From an uncultured Chloroflexia bacterium (GTDB lineage Bacteria > Chloroflexota > Limnocylindria > Limnocylindrales > CSP1-4), in contig CAWBMD010000002.1 in assembly GCA_963789865.1 (NCBI GenBank), positions 619,257 through 683,256 of the forward strand: a DNA stretch of 64,000 bases, read 5' to 3'. Below, in pieces: positions 1 to 64,000 of this stretch. The position numbers were made by a program, and so were the translations under genes. The notes beneath the pieces are model-generated. The model worked only from the letters and a program-made list of their open reading frames with translations, did not search any database and had not been told where the DNA came from. Positions within the stretch are counted from its first letter, which is position 1, and each line of letters begins with the position of its first letter.

Positions 1-10552: not shown

Positions 10553-10639
10553 CGCGTGAGAACCTGTTGAGGGGAGCTCGCGTCGCACCGCGGCCTTCGT
10601 TGACCCCGCCGGCATGCCCCCCGACGGCGCGCCACCACC

Positions 10640-10920
10640 GAAGCCGGCCTGGCCGGCGCCCGCGGCCTTGGTTGGCGAAGCCGGCCTGGCCGGCGCCCGC
10701 GGCCTTGGTTGGCGAAGCCGGCCTGGCCGGCGCCCGCGGCCTTGGTTGGCGAAGCCGGCCTGGCCGGCGCCCGCGGCCTTGGTTTGCGAAGCCGGCGCCC
10801 CGGCGCCCGCGGCCTTGGTTGGCGAAGCCGGCCGGCCGGCGCCCGCGGCTTGGTTTGCGAAGCCGGCCGGCCGGCGCCCGCGGCCTTGGTTTGCGAAGCC
10901 GGCGCCCCGGCGCCCCGCTG
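10640..10920. repeat. Tandem array, about 7.7 copies of a 37-bp unit GAAGCCGGCCTGGCCGGCGCCCGCGGCCTTGGTTGGC
   Basis: Units at 10640, 10677, 10714 and 10751 are 37 nt each. Units at 10788, 10824 and 10859 are 35-36-nt variants, and a partial unit follows from 10895. Each unit holds the palindrome GCCGGCC-T-GGCCGGC. There are no spacers. Confidence 0.9.
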
Positions 10921-11084
10921 GTCGCGAGGAGGCCGAACCGTGCGGCGAGGACACGGTTCAGCCGCGAGGCGGTCAGAGGCGCACGTTCTCAGGTCCCGCC
11001 CGGACCCTCCCGATCCCTCCCGACCCTACGGGCGACTGGTTCGCGGCATCACCGCGCTGTTCGGTCGCTGGGCGGCCGGCCCGC

Positions 11085-11268
11085 GGAGCGGCAAGGGCGC
11101 GCGGAGCGGGAAGGGCGCCGGCGCGGGAGGAGCGGCCGGTAGGCGCGCGGAGAGGAGGGGCGATCGGCGCGGGGAGCGGGAAGGGCGCGGGAGGGAGGGG
11201 CGACCGGCGCGCGGAGAGGAGGGGCGATCGGCGCGGGGAGCGGGAAGGGCGCGGGAGGGAGGGGCGCG
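11085..11268. repeat. G-rich tandem repeat (64-bp period, about 2.9 copies) with multiple GGG/GGGG tracts
   Basis: 11143-11206 and 11207-11264 align with a 64-nt offset (GCGCGCGGAGAGGAGGGGCGATCGGCGCGGGGAGCGGGAAGGGCGCGGGAGGGAGGGGCGACCG). A degenerate copy lies at 11085-11142. The array abuts the stop of the FGGY kinase gene. Confidence 0.85.
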
Positions 11269-12672
11269 TCAGCGGTCGCCCGACCGCTGGAAGACGGGAC
11301 GGAGCGCCGGGTACAGGGCGAGGTACAGGCCGAAGGCATCGTCGTAGGCGGCACGTGTCGAGGGGTCCGGGTCCAGCCGCCTCGCGACGGCCGCCATCGA
11401 TGCCACCCCCGCCTCGAGGCTCGGCGCCGCACCAACGCCCGCCGCCGCGATGATCGCAGCGCCCAGCACCGCGGTCTCGCCCACCACGGGGATCGCCGCC
11501 GGCACGCCCAGGACGTCTGCCTTGATCCGCGCCCAGAGGTCTCCCGGGCTCGGCCGTCCGGCCAGGCGGAGCTCCCGGGCGGGCGCTCCGGCCGCCGCCA
11601 AGGGCTCCGCCACGTCGCGCATGGCGAACGCGGCGCCCTCCAGGACGGCCCGGAACAGGTGGGCGCGCCCGTGGGCCAGCGTGAGGCCGACGAACGCTCC
11701 GCGCGCACTGTCGTCGAAGACCGGCGCGCGCTCACCCGCGAGGTACGGAAGGAACGTGAGCCCCTGCGCCCCGGCCGGCACGGTCGCGGCCTCGGCGAAC
11801 AGCTCCTCTGCGGACCAGCGGTCCCCCAGCACGGAGCTCAGCAGCCACCCGACCGAGGCGCCCAACGCCGCCATCGCCCCACCCACGACCCAGCGCCCTG
11901 GGATCGGCGCCGGCGCCTGGTACAGGCCCGCGACCGGGAGCGGCACGGGACCGTCGGTGTAGATCGCGAGGCCGCCGGAGGTTCCCCCGGTATCCACCGC
12001 ATCGCCGGCGACCCGCAACCCGGCACCCAGCATGCTGGCCGCGCCGTCGTTGACCCCCGAGATCACCGGGATCCCGGCGCGCAGGCCCAGCGCTGCGGCT
12101 GCGCCCGGCCGCAGCGCCCCCAGCGGCGACCCGAACGGCCGTGCGGCGGGAACCTGCGGCGACCGGACCCCGGCGTGCGCGAGCGCCGCCTCGTCCGGCG
12201 CGGTCTCGTGGCCCTGGAGGGAGGATGCCGCTTCGCCGCTCAGCCACAGCCCGATCGCATCCCACGCAGGGAGCAGCCACGCTGCGCGCGCCACGGCTCC
12301 GGGATCCTCGCGGGCCAGCCAGGCCATCTTCGGGAGCAACCCGAACCCCGTCCCGCCGGCCCTGCGATCCTGCCACGTGATCGCCGGGCGGACGGGATCG
12401 CCCGCGGCGTCCACCGCCACCAGCGTCGGGCCCTGCGCGACGCCGCAGATCGCGACCACCTCGGCGGCGGCGACATCGATCCCCCGGACCGCCGTCGACA
12501 GCGCCGTCCACCAGGCACGTGGGTCCTGCTCGGCTCGCCCGTCGGCCCCGGCATCGGTGGGATACGACCCGCGCCCCAGTCCCAGCAGCCGTCCGTCCAG
12601 CCCGATCAGCGCGGCCTTTGCGTCGGTCGTCCCGACGTCCAGTCCGAGGACAGCCGGAACCCTGTCAGCCAT
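11269..12672 (-). CDS. FGGY-family carbohydrate kinase (xylulokinase/gluconokinase-like)
   Basis: ORF 11269..12807 trimmed to MADRVPAVLGLDVGTTDAKAAL. Also has ..TGGTSGG.. and ..LPYLAGERAP.. motifs. The start overlaps the upstream stop (ATGGCTGA). Confidence 0.85.
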   Translation of the reverse strand: MADRVPAVLGLDVGTTDAKAALIGLDGRLLGLGRGSYPTDAGADGRAEQDPRAWWTALSTAVRGIDVAAAEVVAICGVAQGPTLVAVDAAGDPVRPAITWQDRRAGGTGFGLLPKMAWLAREDPGAVARAAWLLPAWDAIGLWLSGEAASSLQGHETAPDEAALAHAGVRSPQVPAARPFGSPLGALRPGAAAALGLRAGIPVISGVNDGAASMLGAGLRVAGDAVDTGGTSGGLAIYTDGPVPLPVAGLYQAPAPIPGRWVVGGAMAALGASVGWLLSSVLGDRWSAEELFAEAATVPAGAQGLTFLPYLAGERAPVFDDSARGAFVGLTLAHGRAHLFRAVLEGAAFAMRDVAEPLAAAGAPARELRLAGRPSPGDLWARIKADVLGVPAAIPVVGETAVLGAAIIAAAGVGAAPSLEAGVASMAAVARRLDPDPSTRAAYDDAFGLYLALYPALRPVFQRSGDR

Positions 12673-14425
12673 CGACCGCGCCGGAGACGACGGTGGACAC
12701 GTCCTCCGGCAGGAGGAACCAGCGGAGGAGTTCGAAGTCCGGGCCGACGGCGCCGTCCGGGATCGTCGGGACAACGAGAGGCCTCGGCGGCAGGGAGAGC
12801 AGGTCACGCGCCTCGTCCAGGTACTCCGCGAGGCGGGTCACGGGCTCGTGATGCCGGTGGGACGGCCAGGTCATGGACCCGTCGCCGTAGTGGATGTCGA
12901 CCAGGGACAGCGGCGGCTCCGCGCGACCGGCCCGATGACGCCAGAGCCCCGTCGCGGCGTCGAACGCGTAGTCCGGCAGCAGACGCCAGCCCTCGGATGC
13001 CACGAGGTCCACCGCGTCGAGGACGAACTCGAACACCGCCTCGCTGATGAAGTAGTTGAAGTTCACCCGCACCCAGCCCGGCTTGATCCCCTCGCAGCCG
13101 CGGGCGATCTCGCGCTCGAACTCGTGGCTGGTCTCCGGGTCGATGCCCAGCAGCCGGTGACCGTACGGCCCGGCACACGAGCAGCCGCCGCGGGACTGGA
13201 TCCCGAACAGGTCGTTGAGCAGCGCGACCACGAAGTTGTGGTGCAGGTAGCGCCCATCCCGGCGGACGACAAAGGAGACGATCGACAGGCGCTCCGCCTG
13301 GTGGCTGCCGAGGATCTCGATGCCCGGGTTCGCCTCCCAGCGGTGGAGGGCGCGGCCGATGAAATCCTCCTCCCGCTCGCGGATCGCGTCCACGCCGACG
13401 GCTGCCTTGAGCTGGAACACGAGGCCCGCGCGGATTGACTCCACGATCGCAGGGGTGCCGCCCTCCTCGCGATGCTCGATGTCCGTGAGGTAGACGTGCT
13501 CCTCGGGGTTGACATATGCGACGGTGCCGCCGCCGGGCATCGACGGGACGCGATTCCGGAACAGGTCGCGGCGCGCGACGAGGACGCCGGGCGTGCCGGG
13601 GCCGCCGATGAACTTGTGGGGACTGATGAACACCGCGTCCTTGCAGGCAAGCGGGTCGTCGGCCGGGTCCATGTCGATCGCGACATACGGGGCCGCGGCC
13701 GCGAAGTCGAAGAACGAGAGCGCGCCGTGCTCGTGGAGGAGCCGGGAGATGGCGGCCGTGTTCGAGACGATGCCGGTCACGTTGGAGGCGGCCGAGAAGC
13801 TGCCGATCCTCAGCGGGCGTCCCTCGTACCGGACCAGCTCGTCGGCCAGCTGGTCGAGGTCGATCTCGCCGTCACGGTCCTCGTGGATCGTGACCACGTC
13901 GGCGATCGACTCCCGCCACGGGAGCTCGTTGCTGTGGTGCTCGTAGGGCCCGATGAACACGACGGGACGCTGGTCTGCCGGGATGTGCTGGCGGAGATCC
14001 CACCGGTCCGCGAGGTCCGCGGGCAGGCGCAGCTGGAGCACGTCCACGAGACGGTTGATCGCGGCCGTGGAACCGGAGCCCACGAAGATCACGGCGTGAC
14101 GGGCCGGATCTCCGCCCACGCCCTCGAGGACCAGCCGCCGCGCCTCCTCGCGGAATCGGCTCGTCTGGAGGCCCGTGCCGGAGGACTCCGTGTGCGTGTT
14201 CGCGTACAGCGGCAGGACCGCCTCGCGGATGTAGTCCTCGATGAACGAGAGGCTGCGGCCGGATGCCGTGTAGTCAGCGTACGTCACGCGCCGCATGCCG
14301 TATGGACCGGCGACCGCCTCGTCCTCGCCGATGACCGAGGCGCGGATCAGCTCGACGAGCGAGTTCGAGCCCGGCCGATCGCCGTCGTGGCGGTGCGGGC
14401 GAGCGGGCGCGGCGATCGGCTCCAT
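12665..14425 (-). CDS. Aminotransferase class V-fold PLP-dependent enzyme (large 586-aa cysteine-desulfurase-like family)
   Basis: Intact ORF with YANTHTESSGTG, SFSAASNVTG and the PLP-lysine context FISPHKFIGGPGTPG. Confidence 0.85.
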   Translation of the reverse strand: MEPIAAPARPHRHDGDRPGSNSLVELIRASVIGEDEAVAGPYGMRRVTYADYTASGRSLSFIEDYIREAVLPLYANTHTESSGTGLQTSRFREEARRLVLEGVGGDPARHAVIFVGSGSTAAINRLVDVLQLRLPADLADRWDLRQHIPADQRPVVFIGPYEHHSNELPWRESIADVVTIHEDRDGEIDLDQLADELVRYEGRPLRIGSFSAASNVTGIVSNTAAISRLLHEHGALSFFDFAAAAPYVAIDMDPADDPLACKDAVFISPHKFIGGPGTPGVLVARRDLFRNRVPSMPGGGTVAYVNPEEHVYLTDIEHREEGGTPAIVESIRAGLVFQLKAAVGVDAIREREEDFIGRALHRWEANPGIEILGSHQAERLSIVSFVVRRDGRYLHHNFVVALLNDLFGIQSRGGCSCAGPYGHRLLGIDPETSHEFEREIARGCEGIKPGWVRVNFNYFISEAVFEFVLDAVDLVASEGWRLLPDYAFDAATGLWRHRAGRAEPPLSLVDIHYGDGSMTWPSHRHHEPVTRLAEYLDEARDLLSLPPRPLVVPTIPDGAVGPDFELLRWFLLPEDVSTVVSGAVDG

Positions 14426-14482
14426 CGTGCCGAGCAGTCTAGGGGATGGACACCTGCAGGCGGGAGCGAGGGGCCTGCCCGG

Positions 14483-15937
14483 CTACGGCACCATCGCCGG
14501 GGCTAGGTCCTTGTAGCGGTAGCGGTCGAGGTCCACGTTGCCGCTGATCCCGGGCACGGTGCCGCTGGACGTGTACTGCCAGAACGTCCACCCCTCGCCG
14601 GCCCAGTTGGAGGCGGGCATCGTCGGCTGGGACGCGGTCGTCCAATGTGCGATCCACAACACCTGGTAGCCGCTCAGGGCCAATGTGGCCGTGTTGCCCA
14701 TGTACGTGGACCAGAACGACGGCGAGACGTAGATCGCCCCGCGGACGCCCGAGCGCTGGTAGACCCGGTCCATGAAGGTTTGGACCCATGCCTGGAGGTC
14801 GGTGACCTTGAGCCCCCCCGAGGTCTCGAGGTCGAGCACGGGGAGCAGGTCACCCTTCGCCGGCGTCGCGGTGTCGACGAAGTGGTCCGCCTCGGCGATC
14901 GCGTCACCAGGCGTCGCGTCCGGGCGCGCGAAGTGGTAGGCGCCAACCGGGATCCCTGCGGCCCTGGCCTGGGCGCGGTTTGCGGGGTACGAGGTGTCGA
15001 CGAACATCGTGCCGTTGGTGATCAGCCCGTCGGTCGCCTTCAGGAATGCGAACCTCTTGCCGGCCTTCGCGACGAGCGGCCAGTTGATGGTCCCCTGCCA
15101 GTGGCTGACATCGATCCCCTCGACCCAGGTCGGCGCTGGGGTCGCGGTGGGCGTGGGCGCGGGGGTGGGCTTGGGGGCGGGCGTGGGAGCGGCCGTCGGC
15201 GCGGGGGTGGGCTTCGGGGTCGGAACCGGCGAGGAGGCGGTATCGGTCGGCGCCCGGAACAGGCCCTTGGCTCCGTAGAGGACGGCGACCCCGTACAGCG
15301 CCTTGACCGTCTTCCCGTTGATGGAGGCGATCTGGTACCACGCCGTGCCGGTCGCGGCGGCGGCTCCGCATGTGGCGCTCCAGCGCGTCCCGGTGACCGT
15401 TCCGGTCGCGACGACCAGCGCGCCGGCCGCAAGCCGGGCCTTCGCGGTCGCGGTCGTGGAGGGACCCGTGCGGAGGTTGACGCCGGAGCAGGCGGCTGCG
15501 AGGTTGACCGGTGCGACGTATGTGCGAAACAGGCCGGTTGCGGCATAGAGATAGGTGACCCCGTAACGGGCCTTGACGGATACCCCGTTGATCGACGAGA
15601 TCCGGAACCAGCGGTTCCCCGAGACGCCGCCCCCGCAGCTGGAGGCCCATCGGCCGCCCGTCACGGTGGCCGACGCGACGACCCGGGTCCCGGCCGGAAC
15701 CTTGACCCGCACGCGCGCAGATGTGGATGCGCCGGTCCGGAGGTTGGCCACGCATTTCGCCTGGAGCGTCGTGGCGGCGAGCGCCTGCGACGGTCCGGAA
15801 CCCAGCGCCGCGGTGAGCACGAGGGCGACCGCCACCAGGACGGCAACCATCGCCGGCCGGGTCCGATGGACGGCAATCGGCCGGGCGGCGACTGCCGTCG
15901 CGGCAGGGAGCGGCGAGCGGCTGTCGGGCACGGGCAT
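14483..15937 (-). CDS. Secreted GH25 muramidase with two N-terminal SH3b-like repeats and a PT-rich linker
   Basis: Signal/TM MVAVLVAVALVLTAALG. A duplicated approx 85-aa module (..NLRTG.S....). Linker PVPTPKPTPAPTAAPTPAPKPTPAPTPTATPAPT. Catalytic domain GIDVSHWQGTINW..DLDRY. Confidence 0.85.
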   Translation of the reverse strand: MPVPDSRSPLPAATAVAARPIAVHRTRPAMVAVLVAVALVLTAALGSGPSQALAATTLQAKCVANLRTGASTSARVRVKVPAGTRVVASATVTGGRWASSCGGGVSGNRWFRISSINGVSVKARYGVTYLYAATGLFRTYVAPVNLAAACSGVNLRTGPSTTATAKARLAAGALVVATGTVTGTRWSATCGAAAATGTAWYQIASINGKTVKALYGVAVLYGAKGLFRAPTDTASSPVPTPKPTPAPTAAPTPAPKPTPAPTPTATPAPTWVEGIDVSHWQGTINWPLVAKAGKRFAFLKATDGLITNGTMFVDTSYPANRAQARAAGIPVGAYHFARPDATPGDAIAEADHFVDTATPAKGDLLPVLDLETSGGLKVTDLQAWVQTFMDRVYQRSGVRGAIYVSPSFWSTYMGNTATLALSGYQVLWIAHWTTASQPTMPASNWAGEGWTFWQYTSSGTVPGISGNVDLDRYRYKDLAPAMVP

Positions 15938-16068
15938 GGGCCTCCGGGGGCGGGTGAGAACCAGTCTCCACCCTCGTCCATTCGCGGTATATGGCCCGTT
16001 GGGGCCATGGACGCTGGGTGTATCGAACCATGCCCCGGGGGTCCGTGTCCAGCCGGACGGCGGGGAGC

Positions 16069-16097
16069 GTGACCCTCACGGCTTGCGTCGCTACAAT
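16069..16097 (+). promoter_or_regulatory. Promoter-like element; the -10 TACAAT lies 6 nt before the GTG start, implying a leaderless transcript
   Basis: GTGACC (16069-16074), a 17-nt spacer, TACAAT (16092-16097), then CGCCGG and GTG 16104. No SD sequence is present. Confidence 0.35.
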
Positions 16098-16103
16098 CGC
16101 CGG

Positions 16104-16568
16104 GTGTCCCGCCTGTACTCGCTCGACGATGCCAACGCCATGATTCCAGACGTCGCGGTGGTCACCGGTCGCCTCCGTGACCAGCGTGCCGAGCTGGTCG
16201 GGATCCGCGACGCATACCGGGATCGCGAGGGCATCCTGATCGAGGAGATGATCGCCGAGGGATCCTCATCGGCACCCGTCACGGAGCCGCTGGACGGTGA
16301 CGACCCCGAGCTCAGACGCCTGCGCCTCAGGATGCGCGGCCTCGTCGACCAGATGCAGGCTGACGTCGCCTGGCTGGACGAGCGCGCCATCGTCCTCCGC
16401 GAGATCTCGTCGGGTCTCCTCGACTTCCCCGCCCTCGTCGGCGGAGAGGAGGCGTGGCTCTGCTGGCGGCTGGGCGAGGATCGCGTGGGCTGCTGGCACC
16501 GGACGGACGAGGGCTTTGCCGGCCGTCGGCCGCTCGCCGCGGTCCCGGACGACCCGGCCCGAGCCTGA
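16104..16568 (+). CDS. DUF2203 family protein
   Basis: Tail of ORF 15573..16568 from the GTG: VSRLYSLDDANAMIPDVAVVTGRLRDQRAEL.. ..GLLDFPALVGGEEAWLCWRLGE. Confidence 0.7.
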   Translation: MSRLYSLDDANAMIPDVAVVTGRLRDQRAELVGIRDAYRDREGILIEEMIAEGSSSAPVTEPLDGDDPELRRLRLRMRGLVDQMQADVAWLDERAIVLREISSGLLDFPALVGGEEAWLCWRLGEDRVGCWHRTDEGFAGRRPLAAVPDDPARA

Positions 16569-16597
16569 CCGGGCGGCCTCGCCGCTACACTCGCCTC

Positions 16598-17059
16598 ATG
16601 TCCAAGCCAAGCCCGGCAGACCCCCGACGCGACCCGAGGCCTGCTGCCCGGCCCGGGCGAATCTGGCAGGGCGACCGCCAGAAGGCCTATCGCCCGCTCG
16701 CCCTGGCGCCGCGGCGCGCCGCGTTCGAGGCCGGCCTCGCCGCCTACGACCGCGGCGACTTCTTCGATGCCCACGAGGCCCTCGAGCCGGCCTGGATGGG
16801 CACGGACGACCTCGAGGAGCGCGCCCTCCACCAGGGCCTGATCAAGGTCGCCGCAGCCTATGTCCACGCCGTCCGCGGCAACCCCGAGGGGATCTCGAAG
16901 AACCTGGCGGGCGCCCGCCGCCACCTCGCGCTCGCGGGGACGTCCGGCACCCGCTGGGGCATCGACGTGCCCAGGCTGATCGCCGACGTCGACGCTCGTC
17001 TCGAGCGTCCGGACCTCGCTCTCGCCGCGCCCGTGATCCGGAGGACCGAACCCACATGA
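16598..17059 (+). CDS. DUF309 domain protein
   Basis: ORF 16454..17059 trimmed to MSKPS. Hallmark FEAGLAAYDRGDFFDAHEALEPAWMG .. LHQGLIKVAAAYVH. Confidence 0.75.
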   Translation: MSKPSPADPRRDPRPAARPGRIWQGDRQKAYRPLALAPRRAAFEAGLAAYDRGDFFDAHEALEPAWMGTDDLEERALHQGLIKVAAAYVHAVRGNPEGISKNLAGARRHLALAGTSGTRWGIDVPRLIADVDARLERPDLALAAPVIRRTEPT

Positions 17060-17424
17060 ACCGCCCCCAGGCGATCCCCGCGCTCGACCCGCTGTACGCC
17101 GACATCCGTCGCCGCGATCCCGTCCGCCCCGCGGTCATGCTCGACGTTCGCGAGCGTGACGAGTTCATGTCCGTCCGGATCGAAGGCTCGCTGTTCATCC
17201 CCATGTCCCAGCTGGGCGTCCGCCTCCAGGACATCCCGAGAGACCGGCCGATCATGGTCATCTGCGCATCGGGCAGCCGGTCGGTGAGCGCGACGGGGTA
17301 TCTCCTGTCCGCGGGCTGGGAGGACGTCGGCTCGGTGGCCGGCGGCATCTCCACGTGGGAGCGGATGGGCCTGCCGGTCAAGCGCGGCCCCGTCGAGCCG
17401 GGCGAGGGACAGCTGGCGGGCTGA
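17056..17424 (+). CDS. Rhodanese-like sulfurtransferase domain protein
   Basis: MNRPQAIP.. with the active-site loop VICASGSRS. The start overlaps the upstream stop (ATGA). Confidence 0.85.
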   Translation: MNRPQAIPALDPLYADIRRRDPVRPAVMLDVRERDEFMSVRIEGSLFIPMSQLGVRLQDIPRDRPIMVICASGSRSVSATGYLLSAGWEDVGSVAGGISTWERMGLPVKRGPVEPGEGQLAG

Positions 17425-17453
17425 GCACTGCCTCGCGAGACGAAGGCGTTGGC

Positions 17454-17479
17454 ATGCCCGCGCGGCCTGCCGCGGGCAT
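17454..17479. terminator. 9-bp GC hairpin between convergent genes (terminator candidate)
   Basis: ATGCCCGCG (17454-17462), an 8-nt loop, then CGCGGGCAT (17471-17479). Confidence 0.4.
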
Positions 17480-17565
17480 TCCCGGCTGCCCGCTCGAACG
17501 GTACCCGCATTCCAGGGACGAAGGGCAGCTCGCGACTCGGCGCCTGACGCGATGAACCCGGGCGC

Positions 17566-19032
17566 TCAGCCCTTGCGGTTGCCGCGACGCCGCTTGTCGA
17601 GGAAGGCGCGGACCTTCTCCTTGTGCGCGAAGGCCCACCCGACGAACAGCAGCAGGATGAAGTTGACCGCGCCCACGGTGGCCGCGTTGAGGTAGCCGAT
17701 CTGCTGGCCGACCTCGCCGTCCAGCTTGAGCGCCGGGATCGTCATCCCGAGGATGCCGAGCTGGAAGAACGGCGGCTGCGGGGCCAGGTTGGCGCGCGCC
17801 GCGCTGGCCGGTGAGCCCGGCGCGTCGTGCGGCCGCCGAGGATGAACGCCGTTCGACCCGGACGCCACCCCGCCGCCGCCCTCGAGCCCCTCGCCCAGGT
17901 TGAGCTGGGGCAGGTTGTTCCAGGCGGCGATGACGCCGTTCGGCGTCGGGGACGGCCCACCAGGTCTCGGGCTTCGGGCCCGACGGCGTCGGCGCCGCCC
18001 TGGACGTAGATCACGCCGTTGGCGGTGAAGCCGGCCATGTTCGGTCCGGGCGGCCGGCAGGTTCGTCTGCGCGCTGACCCGCCACGATTCGATGACGTTC
18101 GGGTCCTTGGCCGTCGCGGCGGGCCACCGCCGACCAGGCCCTGCTGGACCGTGGCGACCGGCGCTGCCCGAGAGGTTCCGGCCGCCGATGACGAAGATGA
18201 CGTCGCCGACGCGCATCGGCGACGCCGTCGACGTTCTCCTCGAACAAGCGGCCGCTGCGCCACCCACGGCTGCCATGCGCGCCGGTGAGGGCCTTGAGGC
18301 TCTTCCAGACGCTGCGGGTGGGTGCCGTGCCGTCGGTGCCGCCGACGACCACGATGCCCGTCCGAGACCGCGACGGCGCTGCGCGCCGGCCCGCGGCTCG
18401 GGCAGGGCCAGCGCGTCCTCGGTCTTCCACGTCGCCCAGCGTCCCGTCGTTGCCGATCGTCAGGCTGTAGGTGGTGGTGGTCGGGCTTGCCGTCGGGGCC
18501 GTAGCCGCCGATGACGTAGAGCGTGTTGCCCAGCACGACGTAGGCGGCGTCGGACCGCGCCTCGGGGAGCGCCGGGCCCTCCGACCACTTGTCGAGGTTG
18601 CCGAGGCCGACCGCGTGCGAGACGTACGTGGTCGCCACGGCCGCCTTGCCGTCGCTGCCGCCGGCGTAGAGGTATGTCGTCCCGATGAGGGCGGCCGCGC
18701 CGTCGGTCCGCGCCGGCCGGGAGCTGGATCTCGGCCGGCGACGGGTGCCACGGGAGGGTCGCGCCGAGCGGCGCGGGACACGGCAGGGTCTCGTTCTCGG
18801 GCGGGCAGAGGTTGACCGGCGACCAGACGAGCACGCCGATGTCGACGGTCTTCTGGACCGTGAAGTAGTAGGCGCGGTCGGGGATGTAGGCGAGCAGGAT
18901 GATGATCAGGACGAACCAGCCGAACGCCTTGACGATGGCCCAGGGCCAGCCGTCGGCGTCGAACAGGCCGAAGAACGCGCGGCGGCGGGCGGGCGGCACG
19001 ACGCGCGGGGCGGGGAGAGCGGTCTGTGCCAT
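17566..19032 (-). pseudogene. Kelch-repeat beta-propeller protein with N- and C-terminal TM helices; multiple frameshifts in this sequence
   Basis: The pieces sit in four overlapping minus ORFs. 18460..19032 holds MAQTALP..WFVLIIILLAYIPDRAYYF. 17742..18638 holds ..GNTLYVIGGYGPDGKP. 18011..18781 holds TTTTYSLTIGNDGTLG..IVVVGGTDG. 17566..18276 holds ..VIFVIGGRN.. and the C-terminal TM AVNFILLLFVGWAF. Confidence 0.7.
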
Positions 19033-19035
19033 CGC

Positions 19036-20132
19036 TCAGCCCCCGACCTTCAGCGTGCCGGTCATGTTCGGGTGCACCGAGCAGACGAACGTGTAGGCGC
19101 CGGCGGCCAGGGCCGGGACGTTGTACGTGGTCTTGGCGGGCCCGGTGATGATGTCGCCCTTGAACACGCGTCTGGCCGTTCGCGTCCTTGATCTCGATGT
19201 TGTGCGGGATGCCGCTGTCCTGGTTGTCGAACGTCGATCTGGAAGGCGGCGTCGGCGGGAGCGCTGCAGGGCCGGGGTGCCGAACGCGATGTTGAGCGCC
19301 GCCTGGTTGAGCGACGGCGCCGCCGGGCGCGGGCGAGGCGCCGGGGCGACCCGAGGCGCCGGGGCGCCGGAGGCACCCGGGGCGCCGGACGCCGCCGGGC
19401 GTGGTGAACTCGTCCGACCAGCAGGCCGGGTAGGGCGTGGCGCCCGGCGCCGGCTGTGTAGGCCGGGTCCACCCAGCCCTGGAACGTCTTCTCCTTGCCC
19501 GTGACCTTGTCGATGACCGGCTCGAACAGGCCGGGATCCAGGACGCGGTAGGTGCTGGTCTTCTCGGCCCGGATGAACGCGATCAGGTTGTCGATCTGCT
19601 TGTAGTTGAGCGGGCCCGGCCGGGTTCCCGGTGTTCGACCAGACGGGCATGATGCTGTTCGGGTTGCCGCAGGCGTACCGGCCGCCCACCTGGAGCATGT
19701 TCCGGATGTAGTCCGGGTTCAGGTGCGCGAACAGCTTCTCCTGGCTGTTCAGCATCGGGCCCTTGCCGCCCTCGCCGTTGACGCCGTGGCACTGGGCGCA
19801 GTTGGCCTGGTAGATGTTGTAGCCGCGCTCGACGGCCGTGACCTGCTGCTGCTCGCGCGGCGGCCTCCAGGCGCGCCTGCGGACAGCCCGCCCGGCAGGC
19901 CGACCTCGTAGAAGTAGTAGACGATGACGAACAGGGCGACGATCGTGACGGCGAGGAAGCCCACCCAGCGCGCGCTCGCGGACTGGCGGACGATCTTCGC
20001 GGCGCGCTCGGGCGTCAGGTCGTTGCGGTGGGCCGACGGCGGCGCCGAGAAGCGCTCGGCCGGCACCGGGGCGGACGACGGCCGCGGAGCGGGCAGGCGC
20101 TCCTCGGGCGGGCGGCCGGTCTGGTCGGTCAT
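19036..20132 (-). pseudogene. Membrane-anchored monohaem cytochrome c fused to an amicyanin-like type-1 copper (cupredoxin) domain; several frameshifts in this sequence
   Basis: TM anchor WVGFLAVTIVALFVIVYYFY (ORF 19749..20132). Haem motif NCAQCHGVNGEGG upstream in the frame of ORF 19036..19755. Cupredoxin FQIDFDNQDSGIPHNIEIKD (pieced across frames) and the C-terminal YTFVCSVHPNMTGTLKVGG (Cys-x2-His-x2-Met). Confidence 0.75.
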
Positions 20133-20174
20133 CGGTCTCCTCGATGGGGGGACGTGCTGCGGGTCATGGGCGGG

Positions 20175-20851
20175 TCAGATGCACCCGGTGGGCGTGAGCG
20201 GCGGGATGATGCCCGGCTGGCCGACCGCGATGGGCAGCGGGCCGAGCGTGATCTTCCCGGTGTTGATCGTGAGGACGCCGGCGGAGTCGACCGTGGTCGC
20301 GAAGCGGTCCATGCCGCGCGGCGCGGGCCCGTACGTCGGACCGGCGGCCTTGATGCCGAGCCGGTCGTAGCGCGACCCGTGGCAGGGGCACTCCATCCAG
20401 AAGTTCTTCAGGCACGGGTTGGGCTTGCAGCCGAGGTGCGGGCAGCGCTGGTAGAGCGCGCGGACGTTGACGGCGGTGCCGTCGCCGGTGAGGTCCGTCG
20501 CCCTCGATGAACCGCTGCTGGGACGGGTCCACCAGCACGACGAACGCCTTCGCGGACGAGACGTACGCCGGGAAGCCCTGGTTGATCGGCAGCGTGGAGT
20601 TCGCCGCTCATGATCTCGTCCAGCGTGCCGACGCGGACGAGGCCGCCGAACTTGCCCGCGAGGTTCGGCCACAGGAAGCCGATGGTGCCGGCGGTCACCT
20701 CGAGCAGCCAGAGGCCCATGCCCGCGGCGAGCGATCCCCGGAGGAGCTCGCGCCGGGAGATCCCCTGGACCTGCTCGTGGCGGATGGCCTTGAGGGCCTC
20801 CGTGGTCAGCGCCTGCGGCTTGCTGGCCGGCTCGACCTGGTAGTTGCTCAT
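20175..20851 (-). pseudogene. Rieske [2Fe-2S] subunit with Tat signal; two frameshifts in this sequence
   Basis: ORF 20408..20851 (..ISRRELLRGSLAAGMGLWLL..) joins ORF 20164..20538 (VLVDPSQQRFIEG) and then ORF 20175..20672 (CPHLGC..CPCHGSRYD). Junctions are near 20600 and 20505. Confidence 0.85.
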
Positions 20852-20870
20852 GCGCTCGGATCCCTTCCGA

Positions 20871-21494
20871 TCAGAGGGCGAAGTGGAAGCCCGGCGTCCC
20901 GATCGAGAAGAACTCGAGGTACGGGATGACGAACGAGTAGCCGGGGCCCCGGAAGAAGATCCCGACGAAGGTGACGAACAGGCCCAGCGTGCAGAACAGC
21001 GAGAACAGGACGACGGCGGTCTTCCGGTCCGAGGGCCGGATGGCGCGGATGTCGCCGCGGTCGATGAACGGCATCAGGGCGGCGCCGACCAGCACGAACG
21101 TCGGGACGAGCACGCCGGCGACGGTCGGGTGGAAGTAGGCCAGCAGCTCCTGGAGGCCCAGGAAGTACCAGGGGGCCTTGGCGACCGCCGGCGTGATGTT
21201 GCCGTTGGCCAGGTCCTCGAGCGGCGCGTTCACGAACAGGCCCATGAGGAGCAGGAAGATGCTCATCAGCGCCGCGGCCATGAACTCGATCGTGAGCAGG
21301 TGCGGCCAGGTCATGACCGTGTCGTCGGGTTCCTTCTGGACCCGGACGACCGCGTCCTGCTTGACCAGCGCCAGCAGGCGGTACGGGCGCGCCGACATCG
21401 GCACGCGCTGCTTGTCGATCTCGGTGCGCCGCGTCGGGTCGACGGGCAGGACCACGCGGCCCTCGGGCGGCGCCTTGGTCTCGGTGTCAGCCAT
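20871..21494 (-). CDS. Cytochrome b C-terminal domain protein (b6f subunit IV-like)
   Basis: Intact ORF with ..[16 protein letters not shown].. and three TM helices. Confidence 0.85.
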
Positions 21495-21512
21495 CGGTCG
21501 TCGTTCCTCGGC

Positions 21513-22242
21513 TCAGAGCGGGCCGCTGATCCCGCCGTCCTTCCGGATCCGCCAGAAGTGGACGGCCAGGAAGATCGCGGCGACCAGCGGGAACACCATG
21601 ATGTGGAGCACGTAGAACCGCAGCAGCGTGTTCTGGCCCACCTCGATGCCGCCCAGCAGGAGCAGCTTGGACGGCGTGTTGAACAGCGGCGCGTAGCCGG
21701 CCATGTTGGTGCCGATCGTGATGGCCCAGTACGCGATCTGGTCCCACGGGCAGCAGGTAGCCGGTGAAGCTGAGCATGATCGTCAGGAACAGGAGGACCA
21801 CCCCGACGACCCAGTTGAACTCGCGCGGCGGCTTGTAGGCCCCGTGGTAGAAGACCCGCATCATGTGCAGGAACACGAAGAACACCATGAGGTGGGCGGC
21901 CCACCGGTGGATGTTCCGTGTCAGCAGGCCGAAGACCACGCGGCTCTGGATGTCCAGGATGTTCGAGTAGGCCTGTGTCTCCGACGGGATGTAGAAGAAC
22001 ATCAGGTAGACGCCGGTGACCGTCAGCACGAGGAACAGGAAGAAGCTGAGGCCGCCGAGGCAGAACGTGTAGGCGAACTTGACCGCGTGCTGCCTGACCC
22101 GCACCGGGTGCAGGTGCAGGAACACGTTGTTCATGACCGCGTACGCCCGCGACCGCTCGTCGTCGGGGTACGGGTTGCGGAAGATCGACCGCCAGACGGG
22201 GCTCCGCCTGATGGTCTGGTCGACCCGCTCGAGGAAACTCAC
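21513..22242 (-). pseudogene. Cytochrome b6-type (N-terminal dihaem cytochrome b domain); one frameshift in this sequence
   Basis: ORF 21487..22242 (..[30 protein letters not shown]) continues in the frame of ORF 21513..21704 ([31 protein letters not shown]). There is an extra base in the run 21748-21750. Confidence 0.85.
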
Positions 22243-24076
22243 CGGGCTCCTCCTGCCACGCCGGCCGTCCCGGCGAGTTGTGCATCACGATACGACTCCT
22301 TGTAGAGCCGCCCGTCGCTCGAGATCTCCTGGAGCTCGAACCTCTCCATGGTGATGGCATCGAAGGGGCACCGCTTCACGCACAGGGCGCAGCGGATGCA
22401 CCGCTCCTCGTCGAGGATCATGGCCGCACCCTGCGACCAGCCGTAGGCCTCCTCGATCTCGGGCAGCAGGCCCTCGGTCTTGAGCTGGTTCACGTCCACC
22501 ATGTGGATGACCCCCTCCGGGCACACGTCGGCGCAGGCGCCGCAGAGCACGCACCGGAACGGGTCGAACCAGATGTTGTAGTTGCACATCAGGCAGCGCG
22601 TGGACTCGGCCACCGCCGCCGTTGCGTCGTAGCCCAGCTCCACCGGGGTGGTGAAGTTGACCGCCGGGTCCGTGGACGGCATCCGCGCCGGCAGGTCCAC
22701 CATCGGGATGTGCTGCCGCGGCAGGACGTCGTACAGCTCCGGCATGTCGTGGCGCCAGGAGCTGGTGATCTTCACGTTCGGGGTGACGGTCACGTCCGTC
22801 CGGCCGTCGAGGTAGCGGTCGATCGCGTAGGCGGCCTTCTTGCCGTGGCCGGCCGACTCGATCAGGGTGGTGGGGCCGGTCACGAAGTCGCCGCAGGCGA
22901 ACACGCCGCGGATGTTGGTGGCGTAGGTCGCCGGGTCCACCTTGAGCCGCCCGCGGTTGACCTCGAAGCTCGCCTCCACGGGCAGGAACGAGAGGTCCGC
23001 GGCCTGGGAGACGGCCGGGATGACCGTGTCCGCCGGCACGACGAACTCGGAGCCCTCGATGGGCACCGGCGAGCGGCGGCCCGAGGCGTCCGGCTCGCCC
23101 AGCTTGTTGCGGATGAACCGCACGCCGGTGAGCCTGCCGTCCTCGCCGATCAGCTCGATCGGGCTGACCAGGAAGTCGAGGGTCACGCCCTCGCGCTCGG
23201 TCTCGCCCAGCTCCTCCTCGTCCACGACCAGCTCGGACCGCGTGCGCCGGTAGGCGATCGTGACGTGCTCGGCGCCGTGGCGGAGGCTGGTGCGCGAGCA
23301 GTCCATCGCCGTGTAGCCGCCGCCGATGACGACGACGTGCCGGCCGACCGACAGCTCCTGGCCGAGGTTCGCCTTCTTCATGAAGTCGATGCCGTACTGG
23401 ACGCCCTCGAGGTCCGCGCCGGGCAGGTCCAGGTAGACCGGGTTCATCGCGCCCGCGCGTGATCGCGATCGCGTCGAAGTCCCGCTGCAGGTCCGCGAAC
23501 GGGATGTCGACGCCGATGGTGGTGTCGAACTGGAACGTGACGCCCAGGCGCTCGACCAGGCGGACGTCCATCTCGATCGCCTCGCGCGGCAGGCGGAACG
23601 CCGGCACGCCCGATGAGCATCGTGCCGCCGCCGTACGGCAGGCTGTCGTAGACGGTGACCTGGTAGCCGCGCGTCGCGAGCTCCCGCGAGACGGCGAGAC
23701 CGGCCGGGCCGGCGCCGACCACCGCGACCCGCTCGGCGCGGGGCGTGATCGCGGGCATGACGTCCGGGATGCCCGACGCCTCGTGCCACTCGACGAGGAA
23801 CCGCTTCATGGCGCGGATCGCGAGCGGGCGGTCGATGTCGCCGCGGCGGCAGGCGCGCTCGCACGGGGCCGAGCAGACGTAGGAGCACATCGCCGCGACG
23901 GGATTGGGCTCGCGGGCGAGGATGTACCCCTCCTCGAACCGGCCTTCGGCGGCGAGGTTGAGGTAGCCCCGGCAGTTGGTGCCGACGGGGCAGGCCTCCT
24001 GGCACTCGATGTTGCACTGGAGCCAGGAGGCGTCGACCGGCTGGACGAGGAACTCCTGGGTCTGGTCGAGGGTCAC
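22239..24076 (-). pseudogene. GltD-like FAD/NAD(P)H oxidoreductase with N-terminal Fe-S cysteine clusters and a C-terminal 2x[4Fe-4S] ferredoxin domain; two frameshifts in this sequence
   Basis: GTG 24076: VTLDQTQEF..CNIECQEACPVGTNC..CSYVCSAPCERAC..VAVVGAGPAGLA (ORF 23444..24304). Then VPAFRLPREAIE (ORF 22285..23607). Then VVVIGGGYTAMDC..FACGDF..CLMCNYN..CVLCGACADVCP..CIRCALCVKRCP (ORF 22239..24182). The stop overlaps the cyt b6 start. Confidence 0.8.
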
Positions 24077-24355
24077 GAAGGGGACACGCCTCTTCTGCGG
24101 GGGGCACGGCAGGGCGACGGGAGACCGACGGCGGGATGGCCGCCGACCCGCGGAATGTACCAAGCCCGGGCCACCCGTGCACAGCGATCGGCGCCGATCG
24201 ACGCCTCGAGGCATGACGAGGGGCCGATCGCCCGCCCCGACCGCCGAATGGCGTCGCCCGGGTCGGCGATACGGCGCCCGGGGCGTCGCCACCGGGCTCG
24301 GCAAATCGGATGGCCCGGGCGCGCGCGCCCTGCGCGCGCGACCTGCGCGCGCGAG

Positions 24356-24384
24356 TTGACGTGGGCAGCGAGCGCAGCTACGCT
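24356..24384 (+). promoter_or_regulatory. Sigma70-like promoter candidate TTGACG-N17-TACGCT
   Basis: Read directly. It lies about 43 nt upstream of the GTG 24427 start and is preceded by the direct repeat CTGCGCGCGCGA x2 (24329-24355). Confidence 0.35.
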
Positions 24385-24426
24385 GGCGGCATCGCCGACC
24401 CGGTCCCGGGTCCGCAAGGGAGAACC

Positions 24427-26325
24427 GTGAACTCGTCCGAGATCGCCTTCCTGGCCCTCGGCCTCGTCCTCGGCGGCGCGCTCGGCGCGGCGTTCCTGGC
24501 GGCCGTCCGGACCCGCCCCGCCCGCCCGGCGCGAGGTCCGGATCACGATCACCCCGAACGCGATCGGCGGCCGCAGGTCCGCCACCCTGTCCGACGCGAT
24601 GGGCGGGCCCGCCTATCGTCGGCCGATCGGGTCGCCGGACGATGACGCCTGGCCGGACCGTCCGGACACGATTCCGGCGGTCGCGGTCGCGGTCGCGGTC
24701 CCGTCATCGTCCGCTTCGGCTGACCTCGACATGCGTACACGCGTTCCATTTGCCCCGGCCCATGTGGCCGCCCGTGCCGTGCCGCCGGCGATCGACACGG
24801 GTCCGGCCACCGCCGTCGCAGCGGGCGTCACGGTCGACACGTTCCGCAGCCCCGGTCTCGCGACGCTGCCGTCCGCCTCGGCCGACCGCGCGGCGCCGGC
24901 CGAGGCCGTGTCGGCCCGGTCGGCGGTCGGGGTGGCCGAACGACCCGCGGCGCGTCGCGGTCGCGGTCGCCGAGCCCCGCACGCCGGCCGCCGTCCTGGA
25001 CATCGGGGCGTCGTCGGAACGGCTGGTCCGGCCGCGACTCCCGGCGGAGGATGCCCGGCCGACCCTCGCGGAAGCTGCAGTCGCGGTCGCCCTCGCGCAG
25101 GACGGTGGCGACGCGGGAGCCGCGCCGGACGCGTCACCGATTGAGCCGGCGACCGGCGCTCCCCGTGCGGCCTCCACGAGCGGGCCGGCGGACCCGTGCG
25201 GGGCCTCACGCGCGGCGATGGACGAGCGATGTACGACGGCCACCGGCATGCGCGAACGGTCCCGGGCCGCGGCAACCGCCGCCCGGGACGCCCAGCGGGC
25301 GTACGAGGTGCTCGGCGACGAGGTCGACCGGGCACGGGAGCTGTCCGATCCCAGGACGATCGCGGCGACGAAGACGGCCCTGCGGGACCAGTTCCGCGTG
25401 GAGGAAGGGGCGGCGAAGACCCCAGACGAATCCGAGTCGGCCGCACGCCGGTGGCTCCAGAGCATCAACGAGGCGAACGAGGCCGTTCGGGCGGCTCGCC
25501 GCCTCATGGAGGCGGGTGCGGCGGAGCTGCGCGATCGCGCGCTCGAGGTCGATCGTCTCGCGCTGGATGCCGACGCGGCCCGGATCTCCGCGGAAGGAGC
25601 CGACGAGGCGTGCCGGGTGGCGCGCGACGAGCTTGCGCGGTGCGAGGAGGAGGTCGCCGCGAACGCCCCCGCCCCGGTTCCCGCGGAACCGCATCCATTC
25701 GCCGGCGTCTGGCCGACCGAGGAGGACCTGACGCCCATCCGGCCGACGCAGGGTGCGCCCGCAGACTCTCTCGCCGGGCAGTCGGCGATCCTGAAGCTGG
25801 TGCGCGGTGATCGGGCGGCCCTGGACCATGTCGTCGCCGCCGTGGCCGGCACGGACGCGGCGGCCGTCGCCGACTGGCAGATCCGGATCACGGCGCTCTC
25901 GGACGCGATCGTCGCGCGCGCCATCGAGGCGGGCTACCTGACCCTGCCGGACGGCCATCCGTTCTGGGGGCTGTTCTCGGACAAGGAGCAGCGCGAGATC
26001 ATCGAGGCGCTGTCCGCGCTCGGCTTCCGCTTCGATGGACTGGGCGGGTTCGCCGACGGAAGGGTGCCGGCGACGCGGGACCTGTCGCTCGCGGTCGGCT
26101 ACGCCGGCCTCGACCGGATGCGGATCCGGACCTGGCCGCGGGATGCGGAGATCACCGCGCTCTACTCGGAAGCGTCCGTGGCCGCGGACGCATGGCTGAT
26201 CTGGGCGGCGAACGACCTCGAGCTCGGTCCCCTGACCGAGCGCCCTGGGGCCGCGCGCCGTGGAGCTGGGACCGATCTGGGACGCGTGGGGCCGGGTCCG
26301 CCCCGCGCTGGTCGCCCCCGTCTGA
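24427..26325 (+). pseudogene. Hypothetical membrane-anchored protein (N-terminal TM, Ala/Pro-rich region, coiled coil, conserved-looking C-terminal globular domain); frameshifted in this sequence
   Basis: AAGGGAG RBS followed by the GTG: VNSSEIAFLALGLVLGGALGAAFLAAV (ORF 24310..24645). The body is in ORFs 24599..25144 and 24642..26705 (..RAYEVLGDEVDRARELS.. ..HPFWGLFSDKEQREIIEALSALGFRFDG..). The end is reconstructed as ..ELGPIWDAWGRVRPALVAPV* with TGA 26323-26325. Confidence 0.55.
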
Positions 26326-26353
26326 CCCAGCCGTCCCGAGAGGACCCGCCTGG

Positions 26354-27169
26354 TCAATCTCCCTCGGCCTGCGCGCCGTCGGTGTCCGGTGGGGTCCCGT
26401 GCGTCGGGCCTTCCTCGTCGTCGGCCTCGATCACGATCACGCGGAACGCCTCGGCGGCGGCCACGCCGATCGGCTCGCCCTCCTCGCGCGCCCACTCGCG
26501 GATCCGTGTCTCGAGACTCTCCGGGTGCCGGATCTGGGAGGCATGCGCACGCAGGGCGTCGAGCTTGCGATCGATCGTCGGGGTGACGTCGACCCACGCG
26601 GACGCGTGGTTGGACCAGAAGAGGTACAGCCGGCGGACGACGTGCGGTGCCAGCCCGTCGCGGGCCAGCCAGGGGAACGACATCGCGTTGCGTGCCGCCG
26701 GGTAGACCGCATCGACCGCCGCGATGCCGGCGGTCCGGTGGTCGGCGTGGTTCACGCCCCCGTCCCGGTGGAAGATCGTCTCCGGGTCCACGGCCAGGAC
26801 CGCGTCGGGCCGGAACGTGCGGATCTCCCGGACCAGGTGCTCGCGGAGCGCGAGGTCGTTGGCCAGGGCGCCGTCGGGCTGGTGGAGGTAGGTCACGCCC
26901 TCGTAACCGACGATCGTCGCGGCGGCTCGCTGCTCGGTCTCGCGCACGGCGGCGAGCTCGAGCGGGTCCGTCTGCCAGTCATCGGCGCCCGCGTCACCGC
27001 TGGTGCAGCAGACGAGCCAGGCCGTCGAGCCGTCGTCGATCCAGCGGGCCGCCGTGGCCGCCGGCCCGAAGTCGGCGTCGTCCGGGTGCGCGACGATGAC
27101 CATGAATCGTTCTGGGCGCCAGGCGTGAGCGTGACGGCCGGCTGTCTCGGGCAACTTGCTGAACCTCAC
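26354..27169 (-). CDS. PIG-L family deacetylase (LmbE/MshB-like)
   Basis: VIVAHPDDADFG, HADH and HASQ motifs. Intact ORF. Confidence 0.8.
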   Translation of the reverse strand: MRFSKLPETAGRHAHAWRPERFMVIVAHPDDADFGPAATAARWIDDGSTAWLVCCTSGDAGADDWQTDPLELAAVRETEQRAAATIVGYEGVTYLHQPDGALANDLALREHLVREIRTFRPDAVLAVDPETIFHRDGGVNHADHRTAGIAAVDAVYPAARNAMSFPWLARDGLAPHVVRRLYLFWSNHASAWVDVTPTIDRKLDALRAHASQIRHPESLETRIREWAREEGEPIGVAAAEAFRVIVIEADDEEGPTHGTPPDTDGAQAEGD

Positions 27170-27293
27170 GGGTCTGGTTTGCGGAGGAGGAAGCGGTGTC
27201 CGGCGTTGCCACCGGACTGCAACCTTGTGCTAGATTTCCTGGCGAGGCTTCGCTCGTCTCCCCCCACGGGCGAAGCCTTTTCTGATGCCCGGG

Positions 27294-27794
27294 TCAGCCT
27301 CCCGGCGACGCGAGCCCTCCTGCGGCGTGCGCCTCGCGGATGGCCGCAAGCACGTCTGCAGCGTGTCCCTCCGCCTTCACCTGCGGCCAGGCGGCGGCGA
27401 CGCGTCCATCGGGCCCCACGAGGAAGCTCGAGCGGACGATCCCCATGAACGTCCTGCCGTCTTTCGTCTTCTCCCGCCACGCCCCGTACGCCTCGGCCAC
27501 CGCGTGGTCCTCGTCGGACAGGAGCGTGAACGGGAGGCCGAACTTGGCCCGGAAGGCGGCGTGGCTGGTGGAGCCGTCCGGGCTCACGCCCCACACGGCG
27601 GCGTCCAGCCCGGTGATGTCGGCATGGAGGTCCCGGAACTCGCAGGCCTCGGTGGTGCAGCCTGGCGTGTCGTCCTCGGGGTAGAAGTAGACGACGGTCC
27701 ACGCACCGCGGCGCTCGGCCAGGCGATGAATGGTGCCGTGCTCGTCGGGGAGTGCGACCTCGGGAGCCGGGTCGCCGACCATGGGCGTGCTCAT
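27294..27794 (-). CDS. bcp: Thioredoxin-dependent peroxiredoxin Bcp
   Basis: VVYFYPEDDTPGCTTEAC plus FTLLSDEDH. Intact ORF. Confidence 0.9.
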   Translation of the reverse strand: MSTPMVGDPAPEVALPDEHGTIHRLAERRGAWTVVYFYPEDDTPGCTTEACEFRDLHADITGLDAAVWGVSPDGSTSHAAFRAKFGLPFTLLSDEDHAVAEAYGAWREKTKDGRTFMGIVRSSFLVGPDGRVAAAWPQVKAEGHAADVLAAIREAHAAGGLASPGG

Positions 27795-28534
27795 GCCCGG
27801 GAGGATAACCTCGCCGGCGGAAGCGCGGTCTCAACCACCAGGAGCCGGCCGGACCGGACCGTGACCGAGGCGTCCGAGGCCTCCCGGACGTTGGACAGCC
27901 CGCGCGCGGGCCCGGTGGTCAGCGGCTCGTCCCGGAGCGGGTACGCGAGGCCGCGTGTCGTGATCCCGGCGACGTCGCCCCCGAAGGGCAGCAGCGTGAT
28001 CGTCGCGCCGATCGTGCCCGGCAGGGCACGGGTCACCGGCTCGCCGCCGGGTCCGGGAGCCCGCACGAGGAAGACCCGGGAACCGGCGTCGATCAGGTCG
28101 ACGGTGGCCGACGCGAGCGCCGGGTGGGCGAGGAGCCACAGGTTGGCGAGAGCATGATCCAGACGCGGGCCGCCGAACGCGCCGAGCACCGTGATCCGCG
28201 TCGCGCCCCGGGCGAGCGCTTCGAGCAGGGCCAGCTCGGCGTCCGACTCGTCCTTGTCGGCACGGGCACGCCGCACCGGGATTCCCTCGGTCTCCGCCGC
28301 CGCCACGAGGTCCGGGGACAGCGAGTCGAGATCGCCCACCAGGACGTCGGGCCGCAGCCCGAGGATCCGGGCCCTGGCGAGCCCGCCGTCGGCCGCGACC
28401 ACGTCCACGACGTCCGCGTCCCAGCCGGGCCACGCGGCATCGAGCGCCGCTCGCACGGGCACGTCGCCGTCCGCCACCACGAGGGCATGGCGTCCGGCCG
28501 ATTCGACGGGGTCGCGGGGTGTCGTCATCGCCAT
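27791..28534 (-). CDS. Thiamine pyrophosphokinase
   Basis: Tail of ORF 27791..29452 from MAMTTPRD (alternative start 28528). Motifs VGDLDSL, KDESDAELAL and the C-terminal thiamine-binding module. The stop overlaps the bcp start. Confidence 0.8.
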   Translation of the reverse strand: MAMTTPRDPVESAGRHALVVADGDVPVRAALDAAWPGWDADVVDVVAADGGLARARILGLRPDVLVGDLDSLSPDLVAAAETEGIPVRRARADKDESDAELALLEALARGATRITVLGAFGGPRLDHALANLWLLAHPALASATVDLIDAGSRVFLVRAPGPGGEPVTRALPGTIGATITLLPFGGDVAGITTRGLAYPLRDEPLTTGPARGLSNVREASDASVTVRSGRLLVVETALPPARLSSRA

Positions 28535-28598
28535 CGGGCAGGATCGTACCGGGTCGCCGGTGCGGTCGGCCGTGCACGCGTCGTGTAGACTCGCAGCC

Positions 28599-29174
28599 GT
28601 GCCCGACACTCCCCTCCCCGCACCGACGCAGCGTGTCGTGGATGCCGCCGCCCGCAAGGGCGTGACGCTCGACGTGCACCTCTTCGCGGAGTCCACCCAC
28701 ACCGCCGAGGACGCGGCGGCGACCGTCGGGGCCGAGCTCGGCCAGATCGTGAAGTCGCTGGTGTTCGTCGCGCCGACCGACGCCGGCGGCCTTGAGCCGA
28801 TCCTGTGCCTCGTGTCCGGACCGAACCGCGTGGATCTCGCCCGCCTGGCGGCGGTCACGGGCGAGGCCGACATCCGGCGGGCCAACGCGGACGAGGTGAA
28901 GGAGCTGACCGGCTTCAGCATCGGCGGGATCCCGCCCATCGGCCACGGACGCTCGATCCGCGTCGTCATGGATCCCGACCTCGGGCGCTTCCAGGTGGTC
29001 TGGGCCGCCGCCGGGACACCAACCGCGGTGTTCCCCGTGGCACCGGCAACCCTGCGGATGCTATCCAACGCGCACGTCGCCCCGATCTGCGAGGAGCGCC
29101 GCCAGGCCGACGTCCTTGCCGAGAGCGCGGGCTTCGGGGGACCGGCAGCCGCGCCCCAGAACGCCGGCGCCTGA
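28599..29174 (+). CDS. YbaK/EbsC-type aminoacyl-tRNA editing (deacylase) domain protein
   Basis: GTG 28599 in ORF 28191..29174: ..IVKSLVFV.. ..TGFSIGGIPPIGH... Confidence 0.8.
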   Translation: MPDTPLPAPTQRVVDAAARKGVTLDVHLFAESTHTAEDAAATVGAELGQIVKSLVFVAPTDAGGLEPILCLVSGPNRVDLARLAAVTGEADIRRANADEVKELTGFSIGGIPPIGHGRSIRVVMDPDLGRFQVVWAAAGTPTAVFPVAPATLRMLSNAHVAPICEERRQADVLAESAGFGGPAAAPQNAGA

Positions 29175-29189
29175 TCCGGACCATCCCCG

Positions 29190-29762
29190 ATGACGGTGGA
29201 GCCGCGACGGGCGGTCGTCGCATACCCGGGCGGGCTCCGCGCGAGCTTCCGCTGGGCAGGCAGTGGACAGGGTGCCGCGGTCTTCGCCCTGACCGAGCAT
29301 GGCGGCCCGCTGGTCGACCTCGGCGAGGTCTCCGGCCCGGACCCGGACGCCCGCTGTCGCGCCGAGGCTCGGGTGGAGACGCCGTCGGGCCCGTGGACGG
29401 TGCGCCTCGCCTCCACCATCAGCGACGAGCCCGAGGGGCTCCTGTGGGACACGGAGGGCCTGCTCCTGATCGCCTACGGGTTCCACGTCTACGCGATGGA
29501 GGCGCGGACAGGCGCGCTGCGGTGGAGCCACCGCTCCGCATCGCCGATCGTCGCGCTCCTCGGCTCATCCCGGCTGCCACACGTCCTGCTGCAGGCGGAG
29601 ATCGAGACGTTCGCGCTGGAGGCGGACGGCGAGGTGGCGTGGCGGGTCGCCCACTCTGACGTGGTCGCCGGTGCCGAGATCGTCGGCGGGCGCCTGGTCC
29701 TGACGAGCTTCTCCGGGCAGGTTCGCGCGCTGGATCCCCGGACCGGGCGCGGCGCCGGCTGA
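29190..29762 (+). CDS. Hypothetical protein with PQQ-like beta-propeller repeat motifs
   Basis: High-GC3 ORF. The motifs HVYAMEARTGALRWSH and QVRALDPRTGR resemble PQQ/BamB-type repeats. Confidence 0.55.
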   Translation: MTVEPRRAVVAYPGGLRASFRWAGSGQGAAVFALTEHGGPLVDLGEVSGPDPDARCRAEARVETPSGPWTVRLASTISDEPEGLLWDTEGLLLIAYGFHVYAMEARTGALRWSHRSASPIVALLGSSRLPHVLLQAEIETFALEADGEVAWRVAHSDVVAGAEIVGGRLVLTSFSGQVRALDPRTGRGAG

Positions 29763-29848
29763 CCCGGAGGCATCCTCCCGCGGCCGTCGCCGTGGAAGCA
29801 GCGTGGACAAGTCGCACGGGATTGGGCGGTCGGGGGTGGATAAGTGCG

Positions 29849-29877
29849 TTGACCCCGTCCGGGTCGGCGCGTAGCGT
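29849..29877 (+). promoter_or_regulatory. Sigma70-like promoter candidate TTGACC-N17-TAGCGT
   Basis: Read directly in a locally GC-poorer intergenic region. It would give a 5' UTR of about 135 nt before GTG 30019. Confidence 0.35.
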
Positions 29878-30018
29878 TGAACCCAGCCCGAAGGTGCTGA
29901 GCGATGCTAACGGCTGCGATGACATCAAGGCCCACGCGTCGAGTAGGTTCCTTCGGGCGCTTGATTCCCGCGGGCCGCGGACCGGTGGGGTTCCGCGACC
30001 GACGGCTATCATCCCGGC

Positions 30019-30741
30019 GTGACACCCCTCGTCCTCGTCCTCGTCGGCCTCATCGCGCTCGCCGCCGGGTGGCTGCTGATGCGCCGCCTCGGGTCGCGAG
30101 CGCGGATCGGGCGCATCCTCGCCGCGACCCCGGTGGTGCCGATGGCCCAGGCGATCGAGATGGCCCAGGCGGGCGCGCCACGCTATGTCGGCGTTGGCGG
30201 GCGCATCGACGCCACCGAGGGGTTCGAGGACGATGCCGGCAGGCCGCTGGTCTTCCGCCGAACCCGTCTCGAGCTGCGCCGTGGCTCCGATTGGGCGACG
30301 GTCGAGGATCGCCGGGAGGTCGTGCCGTTCACGATCGCTGGCGGACTCGAGTCGATCGCGGTTGACGGCGCGGCGCTGGACGAGGGCCTCATCGTCGTGA
30401 CCCGTGGATCGGAGGGGACTGCGGGCGAGATCCCGGACAGGCTGCCGTCGGGGACGGACCCGGCCACACCCGTCCGGTTGCGGGTCGAGTACCTGAGCAC
30501 GATCGACCACGCCCTGGTCCTGGGCGTCCCGGGCACGGACCCGGAACGGGGCCCCATCCTCAGGCCGGGCCTCGGGCGCCCGCTCGTGATCAGCACGCTC
30601 GAGCCTGCCGAGGCCATGCGGCTGCTGGCGGGCGGTCGTCGCGGCGCCACGGTCGCGATCACGGCGCTGCTCGCTGGCGGGCTCGCGGCGATCGGGAGTG
30701 GCCTGGTCTGGGCCGTTGCGGGCGCGGCGGTGGGCGGGTGA
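30019..30741 (+). CDS. Membrane protein with TM helices at both termini (possibly GIDE-like), unknown function
   Basis: Intact ORF. N-terminal LVLVLVGLIALAAGWLLM, C-terminal TALLAGGLAAIGSGLVWAVAGAAV. Confidence 0.6.
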   Translation: MTPLVLVLVGLIALAAGWLLMRRLGSRARIGRILAATPVVPMAQAIEMAQAGAPRYVGVGGRIDATEGFEDDAGRPLVFRRTRLELRRGSDWATVEDRREVVPFTIAGGLESIAVDGAALDEGLIVVTRGSEGTAGEIPDRLPSGTDPATPVRLRVEYLSTIDHALVLGVPGTDPERGPILRPGLGRPLVISTLEPAEAMRLLAGGRRGATVAITALLAGGLAAIGSGLVWAVAGAAVGG

Positions 30742-31061
30742 GCCGGCGTGCCTCGTCCGGACGGGGCACCAGGGCAGGGCGACAGGCGCGCTGGGCCCGG
30801 TCAGCCCTCGAGACCTGTCTCGCCACCATCTCCGTGACCGTGGGGATGCTCGTCCTCGCCGGTGCGGCGTACGCGGCGTCGCCGTCGCCCGCCGCTGCCG
30901 CAGGGGGCGACCCGCGGAGCAGCGGTCAGGGACCCGGACTCGTCGGGGATCCCGTCGCGGCGATCCTGGCAGTGGCCATTCTCGCCCTCGCCAGCCTCGC
31001 GGCGACGCTGCTCTACGTCCGGCTCACGGGCGGCCCGAAGGGCTCGCGACCGGGGACCTGA
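30738..31061 (+). CDS. Small membrane protein, unknown function
   Basis: The GTG overlaps the upstream stop. Two hydrophobic segments (VTVGMLVLAGAAYA; AILAVAILALASLAATLLYV). GC3 is acceptable. Confidence 0.45.
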   Translation: MSRRASSGRGTRAGRQARWARSALETCLATISVTVGMLVLAGAAYAASPSPAAAAGGDPRSSGQGPGLVGDPVAAILAVAILALASLAATLLYVRLTGGPKGSRPGT

Positions 31062-31187
31062 GCAGCCCGGAGCCCGGCGCCGCGGAGCCCGGCGCCGCGG
31101 GCCGGATCGGGCCCGGATCGGGCTCGTATCAGGCCCGTATCGGGCCCGCCGGGGCCGCCGGGCCGCCCGAATGAGAACTTCGTCCTA

Positions 31188-31216
31188 TTGGCAATTCCTG
31201 TGAAGTCGCGGATAGT
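31188..31216 (+). promoter_or_regulatory. Promoter candidate TTGGCA-N17-GATAGT, giving a very short leader to ATG 31231
   Basis: Read directly. There is no SD before the ATG. Confidence 0.3.
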
Positions 31217-31230
31217 CGCCGCAACAGCCA

Positions 31231-34128
31231 ATGCTTGCCAAATCCTCCATGCCTCCGCGGGCCTCCCGGACCCCCCGTCCGGGTGATGCGACGCTCTCGG
31301 TGACGAAGGCGGCGCGGGTGCTGGGCGTCCACCCGAACACGGTGCGGGCCTGGAGCGACGCCGGTCGGCTCCGCTACTACCGGATCAACGACCGCGGCGA
31401 CCGGCGCTACCGCCAGGCCGACCTGCAGCGGTTCCTTGCAGCCGCCGCCTCCGGGCGCAGCTGCGCAGGAGCTCGACCCGTCCGGTTCGCGACCCGGACG
31501 GCGTGGCGCCGCGGACGCGCCGACGCTCACCGACACTCCCGCCGGGCTGGACCTCCTCGCCGACCTCGCGGAGATCGCGTCGTTCCCGTCCGGGCTCGAC
31601 CCCACGCTCGACGAGGCCTGCAGGCGGATCCGCGTCGCGACGGGTGCCGCCCTCGTCGGCATCTGGGAGCGTCGGCCCGGCGGACTCGTGCCGCGGGCCA
31701 CCGATGTCGAGGGCGCCGCGGCTCACGGCGGCCCGCACGATGATGTCCGGCCGCGGGCTGTTCTCGCTCGCGCTCGAGTCCTCCACCCCGATCCACGCGC
31801 GACCCGGGCTCCCGGGACCGGAGCCGGTCCTGGGCCTGGGCACGGACGAGCTGGTGGTCCGTATCCCGGGCGGCGATGCTTCCGTGGGGCCTGCTGGTCC
31901 TGGCCGGCGCGGTGCAGCTCGGTCTCGACGACGGCCAGCGCCTGGCGGGCGCGATCGCACGGACGCTGGGGGTCCTCATCCGGGGCGCGGCGACCACCGA
32001 GCAGGCGGCCGTGCGCCTCCGCCGGTCGGAGGCGCTGCGGCGCGTCGCCACGGACCTCGCCTCCCGGCTCGACGTCGGCGACGTCGTGCGCGATCTCAGC
32101 GACCACGCCCGCGTCCTGTTCGGCGCCGACCGCGTCGCCGTGATCCTCCGCGACCCCGAGGACCGCATCTCGTCGCCGGGCGGCGTCGGGTTCTCCAGCC
32201 AGTTCATGGAGCTGGCGCGCGGCATCGAGGAGGCCCGCGTCGGGCAGCGCGACATCCCCCCGCGCCGGCCGGTCGTCCTGCTGGGAGCGGACGCCGGGCG
32301 CGCCGGCAGCCCGATCCGGGCGGCCGCCATCCAGGAGGGGATCGAGACGCTGCTCGTGGCGCCGCTGGTGGACGGCCACGACCTGCTCGGCATGCTCTAC
32401 CTGGCTCACGACCGGGCGTACCGCTGGCGCGAGGCCGACCTCGACGCGGCGGAGGCCCTCGCAGGTGACGCGGCGATCGCGGTGCGCTCGGCCCGCACCT
32501 TCGGGCGGATGGCGGCCTGGGCCGCCCAGCTCCAGTCGATCCAGCGCCTGGGCGGCGCGCCTCTCGGGGCATCGGGACGTCGGCGCCATCGGCCACGCGA
32601 TCGCCACCGAGCTCCGCCAGCTGATCGACTACGAGAACGTGCGCGTCTACCGGGTGCGGGGCGACGGACCTGGTGCCGGTGGCCATGCTCGGGCACGGGG
32701 CCGTGTACTCCGACGAGACGGTCGAGAACCTGACCGTCGCCGTGGGCGAGGGGATCACCGGCTGGGTGGCCCGGTTCCGGGTGCCGCAGCTCGTGGACGA
32801 CACGGCGAACGACCCGCGCGCGATCACGATCCCCGGGCACGCCGCCCGACGCGGACGAGTCGATGCTCCTCGCGCCGATGATCCACGAGGGCGTCTGCCT
32901 CGGCGTCGTGGTGCTGTCCAAGCAGGGCCTGCGCCAGTTCACGGAGGACGACCTGCGGCTCCTCGTGATCTACGCGTCGTTCGCCGGCCAGGCGATGGCC
33001 AACGCGGACGCGACGGCCCGCCTGCGCGAGCAGTCGAGCGCGCTCGAGCGCCGGCTGCGCGCCCAGCGCGAGCTCCTCCGGGTCACGGAGTCGATCCTGA
33101 CGACGCTGGACCAGCGGCGCCGTGCTGGAGGGGATCACCGACCGCCTGGGCACCCTGATCCGGTGCGACAACATCGCCATCGAGGTGGTGGAGCGGCCGA
33201 CCGGGCTCCTCGTGCCGCTCACGGCGCGCGGCGTCCACGCCGAGCGAGTACCTGACGCCGTGGGAACCGGGCGAGACCGGGATCGCGACCTGGGTCGTGG
33301 ACCACAACGAGCCCGTGCTGATCGAGGACGAGCGCAACGACCCGCGCGTCAACCACTTCCGGTCGACCGGGCGGATCGACGGCAGCCTCATCGTCGTGCC
33401 GCTGCTCGGACCCTCGGGCGCGGCCGGCGTGCTGACCCTGGAGCGGCTCGGGACCGCCGCACGCTTCGACGAGGAGGAGTTCGAGCTCGTCAAGCTGTTC
33501 GCCGCGCAGGTCTCGATCGCGCTCCGCAACGCCGAGGTCTTCCAGGCGGCCGAGGTCCGGGCCCGGACCGACACCCTGACCGGGCTGCTCAACCACGGCA
33601 CGTTCAAGGACTGGCTCGGCGCGCAGCGTGGCGGCGCGCGAGCCGTTCGGCCTCGTGATCATCGACCTCGACGAGTTCCGGGACGTCAACGACACGCTGG
33701 GCCACCAGGCCGGCGACCGGCTGCTGCGGGAGATCGCGGCCGCCATCCTCGGCGCGGCCCGCGACACCGACGCCGTGTTCCGGTACGGCGGCGACGAGTT
33801 CGTCGTGATCCTGCCGCGGAGCGACGCCGACCGGCATCGCCTCTGTCGCCGAGCGCATCCGGGCCGCCGTCGCCGCCGTGGGCGGGCCCGGCACGACGTG
33901 GACGGCCGAGGGCATGCACGTCGCGGCCTCGATCGGCACCGCCGCCTTACCCGGCCGACGGCACCGATGCGGAGGAGGTGCTCCTCGCCGCCGACCGCGC
34001 GTGCTTCGTCGCCAAGCGCGGCGGCCGCGGGCGCGTCGCGACGGCCGACGAGGGACTTGCGCTCGCCGCGGAGTTCACGCTCTCCGAGCCGACACCGGTC
34101 GATCCGCCGCTCGGTACTCCCCGCATAG
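31231..34128 (+). pseudogene. Excisionase/MerR-type HTH + four GAF domains + GGDEF diguanylate cyclase; at least 10 frameshifts in this sequence
   Basis: The HTH LSVTKAARVLGVHPNTVRAWSDAGRLRYYRINDRGDRRYRQADL is in ORF 31231..31743. The GAF segments are pieced from ORFs 31436.., 31503.., 31876.., 32465.., 32673.., 32863.., 33122.. and 33297... The GGDEF domain reads TDTLTGLLNHG..LVIIDLDEFRDVNDTLGHQAGDRLL..FRYGGDEFVVIL..ADRACFVAKRGGRGRV. The 3' end is uncertain. Confidence 0.75.
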
Positions 34129-34186
34129 GCGCGTCTCACCGCGCTTCCGCGCCCGTGCGTCACACTCCGGCCAACGGAGGTTCGCC

Positions 34187-34695
34187 GTGCACCCGTCAAG
34201 TCCGCGCACCTCGCCGTCGCCGCGCATCCGTCGCCGTCGCCGCGCTCGCCTGCCTCGTGGCCGTCGGCCGGGTGCCTGCCCGCGGCCATCCGCCCCACGC
34301 CGGTCCCGACGCCCACGCCCACCCTGGCCCCGACGCCCACCCCCGCACCGACGCCGACGCCGGGTCCGCCCACGCCCACGCCCGCGCCGACGTTCCAGCC
34401 TGTACACGGTCGTCCGCGGGCGACACGCTGGTGCGGATCGCGCGCCGGTTCAAGACCTCGGGGCGGAGCATCGCGTACTGGAACCGGGCCACGTACCCGT
34501 CGCTGGACCCGGAGTCCGCCGCCTACCGGCCGGACCTGCTCAAGGCCGGCTGGGTGCTGCAGATCCTGCAGGGCCAGGAGTACGTGCCGCCGCCCGACGA
34601 CGGCGAGAGCGGCATCGAGGTCACGCCGGTGCCCAGCGACGACGGCGGAGTTCGACACGGGCAGCCCCTCACCGGCTCCGAGCCCGGGAGGCTGA
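34187..34695 (+). pseudogene. LysM-domain lipoprotein with PT-rich linker; frameshifted in this sequence
   Basis: GGAGG followed by GTG 34187. Lipobox-like AVAALACLVAVG(G)C. Linker PTPVPTPTPTLAPTPTPAPTPTPGPPTPTPAPT. LysM domain YTVVRGDTLVRIARRF..LKAGWVLQI. There is an extra G in the run 34418-34420. The end is tentative (TGA 34693-34695). Confidence 0.6.
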
Positions 34696-34718
34696 GGTTG
34701 ACCGCGTATCCTCCGCGC

Positions 34719-35484
34719 ATGTCGCCCGTCGCGCGGCGCCCGCCCCGGATCGTCGTCACGCTCATGACCGCCGCGCGCCAGACCGAGCCCGGGATCGCCG
34801 TCCGCAAGAACGCCCTGTACGTGGACTCGGTCGTGCGGCACGGCGCCGCGGCGATCGCCCTCGACGCGACGTCGCCGGCGTCCGATCGGGCCGCGGCCTT
34901 CGCGATCGATGGACGGCCTCCTGCTGACCGGCGGAGCGGACCTCGATCCGGCCCGGTACGGCGCCGCGAACCAGGGCTCCGTGGACGATGGAGCCCGACC
35001 GCGACGAGCTGGAGGCCGCTGCGTGGGCCACTCGCCGAGGCGCGCGGGATCCCCGTCCTGGGCATCTGCCGCGGGCTCCAGGCGATGAACGTGTTCGGCG
35101 GCGGGACGCTGCTCCAGCACGTGGACGGACACGCCGGAGCCGGCTGGGGCCACGGTGCCGCGCTCACCCACCCGCTGCGCCTGGTGCCCGGCACGCGGCT
35201 GGCGCGGATCCTCTCCCCCTCCGGCGTCGGCGGCAGCGTGCTGACGGTCAACAGCTACCACCACCAGGCGGTCCGGGCGTCGGACCTGGCGCCGCGCTAC
35301 GTCGCGTCCGGCTGCTCGCCCAGCGCGGCCGGGGACCTGGTGGAGGCGTTCGAGGGCCGTGAGGGCCCGTTCCGGATGGCGGTGCAGTGCCACCCGGAAC
35401 GCACGGAGTCCACGCCCGAAGGCGTTCGAGCGGCTGTTCTCGTTCTTCGTGGATGCGTGCCGGGGGCCGCTGGTCGACCGCTGA
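34719..35484 (+). pseudogene. Class I glutamine amidotransferase, peptidase C26 (gamma-glutamyl-GABA hydrolase/PuuD-like); frameshifted in this sequence
   Basis: MSPVARRPPRIVVTL.. ..LLLTGGADLDPARYG.. ..GIPVLGICRGLQAMNVFGGG.. ..VNSYHHQAV.. ..AVQCHPE, pieced from ORFs 33297..35495 and 34988..35362. The end is reconstructed as AFERLFSFFVDACRGPLVDR*. Confidence 0.75.
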
Positions 35485-35496
35485 GCGACCGCTGAT

Positions 35497-36057
35497 GGCG
35501 GGTGGCCACCCGGCCACTGCAAGGCGCGGTGGTCGCCGGATCGGCACCGATTTCCAGTGCGCGGCGCATTCGCCAGCCGCCGCGGGATGCCTCGTGCCCG
35601 TACCCGGGAGTGCGCGGCGTCGGTGGTCGCGAAGGACCGCATCCCGTGGGGCCACCTGAATGTCGTCGACCTGGGCACCGCCGGCTACCGCGTCATCGAA
35701 CCCGGTACCAGGCCGCTCGCCTGTGCCGACATCGCGATCGGCGACCTGGCCGAGATCGACGGCCGCAACACCTACCGGAGTGGAACGGTGGCGGAGAAGG
35801 GCGAGAACCTCCACCCGGAGGACGGCTCCTACTTCCCGTGCCTGATCGCCGCGCGGATCGAGGTCGGGACCGGCGACTCCGGCGGCGCGGTCCTGGTCCG
35901 GGGGATCCCGGCGGGCGTCACCAGTCGCAGCTTCGACGGGACGCTCGGTTTCACGCCACTGGCCGAGGGGCTGGCGGAGCTTGGGCTGGAGCTCTGCACG
36001 ACGCCCGACTGCGGGCTCACGAGGCCGGTGGCCAGCCCGACGGGCACCCGCCCCTGA
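35497..36057 (+). pseudogene. S1 (chymotrypsin-fold, streptogrisin/alpha-lytic-like) serine peptidase remnant lacking a signal peptide and N-terminal strands
   Basis: ORF 35557..36057 carries GTGDSGGAVLV and the C-terminal barrel. A possible catalytic-His motif PGHC sits upstream in the same frame, directly after the GATase stop. I found no credible N-terminus. Confidence 0.5.
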
Positions 36058-36133
36058 GCACGGCCCAGGCGTCCGTGGTGAAGCGGACAGGGCCCTGTCG
36101 CACGGCTTGGAGCCCTCGCCGGCGGAAGCCCCG

Positions 36134-36892
36134 CTAGACCTGGAGCCGCCCCGCCTCGATGATCCGGTTGAGGAACTGGCGTGTCCGGGCCTCGCGGGGC
36201 TCGGCGAAGATCTGCGCCGGCGGTCCCTGCTCCAGGATCCGGCCGGAGTCCAGGAAGCAGACCCGGTTCGCGATGTCGCGGGCGAAGCCCATCTCGTGGG
36301 TGGCGATCAGCATCGTCATGCCACCGGCGGCCAGCTCCCGGATGACGTTGAGCACCTCGGCGACGAGCTCCGGGTCCAGGGCGGACGTGACCTCGTCGAG
36401 CAGCAGGAGGTCCGGCTGCATCGCGAGCGCCCGCACGATGGCCACGCGCTGCTGCTGCCCGCCGGAGAGCCGGTCGGGGTAGTCGTGCGCCTTGTCGGCG
36501 AGGCCGAAGCGGTCGAGCAGCGCCAGGGCGTCGCGTTCGACCTCGGCTCCCTTGCGGCGCGAGGACCTTGCGCGGCGCCGAGCGTGACGTTGTCGAGCAC
36601 GCGTCATGTGCGGGAACAGGTTGAACGCCTGGAACACGATCCCGACGCGCCGCCGGATCCGGTCCACGTTGACGCCCTTGGCCGTGATCTCCTCGCCCTC
36701 GATGAGGATCCGGCCGGCATCGATCGGCTCGATCAGGTTGATGCACCGCAGGAGCGTGGACTTGCCGCTCCCCGAGGCGCCGATGAGCGCGATGACCTCG
36801 TGCTCGGCCACCTCGAGGTCGATGCCCTGAGCACCTCGAGCGATCCCGAACGACTTGTGGAGGCCCTGGATCGACAGGGCGGCGACGGTCAC
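36134..36892 (-). pseudogene. Amino-acid ABC transporter ATP-binding protein (GlnQ-like) with short compensated out-of-frame patches
   Basis: The ORF is open. However HKSFGIARGAQGIDLEV (expected ..GSLEVLRGIDLEV) and FPHMTRARQRHARRRARSS (expected FPHMTVLDNVTLGAAQ.., seen in ORF 36316..36600) show paired indels. Walker A GASGSGKST, LSGGQQQRV and LLLLDEVTSALD are present. Confidence 0.85.
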
Positions 36893-37800
36893 CCGCGGAA
36901 CGCGAGCAGCCGCGGCTTGCGGCTGCCGGTCGGGACGGAGCCTCCACCCTGCCGCCGCCTCTTCTCGCGCGCCAGCAGCCAGTCCGTGAGCCGCGCCAGC
37001 GGGATCGTGATCAGGAGGAAGATCAGGGCCGTCGCCAGGAACGGGGTGTAGTTGAACTTGGCGCTCTGGATGATCGCGCTCTCCCGGAAGATCTCGACGA
37101 CGCCGATGACCGAGACGAGGACCGTGTCCTTCTGGAGCCCGATGAAGTCGTTGAGCAGCGGCGGGATCACCCGCCGGATCGCCTGCGGCACGACCACGAA
37201 CCGCATCGCCTGGAACTCCGACAGGCCCAGCGACCGGGCGGCGGCCGCCTGGCTGGGGTGGATCGAGTCGATGCCGGCGCGGTAGACCTCGGAGACGTAC
37301 GCCGAGTAGAGCAGGGTCAGGGCGACGAGGCCCCAGAAGAACGTGTCGTTCGGGACACCGGGGATCCCGAGGGCCGGGATCCCGAAGCCGAGGATGTAGA
37401 TCACCAGCAGGCCGGGCAGCGCCCGGAACACGTCGACGTAGATCGTCGCGAGCAGGCGCACCGGGAAGAACACCGGACCCGGCAGGCTGCGCATCACGGC
37501 CAGCACGAGTCCCCAGGCGAGGATCAGCACCTCGGCGGTGAGGAACAGGCGCACGTTGACCCAGAACTTGCCGGCGACGAGGGGCAGCGAGTACCAGAAG
37601 ATCTGCGCGTTGAGGAACAGGGCCTGGAACGCCGGCCAGCCGGGCGCGTTGGTGATGACGAGCGCGAGGACGCCGAAGACGACGACCGTGGACACGGCCG
37701 CGATGAGGTTCGACCGGCCGCCCGGCCCGAGCGACGGGCGGGGGCCGCGGACGCGGGGCTGCGGGTCGATCCCCGTGTCCGGCGGACCCCCGACGGTCAT
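36889..37800 (-). CDS. Amino-acid ABC transporter permease (His/Glu/Gln/Arg/opine family)
   Basis: Intact ORF with ..AARSLGLSEFQAMRFVVVPQAIRRVIPPLLNDFIGLQKDT... Confidence 0.9.
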   Translation of the reverse strand: MTVGGPPDTGIDPQPRVRGPRPSLGPGGRSNLIAAVSTVVVFGVLALVITNAPGWPAFQALFLNAQIFWYSLPLVAGKFWVNVRLFLTAEVLILAWGLVLAVMRSLPGPVFFPVRLLATIYVDVFRALPGLLVIYILGFGIPALGIPGVPNDTFFWGLVALTLLYSAYVSEVYRAGIDSIHPSQAAAARSLGLSEFQAMRFVVVPQAIRRVIPPLLNDFIGLQKDTVLVSVIGVVEIFRESAIIQSAKFNYTPFLATALIFLLITIPLARLTDWLLAREKRRRQGGGSVPTGSRKPRLLAFRG

Positions 37801-37807
37801 CCCGGGG

Positions 37808-38785
37808 TCAGGGCTGGAGGACGGGCGCGCTCGCCTTGTCCGACAGCCACGTCTTGGTCAGGGCGTCGAGCGTGCCGTCGGTCTTGAGGGCGGCGAGCGC
37901 CTGGTTGACGCACGCGGTCAGGGCGCTCCCCTTCTCGAGCACGATGCTGAAGTGCTCGGCGTCCGCGCCCGCCGGAGCGGGGAACTGGCCGACGATCACG
38001 CCGTTCTTCGCCTCGCCCGAGCCCGTGATGTAGAACGCCGTCGGCAGGTCCACGACGATGCCGTCGATCTGCTTCGCGTCGAGCGCCGCGATCGCTCCCG
38101 TGTTGTCGTTGTAGACCGAGGCGTCGGTGGTGGGCTTGATCGTGTCGGTGATGAACTGGTAGCTGGTGGTGCCCTGCTGCGCTCCGAGCTTGAAGTCCTT
38201 GAGCCCGCTGATCGTCGTCACCTTGGTGATCGGCGTGCCCGCGTTGGCGACCAGCGCCTGGTTGACCGTGTAGTAGCCGTCGGACATGTCCACCGTCTTG
38301 GCGCGGTCCGCCGTGTACGAGACCTGGTTGATGTCCATGTCGAACGCCTTCGGCGCCGGGCGCGTAGGAGCTGTCGAACGGGACGTACGACCCAGGTGAC
38401 GTCGCCCTTCGCGAAGCCGAGCTTGTCGGCCACGGCGTAGGCGACCGCGCTCTCGAAGCCGCGGCCGTTGGTCGGGTCGCCCGAGCTCCCACGGGTCGGT
38501 CTTCGGCTCGCCCGAGGCCGGCCGGATCGAAGTACGGCGGGAAGGCCGGGTTGTCGGTGCCGATGGTCAGCTTGCCGGGCGTCTTGAGCGCGAGGTTCGC
38601 CGGGGCGCAGGCGTCGGGCGTGGCGGTCGGGGCCGGCGGTCGGGGCGGTGGTGGGAGCCGCGGTCGGGGCGGGCGTGGCGGCCGCCGGTGCGGGCGACGG
38701 GTGACGGCGACGCCGCGCCGCTGGAGCACGCCGCCGCGAACGCGGCGACGAGGACGAGGGCGGTGACGCCCTTCAGGGTGCGCAT
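37808..38785 (-). pseudogene. Amino-acid ABC transporter substrate-binding lipoprotein (family 3); frameshifted in this sequence
   Basis: The start MRTLKGVTALVLVAAFAAACSS is in ORF 38567..39565. The middle ..AVADKLGFAKGDVTWV.. is in ORF 38218..38433. The C-terminal 176 aa are in ORF 37808..38338 (..FDMDINQVSYT..GAQQGTTSY..). Confidence 0.8.
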
Positions 38786-38865
38786 GGTGCTGGTTCTCCT
38801 CCTCGTGTTCGTCTCCGGCGCGAAGTGTACCGGTGGCAGGCCGCCGCGAACACCTCCGCGAACGC

Positions 38866-38900
38866 CGAAGCGACGCCGGGAGGAGGTCGGCGTCGCTTCG
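38866..38900. promoter_or_regulatory. Perfect 13-bp inverted repeat CGAAGCGACGCCG-N9-CGGCGTCGCTTCG in the divergent intergenic region
   Basis: Read directly. The loop is GGAGGAGGT (CCUCCUCC on the minus-strand RNA). It lies about 80-115 nt upstream of the SBP start. Confidence 0.4.
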
Positions 38901-39131
38901 GAGGGTCGACCGGGGCGGAGGGAGGAGGGAGGCCGCCGCCACCGGCGTGGTATTCGGTTGATGGGCGCTGCCCCGCGCGGTGCAGTGAGGCAACGATGGG
39001 CGGAGATGGTCCCGCCCGCGATGACCCGGGAGTCCCGTCCTGACCGGGTACTTGCGGGGCCCGGCCGGCCGACCCCGGGTCGCCGCACCGGACGGCGGCG
39101 GCTCGCCCGACGGATCGCTAGACTCGGTACC

Positions 39132-40322
39132 GTGCGCGTACGGACGATCGAGCTGCGGATCCTGGCGGCGGCCCTCGCCGGCCTCTGGCTGGCGGCGTTC
39201 GCGCTGATCCTGGTCGGGTATCGCCCGGGCGGCCCGGTGGACATCCTGGTGGGCATCGCGGCGGCCGGCCCGATCCTCATCGCCGTTGCGCGCCCTTGTC
39301 TGGCCCCCCGTCGCACGCGGCGATCGCGCCTTCGCGGCGATGGCCTGGCTCGCGCTCGGGGCGATGCTCCTGCTGGTCCCGTCGCTCGGCCGGGCTCCTG
39401 AGCCAGCTCGACGGCCGCGGTCCGCAGACGCTCCTGCCCTCGCTCGAGGCCGCCTACCCGTGGCTGCTCGGCGCTCGTCGCCACCGGCGTCTTCGCGGGG
39501 CTCGGCATCGCCCGGCGGCGCCTGGGCGACACGGCGCTGCGACGGCGGCGCCTCGTGATGGGCACCGTCCTCGGCCTGCGCGATGGTGCTGGCCGCCGGC
39601 GGCGTCTTCTCGACGGTGGCGATCGTCAACGAGCTCGCGCTGGGCGACCGTCCCGCGATCACGTCGCGGTTCGGGCCCACGGACCCGGACCTGGAGCCGC
39701 CCCCCTGCGGCGGGGTGATCCTCTACGGCACCACGGCGGTCCTGGACCTGCGGATGGACTCGTCGCTGGACGGCCAGTTCGCCGGGCAGGTCGCGATCCA
39801 CGGCACCCGGAACGGGACGGACGTCGCAGTGGAACGGCTTCGCGGCCACGCGCCTGACCCTGGGCCAGCACGGGATCACGCGCATCGGCGACCGGACCTG
39901 GGAGCTGGCGCCGGGGCGCCCGTGGGCGCCGGCGGAGCCCGGCCGCAGCCTCCAGCGAGGACCTGGACCGGACGATGCTCCTGGTGGCGCTCAACCCGGC
40001 CAACCGCGCCGTGGCCGAGGATCGCGGGATCTCCTTCATCGAGGGCGCCCGCGCCCGGCACTGCCGGATCGCCGCCGACGGCACGATGATCCGGGACGCG
40101 CTGCCGGAGGTGGAGATGCTCGTCGGCGACACCGACCTCGCGCGCTGGCGCGGCGACCTGGACTTCTGGGTCTTCGCCGACGGGCAGCTGGGCCAGGTGG
40201 ACGGCCGGATCTCGGGGCCGGCGCTCGACCTCGCGGATGACGCGCTCGTCGCCGGCATCCGCTTCCGGATCACCGCGGTCGACCGCGGCTCGCCCATCAC
40301 CGTGCTGCCGCCGGGCGGCTGA
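39132..40322 (+). pseudogene. Hypothetical polytopic membrane protein with a C-terminal globular domain; at least 5 frameshifts in this sequence
   Basis: Pieced from ORFs 38688.., 39286.., 39296.., 39555.., 39583.. and 39975..40322 (VRVRTIELRILAAALAGLWLAAFALILVGY.. ..MLLVALNPANRAVAEDRGISFIEGARARHCRIAADG.. ..FRITAVDRGSPITVLPPGG*). The start is uncertain (alternative ATG 39006). Confidence 0.5.
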
Positions 40323-40338
40323 CGAGAAGGGACGTCGG

Positions 40339-41364
40339 ATGACGTACGACACCACCGAGCCGGATCTGCCGGACGACGAGCGGCCTGGAGGGCAAGCGCG
40401 ACCGGACGGCGCGCCTGCTGAACGTGCTCGCGATTCTCCAGGGCAGCGGCGACAACGGGATCCGGGTGGAGGAGATCGCGCGCCGGACGAACATGGCGAA
40501 GCGAAGCGCCTACCGCGACCTGCGCGCCCTCGAGCGGGAGCTGAAGATCCCCCTCTGGAGCGAGGGTGGCCGATGGGGCGTCGGCAAGGGTGCGTTCCTG
40601 CCGCCGCTGCAGCTGACGCAGCCCGAGGCAACCGCAGTCTTCCTGGCCGCGCGCGTGATCACGCGCTACTCGGACAAGTACGACCCGGATCTCGCCTCGG
40701 CGTTCCAGAAGCTGGCGGCCGCGCTCCCGGACGCGCTGCGCGAGCATGTCGAGCGGACGCTCCGCGACCTTGCCCTCCGCCCGGTGGACCCGGCGTTCAA
40801 CCGGCACGTCGAGGACCTGACCCGGGCGTGGGCGCAGCGCCGCGTGGTGCGGTTCCGGTACGCCCCGGCGGCGTACGACGGCGGCGAGCGGGAGCCGACC
40901 TGGCGCGAGGTCCGCCCGTACCTGCTCGAGCCGTCGCTCCAGACGCATGCGCTGTACCTCATCGGCCTCGACGAGACGCGGGGAGCGATGCGGACGTTCA
41001 AGGTGGAGCGGATCCTGGACCTGTCCCTCACCTCCCGGACGTTCGAGGCGCCCGAGGCGGCAGTCTCGGACACGCTCCGCCGAGCCTGGGACATCATCGC
41101 CGACCAGCCCGAGGTCCACGTGGTCCTGCGGTTCGCGCCGGCCGTCTCCACGCGGGTCCGCGAGGCGACGTGGCATCCGAGCCAGTCCGTCACGGAGCTG
41201 GCGGACGGGTCGCTGGAATGGCGGGCCAGGGTGTCCGGCACCGTGGAGATCCGGCTCTGGATCCTCGCCTGGGGCGACGACGTGGAGGTCCTGGAGCCGG
41301 TGCCGCTCCGGTCGACGTGGCCGCGACCCATGCGCGGGCGGCGGCGCGGTACCCCGCGACCTGA
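40339..41364 (+). pseudogene. WYL-domain transcriptional regulator (HTH-WYL-WCX, YafY/PafBC-like); two compensating frameshifts
   Basis: The ATG 40339 and the last 20 aa lie in the frame of ORF 40237..41364. The body is in ORF 40424..41428 (..RTARLLNVLAILQGSG..IARRTNMAKRSAYRDLRALE.. ..REVRPYLLEP..LYLIGLDE..MRTFKVERI). Junctions are near 40385 and 41305. Confidence 0.8.
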
Positions 41365-41535
41365 CAATCCGGGGACGGGTGTGCCCGGATCCCGCATGGG
41401 GCAAGCAGCGTCTGTCATGGTTCGGTGAGGTTTGGTAGGGTTGCCGCACCCACCGACGCCGCGCCCCATGCCGGCCTCCTGCCCGCCCCCGGGCACTCGA
41501 CGGGAGATCAGCCATCGCCTCCGCCTCGACTCTTC

Positions 41536-42383
41536 ATGTCCCGGGCGCCCCGAGCGCCCCCAGGCCGCGAGGGCGTCGCCGGCTCGTCGCCCTCGTCGCC
41601 GCCTTCCTGACGCTCGTCACCGTGCTCGGCGGCCTGCCCGGCCCAACCGTCGCAGCCACCATCCCGACCCCGACGGCCACCGCGACCGCCATGGCCGCCT
41701 TGGTGCTCGGCCGGCTGAACCGGGATCGCGCGGCGAGGGGCCTGGCCCCTCTCCACAACTGGTCCGTCCTCGCGACCCTGGCGAACGAACGGGCCGCCAG
41801 CATGGCCATGATGGGCACCATGTCGCACGATGCCGCGGGTGGGAACGTGACGAGTGTTCTCAGCGTGCGCGGCATCCAGTCCTACGGCTCCGGCGAGATC
41901 ATCGGCGCCAGCACCTACCCCTGGGGCGGCCGCGCGGCGGGCAACATCTACACCCTCTGGAAGGGGAGCCCGACGCACCGGGCGATCATGTTCAGCTCCA
42001 GGTACAACTACGTCGGCGTGGCCTTCGTGTACCGGGCGGCAACGAAGACCACGTACGCCTCGGTGGTGTTCTCGGAGTCGAAGGACCACACAGGTGCCGT
42101 CGCTCGCACGGTGTCGCTGCGCCGGAGCGGCACGACGATCGCCGTCGCCTGGACGGGCCACGATCCGCGGCTGCAGACCCACACCGCCGGCCTGCGCTCG
42201 TTCGACGTGCAGTATCGGGTCGACGGCGGAGCCTGGCGCACGATCCTGAACGACACGACCCACAGGTCCCTGACGATGCGCAGCCGCCCGCACGGCCACT
42301 GGTACTCGTTCCGGGTCCAGGCGGCGGACCGGCGCGGTAACCTCTCACGGTGGACCGGCGCGAGGAGGATCTGGGTTCCGTAG
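41536..42383 (+). pseudogene. Secreted CAP/SCP (PR-1-like) domain protein with a C-terminal Ig/FN3-like domain; one frameshift near the signal peptide
   Basis: ATG 41536 (ORF 41425..41610), then RRRLVALVAAFLTLVTVLGG.. in the frame of ORF 41622..42383. CAP motifs LNRDRAARGLAPL, MSHDAAGGN and GSPTHRAIMFSSRYNYVGVAFVY. Confidence 0.75.
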
Positions 42384-43810
42384 CCGCGGGCGCGACGGGG
42401 CGGACGGGGCGCCGCCTGCCCTTCGCCGCCGTCAACCTCATCAGCGACCCCATCCACGGGTACGTCGAGCTCAGCAAGCGCCTGTCGCCGGCGGACGCGC
42501 GCGCCGCCGGCCTCCGGGAGGAGGACGTGGCGGAGGACGACCTGCTGGACACGGCCTGGGTCCAGCGCCTGCGCCGGATCAGCCAGCTCCAGAGCGCTCG
42601 GTGGGTCTTCCCGACGGCCGAGCATTCCCGGTTCACGCACGGCCTGGGCGTCATGCACGAGGCCGGCCTCTGGGCCCGGTCCCTGTACCCCACCCTCCGG
42701 GCGTCCCTGCCGGTCCTTGCGCCGGGCCAGCCCGTCCCGTCCGAGGGCCTCGTCACCGAGACGCTGCGGATCGCCGGGCTCCTCCACGATGTCGGTCACG
42801 GCCCGTTCGCCCACTTCTTCGATGACCGGTTCCTGGCCGACTTTCCGGCTCCGGCGGACCCGCGCCGGCCCGACGCCAAGACCCTCTCCCACGAGGACCT
42901 CTCGCAGCTGGTCATCGAGCACGAGCTCGGTCCCCTGATCCGCGGTCTCAGGCGTGCGCCCGGCGCCGTGGCCGAGCGGGACGGCTTCGCGGAGGACGAG
43001 GCCATCGATCCGCGGTGGGTCTCGTACCTCATCTCGAAGCCCCCGCTTCTCGACGCGTCGATGCCCGGCTGGGTCAGGACGCTCCAGCCGCTCCTGTCGG
43101 GCGTGTTCACGGTGGACAACCTGGACTACGTCCGGCGGGACGCGTACCTCACTGGCGTCTCCATGGGCCCGGTTGACGCCGAGCGCCTCCGCCGGTACAC
43201 GTTCATCTCGGAGCGGGGGTTGACGCTGTACGAGTCCGGCGTCGGGGCGCTGGAGATGTTCCTCACCGCGCGCCTGTTCATGTACCAGCACGTGTACCTG
43301 CACCGGACCGTGCGGGCGATCGACCTGGACCTCGCCGAGGTGTTCGCACCCTCGATCCGGGCCGTGTTCGGGGACGGATCGCCTGCGGAGAGGCTCTCAG
43401 CGTTCGCGAACCTGGACGAGTACGCGCTGCTCCACCAGGCCGCTCTCTGGGCCCGCGGCGAGCACCTCGCGGCGGCGCCGCTCGCGGGCGACGGCTGCGT
43501 GACCGCGGCCGTGGCCGACGGGTGGCGGGCGATCCTGCTCCGCCGTCCGCGCTGGCGCGCAGAGCGCGAAGTCCGCACGGAATCGGCTGTCCCGGACTGG
43601 CCGCCGTCCCTGCTGGCGGAGCTGGGCGATGCGGATCCCGGACATGTCGTCCTGGACCTGACCGGCGTGGACGCGCGGCCGGGCGCCTCGAAGCCGGCAA
43701 CGCTGGCGATCGAGCTGCGGGACGGCGGCCCGGGCCCGTCCCTGGCGGAGGCCCTGGCACGGCTGCCGGCGTGGTCGCTCATCGGGCGGCGGTTCCGGCG
43801 GATCGACTGA
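42350..43810 (+). CDS. HD-domain phosphohydrolase (SAMHD1/dNTP triphosphohydrolase-like)
   Basis: DPIHGYVEL..WVQRLRRISQL..EHSRFTHGLGV..LLHDVGHGPFAHFFD..DNLDYVRRDAY. The start is uncertain: GTG 42350 overlaps the upstream gene by 34 nt. Confidence 0.8.
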   Translation: MDRREEDLGSVAAGATGRTGRRLPFAAVNLISDPIHGYVELSKRLSPADARAAGLREEDVAEDDLLDTAWVQRLRRISQLQSARWVFPTAEHSRFTHGLGVMHEAGLWARSLYPTLRASLPVLAPGQPVPSEGLVTETLRIAGLLHDVGHGPFAHFFDDRFLADFPAPADPRRPDAKTLSHEDLSQLVIEHELGPLIRGLRRAPGAVAERDGFAEDEAIDPRWVSYLISKPPLLDASMPGWVRTLQPLLSGVFTVDNLDYVRRDAYLTGVSMGPVDAERLRRYTFISERGLTLYESGVGALEMFLTARLFMYQHVYLHRTVRAIDLDLAEVFAPSIRAVFGDGSPAERLSAFANLDEYALLHQAALWARGEHLAAAPLAGDGCVTAAVADGWRAILLRRPRWRAEREVRTESAVPDWPPSLLAELGDADPGHVVLDLTGVDARPGASKPATLAIELRDGGPGPSLAEALARLPAWSLIGRRFRRID

Positions 43811-43833
43811 AGGGGGAGCGTCCCGCCGACCGG

Positions 43834-44898
43834 TCAGCGCGGGGAGATCAGGCCCGCGTTGGGGGTTCGAGCCGCCGGATGCGATGGCTCGGGCGTGGCA
43901 CGAGCGTTGATCCCTGCCTTCGGCGGCAGCACCAGCAGCGGGTCAACGCGCGCGATCTCCGCCTTCGGCACCTTCATCCGCTTCACGACGTCCGACCGGA
44001 TCGCCATCGGCGTGAGCTCCAGGGGCGAGAAGAGGTCGTAGTGGAGGTGGCAGCCCGACGCACGACCCGTCATCCCCTCGTAGCCGATGAGCTGGCCGGC
44101 CTTGACCTGCTGGCCCGGCTTGACGGTGACCCGGCTGAAGTGGGCATAGACGCTGCGATAACCGTTCCCGTCGTCGATGACGATCACGATCGGGAGCGTC
44201 GGCCAGAGGCCCCTCTGGTCCAGGAGCTTGAGATACGGGCCCAGGTCGCCGAGCCATCCCATGTATGCGTCGTAGTGGCGGCTGGCCGTCAGCACGGTGC
44301 CCGAGTGCACCGCGGCGACCCGGTCCCCGCAGAACGTTGCGAGGTCCACGCCGTCATGGAATCGCTCCCCGTTCACCCAGCGGGTTCCCCAGACCGTGGG
44401 GCCGAAAGGGAGGGTGAGGCGGGGATGAGCCAGCGGCCAGACATAGCCCACCAGGCTCTCGATCGGCGGGGCGGTGGTGACGGTGTTCGCCCCAAAGGTC
44501 AGGCTCAAGAAGCTATCGCTGGGGCCGGGCACAGCCGTGGGCGAGGCCGTGGAAACGGGCGTGGGCAGCGGTGCGGCGGCGCGCGGCAGCGGCGTGGCGG
44601 CGGGCGGCAGCGGCGTGGCGGCGGGCGGAAGCGGCGTGGCGGCGGGCGGCACCGGGCTCGCGGCTGCGGGAGGCAACGGCTTCCCGGCGGGGGTCGGCTC
44701 CTGGCCGACCACCGCGGCGCCCGTACCCGCATCGCCGACGAGATCCAAGACCTTCCCGGTCGGGTGGATGGTCGGCCAGGCGAGCAGGACGGTGAACGCA
44801 CTCACGACGGCGATGGCGGCGAAGCGCCAGGGAGGCCGGCGACGGGCGCGGGCGTGCGGGAATTGCTGGTTGCGGGGCACCGATGGAGTGTGCCGCAC
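43834..44898 (-). CDS. M23 family metallopeptidase (peptidoglycan endopeptidase) with N-terminal TM anchor
   Basis: HDGVDLA (HxxxD) and GCHLHYDL (HxH). TM helix FAAIAVVSAFTVLLAW. Confidence 0.85.
   Translation of the reverse strand: MRHTPSVPRNQQFPHARARRRPPWRFAAIAVVSAFTVLLAWPTIHPTGKVLDLVGDAGTGAAVVGQEPTPAGKPLPPAAASPVPPAATPLPPAATPLPPAATPLPRAAAPLPTPVSTASPTAVPGPSDSFLSLTFGANTVTTAPPIESLVGYVWPLAHPRLTLPFGPTVWGTRWVNGERFHDGVDLATFCGDRVAAVHSGTVLTASRHYDAYMGWLGDLGPYLKLLDQRGLWPTLPIVIVIDDGNGYRSVYAHFSRVTVKPGQQVKAGQLIGYEGMTGRASGCHLHYDLFSPLELTPMAIRSDVVKRMKVPKAEIARVDPLLVLPPKAGINARATPEPSHPAARTPNAGLISPR
44585..44647. repeat. In-frame 21-bp x3 tandem repeat inside the M23 gene (encodes PPAATPL x3)
   Basis: Units at 44585-44605, 44606-44626 and 44627-44647, read directly. 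Confidence 0.8.
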
Positions 44899-44958
44899 CG
44901 GCGGGCGAGCGGCAAGCCGATTGGGCGGGGCCGACCGGCGGTATCATGCCCGAGCCGC

Positions 44959-45035
<77 letters not shown>

Positions 45036-45113
45036 AATCCCCAAGGCGCCGCCAGTCGTCGCTCTCTCGCCGCTCCTTTATGCTGCGAGCTGGCCTCCCC
45101 AGCAGCCGTGAAG

Positions 45114-45887
45114 ATGCAGGTGTGCCACGTGAGCTTCGATGTCGCCGCCGAGGCCTACGACGGCTTCATGGGTCGGTACTCGCGCCTGCTGTCTGGTCAA
45201 CTCGCAGACCTCGCCTCGGTGCGCAGAGGGCAGCGGGTCCTCGACGTCGGTTGCGGCACGGGCGCGCTCACCGGCGAGCTGGTCGCCCGGCTGGGACCCG
45301 ACGCGGTAGCGGCCGTCGATCCGTCCGAGCCGTTCGTTGCCGCGACGCGGGCGCGCCACCCTGGCGTCGACGTTCGGCGAGCGTCTGCCGAGCAGGTGCC
45401 GTTCCCGGATGGGGCCTTCGACGCCGCCCTCGCGCAGCTCGTCGTCCACTTCATGAAGGATCCGGTCGCGGGGCTGACCGAGATGGCCCGCGTGACCCGG
45501 CGGGACGGTGTCGTCGCCGCGTGCGTCTGGGACCACGGCGGCGTCAAGGGACCACTCCGGCTCTTCTGGGACGCTGCCCGTGCGCTCGACCCGGATGTCG
45601 ACGACGAGTCCGACCTCCCCGGCACCCGCGCGGGCCACCTGGCGGAGCTGTTCGAGGCCGCCGGGCTGCGCGAGATCGAGGCAACCGCCCTCTCCGTGCG
45701 CCTCGAGCACCCGACCTTCGACGCCTGGTGGGAGCCGTTCACGCGCGGCGTCGGGCCCGCCGGCGCCTACCTGGCGAGCCTCGATGCGGACCGGCGCGTG
45801 GAGCTGCGCGACGAGTGCCGGCGACGGGTGCCCTCGGAGCCGTTCGTGGTCACCGCGGTGGCGTGGGCGGCGCGCGGCCTCGCATAG
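45114..45887 (+). CDS. Class I SAM-dependent methyltransferase
   Basis: ORF 44883..45887 trimmed to MQVCHVSFD. Motif I VLDVGCGTGALT; also DAALAQLVVHFM. Confidence 0.85.
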   Translation: MQVCHVSFDVAAEAYDGFMGRYSRLLSGQLADLASVRRGQRVLDVGCGTGALTGELVARLGPDAVAAVDPSEPFVAATRARHPGVDVRRASAEQVPFPDGAFDAALAQLVVHFMKDPVAGLTEMARVTRRDGVVAACVWDHGGVKGPLRLFWDAARALDPDVDDESDLPGTRAGHLAELFEAAGLREIEATALSVRLEHPTFDAWWEPFTRGVGPAGAYLASLDADRRVELRDECRRRVPSEPFVVTAVAWAARGLA

Positions 45888-46071
45888 CGAGGAGTGCGAA
45901 GACGTGACGGCGCCCTGCCGGTCGTGGTCTTGCCGGCCGCAGTCGTGCCGCCCTCCGGGCGCGCCAAGGATCGGACGAATACGGCGTGTCGGTCGCCCGC
46001 GCGCGTCCCGGCCACATGGCGCCCGGAGTCGTGACGGCGGGCTCGTGTGCGCCCAGGCGACGGGGCGCACC

Positions 46072-47658
46072 ATGGCCGCACTCCCGGGGGTGTGCCGCGA
46101 TGCCGCGCACCAGGACTGGGCAATTCGGGCGCGCAGGGGTGCACTGGTGAGCCACGAGGAGACGAACACGCCGGCCTCTACGGGACGACTGCCACGCGCG
46201 GCCCTCATCGCCGGGACGTTCCTGGTCGCCGCGGTCGCCGTGACCCCCGTCGCGAGCTCGGACGACGCGGGGGCGATCGACGCCTACCTGGGAGGGGCGA
46301 TGGCGGCATCCGGCATCCCGGGTCTCGCCGCGATCGTGGTCGAGCGCGGGCAGCGCGTATACGAGGGCGCCTTCGGCTCGACCGTCGATGGCTCGCCGAT
46401 GACCACCACGTCGCGACTCATCGTGGGCTCGGTCGGCAAGTCGATCACCGCCCTCGCTGTCCGCCAGCTCGCGGCGAGCGGCGCCATCGACCTCGACGCG
46501 CCGCTCGTGCGCTACCTGCCGTGGTTTACCCTCGACGCGCCGGCGGGGCACCTCGACGCGATGACCGTCGCCACCCTCCTGGCCCACACGAGCGGCCTGT
46601 CGACGGCCGATGGCCAGGATCCCCGCTGGTACGAGCCTGGGCTGACACCGGAGGGCATCGCCAGATCACTGTCGTCGGTCCGACCCGACCGGCCAGCCGG
46701 CGCCTACGAGTACTCGAACCTCAACTATGTGCTCCTGGGCGTCCTCATCGAGGCGGCGAGCGGCCAGCCGTATGACGCTTACCTCGCCGACCACGTCTTC
46801 GGGCCCCTCGGAATGGCGGCGAGCGCGGCGCGTGGCGACGCCGTCCCACCCGGGCCCACGGGCCACCGCTACCTCTTCGGGATGCCCGTTCCCGTCGCGG
46901 AACCGTATCCGGACGGTGTCGTGCCCGCCGGATACCACGTCTCGAACGCCGACGACATGGCCCGCTTCGTCGCAGCGCTGGCCGCGGGCGGCGCCGTGAA
47001 CGGCACCGACATCGTCGGCGGCGACCCTGCCGTCGTGCCGGCGCCCTCGCTGACGACAGACTGGGCGCCGATGGGCGCAGCCGCGGCAGGCGCGGCCAGC
47101 GGTCAGAGTGGGTCGACCCTCGGGACGAACGCCGACATCCTCGTCGAGCCCGGTGCCGGGCGCGGCGTCGTCGTGCTCATGAACGCCAACCCTACCCAGC
47201 TCCTCGGGCTGCCGCGCGGCGCTGCCGACATCGCCCTTGACGTGCTCCGGCTGAGCAGCGGGTCCGGTCCCCTGCCGGGCTCACCGACCGTGCGCACGGT
47301 GTACGCCGTCGTGGACGTCGTGCTGCTGGCGCTGGCGGGCCTCCTCGTCGCCCATGCATGGCGCGCGCGAACATGGAGCCGCCGCTGGCTGACGGCCGAC
47401 CGGCGCGGCCGCCGCCTGATGACGGCGCGGACTGTCTTGGCCGACCTCGCGCTCCCGCTCGTCGTCCTCCTGGGCTTCCCGCTCCTCATCGGGTTCGCCG
47501 GCTCCGCGCGGGAATTCGACATCGTCGGTGGCTGGCGGTTCACCATGTGGACGCTGCCGGACATCGTCGTGACCCTGCTCCTGCTCGCCTCTGTGCCGCT
47601 CGTGCTCGGTACGGCGAAGCTCGTCGCGGTCTGGCGGATGGCGGCGCATAGGGCCTGA
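46072..47658 (+). CDS. Serine hydrolase of the beta-lactamase/PBP (class C-like) family with a C-terminal multi-TM extension
   Basis: SxxK motif GSVGKS, YEYSNLNY, and C-terminal TM helices (VVDVVLLALAGLLVAHAW; LALPLVVLLGFPLLIGF; VVTLLLLASVPLVLG). The alternative start is GTG 46147. Confidence 0.8.
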   Translation: MAALPGVCRDAAHQDWAIRARRGALVSHEETNTPASTGRLPRAALIAGTFLVAAVAVTPVASSDDAGAIDAYLGGAMAASGIPGLAAIVVERGQRVYEGAFGSTVDGSPMTTTSRLIVGSVGKSITALAVRQLAASGAIDLDAPLVRYLPWFTLDAPAGHLDAMTVATLLAHTSGLSTADGQDPRWYEPGLTPEGIARSLSSVRPDRPAGAYEYSNLNYVLLGVLIEAASGQPYDAYLADHVFGPLGMAASAARGDAVPPGPTGHRYLFGMPVPVAEPYPDGVVPAGYHVSNADDMARFVAALAAGGAVNGTDIVGGDPAVVPAPSLTTDWAPMGAAAAGAASGQSGSTLGTNADILVEPGAGRGVVVLMNANPTQLLGLPRGAADIALDVLRLSSGSGPLPGSPTVRTVYAVVDVVLLALAGLLVAHAWRARTWSRRWLTADRRGRRLMTARTVLADLALPLVVLLGFPLLIGFAGSAREFDIVGGWRFTMWTLPDIVVTLLLLASVPLVLGTAKLVAVWRMAAHRA

Positions 47659-47784
47659 CCGCGTGCACATGCGCGGCGCAGCGTCGTCACCTCTGTGGGC
47701 GGCGGTTCACCGGCACCGCGCGTGCAGCCCCGCAAAGCCGAGTGTGCGGTCCCGTCGGGTGCTGTTGTTCGTGCGCGCCCGAGG

Positions 47785-47829
47785 CCCTCCGGGCGCGCCA
47801 TTGTCCTGAGTCGCGACATAGGTGACACA
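47785..47829 (+). repeat. att-like direct repeat copy 1: 16-nt tRNA-Arg 3' end plus a shared 29-nt flank
   Basis: CCCTCCGGGCGCGCCA (identical to 45020-45035) followed by TTGTCCTGAGTCGCGACATAGGTGACACA. Confidence 0.7.
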
Positions 47830-47857
47830 TGAGTCGCGACATCGGCGACACGTCGGA

Positions 47858-48230
47858 TCAGCCGGTATCCTGGGACCCCGGCCATCGGCCGGGGTCCCGT
47901 CGTGTCTTGCGCCAGTAGCCCTTGTCGGGCTCGATCAGGTGGTCGAGAGGAACTCGCCGGTGTCGAGGGCGCCGATCGCGACCTCCCGCTTGTCGAAGAT
48001 GACGGGAGCGGTCGTCACTGTGGTCGAAGCGCCGCTGGATGACCACATCGCCGCCATCGTTGAGCGCCACCTCGTCCGAGACCGCCCTACGCAATCTGGG
48101 CCGCCCGGTGACTGTCGCCTATCTGGCCCCCGCCGACGATCTTGACGGTCGGCTGGGTAGATGTAGACAACCGCATTGCCATGCTGCCGCCCCAGGCGCA
48201 TGCTCCACTGGCTCGGCGTCCCAGCCACGC
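47858..48230 (-). pseudogene. Unidentified gene remnant (three short coding-looking frames, no start)
   Basis: High-GC3 minus-strand segments: VSDEVALNDGGDVVIQRRFDHSDD / APVIFDKREVAIGALDTGEFL / DHLIEPDKGYWRKTRRDPG. I do not recognise a family. Confidence 0.35.
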
Positions 48231-48274
48231 GACCCTCGCAGCGAACGCCGCGCCGCGTTCCGAGGTGTTCTCAC

Positions 48275-48778
48275 ATGGCAACCAGATATCGGCGTGCCCG
48301 GATGGTCATGGCGACCCTGGCGGCCACCTTGATGGTCGTGGCGGTCGCGGCACCGGTGGCGGCGTCGGGACCGCCGCAGTCTCTGACCCTCGTCTCGACG
48401 ACGATCTTCGACCCATCTGGCAATCACGGCACCTTCACGGCCAGCGGCGCCGCGGTCGACAACAGCCTGATCTGCGCGGCCGGGTCGTTCCTGGACACAG
48501 GCATCAAGTTCGCCGGCTTCCAGAGCAACAAGGCGGTCCAGCTCCAAGTCTTCAAGACCTACTCGTGCTCGAACGCCAATTCGTTCTTCGTCAAGATGCA
48601 GGTCCACGCCAACTTCGACGGGACGGAGGTCTTCACCTGGGTCGTCCGGGGTGGAACCGGCGCCTTCGCCCAACTTCACGGAAGCGGCTCAGGAACCACG
48701 GTGGGCATCTTCGTCTCGACGCCCGACGGCCCTGTGGAGACGGGCAACGTCAACACGTTCGTCGGCTCCCTGCATTGA
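48275..48778 (+). CDS. Secreted hypothetical protein; compositionally foreign (lower GC)
   Basis: ORF 48176..48778 trimmed to MATRYRRARMVMATLAATLMVVAVAAPVAASG (signal peptide). Hand GC counts are about 50-62% on lines 48401-48460 and 48541-48600, against about 75% on line 12001-12060. Confidence 0.6.
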   Translation: MATRYRRARMVMATLAATLMVVAVAAPVAASGPPQSLTLVSTTIFDPSGNHGTFTASGAAVDNSLICAAGSFLDTGIKFAGFQSNKAVQLQVFKTYSCSNANSFFVKMQVHANFDGTEVFTWVVRGGTGAFAQLHGSGSGTTVGIFVSTPDGPVETGNVNTFVGSLH

Positions 48779-49260
48779 CAAACGCGACGCCCCCCGCCAA
48801 GTCCGGCTACGTGACCCGAGATGGATGTCGACTCCGCCAGTACGCATGAAACGGCCGTTGTTGGACCCAACCGGCGTCTCCAGCGGCCTTTTCCCGCCGC
48901 CCGGGTGCGGCCTCCACCATCCGGCCGATAGCGAGCACCGTTGCGTTGTGCTTCGCCTGGACTGAGCTGCCGTCACAGACGAGGTCGGTGGGACCGCGAC
49001 GGTGAACATCCACGGGCGGGTGAGGCGACGTCACGTCGCCGTCGATCCGCCGGGTGTCTGCACGTCCTGAACCGCCCGATGACTGTCGCCCGTCCCGTCC
49101 CCGCTACGATCCGCATGGTGGCTGGAGAGTGACGCGGCATTTCCTCTCGCCCGGGCGTCCTACGCCCCTCCCCCTCGTCCGACCGGCCTCTCTGCTACGC
49201 GGCTCGAAGGGCCTCCGCAATTTCGTCGACGCCCTCGATCACGAAGGTTGGTGGCGGTGC

Positions 49261-49313
49261 GTTCGAATCCCTCCGGGCGCGCCATTGTCTTGAGTCGCGA
49301 CATCGGTGACACA
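49261..49313 (+). repeat. att-like direct repeat copy 2: 24-nt tRNA-Arg 3' end plus a shared 29-nt flank
   Basis: GTTCGAATCCCTCCGGGCGCGCCA (identical to 45012-45035) followed by TTGTCTTGAGTCGCGACATCGGTGACACA. Confidence 0.75.
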
Positions 49314-49585
49314 TAGTCGAGGCGACGGTTCGGTGTCGCGTTCGCTGTCGAGTCCTACCGCTCCAGACCGATCAGCGAACCATTCTCGTGCGTTTCCGGC
49401 TCTGCGACGGCGATCACGCTGGACGCGGAAGTCATTCGCACACCCATCCCGGGCCGTTTCGTCGGGCGCGCGAGTGAGGTCTGCGGCCGTGCTGGCGCTC
49501 GGCGGGATCGAGGCGGTGGTGACGTGGCTGCCGCGACGGAGTCACAGCAGCCACGATGCCTGGTCCTCGCGGGACCAGGCCGGCG

Positions 49586-51877
49586 TCAGGGCTTGGTCCC
49601 CACCACGCGGACGCCGTCGACGGCCGGGTAGTTCGAGTAGTACCGCTTCGTCCAGTGGAGCTTGCCGTGGTCGTAGATCGACACCGTGACCCACACCTTG
49701 GCGCCGTCCGCCGGGGCGTTGTTGAAGAACGAATACCCCACGGGCTTGGTCGGATCCTTCACGACCGTCGCCGTCGCGCGCGGGCCGTGCTGGATGACCG
49801 TGTTGCTGATCTTGTAGGTCCGGCCGTTCGGCACGCTCCAGACCTTGAACGTGATCCAGCGCTTGCTGCCGGCGTGGGTGATGGTCCGCTGGATCAGGAT
49901 CGGGTAGTTGGTGTCGTTCTTGAAGCTCATGGTCTGCTTGGCCCCGCCGACGATCCACACGGTGGCATCGAGGCCCGGCGGATACCGGGTGATGAACTCG
50001 TTGTGGTTCTGTCGGGCGAGCGGCACCATGCCTGCCCGGAACGCCGCGTTGAACAGCGTCGTGGACGTGGTGCAGATGCCGCCGCCGAACGCGCCGGTGA
50101 CGGTGATCTTCCCGCCCTCGATCGCGTTGCCAGGCCCCTCGCCCGGGAGCTTCCGGAGATCGCCGACGACCTTCCAGAAGTCGAAGATTCCGCCTGCCGG
50201 CACGACCGTGCCGTTGATCTTCGTGGCCGGCGCCTCGATGTTCCCGCCCCAGTGGTTGTTGACGATGACCCAGTAGTAGACGCTGTACGAGCTGATGGGG
50301 CGCATCTTGGCGGCGAACGCCTTGGCGTCCGTCGTGGTCAGCTTGGGGTCGACGGCCTTGACGACGGCCGCGACCGGCGATGCCGCCGCGCCCGCCTGGC
50401 GGGCGCCGACCTCGGTGATGATCGCGGCCTTCATGCCGGCAGCGTCGAGCGTTCGGCCCTCGCGGCTGGTGCCGGTGGCGACGACGTGTCCGCCGACCAG
50501 CTTGAGGCCCGCGTCCCTCGCGGTCTGGTTGACATTCTTGGCCAGCGTCTTGAGGATCGGGTCGAGGCCCGACTCGTCAAAGGCCGGGGTGATGCTCCCG
50601 TCGGCCGCGGTCGAGAACGTGATCAGCGGCGCGAGGCTCGTGCCGGCGATCGTCCAGCTGTCGCTGCCCCGGGCGACGACCACGTCGGCGGCCATTCGAT
50701 CCGCAGCCGCCTTCGCCGCCTCGGCCGAGGCGGTGGCGACGTCGGGTGCCAACGACACGACCGGCACGGCCATCGTGATCGACTCCGGCGTGCCGAGCGC
50801 CGCGAGCTGCTGGTCCAGCGCGGTGAGAAGGGCCGCCTTGTCCACGGCGCGACCGCCCTTCGCCGGGGAGACGGTGAACGTCCCGCCTTGGCCGGCCGAC
50901 GCGGAGGCGTCGGTGGGGGTCTGGTCGATCGTCGTGGCGAGGGTCTCGACGGCGGCCCCCAGCTTGTCGCGGTCGTAGGCAACGGCGGAGCCGATGGTCA
51001 CGCCGCGGATCGCGGCCTGGGGTTCGCCGATGAGGTCCGCGAGGGGCTCGCCCCGGCGGCCTGCCGCGAGTGCCGCGTCGAGCACCACCGCGGTGTCGGG
51101 GCCACGGCCGACGTCGGCGTAGCTGATGGTCGTCACCTGGCCATCCGGGCCGGTGAGCGTGATCTGCCCGGTGCCGAGCGACCCGTAGGCGTTCGCGATC
51201 GCCGCCTCCGCCTGCTCGCGGGTGAGCCCGCCGAGCTCCGTGCTGCCGACGCGGACGCCGGGCAGGACCCGGTCATCGTATTGCTTGCCCCATGCGTAGA
51301 GGACGCCGGTCCCGATGCCGACGGCGAGCAGGACGCCCAGGACGAACGAGACGCCGAAGCGGAGGGCGAGCGACCGTCGGCGCCGAGGCCGTGCCGGGGG
51401 CTCGCCGTCGGTCACGGCGGCCGCCACGGGCAAGACCGGCACGGCATCGACGCCGGGCTCGGAAATCGGCGACGTGTCCGCCGGGGCGGTGTCGGTCGCC
51501 TCGTCGGTATCGGGCGGGGTCGAGTCCGCCGCGGCTGAGGTGACATCGAGGACGGGCTCGGTGGCATCCGCCAAGGCCTCGGGCGTCGCATCGGCGGTGG
51601 TGGGGCCCGCCTCGGACGCCTGGGCTGTCTCGTCGGCGGCAGGTGCGCCAGCGAGGGGCCGCTCCGGGGTACCGGCGGCCGCGGCGGCGGGGACCGCCGA
51701 GGACACGGGCCGGGGCCCGAAGTTCACGAGGGCGGCCAGCGACGGGTCGCCGTCGTCCGGCGGTGCGTCACGCCGGACGAGCGCCGCGAGCTCGGGGTCG
51801 CCGGCGGGCGTCTCGATGTCGGGTGTGGAGGCGTTGGCAGCCCGGTCGGCTGCGGAGTTGGGCAGGTCGGTCATCAA
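49586..51877 (-). CDS. VanW/YoaR-family protein with N-terminal TM anchor and long Ala/Pro/Thr-rich N-terminus
   Basis: Intact 763-aa ORF. TM helix FGVSFVLGVLLAVGIGTGVLYAW. VanW core GGIFDFWKVVG..GGGICTTSTTLFNAAFRAG. Confidence 0.85.
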   Translation of the reverse strand: MMTDLPNSAADRAANASTPDIETPAGDPELAALVRRDAPPDDGDPSLAALVNFGPRPVSSAVPAAAAAGTPERPLAGAPAADETAQASEAGPTTADATPEALADATEPVLDVTSAAADSTPPDTDEATDTAPADTSPISEPGVDAVPVLPVAAAVTDGEPPARPRRRRSLALRFGVSFVLGVLLAVGIGTGVLYAWGKQYDDRVLPGVRVGSTELGGLTREQAEAAIANAYGSLGTGQITLTGPDGQVTTISYADVGRGPDTAVVLDAALAAGRRGEPLADLIGEPQAAIRGVTIGSAVAYDRDKLGAAVETLATTIDQTPTDASASAGQGGTFTVSPAKGGRAVDKAALLTALDQQLAALGTPESITMAVPVVSLAPDVATASAEAAKAAADRMAADVVVARGSDSWTIAGTSLAPLITFSTAADGSITPAFDESGLDPILKTLAKNVNQTARDAGLKLVGGHVVATGTSREGRTLDAAGMKAAIITEVGARQAGAAASPVAAVVKAVDPKLTTTDAKAFAAKMRPISSYSVYYWVIVNNHWGGNIEAPATKINGTVVPAGGIFDFWKVVGDLRKLPGEGPGNAIEGGKITVTGAFGGGICTTSTTLFNAAFRAGMVPLARQNHNEFITRYPPGLDATVWIVGGAKQTMSFKNDTNYPILIQRTITHAGSKRWITFKVWSVPNGRTYKISNTVIQHGPRATATVVKDPTKPVGYSFFNNAPADGAKVWVTVSIYDHGKLHWTKRYYSNYPAVDGVRVVGTKP

Positions 51878-52347
51878 AGGCTCATGCGGGTCGGCCGGCG
51901 CCGGGCCTCGTCCCCGGCAGCCGCGTTATCTTCTCGCGTGCACGCGAATCTATCAGGCGACGGTCGCTTGTCTATCAGGCAACGGCCGTTTGGTCAGGCG
52001 ACGGTCGCCCGGCGAGCGGGACTGGGACGCGGGACGGCCCCCAGACGTTACGCGGCAGGACCACCACGGGTCGATTCGGCTCCTCGCCGATGGATCAGCG
52101 TCGCCACGCCGGGCCTGCGCCGGAGCGCGACGTGGGTCCCCCGCCGCTCCAGCGCCGCCGGAGGGTGAGGTCGGACCGTTCAGCTGGCCCGCGGCTGATG
52201 CCGCAACCAGCGGTGGCGGTGACGGACGCCTGCGCTGACAGGACCCTTGTCACCCGTGTCGTGGAGTCAGAGAACTCCGGGCGCCAGACCAACCACGCTG
52301 CGCGCAAATCATCCGGCTCGCCGTATGCTGGCCAAGTGGCGAGCCAG

Positions 52348-55003
52348 ATGTCCCGGTCGCGCGCTGCTTCCCTCCCCGTCGGTACGCTGACGTTCCTGTT
52401 CACGGATATCGAGGGGTCGACTCGCCTCGTGGCCGCCCTGGGCCCTGCGTTCGGCCCGCTCATCGATCGCCACCACGCCGTCTTGCGCACCGCGATCGGG
52501 GCGGCCGGTGGAATCGAGGTCTCGACGGAGGGAGACGCATTCTTCGTCGTCTTCCAGAGCGCCGTCGCGGCAGTGACGGCGGCGGTCGCCGCACAGCGCT
52601 CCCTCGCGGCCGAGCCGTGGCCCCCGGGGGTCGGGGCTGATCCGCGTTCGAATGGGACTCCACACGGGCGAGGGCATCCTGGGCGGAGACGACTACGTGG
52701 GCCTCGACGTCCATCGGGCGGCGCGGATCGCGGCTGCCGCCCACGGCGGCCAGGTCCTCGTTTCCGCGGCGACGGCGACCATCGTGCGGGGCTCGCTGCC
52801 GGGAGATCTGCGATTGCGCGAGCTCGGCGAGTTCCGGCTCAAGGATCTCGACACGCCCGAGCGCCTGGCCCAGCTCTCCGGGCCGGGCCTTGCCGACGAC
52901 TTCCCGCCGCCGCGCACGCTGGAGACCCCGTCCAACCTGCCAGCCGAGGTGACGAGCTTCGTCGGCCGCGAACGCGAGGTCGACGAGGTCTGCGACCTGG
53001 TGCGGCGATCGCGGCTCGTGACGCTGACGGGTGCCGGCGGGTCCGGCAAGACACGGCTCAGCCTTCGCGTGGCCACGCTGCTCCAGCCGGAATTCTCGGG
53101 CGGCACGTTCTTCGTGGAGCTCGCTCCGATCAGCGACGCCGGCTTGATCCCGACGACCATCGCCCAGGCCATCGGTCTCCGCGAGGACCCGCAGCGGCCG
53201 GTCGTCGAGCTCCTTGAGGCGCACCTGCGCGATCTGCACCTGCTGCTCATCACCGACAACTTCGAGCAGGTCGTGGATGGCGCCCCGATCGTGGGTCGGC
53301 TCCTCGGGAACGCGCCCCACCTGACCGTCCTGGCGTCGAGCCGCGAGGTCCTTCACCTCCGGGGCGAGCAGGAGTATCCGGTCCCGCCGCTGGGCGTGCC
53401 GGACCCGGGCAACCTGCCGCCGCCCGAATCGCTCGACCGCTTCGATGCCGTCGCGCTCTTCATCCAGCGAGCGCGTGCCGTGCGCCCCGACTTCGAGCTC
53501 GACGGGCAGAACGCATCCGCGGTCGCCGCCATCTGCATCCGCCTCGACGGCCTCCCCCTCGCGATCGAGCTGGCTGCGGCCCGCAGCAAGCTCTTCGATC
53601 CGATGGCGATCCTCGCCCGGCTCGACCGGAGCCTGACGCTCCTGACGAGCAGCGCTCGCGACGTCCCCGAGCGACAGCGCACCCTGCGCGGGGCGATTGC
53701 CTGGAGCCACGACCTGCTCGACTCGCCGGAGCGCGCCCTGTTCAGGCGGCTCGCCGTCTTCGTCGGCGGCTGCACCATCGACGGCGCGCTGGCGGTCTGC
53801 GACCCGGACGACGCCCTTGGTCTCGACATGCTCGACGCCCTGGGCTCGCTCGTCGACAAGAGCCTCCTGAAGCGCGTCGGATTGCCGGATGGCGAGCCGC
53901 GCTTCCTGATGTTGGAGACCATTCGCGACTACGGCCTGGAGCGGCTCACCGAGAGCGGTGAGGCCGAGATTGTCCTGCGCCGCCACGAGGATCATTTCGT
54001 GGCCCTTGCACGGGCGGCCGAGCCCGAGCTCCTCGGCACCCGACCGAAGGAGTGGCTCGACCTCCTCGATGCCGAGCAGGACGACCTACGGGCGGCGATC
54101 CAGCGAGCGGCTGACGATGGCCGGATCGAGGTGGCCCTCGACACGGCCGCGGCACTGTGGCGGTTCTGGCAGCAGCGTGGGCACCTGGCCGAGGGCCGCG
54201 AGACGCTCCGGGCGCTGCTCGACCTACCCGCGGCGGCGAGCCCGACGAAGGCCCGCGCCCGGGCGCTCGGCGGACTCGGCGGCGTGGCGTACTGGCAGGC
54301 TGACACCGCCACTGCCCGGCACGCCTACGCGGAAGCAGTTCTCATCGAGCGCGGTCTCGATGACCCTGCCGGGCTCGCGGAGGCGCTGTACAACGCCGGG
54401 TTCGTCGACGCGCTCAGCGGCGATGGCCCCCGCGCTCGGGCCGAGTACGACGAGGCCATCCGCATCTACGAGGCAATCGGTGACCGCCGGGGCCTGCTGA
54501 ACGTCCGCGAGGCACTCGTCTACATCCTCCTCCACTCCGGGGACCTCGCGGCGGCGCGGACCGTCGAACGGCAGGCGCTGGCGGACTTCCGGATCGCGGG
54601 CGAGTCGCTGCGGATCGCCAGCGCCCTGAGCGCCCTCACGGCGATCGAGGTGCTGGACGGAAGGTCCGAGGCGGCCCATGAGAGCCTCGATGAGGCGCTC
54701 GCCATGTTCCGCGCGGCGGGCGACATGCAGCGTGTCTCCAGCCTCCTGACAATGGCGGCGGCCCTGGCGCTCGGCGAGGGCGAGCCCGAGCGGGCTGCGC
54801 GCCTCATCGGTGCCGCAGCGGTGCTCATGGAACCGCTGGGCCACGTCGCCACGCCGGTCCAGCTCCTGCGGATGGATGACCCCGTGCCAGCGGCCCGAGC
54901 GGCCCTGGGTGACGAGGCCTTCGATACCGCGTACGCGGCGGGACGATCGCTGAGCCTCGACGAGGCCCTCGAGCTGGCGCACGCGGGGACGGCACAGTCC
55001 TGA
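52348..55003 (+). pseudogene. Class III nucleotide cyclase domain + STAND/NB-ARC-like P-loop NTPase + TPR array (paralogue A); one frameshift in this sequence
   Basis: MSRSRAASLPVGTLTFLFTDIEGSTRL..STEGDAFF (ORF 51643..53217) joins ORF 52652..55003 near 52640 (..DDYVGLDVHRAARI.. Walker A GAGGSGKTRL, LLLITDNFEQ, LDGLPLAIELAAAR, then TPR-like helices). Confidence 0.8.
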
Positions 55004-55337
55004 GCCGGGGACTGTCGTCGCCGGTCGGCGGCCGGCCGATGGCGAGATCCTCCCTGCACGCTGGGGCCGACCGCCCGGGCGAGCCTCGGTCACGGGGTCA
55101 CCGCCGCCGCGGTAATCCCGCGGTCGCCGCAGCGGACCGTGGAGGTCCTCGACGCCGTCGTCTCCCGTCGACGCCCGGCCTGTCGGCGATGGGCGGATCG
55201 AGCGGGGGCTGCCCGGGACCGGCGAGATGCCGGCCGGCGCGGCCGTCATGGCCGCTTGCTCGGCGCGAGTGGACCCGACGCGCTACTTGACGTCGCTCGT
55301 CCGAGCAGGAGAATGCGGGGCATGCAGCCCGCACTGG

Positions 55338-55616
55338 GTGAGTCGTGACGATCGTGCCCCTGCCCGATCGGCGACGTTCCTCATGACGGACATCGAGCGG
55401 AGCACCCGGCTCTGGAAGGAGCCGCGGGCCGCGATGGCCGGCGCGCTCGAGACCCACGACGCGCTGCTCCGGGCGGCCGTGGAGGAGCCCGGCGGGACGG
55501 TCGCCAGGACGACGGGTCACGGGCGTCTGGCGGCCCTCGACCGACCGGAGGCGGGCCTCACGGCCGCAATCCTGTCACCCGCGCTCTCGTCACCATCCCG
55601 GAGAGGTGGCCCATGA
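55338..55616 (+). pseudogene. Truncated, degenerate class III cyclase domain fragment
   Basis: In ORF 55227..55616: ATFLMTDIERSTRLWKEPRAAMAGALETHDALLRAAVEEPGGTVARTTGHGRLAALD. It has GHG in place of GDG and ends after about 90 aa. Its stop overlaps the next start (ATGA). Confidence 0.5.
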
Positions 55617-56950
55617 TCGAAGACGTGACGCCCGGCCCGCGCGGTCCGCTGGCAAGCGTCCTGGCCGTCCGCAGGGGGCGAGGTGATTCCAATACGGGGG
55701 GCCTCGAGCACCGGGAGGCGCTGGTCTACACGTTGGGCAAGGCCGCCGAGCTCGAGCACCTCGTGATGCTCCAGTACCTGTTCGCGGCGTTCTCGCTCAA
55801 GCAGAACGTCGACGAGGGGCTCACGCCCGAGACGCTTGCCGCCGTCGTGCGCTGGCGCAAGACTCTCCTCGAGATCAGCGAGCAGGAGATGCTCCACCTG
55901 GCGCTCGTCCAGAACCTCCTGACGGCCATCGGCGCTGCCCCGCGCCTTGCGCGGCCGAACTTCCCGATGCCGGCCTACGCCTACCCGGCCGGAGTCCGGA
56001 TCGAGCTGGTCCGGTTCGGCGAGGCCGCCCTCCGCCACTTCGCCTTCCTCGAGCGGCCGGACGGGATGGACGTCGAGGACGCCGAGGGGTTCGAGGCGAT
56101 CGCACAGGCGGTCGCGCTGCCCCACGACGAGCACGACGAGATCGTGCCCCACCTTCAGGAGTTCGACACGATCGGCCAGCTCTACCGGTCCATCCAGGCC
56201 GGCCTGGAGCACCTCGACGAGCGACTTGGCTCGAAGCGCCTGTTCATCGGGCCGCCGAGCGCCCAGGCGACCGAGGAGCACTTCCGGTGGCCGGAGCTCG
56301 TCGCCGTGACAGACCTCGCGTCCGCGCGGCGGGCGATCGGCACGATTGTCGAGCAGGGCGAGGGAGCCAGCGGCGAGTGGCGCGTCGCCCACTTCGGGCG
56401 CCTCCTGGGCATCCTCGACGAATACCTCGAGCTCAAGCAGGCGGATCCGGGCTTCGAGCCCGCCCGGCCGGTCGTGGCGGCCAACGTCCGGCCACAGCCC
56501 ACCGGCGTCGTGGTGCCGTTGATCACGGATGCGGCGACGACGCGCTGCATGGACCTCCTCAACGTCGCGTACGAGGTCCTGCTCCAGCTGCTGTCGCGGT
56601 ACTTCGCCCACACGGACGAGTCGCCCGAGCAGCTCGAGGTCCTGGCCAACGTCTCGGTCGGGCTGATGTACTCGGCGATCAAGCCGCTCGGCACCGTCAT
56701 CACGATGCTACCGGTCGGCCCGCACCTGCCGGGCGTGACCGCGGGCCCGGGGTTCGAGCTGTTCTACCAGGTGGACTACCTGCTGCCACACCAGGAGGCG
56801 GCCTGGGTGCTGATGGAGGAGCGCCTGCGGGACGCGGCTGCGTTCGCCCGCCGCTGCGGCGATCTCTGCACGCCGGTGCTCATGGAGCCCCTCGCCAAGG
56901 TGGCCCGGTCGCTGGAGCGGTCCGCCGACCAGCTGCTGGCCGCGACGTGA
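55613..56950 (+). CDS. Ferritin-like domain protein (four-helix-bundle putative di-iron protein family)
   Basis: Intact 445-aa ORF with LGKAAELEHLVMLQYLFAAFSL .. ISEQEMLHLALVQNLLTAIGAAP .. FLERP. Confidence 0.75.
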   Translation: MIEDVTPGPRGPLASVLAVRRGRGDSNTGGLEHREALVYTLGKAAELEHLVMLQYLFAAFSLKQNVDEGLTPETLAAVVRWRKTLLEISEQEMLHLALVQNLLTAIGAAPRLARPNFPMPAYAYPAGVRIELVRFGEAALRHFAFLERPDGMDVEDAEGFEAIAQAVALPHDEHDEIVPHLQEFDTIGQLYRSIQAGLEHLDERLGSKRLFIGPPSAQATEEHFRWPELVAVTDLASARRAIGTIVEQGEGASGEWRVAHFGRLLGILDEYLELKQADPGFEPARPVVAANVRPQPTGVVVPLITDAATTRCMDLLNVAYEVLLQLLSRYFAHTDESPEQLEVLANVSVGLMYSAIKPLGTVITMLPVGPHLPGVTAGPGFELFYQVDYLLPHQEAAWVLMEERLRDAAAFARRCGDLCTPVLMEPLAKVARSLERSADQLLAAT

Positions 56951-56992
56951 GTGGCAGATCGTCAGGAACTCCGTCCGCGCGCAGCTGACGCG

Positions 56993-57316
56993 TCAGCGCG
57001 GCGCCCGCACCATCGACACCATCGGCGGACAGGTCCCGGCCTGGACCCGCCCCGATACGACGAAGCCGTGACGCTCATAGAACGAGACCGCGTGCGGGTT
57101 CGGCGTCTCGAGGTACGCCGGCAGGTGGTCCACGTCCACGGACCGAAGACCCGCTTCCAGGACACGCGACCCCAGCCTGAGCCCCTGGAGGCTCGGGTCG
57201 ACCCCGAGCATCGCGAGATACCAGTGCGGGTACGTCGGCGTCGCGGGACGGTCAGGCCAGCAGTGACGGCTTCGCCAGGACCATCGCCACCACGTCGTCG
57301 ATGGGGATCGCCTCAC
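56993..57316 (-). pseudogene. GNAT N-acetyltransferase remnant (C-terminal approx 80 aa only)
   Basis: YPHWYLAMLGVDPSLQGLRLGSRVLEAGL..AYLETPNPHAVSFYERHGF. The upstream part of the ORF is overlapped by the 3' end of cyclase paralogue B (stop 57252), so the N-terminal half is missing. Confidence 0.55.
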
Positions 57317-59904
57317 CCTCGGCCAGCAGCTCGGCCGCGAGGGTGGCGCCGAACCTGTCCGCCGCCGTGCCGGCCGGGTCCGGCAGGTGGAGCACCTTGA
57401 CCGGGGCGAGCATCACGCCCTTCTCCCGCACGAGGCGGTAGGTGGCCCCGGCGATCCGGGTGCCCAGCTCCGCGTCACCATCGGCAAGCAGCACGATCGC
57501 CGCCATGCCGAGCGCACGGGCGTACCCCGAGGCGTTGTCGGTCTCGCGGAAATACTGGAGCGCCTCCCGCAGGCAGAGCCACGACGTCGCCGGATCGCCC
57601 ATCCGCCAGTACATCCCGGATTGGAGGGTCATGCTGTCGGCGATGAGGTACGTGGCACCCGTGGCGCGGAATGCCTCCACGTTGAGCTGCTCCAGCTCGA
57701 GCGCCGATGCATAGTCGCCGGTGAGGAACACGCCGAGCACGAGGGCCTGACGCGCCCGCAGGACACCGTCATCGCGGTGATTGGCGCTGTACAGGTCGAG
57801 GGCCAGCTGCTCCTCCGCCCGAAGGTGATCGGCGTTCCCCTCGATCATCCCCATGAACCCGATGTCGTAGTGGGCATCGGCCAGCAGCACCCCGTCGCCA
57901 GTCGTCGAGGCCAGGCCGAGGCGCTCCTCGTACGCCGCCCGGGCGGCCGCGAAGTCGTTCATCCAGTAGGCCAGCCCACCCTCCGCGGCGAGGGCGGCGA
58001 TCCGGATCCGCACGTCACCCTGCGAGGGGCGGCCAAGCAGGTCCGCCAGGATCGCCCGGGCCTCGCGGATCCGCCCGCGCGCCTGGTACCAGCGCCAGAT
58101 CGCGCCGACCAGCCGGAGACCGACGCTTGCCTCCCCGCTCGGCGATCGTCCGGTCGATGGCGGCCCGGAGGTTGCGGTCGTCGCGGTCGAGACGGCGCAT
58201 GCTCGCCTCCCTGGCCGGGCCGAGCATGCCCTGCCCGGCCGCCTCGGCCACGCCGACGCAGACGGCACCGAAACGCGCCTCGGTCAGCGGACCCTCCCCG
58301 GTTTCCCGGAGGCGCTCCAGGGCGTATTCGCGGAGCAGGGGATGGAGGCTGAACCTCACCTCCCCGTCGGGACGCGAGGCGTCTCCGTCACCGGGCTCGA
58401 CCCGGACCAGGCTCTTGTCGGCCAGCGACTCGAGACCGGCGATGAGATCGACGCCGAGGTCGGCGTCGGGGTCGGCGACAGCCGCCGCCATGTCGGGCGT
58501 CCAGCTGCCGGCGAACACCGCGAGCCTGGAGAAGAGCCGGCGCTCCTGGACGGGCAGCAGGTCATAGCTCCAGTCGAAGGTGCCGCGCAGCGTGCGTTGG
58601 CGTTCGGGTGTGTCCCGCGGTCCGGACCCCAGGTCAAGGCTGCGGCCGAGGCGGTCGAGGATCGAGACGGGACTGAACAGGCGGACCCGGGCAGCCGCGA
58701 GCTCGAGCGCGAGGGGAAGGCCGTCCAGGCGCAGGCAGATCTCCCGGATGGCGGCGAGCGACTCTCCTGCGGCGGTGAAGTCCGGCCGCTGCGCTCGCGC
58801 GCGATCCAGGAACAGGGCGACGGCCGCATCGCCATCGAGCGGCGGCACCGGGTGGCCACGCTCGCCGTTCACCCGGAGAAGCTCTCGGCTGGTCACCAGC
58901 GTCCGCAGGCCGGGGGCCGCCCGGACCAGCCCGGCGACCATCTCCGCCGCCGCGGGGAGCAGCTGTTCGAGGTTGTCCAGGACGAGGAGCACGGTCCGCT
59001 CGCGGAGGTGTCCTCGCAATGCCTCGCCCGCCGTCCGGTCGGGCGTCTCCCGGACGCCGAGGGCCACAGCGATCGCCGGCTCCAGGAGCTCTGGATCCCG
59101 GAGTGAGGCGAGGTCCACGAACCAGACGCCGTGCGGGAACAGGTCGCGAGCGTCTCCCGCGACGGCGAGCGCAAGCCGGGTCTTGCCGCTACCGCCGGGC
59201 CCGACCAGGGTCACGATCCGGCTGGCGTGAAGGTCATCGAGGACCCGCTCGATCTCGTCCGTCCTGCCGACGAGGGTGGTGACCTCCCCGGGCAGGTTCG
59301 TCGGGAACTCCATCGTGCGGAGGGAACGCGGATCATCTGCCGCGCCGGGGACGACCAGCCGGTACAGCGGGATCGGGTCCTCGAAGTCCTTGACGGCCCT
59401 CGGACCATCGTCCACCAGCTCGACATCGGCCAGGCCGGCGACGCGCCATGGCTCGCGCGGCAGCGTTGCCACGAGAGCGTCCGAGAGGACGATCTGCCCA
59501 CCGTTTCCCGCGGCCGTGATCCGGGCGGCGTAGTTGACGTCGATCCCGACGTAATCCTCCGGCTCGCCGGCCACACGCCCGGCCCGCAGGCGGCCCTCGC
59601 CGAGGTGGAGACCCATCCTGACCCGGACGGCCACGCCGTCCGGCCACGGTTCAGTCGCGATGGTCCGCTGTGCGAGGACGGCTGCGGTGATGGCTGGAAG
59701 CGGCGCGTCGAAGGCCGCGAAGAATGCATCCCCCTCGGTCTTGACCACGACTCCACGCTGACCCTCGATCGCCGCCCGGAGGATCTCGTCGTGCCGGCGG
59801 ACCAGGGCGGCCCACACCGCTGAGCCCACGGCCCGCTCGAGCCGTGTGGACCCTTCGATGTCGGTGAACAGGAACGCGACAGCGGTGCCGGTCGGAAGTG
59901 CCAT
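57252..59904 (-). pseudogene. Class III adenylate cyclase domain + STAND/NB-ARC-like P-loop NTPase + TPR array (paralogue B); one frameshift in this sequence
   Basis: ORF 58015..59904 (AFLFTDIEGSTRL..VVKTEGDAFF..EDYVGIDVNYAARI.. GPGGSGKTRL.. LDGLPLALELAAAR) joins ORF 57252..58268 (TPR-like helices) near 58140. Confidence 0.8.
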
Positions 59905-60075
59905 GGCAGGTGCGCATCATGGCAGCGACGCGACCGCTTTGCGACCACGATCCTCGGCTGCAGGCCGTCCGCCCGATCGAGGTTGCCGCCACCTGGGCCA
60001 GCGGCCCGACGGAAGACGTACCTGCGCGCCCGGATCCGTCCGTGGGCGCCGGCGGCCTCCCGGGGCACGTGCAGA

Positions 60076-60984
60076 TCACCAGCCGCCCCGGCGCACCAGC
60101 TGGAGCTTGGCGGGGTCGGCGATGATGTCGATCTCCCGGATGCGCCCGCCGGCCATGGTCAGCCCCACCACGCCGATGACCCGGCCCGGCCGCCCGACGA
60201 CGACCCCGGGGCCCCCGTTGACGACAGCCGGCCGGCACAGCGGCGCGAAGATCGGGGCGCCCGACCTCAGGAACTCGGCCACCGGCCGCGACCCGGACAC
60301 CGGGCCCTGCACCGGGCTCGGGCCAGACCCGACGTCGAGCCGCAGAACGACCTCGGGGTCAAGGAGCTCCAGCAGCGCCGCGAAGTCGCCGTCGCGGGCG
60401 GCGGCAAGGAACGGCTCGACAATGCCCCTGTCGGCTGTCGCCCGGTCAGGCGGTTCCGGCGAGGCGTGCCGAACTCGGCGTCTCGCCCGGCTCGCGAGCT
60501 GACGAGCCGCCTCGGGCGATCGCCCGACGATCGGGGCGATCTGGTCGAAGGGCACGGCGAACACGTCGTGCAGGACGAAGGCCAGCCGCTCGGCCGGATT
60601 CAGGGTCTCGAGCACGACGAGCAGCGCCAGCCCGACCGAGTCGGCGCGGACGGCATCCTCCTCGGGCAACTCGTATGCCGAGACGACAGGCTCGGGCAGC
60701 CAGGTGTTGCCGAGGTCCTCGCGACGCGAGCGCCGCGCCCGCAGCTGGTCCAGGCATATCCGCCCGAGCACCGTCGTGAGCCAGGGGCGGATGGTCGCGA
60801 GGTCCTCCGGCTGGGCCCGGTCGAGGCGGAGCCAGCACTCCTGGAGCGCGTCCTCCGCGTCCGCGAGCGAGCCCAGCATGCGGTATGCCATGCCGCGGAG
60901 GTATGGGCGGTGGCGCTCGAACTCGCGGGCCAGCCCCGCTCGCCGATCCCCGCGAGTGACAGGTGCGCCGTCTTGGTTGCTCAT
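60076..60984 (-). CDS. ECF sigma factor with C-terminal SnoaL-like extension (SigJ/ECF41-like)
   Basis: ORF 60076..61077 trimmed to MSNQDG. Region 2 FERHRPYLRGMAYRMLGSLADAEDALQE, region 4 LNPAERLAFVLHDVFAVPFDQIAPIVGRSPEAARQLASRAR, plus an extension of about 110 aa. Confidence 0.85.
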   Translation of the reverse strand: MSNQDGAPVTRGDRRAGLAREFERHRPYLRGMAYRMLGSLADAEDALQECWLRLDRAQPEDLATIRPWLTTVLGRICLDQLRARRSRREDLGNTWLPEPVVSAYELPEEDAVRADSVGLALLVVLETLNPAERLAFVLHDVFAVPFDQIAPIVGRSPEAARQLASRARRRVRHASPEPPDRATADRGIVEPFLAAARDGDFAALLELLDPEVVLRLDVGSGPSPVQGPVSGSRPVAEFLRSGAPIFAPLCRPAVVNGGPGVVVGRPGRVIGVVGLTMAGGRIREIDIIADPAKLQLVRRGGW

Positions 60985-61123
60985 GGTGATACTCACGACT
61001 CCCGGGCCCTGATCGTGACAGGCCCTCGTCGCGGGCAGGTTGTCACATCCCTGGCGGGCGTCGCGTGTCCCCTGCAACGGCCGTCACCCTGGTGTCGACG
61101 GCGAGCGCAAGGAGATCACCCCA

Positions 61124-61606
61124 ATGGTCAGCTCGAACCAGCCGCCCCCGATGCGCGCGCCGAGGCTCGTCGGCGCCTTCAACCCGATCGTCACGCGACT
61201 CATGGGTGCCGGCGTCCGGCTCGGGCCCAACGCGCTCCTGACCGTCCGCGGCAGGTCGACCGGGCTCCCGCGCACCTTTCCCGTCGCGCTCATGGAGGCT
61301 CACGGCCGGCTGTACGTGCAGTCGCCGTACGGAGACGTGAACTGGGTGCGGAACCTCCGGGCCGATGGACGCGCCTTCCTGGCGCGCGGCAGCAGCCGGG
61401 AGGAGGTCGCCGCGATCGAGGTCGCGCCGGAGACCGCCGAGCCCATTCTGCGCGCGGCACTCGCGCCGTATCTGCGGGGCCGGCTGTCGTCGGTGTTCGC
61501 CCGCATGTTCATCCCCCTCCGGGCGGAGGCAACTCGTGCCGAGTACATCGACCACGTGCGCCACCACCCGGTGTTCGAGCTGAGGCCGCGGTCGTCCGCC
61601 GACTGA
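61124..61606 (+). CDS. Deazaflavin (F420H2)-dependent nitroreductase-family oxidoreductase (Ddn-like)
   Basis: AAGGAG RBS followed by ATG 61124. FNPIVTRLMGAG..LLTVRGRSTGLPRTFPV..LYVQSPYGDVNWVRNLRADG. Confidence 0.75.
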   Translation: MVSSNQPPPMRAPRLVGAFNPIVTRLMGAGVRLGPNALLTVRGRSTGLPRTFPVALMEAHGRLYVQSPYGDVNWVRNLRADGRAFLARGSSREEVAAIEVAPETAEPILRAALAPYLRGRLSSVFARMFIPLRAEATRAEYIDHVRHHPVFELRPRSSAD

Positions 61607-61724
61607 GCCGCGTCCCCGGCTTCTGCGACGGGCCTCCGCCGACCTCGGTCCAATCCCGAAGAGACGTGGGCGCACCGCCCGAGCTCACGACGACGCCCCA
61701 GCGTGTGCCCTCGCGATCAGGCTC

Positions 61725-62903
61725 CTACGCGGTGAGCAGGTAGGGTGTCTGGTTCAGCCGCTCGGCTCCGGTGGCCGTCACGAGGAAGCCGTCCTCCACG
61801 CGGAGGCCGCCCCACGGTGCGTTGAAGACCGGGATGTCGACCGAGAGCACCATGCCCTCCTCGAGGGTGGCCGTGCTGCTGGGACCGAAGATCGGCGGTT
61901 CGAACTCGATCAGGCCCACGCTGTGGATGCCCGAGTAGAGGAAGTTGGGGCCGAATCCCGCCTGCTCCATCACCCGGCGCCCGGCGGCCTCGACCGTGCG
62001 GCCCTCGATCCCCGGCCGGATCAGGGCGGCGCAGGCATCCTGCGCCCGTTGCGCGGCCTCGAGTGCCGCCCGGGCCTCGTGACCGGGCTCACCCACGAGC
62101 ACCGGTCGCCCGATTGCCCCGTGATAGCCCTGATACCGGGGGGCGACCGTCAGCACGACCAGGTCGTCGCGCTCGATCTGGCGAAACGTGGCCCGCCCGA
62201 GGATCGGCCGCGAGTTCGGGCCTGACGCCACGATCGTGTCGATCCCCGTCCCCTCAGCGCCCGCCCGGCGCATCGTCGCCTCGGCCTCCGCCGCCACGGC
62301 ACTCTCGGTCACGCCCGGGTGGATCGCCGCCACGGCTGCGTCGAGCCCGGCCGCAGCCAGCCCGTACGTGTAGCGGATCACGGCGATCTCCGCGACAGAC
62401 TTCCGGGCACGCAGGCCGCACACGGCGTGCTCGACATCGACCCAGGTCGCACCCGGCAGCGAGGCCTCAACGGCAGCCGCCGTGGCGACGTCCAGCAGGC
62501 CCCAGCCGGCGATGCCGAGCCTGCGCACCGTCCCCGTGGCGCTCGTCAGCCCGGCCACGATCCCGGCCAGGGTCTCGATGCGGCTGAACGGGTAGTCCTC
62601 GTCCGGGTGCGTGAGCTCGCGGAGCACCCGCACGTCGCGGACCTTCCCCACCCGCAGCGCGTACTGGTCGCTCTCGGGTCCGCAGACGAGGACGGGCTCG
62701 CCGTCGCGCGGCATCAGCACGGCCATCGGCTCGAAATGGACCGGGATGTCGGCCATCCAGCGAATGTGCGCCGGGCCGAACACGGCGCGGTCGTTGCCAT
62801 AGGCGAGGAGCAGGTCGAGGTCCTCGGCCCGCATCAGCGCCTGGACCTGGCGCCACCGTCGAGGGAATTCCTCGGGCGGGATGATGGGTCTCGCGACGTC
62901 CAT
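61725..62903 (-). CDS. M24 family metallopeptidase (Xaa-Pro peptidase/creatinase-like)
   Basis: Tail of ORF 61725..63563 from MDVARPIIPPEE. Pita-bread fold motifs ..DLVVLTVAPRYQGYHGAIGRPV.. and ..GIHSVGLIEFEPP..GMVLSVD..LRVEDGFLVT. Confidence 0.85.
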   Translation of the reverse strand: MDVARPIIPPEEFPRRWRQVQALMRAEDLDLLLAYGNDRAVFGPAHIRWMADIPVHFEPMAVLMPRDGEPVLVCGPESDQYALRVGKVRDVRVLRELTHPDEDYPFSRIETLAGIVAGLTSATGTVRRLGIAGWGLLDVATAAAVEASLPGATWVDVEHAVCGLRARKSVAEIAVIRYTYGLAAAGLDAAVAAIHPGVTESAVAAEAEATMRRAGAEGTGIDTIVASGPNSRPILGRATFRQIERDDLVVLTVAPRYQGYHGAIGRPVLVGEPGHEARAALEAAQRAQDACAALIRPGIEGRTVEAAGRRVMEQAGFGPNFLYSGIHSVGLIEFEPPIFGPSSTATLEEGMVLSVDIPVFNAPWGGLRVEDGFLVTATGAERLNQTPYLLTA

Positions 62904-63074
62904 GATGACCTCCCGACGGCTGTTCGTGGCGACGTCGAGGATGCTATCAGCGGCACCGTGGAGGCCCGGGCTTCGCGCGTCTGCGGTTGCGGCTCGATCC
63001 CCGTTGCGCCTCGTCGTGAACACGGCGCATGATCGGCGCCACGCGTCCCGGCGGACGATCCGTGCGGGCATGGC

Positions 63075-63956
63075 GTGCTGAGCGAGGATCAAGCAGTGGC
63101 CCGACTCCAGGCGAAGTCGCTCGACGATCCGGACGAGGTCCGTCCGACGCCATTCGGGCGCGTCGACATCTACAACCTCGACGACCTCGTCATCGGCAGG
63201 ATGGTGTTCGAGCCCGGCTGGCACTGGATGGAGCACGTCCAGCCGCTGGCCGGCACGAGCCTGTGCCAGTACCACCATGTCGGCATCTGCATCACCGGGC
63301 GCCTCGCGAACCGGCTGGCGGACGGCTCGACGAACGAGATCGGTCCCGGGATGGTCTACGAGATCCCACCGGGCCACGACGGCTGGGTCGTGGGTGACGA
63401 CGCGTTTGTCGCATACGACGTCGCGGGCGTGCGCTCGTTTGCGCGCGCCGACCAGCAGACGCAGCGCGTCCTGGGTGCCGTGCTGTTCACCGACATCGTC
63501 GACTCGACAGCGCTCGCGGAATCGCTGGGGCCCGCCCGATGGCTGGAGCTGGTCGGCATGCACAACGAGAGGGTCCAGTTCGAGATCGACCGGTTCCGTG
63601 GCCGGCTCGTCAAGACGACGGGCGACGGAGTGCTCGCGCTGTTCGACTCATCCGAGCGTGCCGTTCGGGCGGCGGCGGCGATCTGTCGCGCCGTCATCCC
63701 GATGGGGCTGACAGTCCGAGCCGGGATCCACACGGGCGAGGTCGAGGTCGTCGCCGGCGACGTCCGCGGGCTCGCGGTCCACGTGGCGGCCCGCGTGATG
63801 GCGCTGGCCGGCCCGGGACAGGTCTACGTGTCGGGCGGGACGCGCGAGCTCGTCGCGGATTCGGGACTCGAGTTCGTGGACGCCGGGGTCCATGACCTGA
63901 AGGGGGTCTCCGGGGCGCGACAGCTGTTCCGCCTCGCGGTTCCCGAGGAGATCTGA
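63075..63956 (+). CDS. Cupin domain + class III adenylate/guanylate cyclase domain protein
   Basis: Intact ORF. N-terminal cupin-like barrel (..GRMVFEPGWHW..YHHVGICITG..EIPPGHDGWVVG). Then VLFTDIVDSTAL..LVKTTGDGVLA..GLAVHVAARV. Confidence 0.8.
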   Translation: MLSEDQAVARLQAKSLDDPDEVRPTPFGRVDIYNLDDLVIGRMVFEPGWHWMEHVQPLAGTSLCQYHHVGICITGRLANRLADGSTNEIGPGMVYEIPPGHDGWVVGDDAFVAYDVAGVRSFARADQQTQRVLGAVLFTDIVDSTALAESLGPARWLELVGMHNERVQFEIDRFRGRLVKTTGDGVLALFDSSERAVRAAAAICRAVIPMGLTVRAGIHTGEVEVVAGDVRGLAVHVAARVMALAGPGQVYVSGGTRELVADSGLEFVDAGVHDLKGVSGARQLFRLAVPEEI

Positions 63957-64000
63957 CACGCGCGGGTGCCCGTCTCCCAGCCGGTTGCACGTCCGGCCGC

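Follow-up and report, generated by a model that had tools for sequence, protein, structure and literature searches.

Six co-directional genes occupy the minus strand between positions 17566-24076 of the window, the 64,000-nucleotide stretch analysed here, which belongs to a soil Chloroflexota of the class Limnocylindria, neither an actinobacterium nor the high-GC Gram-positive-type host first suggested (Table 1). Pfam searches of the window's open reading frame fragments recovered Fer4_20, Pyr_redox_2 and two Fer4 domains in the flavoprotein, Cytochrome_B in two fragments, Cytochrom_B_C in subunit IV, Rieske, and a weak Cupredoxin_1. Three-frame translation shows CAQCH, the copper-ligand motif CSVHPNM, and Kelch repeats with a hydrophobic helix at both termini of the Kelch protein. 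The cassette is intact in relatives (loci L001-L004, L085 and L086), with product lengths in gene order of 610-611, 242, 205-207, 224, 360-411 and 482-495 aa; the junctions in L004 are, in order, a 4-nt overlap and gaps of 18, 19, 42 and 3 nt. Such spacing is typical of an operon, and the arrangement is far beyond chance. Together, the domain matches, cofactor motifs, translations and intact relatives bear out both the six-gene layout and the anatomy of each gene given by the original prediction. The operon promoter would be expected in the region shared with a divergent gene for a 684-aa protein; a consensus promoter scan found no match there, although little can be concluded from such a scan in a Chloroflexota genome of 72% GC.

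Table 1. Features of the operon, in order of transcription
Feature	Position	Strand	Basis
Intergenic region between the operon and the divergent 684-aa gene	24077..24323	.	Gene positions
NfnB/GltD-like FAD/NAD(P)(H) flavoprotein	22239..24076	-	Pfam, PDB matches, invariant cysteines
Cytochrome b6-type four-helix cytochrome b, 242 aa	21513..22242	-	Pfam Cytochrome_B, PDB, NCBIfam
Subunit IV-type protein, 207 aa, window frame intact	20871..21494	-	Pfam Cytochrom_B_C
Rieske [2Fe-2S] protein, 224 aa	20175..20851	-	Pfam Rieske, PDB matches
Membrane-anchored monohaem cytochrome c-cupredoxin, ~362-368 aa	19036..20132	-	Pfam in intact orthologues, AF2, Foldseek
Extracytoplasmic six-blade Kelch beta-propeller, ~483 aa, last operon gene	17566..19032	-	Pfam, PDB, AF2, Foldseek

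Redox subunits of the core

After frame correction the flavoprotein comprises 611 aa from a GTG start at 24076, with a Fer4_20 Fe-S domain at the N terminus and a 2x[4Fe-4S] ferredoxin domain at the C terminus. Cysteines invariant in the alignment predict four Fe-S clusters, each a [4Fe-4S] in the complex proposed below. PDB matches include NfnABC (9bov, E=9e-108), NfnA (9n5u), NfnB (4ylf/5jca) and GltD (2vdc), and the tail resembles FwdF (5t5i); scores against the NCBIfam GltD models fall well under cutoffs. Among the matches listed, the best 120 (cluster representatives) each share 91% identity or more with the query. Because it has neither a signal peptide nor a membrane helix, the protein is probably cytoplasmic. 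After the second Rossmann motif, GGG-TAMD, comes a YRR motif, which points to NADPH as the nucleotide, if we may assume that what holds for GltD and NfnB applies here. Some flavoproteins of this kind are named 'formate dehydrogenase beta subunit' in JGI annotations.

The start of the cytochrome b6 gene and the end of the flavoprotein gene share 4 nt. Cytochrome b6 has four haem histidines at spacings of 13 and 14 residues, the haem cn motif CLGG (Cys61), and an N-terminal extension with an invariant His43; it matches PDB cytochrome b6 at E=9e-52 in an alignment starting at residue 59, and scores 297.5 bits against the NCBIfam ExtP model (cutoff 290). A histidine 18 residues ahead of the CxGG cysteine is invariant in all eight aligned flavoprotein-linked cytochromes b6 (His43 here, His62 in Brocadia). 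By alignment, this position matches that of the histidine put forward as binding an additional haem b in anammox complexes, a haem that is itself an AlphaFold3 proposal (PMC12954380). The haem-cn cysteine and the four b-haem histidines are kept in Limnocylindria, Nitrospinota and Brocadia; acidobacterial and Zixibacteria members keep the flavoprotein and have no haem-cn cysteine.

Subunit IV carries the Qo motif APWY and a cytoplasmic N-terminal extension of ~60 residues, and scores under cutoff for both NCBIfam ExtQ and cytb6_f_IV. The Rieske protein has a twin-arginine signal/anchor (SRRELL), box I CPHLGC and box II CPCHGSRY. Its best PDB matches are the anammox proteins 9rk4 and 9rk3, confirmed as Kuste4569 and Kustd1480, respectively (PMC12954380). 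These two anammox proteins have measured potentials of +303 and +335 mV (PMC12954380), and the Ser and Tyr of CPCHGS-Y are common to the window protein and both of them; the window Rieske is predicted to be of the high-potential type.

Frame shifts and the state of the operon

In the window the operon is broken by ~40 mostly one-base insertions, which we located by GC3 frame plot and by alignment to an intact relative. Frame-shifting indels number two in the flavoprotein (one-base insertions at ~23608 and ~23457), one in cytochrome b6 (a one-base insertion at ~21750), none in subunit IV, two in the Rieske gene (one-base insertions at ~20605 and ~20499), ~10-16 in the cytochrome c-cupredoxin gene and ~19 in the Kelch gene. 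Relatives with the intact cassette have core proteins 96-99% identical, and dN/dS against the intact relative is 0.02-0.28 (flavoprotein 0.064, b6 0.018), indicating strong purifying selection. Because near-identical relatives are intact and dN/dS is this low, the frame breaks are most likely assembly errors, and the organism itself probably has a working operon.

A module that has died in this strain, with the ~40 frame shifts real, is improbable. The one pattern in its favour is patchiness: nine neighbouring genes have no frame shifts, whereas many fall in the cytochrome c-Cu, Kelch, GGDEF, 684-aa and GH25 genes, which uniform sequencing error would not give. Against it stand the constrained dN/dS and the stitched flavoprotein, which shares 99% identity with P0001, an intact protein of 611 aa. 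Real bacterial gene decay is also deletion-biased, whereas the indels here include 63 single-base insertions, with an inserted-base composition equal to that of the genome and only 21 extending a neighbouring identical base. Decay that placed 19 indels in the Kelch gene at a substitution divergence of just 9%, with codons still constrained, is implausible.

Distribution of the core and its outer partners

In 22 of the 80 loci sampled, the flavoprotein gene has cytochrome b6, subunit IV and Rieske genes as neighbours. These loci come from five phyla, represented by Limnocylindria, Acidobacteriota, Nitrospinota, Zixibacteria and, among anammox bacteria, the genus Brocadia; the genes are shuffled into at least three different orders, and the loci contain the nearest stand-alone relatives of the flavoprotein; none of the 37 lower-scoring flavoprotein loci with adequate flanks is linked to cytochrome b6/Rieske. 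A Brocadia flavoprotein, within a Rieske/b6 cluster, is 40% identical over residues 6-583. The statement that a GltD-like subunit had been discussed only for anammox bacteria was too narrow, as Dibrova et al. had already noted its co-occurrence with Rieske/cytochrome b beyond them, and Kao and Hunte 2014 described a multi-phylum APWY clade that includes Chloroflexi (PMC4122944). Our scan likewise recovers this core from Acidobacteriota, Nitrospinota and Zixibacteria, so the core, of the 'APWY'/'subfamily G' type, is a known kind rather than a new module.

What is new is the periplasmic side only. In the fifth gene product, an Ala/Pro/Ser/Gly linker connects a cytochrome c with a type-1 copper domain that resembles amicyanin. 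Intact orthologues match Pfam Cytochrom_C, Cytochrome_CBB3 and Cupredoxin_1, and share the invariant residues C111xxC114H115, M161, H308, C348, H351 and M354. The cupredoxin domain matches amicyanin in sequence (E=2e-5), and its AF2 model (pLDDT >90) retrieves amicyanin, auracyanin and plastocyanin in Foldseek. Orthologues of the Kelch protein match Kelch Pfam families and PDB Kelch domains (E=1e-13); AF2 gives a propeller at pLDDT ~90 with helices at 29-49 and 435-464, and Foldseek finds KLHL3/KLHL12/LZTR1/Keap1. The predicted anchoring by one transmembrane helix at each end thus agrees with the original description, now corrected to a six-blade propeller. Both proteins are absent in the more distant Limnocylindria L008-L010 and are confined to one Limnocylindria sublineage. 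The 'uncharacterised respiratory module' of the original prediction is new in this outer side alone.

The flavoprotein, the Kelch protein or both might be neighbours and not subunits, the former a soluble GltD/'formate dehydrogenase beta'-type enzyme and the latter an unrelated envelope protein. We regard this as very unlikely. The JGI names would suit it, but the flavoprotein gene overlaps that of b6, its adjacency outlasts changes of gene order across five phyla, the flavoprotein genes have neither GltB, NfnA nor a catalytic subunit of formate dehydrogenase nearby, and GltD model scores are low. For Kelch, linkage occurs within one syntenic lineage whose whole neighbourhood is conserved, and the gene is missing from L008-L010; yet it follows the preceding gene by 3-4 nt with the next gene convergent, its linkage to the cassette persists at 62-63% identity, and its transmembrane and juxtamembrane segments are nearly invariant.

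Proposed electron route and comparison with known complexes

We propose as the most likely function, at about even odds, that the six products form one membrane complex in which quinol oxidation is split, one branch leading to copper and oxygen and the other to NAD(P)+. The core of Rieske protein, cytochrome b6 and subunit IV would carry on its cytoplasmic side the NfnB/GltD-like subunit, which would contain FAD, four [4Fe-4S] clusters and a binding site for NAD(P)(H), and on its outer side the tethered haem c and type-1 copper subunit. The two-helix-anchored Kelch propeller would also belong to the complex, most likely with a docking or scaffolding role on the outer face and no catalysis of its own. 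Oxidation of menaquinol at the Qo site would send its two electrons along different branches, one running uphill in potential from Rieske through haem c and copper to a terminal oxidase, and the other from bL through bH and the Fe-S chain to FAD and NAD(P)+, possibly relayed after bH by haem cn, by an additional interfacial haem b bound to His43, or by both. This would be quinone-based electron bifurcation. If true, the complex would yield NAD(P)H from quinol-level electrons without a proton-motive force cost, as proposed for anammox.

A less likely but tenable alternative makes the flavoprotein an input module, passing electrons from NAD(P)H through FAD and Fe-S to haem cn/bH and an N-side quinone. 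The enzyme would then be an NAD(P)H-fed quinone reductase and Q-cycle booster, or an NAD(P)H:cytochrome c/copper oxidoreductase, reminiscent of the association proposed for ferredoxin-NADP reductase with chloroplast b6f. NfnB/GltD modules are reversible, an aerobic heterotroph may have a surplus of NAD(P)H and not a shortage, and the CLGG motif and b-haem histidines kept in three groups fit an N-side quinone site. Indeed, the retained haem-cn cysteine suggests a working quinone-reduction site that may compete with electron export to NAD(P)+. However, acidobacterial members hold the flavoprotein without that cysteine and, as Zixibacteria members do likewise, the route past bH is not uniform. 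A high-potential-type Rieske with menaquinone would give a very low-potential b chain, which suits NAD(P)+ reduction, and Hauser et al. argue that electron input in this direction would forgo ~250 mV otherwise available for conservation by complex I (PMC12954380).

We give least credence to the complex running in reverse (confurcation), with electrons from a high-potential periplasmic donor, via copper, haem c and Rieske, joining the low-potential ones of NAD(P)H to reduce quinone. Kao and Hunte proposed such operation for the APWY clade (PMC4122944), the motif is present, and a Kelch propeller could conceivably dock a donor enzyme. Their proposal, however, is founded on a single Geobacter gene cluster, the conserved neighbourhood contains neither a periplasmic dehydrogenase nor a gene for lithotrophy, and it is hard to see what would be gained by using up NAD(P)H to raise cytochrome c electrons to the level of quinone.

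The set of six genes differs, as predicted, from actinobacterial QcrCAB and from b6f. The foreseen parallel with anammox Rieske/cytochrome b complexes is upheld by the Kuste4569/Kustd1480 matches and the Brocadia flavoprotein; moreover, the window flavoprotein matches NfnABC 9bov/9bp5 and FwdF 5t5i, the templates on which Kuste4570 was modelled (PMC12954380). In Kuenenia the complex subunits are reported to co-migrate (PMC5600118, PMC12954380), and the overall energetics are favourable with menaquinone (PMC12954380). This enzyme type was previously known mainly from anammox bacteria, and biochemistry for the class is confined to isolated anammox Rieske domains. The two systems share the flavoprotein-b6-Rieske core, whereas the outer side here is built from a haem-copper protein and a Kelch propeller, periplasmic partners unlike the anammox ones, as had been anticipated.

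Integrity of the operon in the window

Our analysis bears out the boundaries and six-gene anatomy of the original prediction, which are recovered by Pfam, by three-frame stitching and in intact relatives. In the GC3 plot of the window (72% G+C), minus-strand coding runs uninterrupted from about 24080 to 17566, but its frame switches repeatedly. Pfam searches of the open reading frame fragments returned Fer4_20, Pyr_redox_2 and two 4Fe-4S ferredoxin motifs, Cytochrome_B (two fragments), Cytochrom_B_C, Rieske and, weakly, Cupredoxin_1. Each protein was stitched across the frame breaks from a three-frame translation, which opens with a GTG start at 24076, passes through CAQCH, CSVHPNM and Kelch repeats, and stops at 17566. 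Scanning for consensus promoters and terminators, which is uninformative at this G+C content, found nothing in the operon.

The cassette is unbroken on the contigs of six relatives, some of them megabase-sized, where the flanking genes are likewise conserved. Its products measure, in operon order, 610-611 aa (flavoprotein), 242 and 205-207 aa (cytochrome b6 and subunit IV, a cytochrome b split between separate genes), 224 aa (Rieske), 360-411 aa (cytochrome c-cupredoxin) and 482-495 aa (Kelch). At the first junction, between flavoprotein and cytochrome b6, the genes overlap by 4 nt; gaps of 3-42 nt separate the remaining genes. Stitching yields a 611-aa flavoprotein that aligns end to end with an intact 611-aa protein at 99% identity. 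All of the best 120 matches listed, which are cluster representatives, are at least 91% identical to the stitched query, and the named ones among them are 'Chloroflexi bacterium' or 'Candidatus Limnocylindrales'. The high-GC Gram-positive-type host originally proposed is therefore mistaken and an actinobacterial origin is ruled out, as the nearest proteins and loci belong to Chloroflexota/Limnocylindria. The closest relatives of the host lineage come largely from soil and sediment metagenomes.

We counted frame-shifting indels against L004, an intact cassette locus about 92% identical to the window in DNA. There are two in the flavoprotein, one in cytochrome b6, none in subunit IV, two in the Rieske gene, about 10-16 in the cytochrome c-cupredoxin gene and about 19 in the Kelch gene, the majority of them one-base insertions. 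If these frame shifts were real, the operon would be dead in this strain. Such a reading could appeal to the patchy distribution of the indels, which uniform sequencing error would not produce: nine neighbouring genes have none, and the GGDEF, 684-aa and GH25 genes also carry many. Gene decay is nevertheless disfavoured by a dN/dS of 0.018-0.28 against an intact relative, by the 99% protein identity, and by indels that are insertion-biased and composition-matched (63 single-base insertions share the genome's own base composition), whereas true bacterial gene decay is skewed toward deletions. We consider a dead operon improbable. Homopolymer-type sequencing error is also unsupported, because only 21 of the 63 insertions extend a neighbouring identical base. 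The patchy indels look like long-read sequence left incompletely polished, and the frame shifts in the window are very probably an assembly artefact. The pattern at L007, a locus in another MAG of the lineage, suggests that indel errors reach other deposited assemblies of this lineage too.

Coordinates of the operon, of other window features and of selected loci elsewhere
Feature	Coordinates	Strand	Observation
GH25 gene	window 14483-15931		indel patch
Rhodanese, DUF309 and DUF2203 genes	window 16104-17418	plus	converge on operon end; conserved in all close relatives; stretch free of indels
Six-gene operon	window 17566-24076	minus	indel patch
Cytochrome b6 gene	window 21513-22242	minus	orthologue of L004:11833-12561, on which the ExtP model was scored
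684-aa gene	window 24324-26315	plus	600-684-aa protein, divergent from operon; position kept in L003, L004, L085 and L086 (intact cassettes); indel patch
Stretch between patches	window 26354-31061		free of indels
GGDEF/GAF gene	window 31231-34123		indel patch
WYL/WCX-domain regulator	window 40343-41428	plus	intact gene, unconnected to operon
HD-associated-region protein (HD_assoc_2)	window 42341-43810	plus	intact gene, unconnected to operon
AAA/TPR (STAND-like) protein	window 52577-55003	plus	intact gene, unconnected to operon
Ferritin-like protein	window 55349-56950	plus	intact gene, unconnected to operon
L007 (MAG MFD05513.bin.2.235, public long-read)	7659-11168		b6 and subunit IV matches in a single open frame; flavoprotein match truncated
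L014 and L020 (Acidobacteriota)	~9929-14500		b6 with YLGS; subunit IV of 235-237 aa

The product of the divergent 684-aa gene has no Pfam or NCBIfam match; the gene could be operon-related or merely syntenic. A rhodanese-like protein, as encoded beyond the operon end, also occurs in the Geobacter ext cluster, and the operon cytochrome b6 matches the cytochrome b model of that cluster; this is possibly a coincidence.

Cofactor inventory of the six products

The flavoprotein finds its best solved relatives in the NfnB-like modules of Bfu-type NfnABC (9bov, E=9e-108), NfnA (9n5u) and Stn (8oh5), followed by NfnB (4ylf, E=2e-85; 5jca) and GltD (2vdc, E=1e-64), and its C-terminal 2x[4Fe-4S] tail is similar to the polyferredoxin FwdF. 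The cysteines of four [4Fe-4S] clusters and the two glycine motifs for nucleotide binding do not vary between this protein and 19 relatives (36-82% identity), and the flavoprotein has neither signal peptide nor membrane helix. All NCBIfam GltD/Nfn-type models score below cutoff (GltD-type TIGR01318, 267.7 against 483 bits; TIGR01317, 199.7 against 447.7; TIGR01316, 326 against 472), and no GltB, NfnA or HydB-like partner is encoded near the flavoprotein gene in the neighbourhoods of intact relatives. These two results rule out GltD, NfnB and 'formate dehydrogenase beta' as identities.

The features of a bc-type complex are all present, namely a four-histidine cytochrome b, the Rieske boxes and a variant of the Qo motif. 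By sequence reading, cytochrome b6 carries its four haem histidines as H-x13-H in helix B and H-x14-H in helix D. From residue 59 on it matches chloroplast and cyanobacterial b6 (E=9e-52), with bc1 cytochromes b also matched in the PDB, and Cys61 of its CLGG aligns with Cys35 of b6, so that the haem-cn cysteine is retained. The N-terminal extension, which contains His43, does not align to b6f cytochrome b6. Each of the eight aligned cytochromes b6 that are linked to a flavoprotein has a histidine 18 residues before the CxGG position (His43 here, His62 in Brocadia); Hauser et al. (PMC12954380) give the numbers His43/His62 to the histidines that, in their AlphaFold3 models, ligate an additional haem b where the dimer interface faces the flavoprotein. 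Cytochromes b6 of Acidobacteriota and Zixibacteria keep this histidine and lack the cn cysteine. The NCBIfam ExtP equivalog is just passed by cytochrome b6 (297.5 against a cutoff of 290), and subunit IV matches ExtQ weakly and below cutoff (54.5 against 150). With APWY as its Qo motif, subunit IV would be placed in the APWY clade, which Kao and Hunte (PMC4122944) present as multi-phylum and uncharacterised, with Chloroflexi and Planctomycetes included.

The Rieske protein, encoded beside cytochrome b, bears a twin-arginine signal/anchor, the boxes CPHLGC and CPCHGSRY and a Pfam Rieske domain. Among all solved structures its top two matches are the anammox Rieske proteins Kuste4569 (9rk4) and Kustd1480 (9rk3), for which +303 and +335 mV were measured (PMC12954380). 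CPCHGSRY aligns with CPCHGSKY of Kuste4569, and the serine and tyrosine beside the cluster suggest a high-potential type.

In the fifth protein, a conserved cytoplasmic tail of 57 residues and a single membrane helix accompany a class I haem c domain, a low-complexity linker and a cupredoxin. Its haem c domain has a single CxxCH, invariant along with the methionine, and resembles QcrC haem domains weakly. The cupredoxin ligands H308, C348, H351 and M354 are invariant; by sequence and by predicted fold the closest protein is amicyanin, with auracyanin and plastocyanin also matched by Foldseek. The ligand set is that of a type-1 (blue) copper domain, which we term amicyanin-like rather than amicyanin because it scores 20 against the cutoff of 110 of the NCBIfam amicyanin equivalog.

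In a single-chain AF2 model of the sixth protein, two membrane helices flank a Kelch propeller of six blades (pLDDT ~90). Foldseek relates the propeller to KLHL3, KLHL12, LZTR1 and Keap1 with probability 1.0, and its top matches include neither galactose oxidase nor NanM. Six blades and the resemblance to protein-binding Kelch domains rule out a galactose oxidase-like copper radical enzyme, and this protein-binding-type fold likewise rules out a methylamine dehydrogenase-like partner of the amicyanin-like domain. A NanM mutarotase is excluded by the six blades and by NCBIfam mutarotase models that score far under cutoff. Across 34 homologues (62-97% identity) the helices and juxtamembrane segments are near-invariant. 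The Kelch protein is best read, with low confidence, as a non-catalytic docking subunit.

Linkage across genomes and proposed electron flow

A flavoprotein-subfamily profile was scanned against one genome per species, and the other five proteins were sought in the best 80 loci. Genes for b6 and subunit IV adjoin the flavoprotein gene in 22 of these 80, and a Rieske match is also present in 21 of the 22. The linked loci span five phyla: six are from Limnocylindria, 13 from Acidobacteriota (Terracidiphilus, Bryobacteraceae, Terriglobia), and one each from Nitrospinota, Zixibacteria and Candidatus Brocadia sapporoensis. Gene order runs flavoprotein, b6, subunit IV, Rieske in Limnocylindria; flavoprotein, Rieske, b6, subunit IV in Acidobacteriota; Rieske, b6, subunit IV, cytochrome c, flavoprotein in Nitrospinota; and Rieske, b6, flavoprotein, one further gene, subunit IV in Brocadia. 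Adjacency that persists despite such differences between phyla is the pattern expected of functionally coupled genes, and we consider it less likely that the operon genes are mere neighbours with no physical association. Linkage was seen in none of the 37 remaining loci with at least 3 kb on both sides; most of these encode longer fusion proteins from Firmicutes, Dehalococcoidia and deltaproteobacteria. In a neighbour-joining tree of 81 flavoproteins, the linked ones fall into two groups (Limnocylindria with Brocadia and Nitrospinota; Acidobacteriota with Zixibacteria) and not into a single clean clade. Because this tree is crude and carries no support values, it was used for nearest neighbours only and we draw no phylogenetic conclusion beyond them.

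The outer-side partner varies: an octahaem cytochrome in Acidobacteriota and Brocadia, a pentahaem in Nitrospinota, two tetrahaems in Zixibacteria, and a mono- or dihaem protein in three more distant Limnocylindria loci, where cupredoxin and Kelch are both absent. The original prediction treated the six genes as one module; across genomes this stands for flavoprotein, b6, subunit IV and, in 21 of the 22 linked loci, Rieske, and does not extend to the cytochrome c-cupredoxin fusion and Kelch genes, which among the loci examined are restricted to one sublineage, that of the window. There the two remain together down to 62% Kelch identity, but their linkage is weaker evidence because the entire neighbourhood is syntenic. 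We note that in the acidobacterial loci L014 and L020 the cytochrome b6 has no haem-cn cysteine, the subunit IV is longer, and an octahaem cytochrome c (711-733 aa) precedes a monohaem protein; another monohaem protein (488-575 aa) and a membrane protein of 203-221 aa are encoded upstream.

We establish here the cofactor inventory and gene linkage of the operon. Its six products may form a single complex that would oxidise quinol at Qo. One electron would pass through the Rieske protein, haem c and copper to an oxidase; the other would pass through the b haems, the Fe-S chain and FAD to NAD(P)+. Published energetics with menaquinone allow such a split (PMC12954380), so bifurcation would be feasible. 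In the main rival explanation, electrons run in the opposite direction and NAD(P)H feeds an N-side quinone site via the flavoprotein, a direction with which retention of the haem cn motif is consistent. It is less likely that the complex runs in reverse from a periplasmic donor.

Preferring the bifurcating direction, we put forward a tentative joint reading, which as a whole we hold to be doubtful. Quinol-driven NAD(P)+ reduction by Rieske/cytochrome b would not be an oddity of anammox bacteria but would be common among abundant soil aerobes (Limnocylindria, Acidobacteriota), providing a route from quinone-level donors to NAD(P)H that is independent of the pmf. The high-potential branch in Limnocylindria would be hard-wired to oxygen respiration via a tethered haem c-copper relay, and the Kelch protein would represent a novel type of supernumerary subunit, serving to dock the terminal oxidase or some other partner.

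To our knowledge, bifurcation at the Qo site to NAD(P)+ by Rieske/cytochrome b has been an open question since 2013 and has been approached only in anammox bacteria, which grow slowly and are difficult to work with. Limnocylindria and Acidobacteriota are ordinary, very abundant soil lineages, assumed to be aerobic, and the same core in both, under strong purifying selection, makes it likely that the mechanism matters more widely. The acidobacterial loci fall in genera or families with cultured members, which would be more tractable sources. The Limnocylindria version has the simplest outer side known for the class (one haem c, one copper, one propeller), and reconstitution and structural work should therefore be easier. 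Automatic names such as 'formate dehydrogenase beta subunit', 'glutamate synthase small subunit-like' and 'selenite/tellurite reduction ExtP' are misleading for these proteins.

Comparison with known systems

The anammox analogy of the original prediction is right, as indicated by the Rieske structures and by the Brocadia flavoprotein orthologue within its cluster. Like the Kuenenia complexes (Kuste4569-4574, Kustd1480-1485; Kartal 2013; Hauser 2025, PMC12954380), the operon encodes a split b6-type cytochrome b with the haem-cn motif and a subunit IV, a Rieske protein of apparent high-potential type, and a homologous stand-alone flavoprotein with four Fe-S clusters (40% identical to the Brocadia orthologue), and it conserves the histidine proposed as ligand of the extra haem b. 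Unlike them, it encodes neither a hexa- or octahaem cytochrome c nor an HAO-like subunit, with one haem c-cupredoxin and a Kelch protein instead, and its gene order differs. At 205-207 aa the operon's subunit IV is shorter and shows about three hydrophobic segments, compared with five helices reported for the anammox protein. A Limnocylindria lineage, assumed aerobic, is the host here, rather than an anaerobic planctomycete.

The premise that such a flavoprotein has been discussed only for anammox clusters fails: Dibrova et al. reported that large NAD(P)-binding Fe-S oxidoreductases accompany cytochromes b of subfamily G far outside the planctomycetes. The core thus belongs to a known but biochemically uncharacterised kind. 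By its motifs and co-occurring oxidoreductase, the operon appears to resemble subfamily G (Dibrova 2013/2017) and the APWY clade (Kao and Hunte 2014), which share the short cytochrome b with CxGG and APWY in subunit IV. The Limnocylindria cassette, the cupredoxin fusion and the Kelch subunit are not described in the available portions of either group's papers, and we found no description in the literature of this cassette or of a haem c-cupredoxin outer subunit or Kelch subunit of such a complex.

The flavoprotein shares with NfnAB, Bfu-type NfnABC, Stn and GltD the NfnB/GltD fold, an N-terminal Fe-S domain and two nucleotide-binding motifs. It differs in standing alone at 611 aa with its own 2x[4Fe-4S] tail and in having membrane cytochromes as partner genes. 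Geobacter ExtMNOPQS, with Rieske ExtO and cytochrome b ExtP/ExtQ, is similar in that b6 passes the ExtP cutoff and subunit IV relates weakly to ExtQ. In the Ext cluster, 4- to 12-haem cytochromes are accompanied by a porin and a rhodanese-like protein, while a flavoprotein is absent (PMC5877670), and the cluster's defining context (multihaem ExtM/N/S, porin ExtI, rhodanese ExtH) is absent around the operons of intact relatives.

The contrast originally drawn with QcrCAB and b6f holds. Actinobacterial QcrCAB (cytochrome bcc) and Firmicutes QcrABC (b6c) are likewise menaquinol-type Rieske/cytochrome b complexes of monoderm-type bacteria, but both are without flavoprotein, copper domain and Kelch subunit, and actinobacterial QcrB is unsplit, QcrC dihaem and QcrA long. 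The NCBIfam models bc1_QcrB, QcrA and QcrC_actin gave 113, 34 and 29 bits against cutoffs of 500, 275 and 200. Cytochrome b6f of cyanobacteria and chloroplasts has in common with the operon the b6 homology, the haem-cn cysteine, the 14-residue helix-D spacing, a separate subunit IV and a copper-protein acceptor, plastocyanin there and a tethered cupredoxin here. Reports that ferredoxin-NADP reductase binds b6f offer a loose functional parallel to the flavoprotein. The operon differs from b6f in its Qo motif (APWY against PEWY), in encoding a dedicated Fe-S flavoprotein, and in lacking cytochrome f and the small Pet subunits: no gene for cytochrome f or PetG/L/M/N occurs in the operon or within the 8-10 kb flanks of intact relatives. 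In Chloroflexota, another blue copper protein, auracyanin, serves as acceptor of the quinol-oxidising alternative complex III (Chloroflexus/Roseiflexus); that complex is a wholly different quinol oxidase, whereas the operon combines Rieske/b6 with a cupredoxin fused to the haem c subunit.
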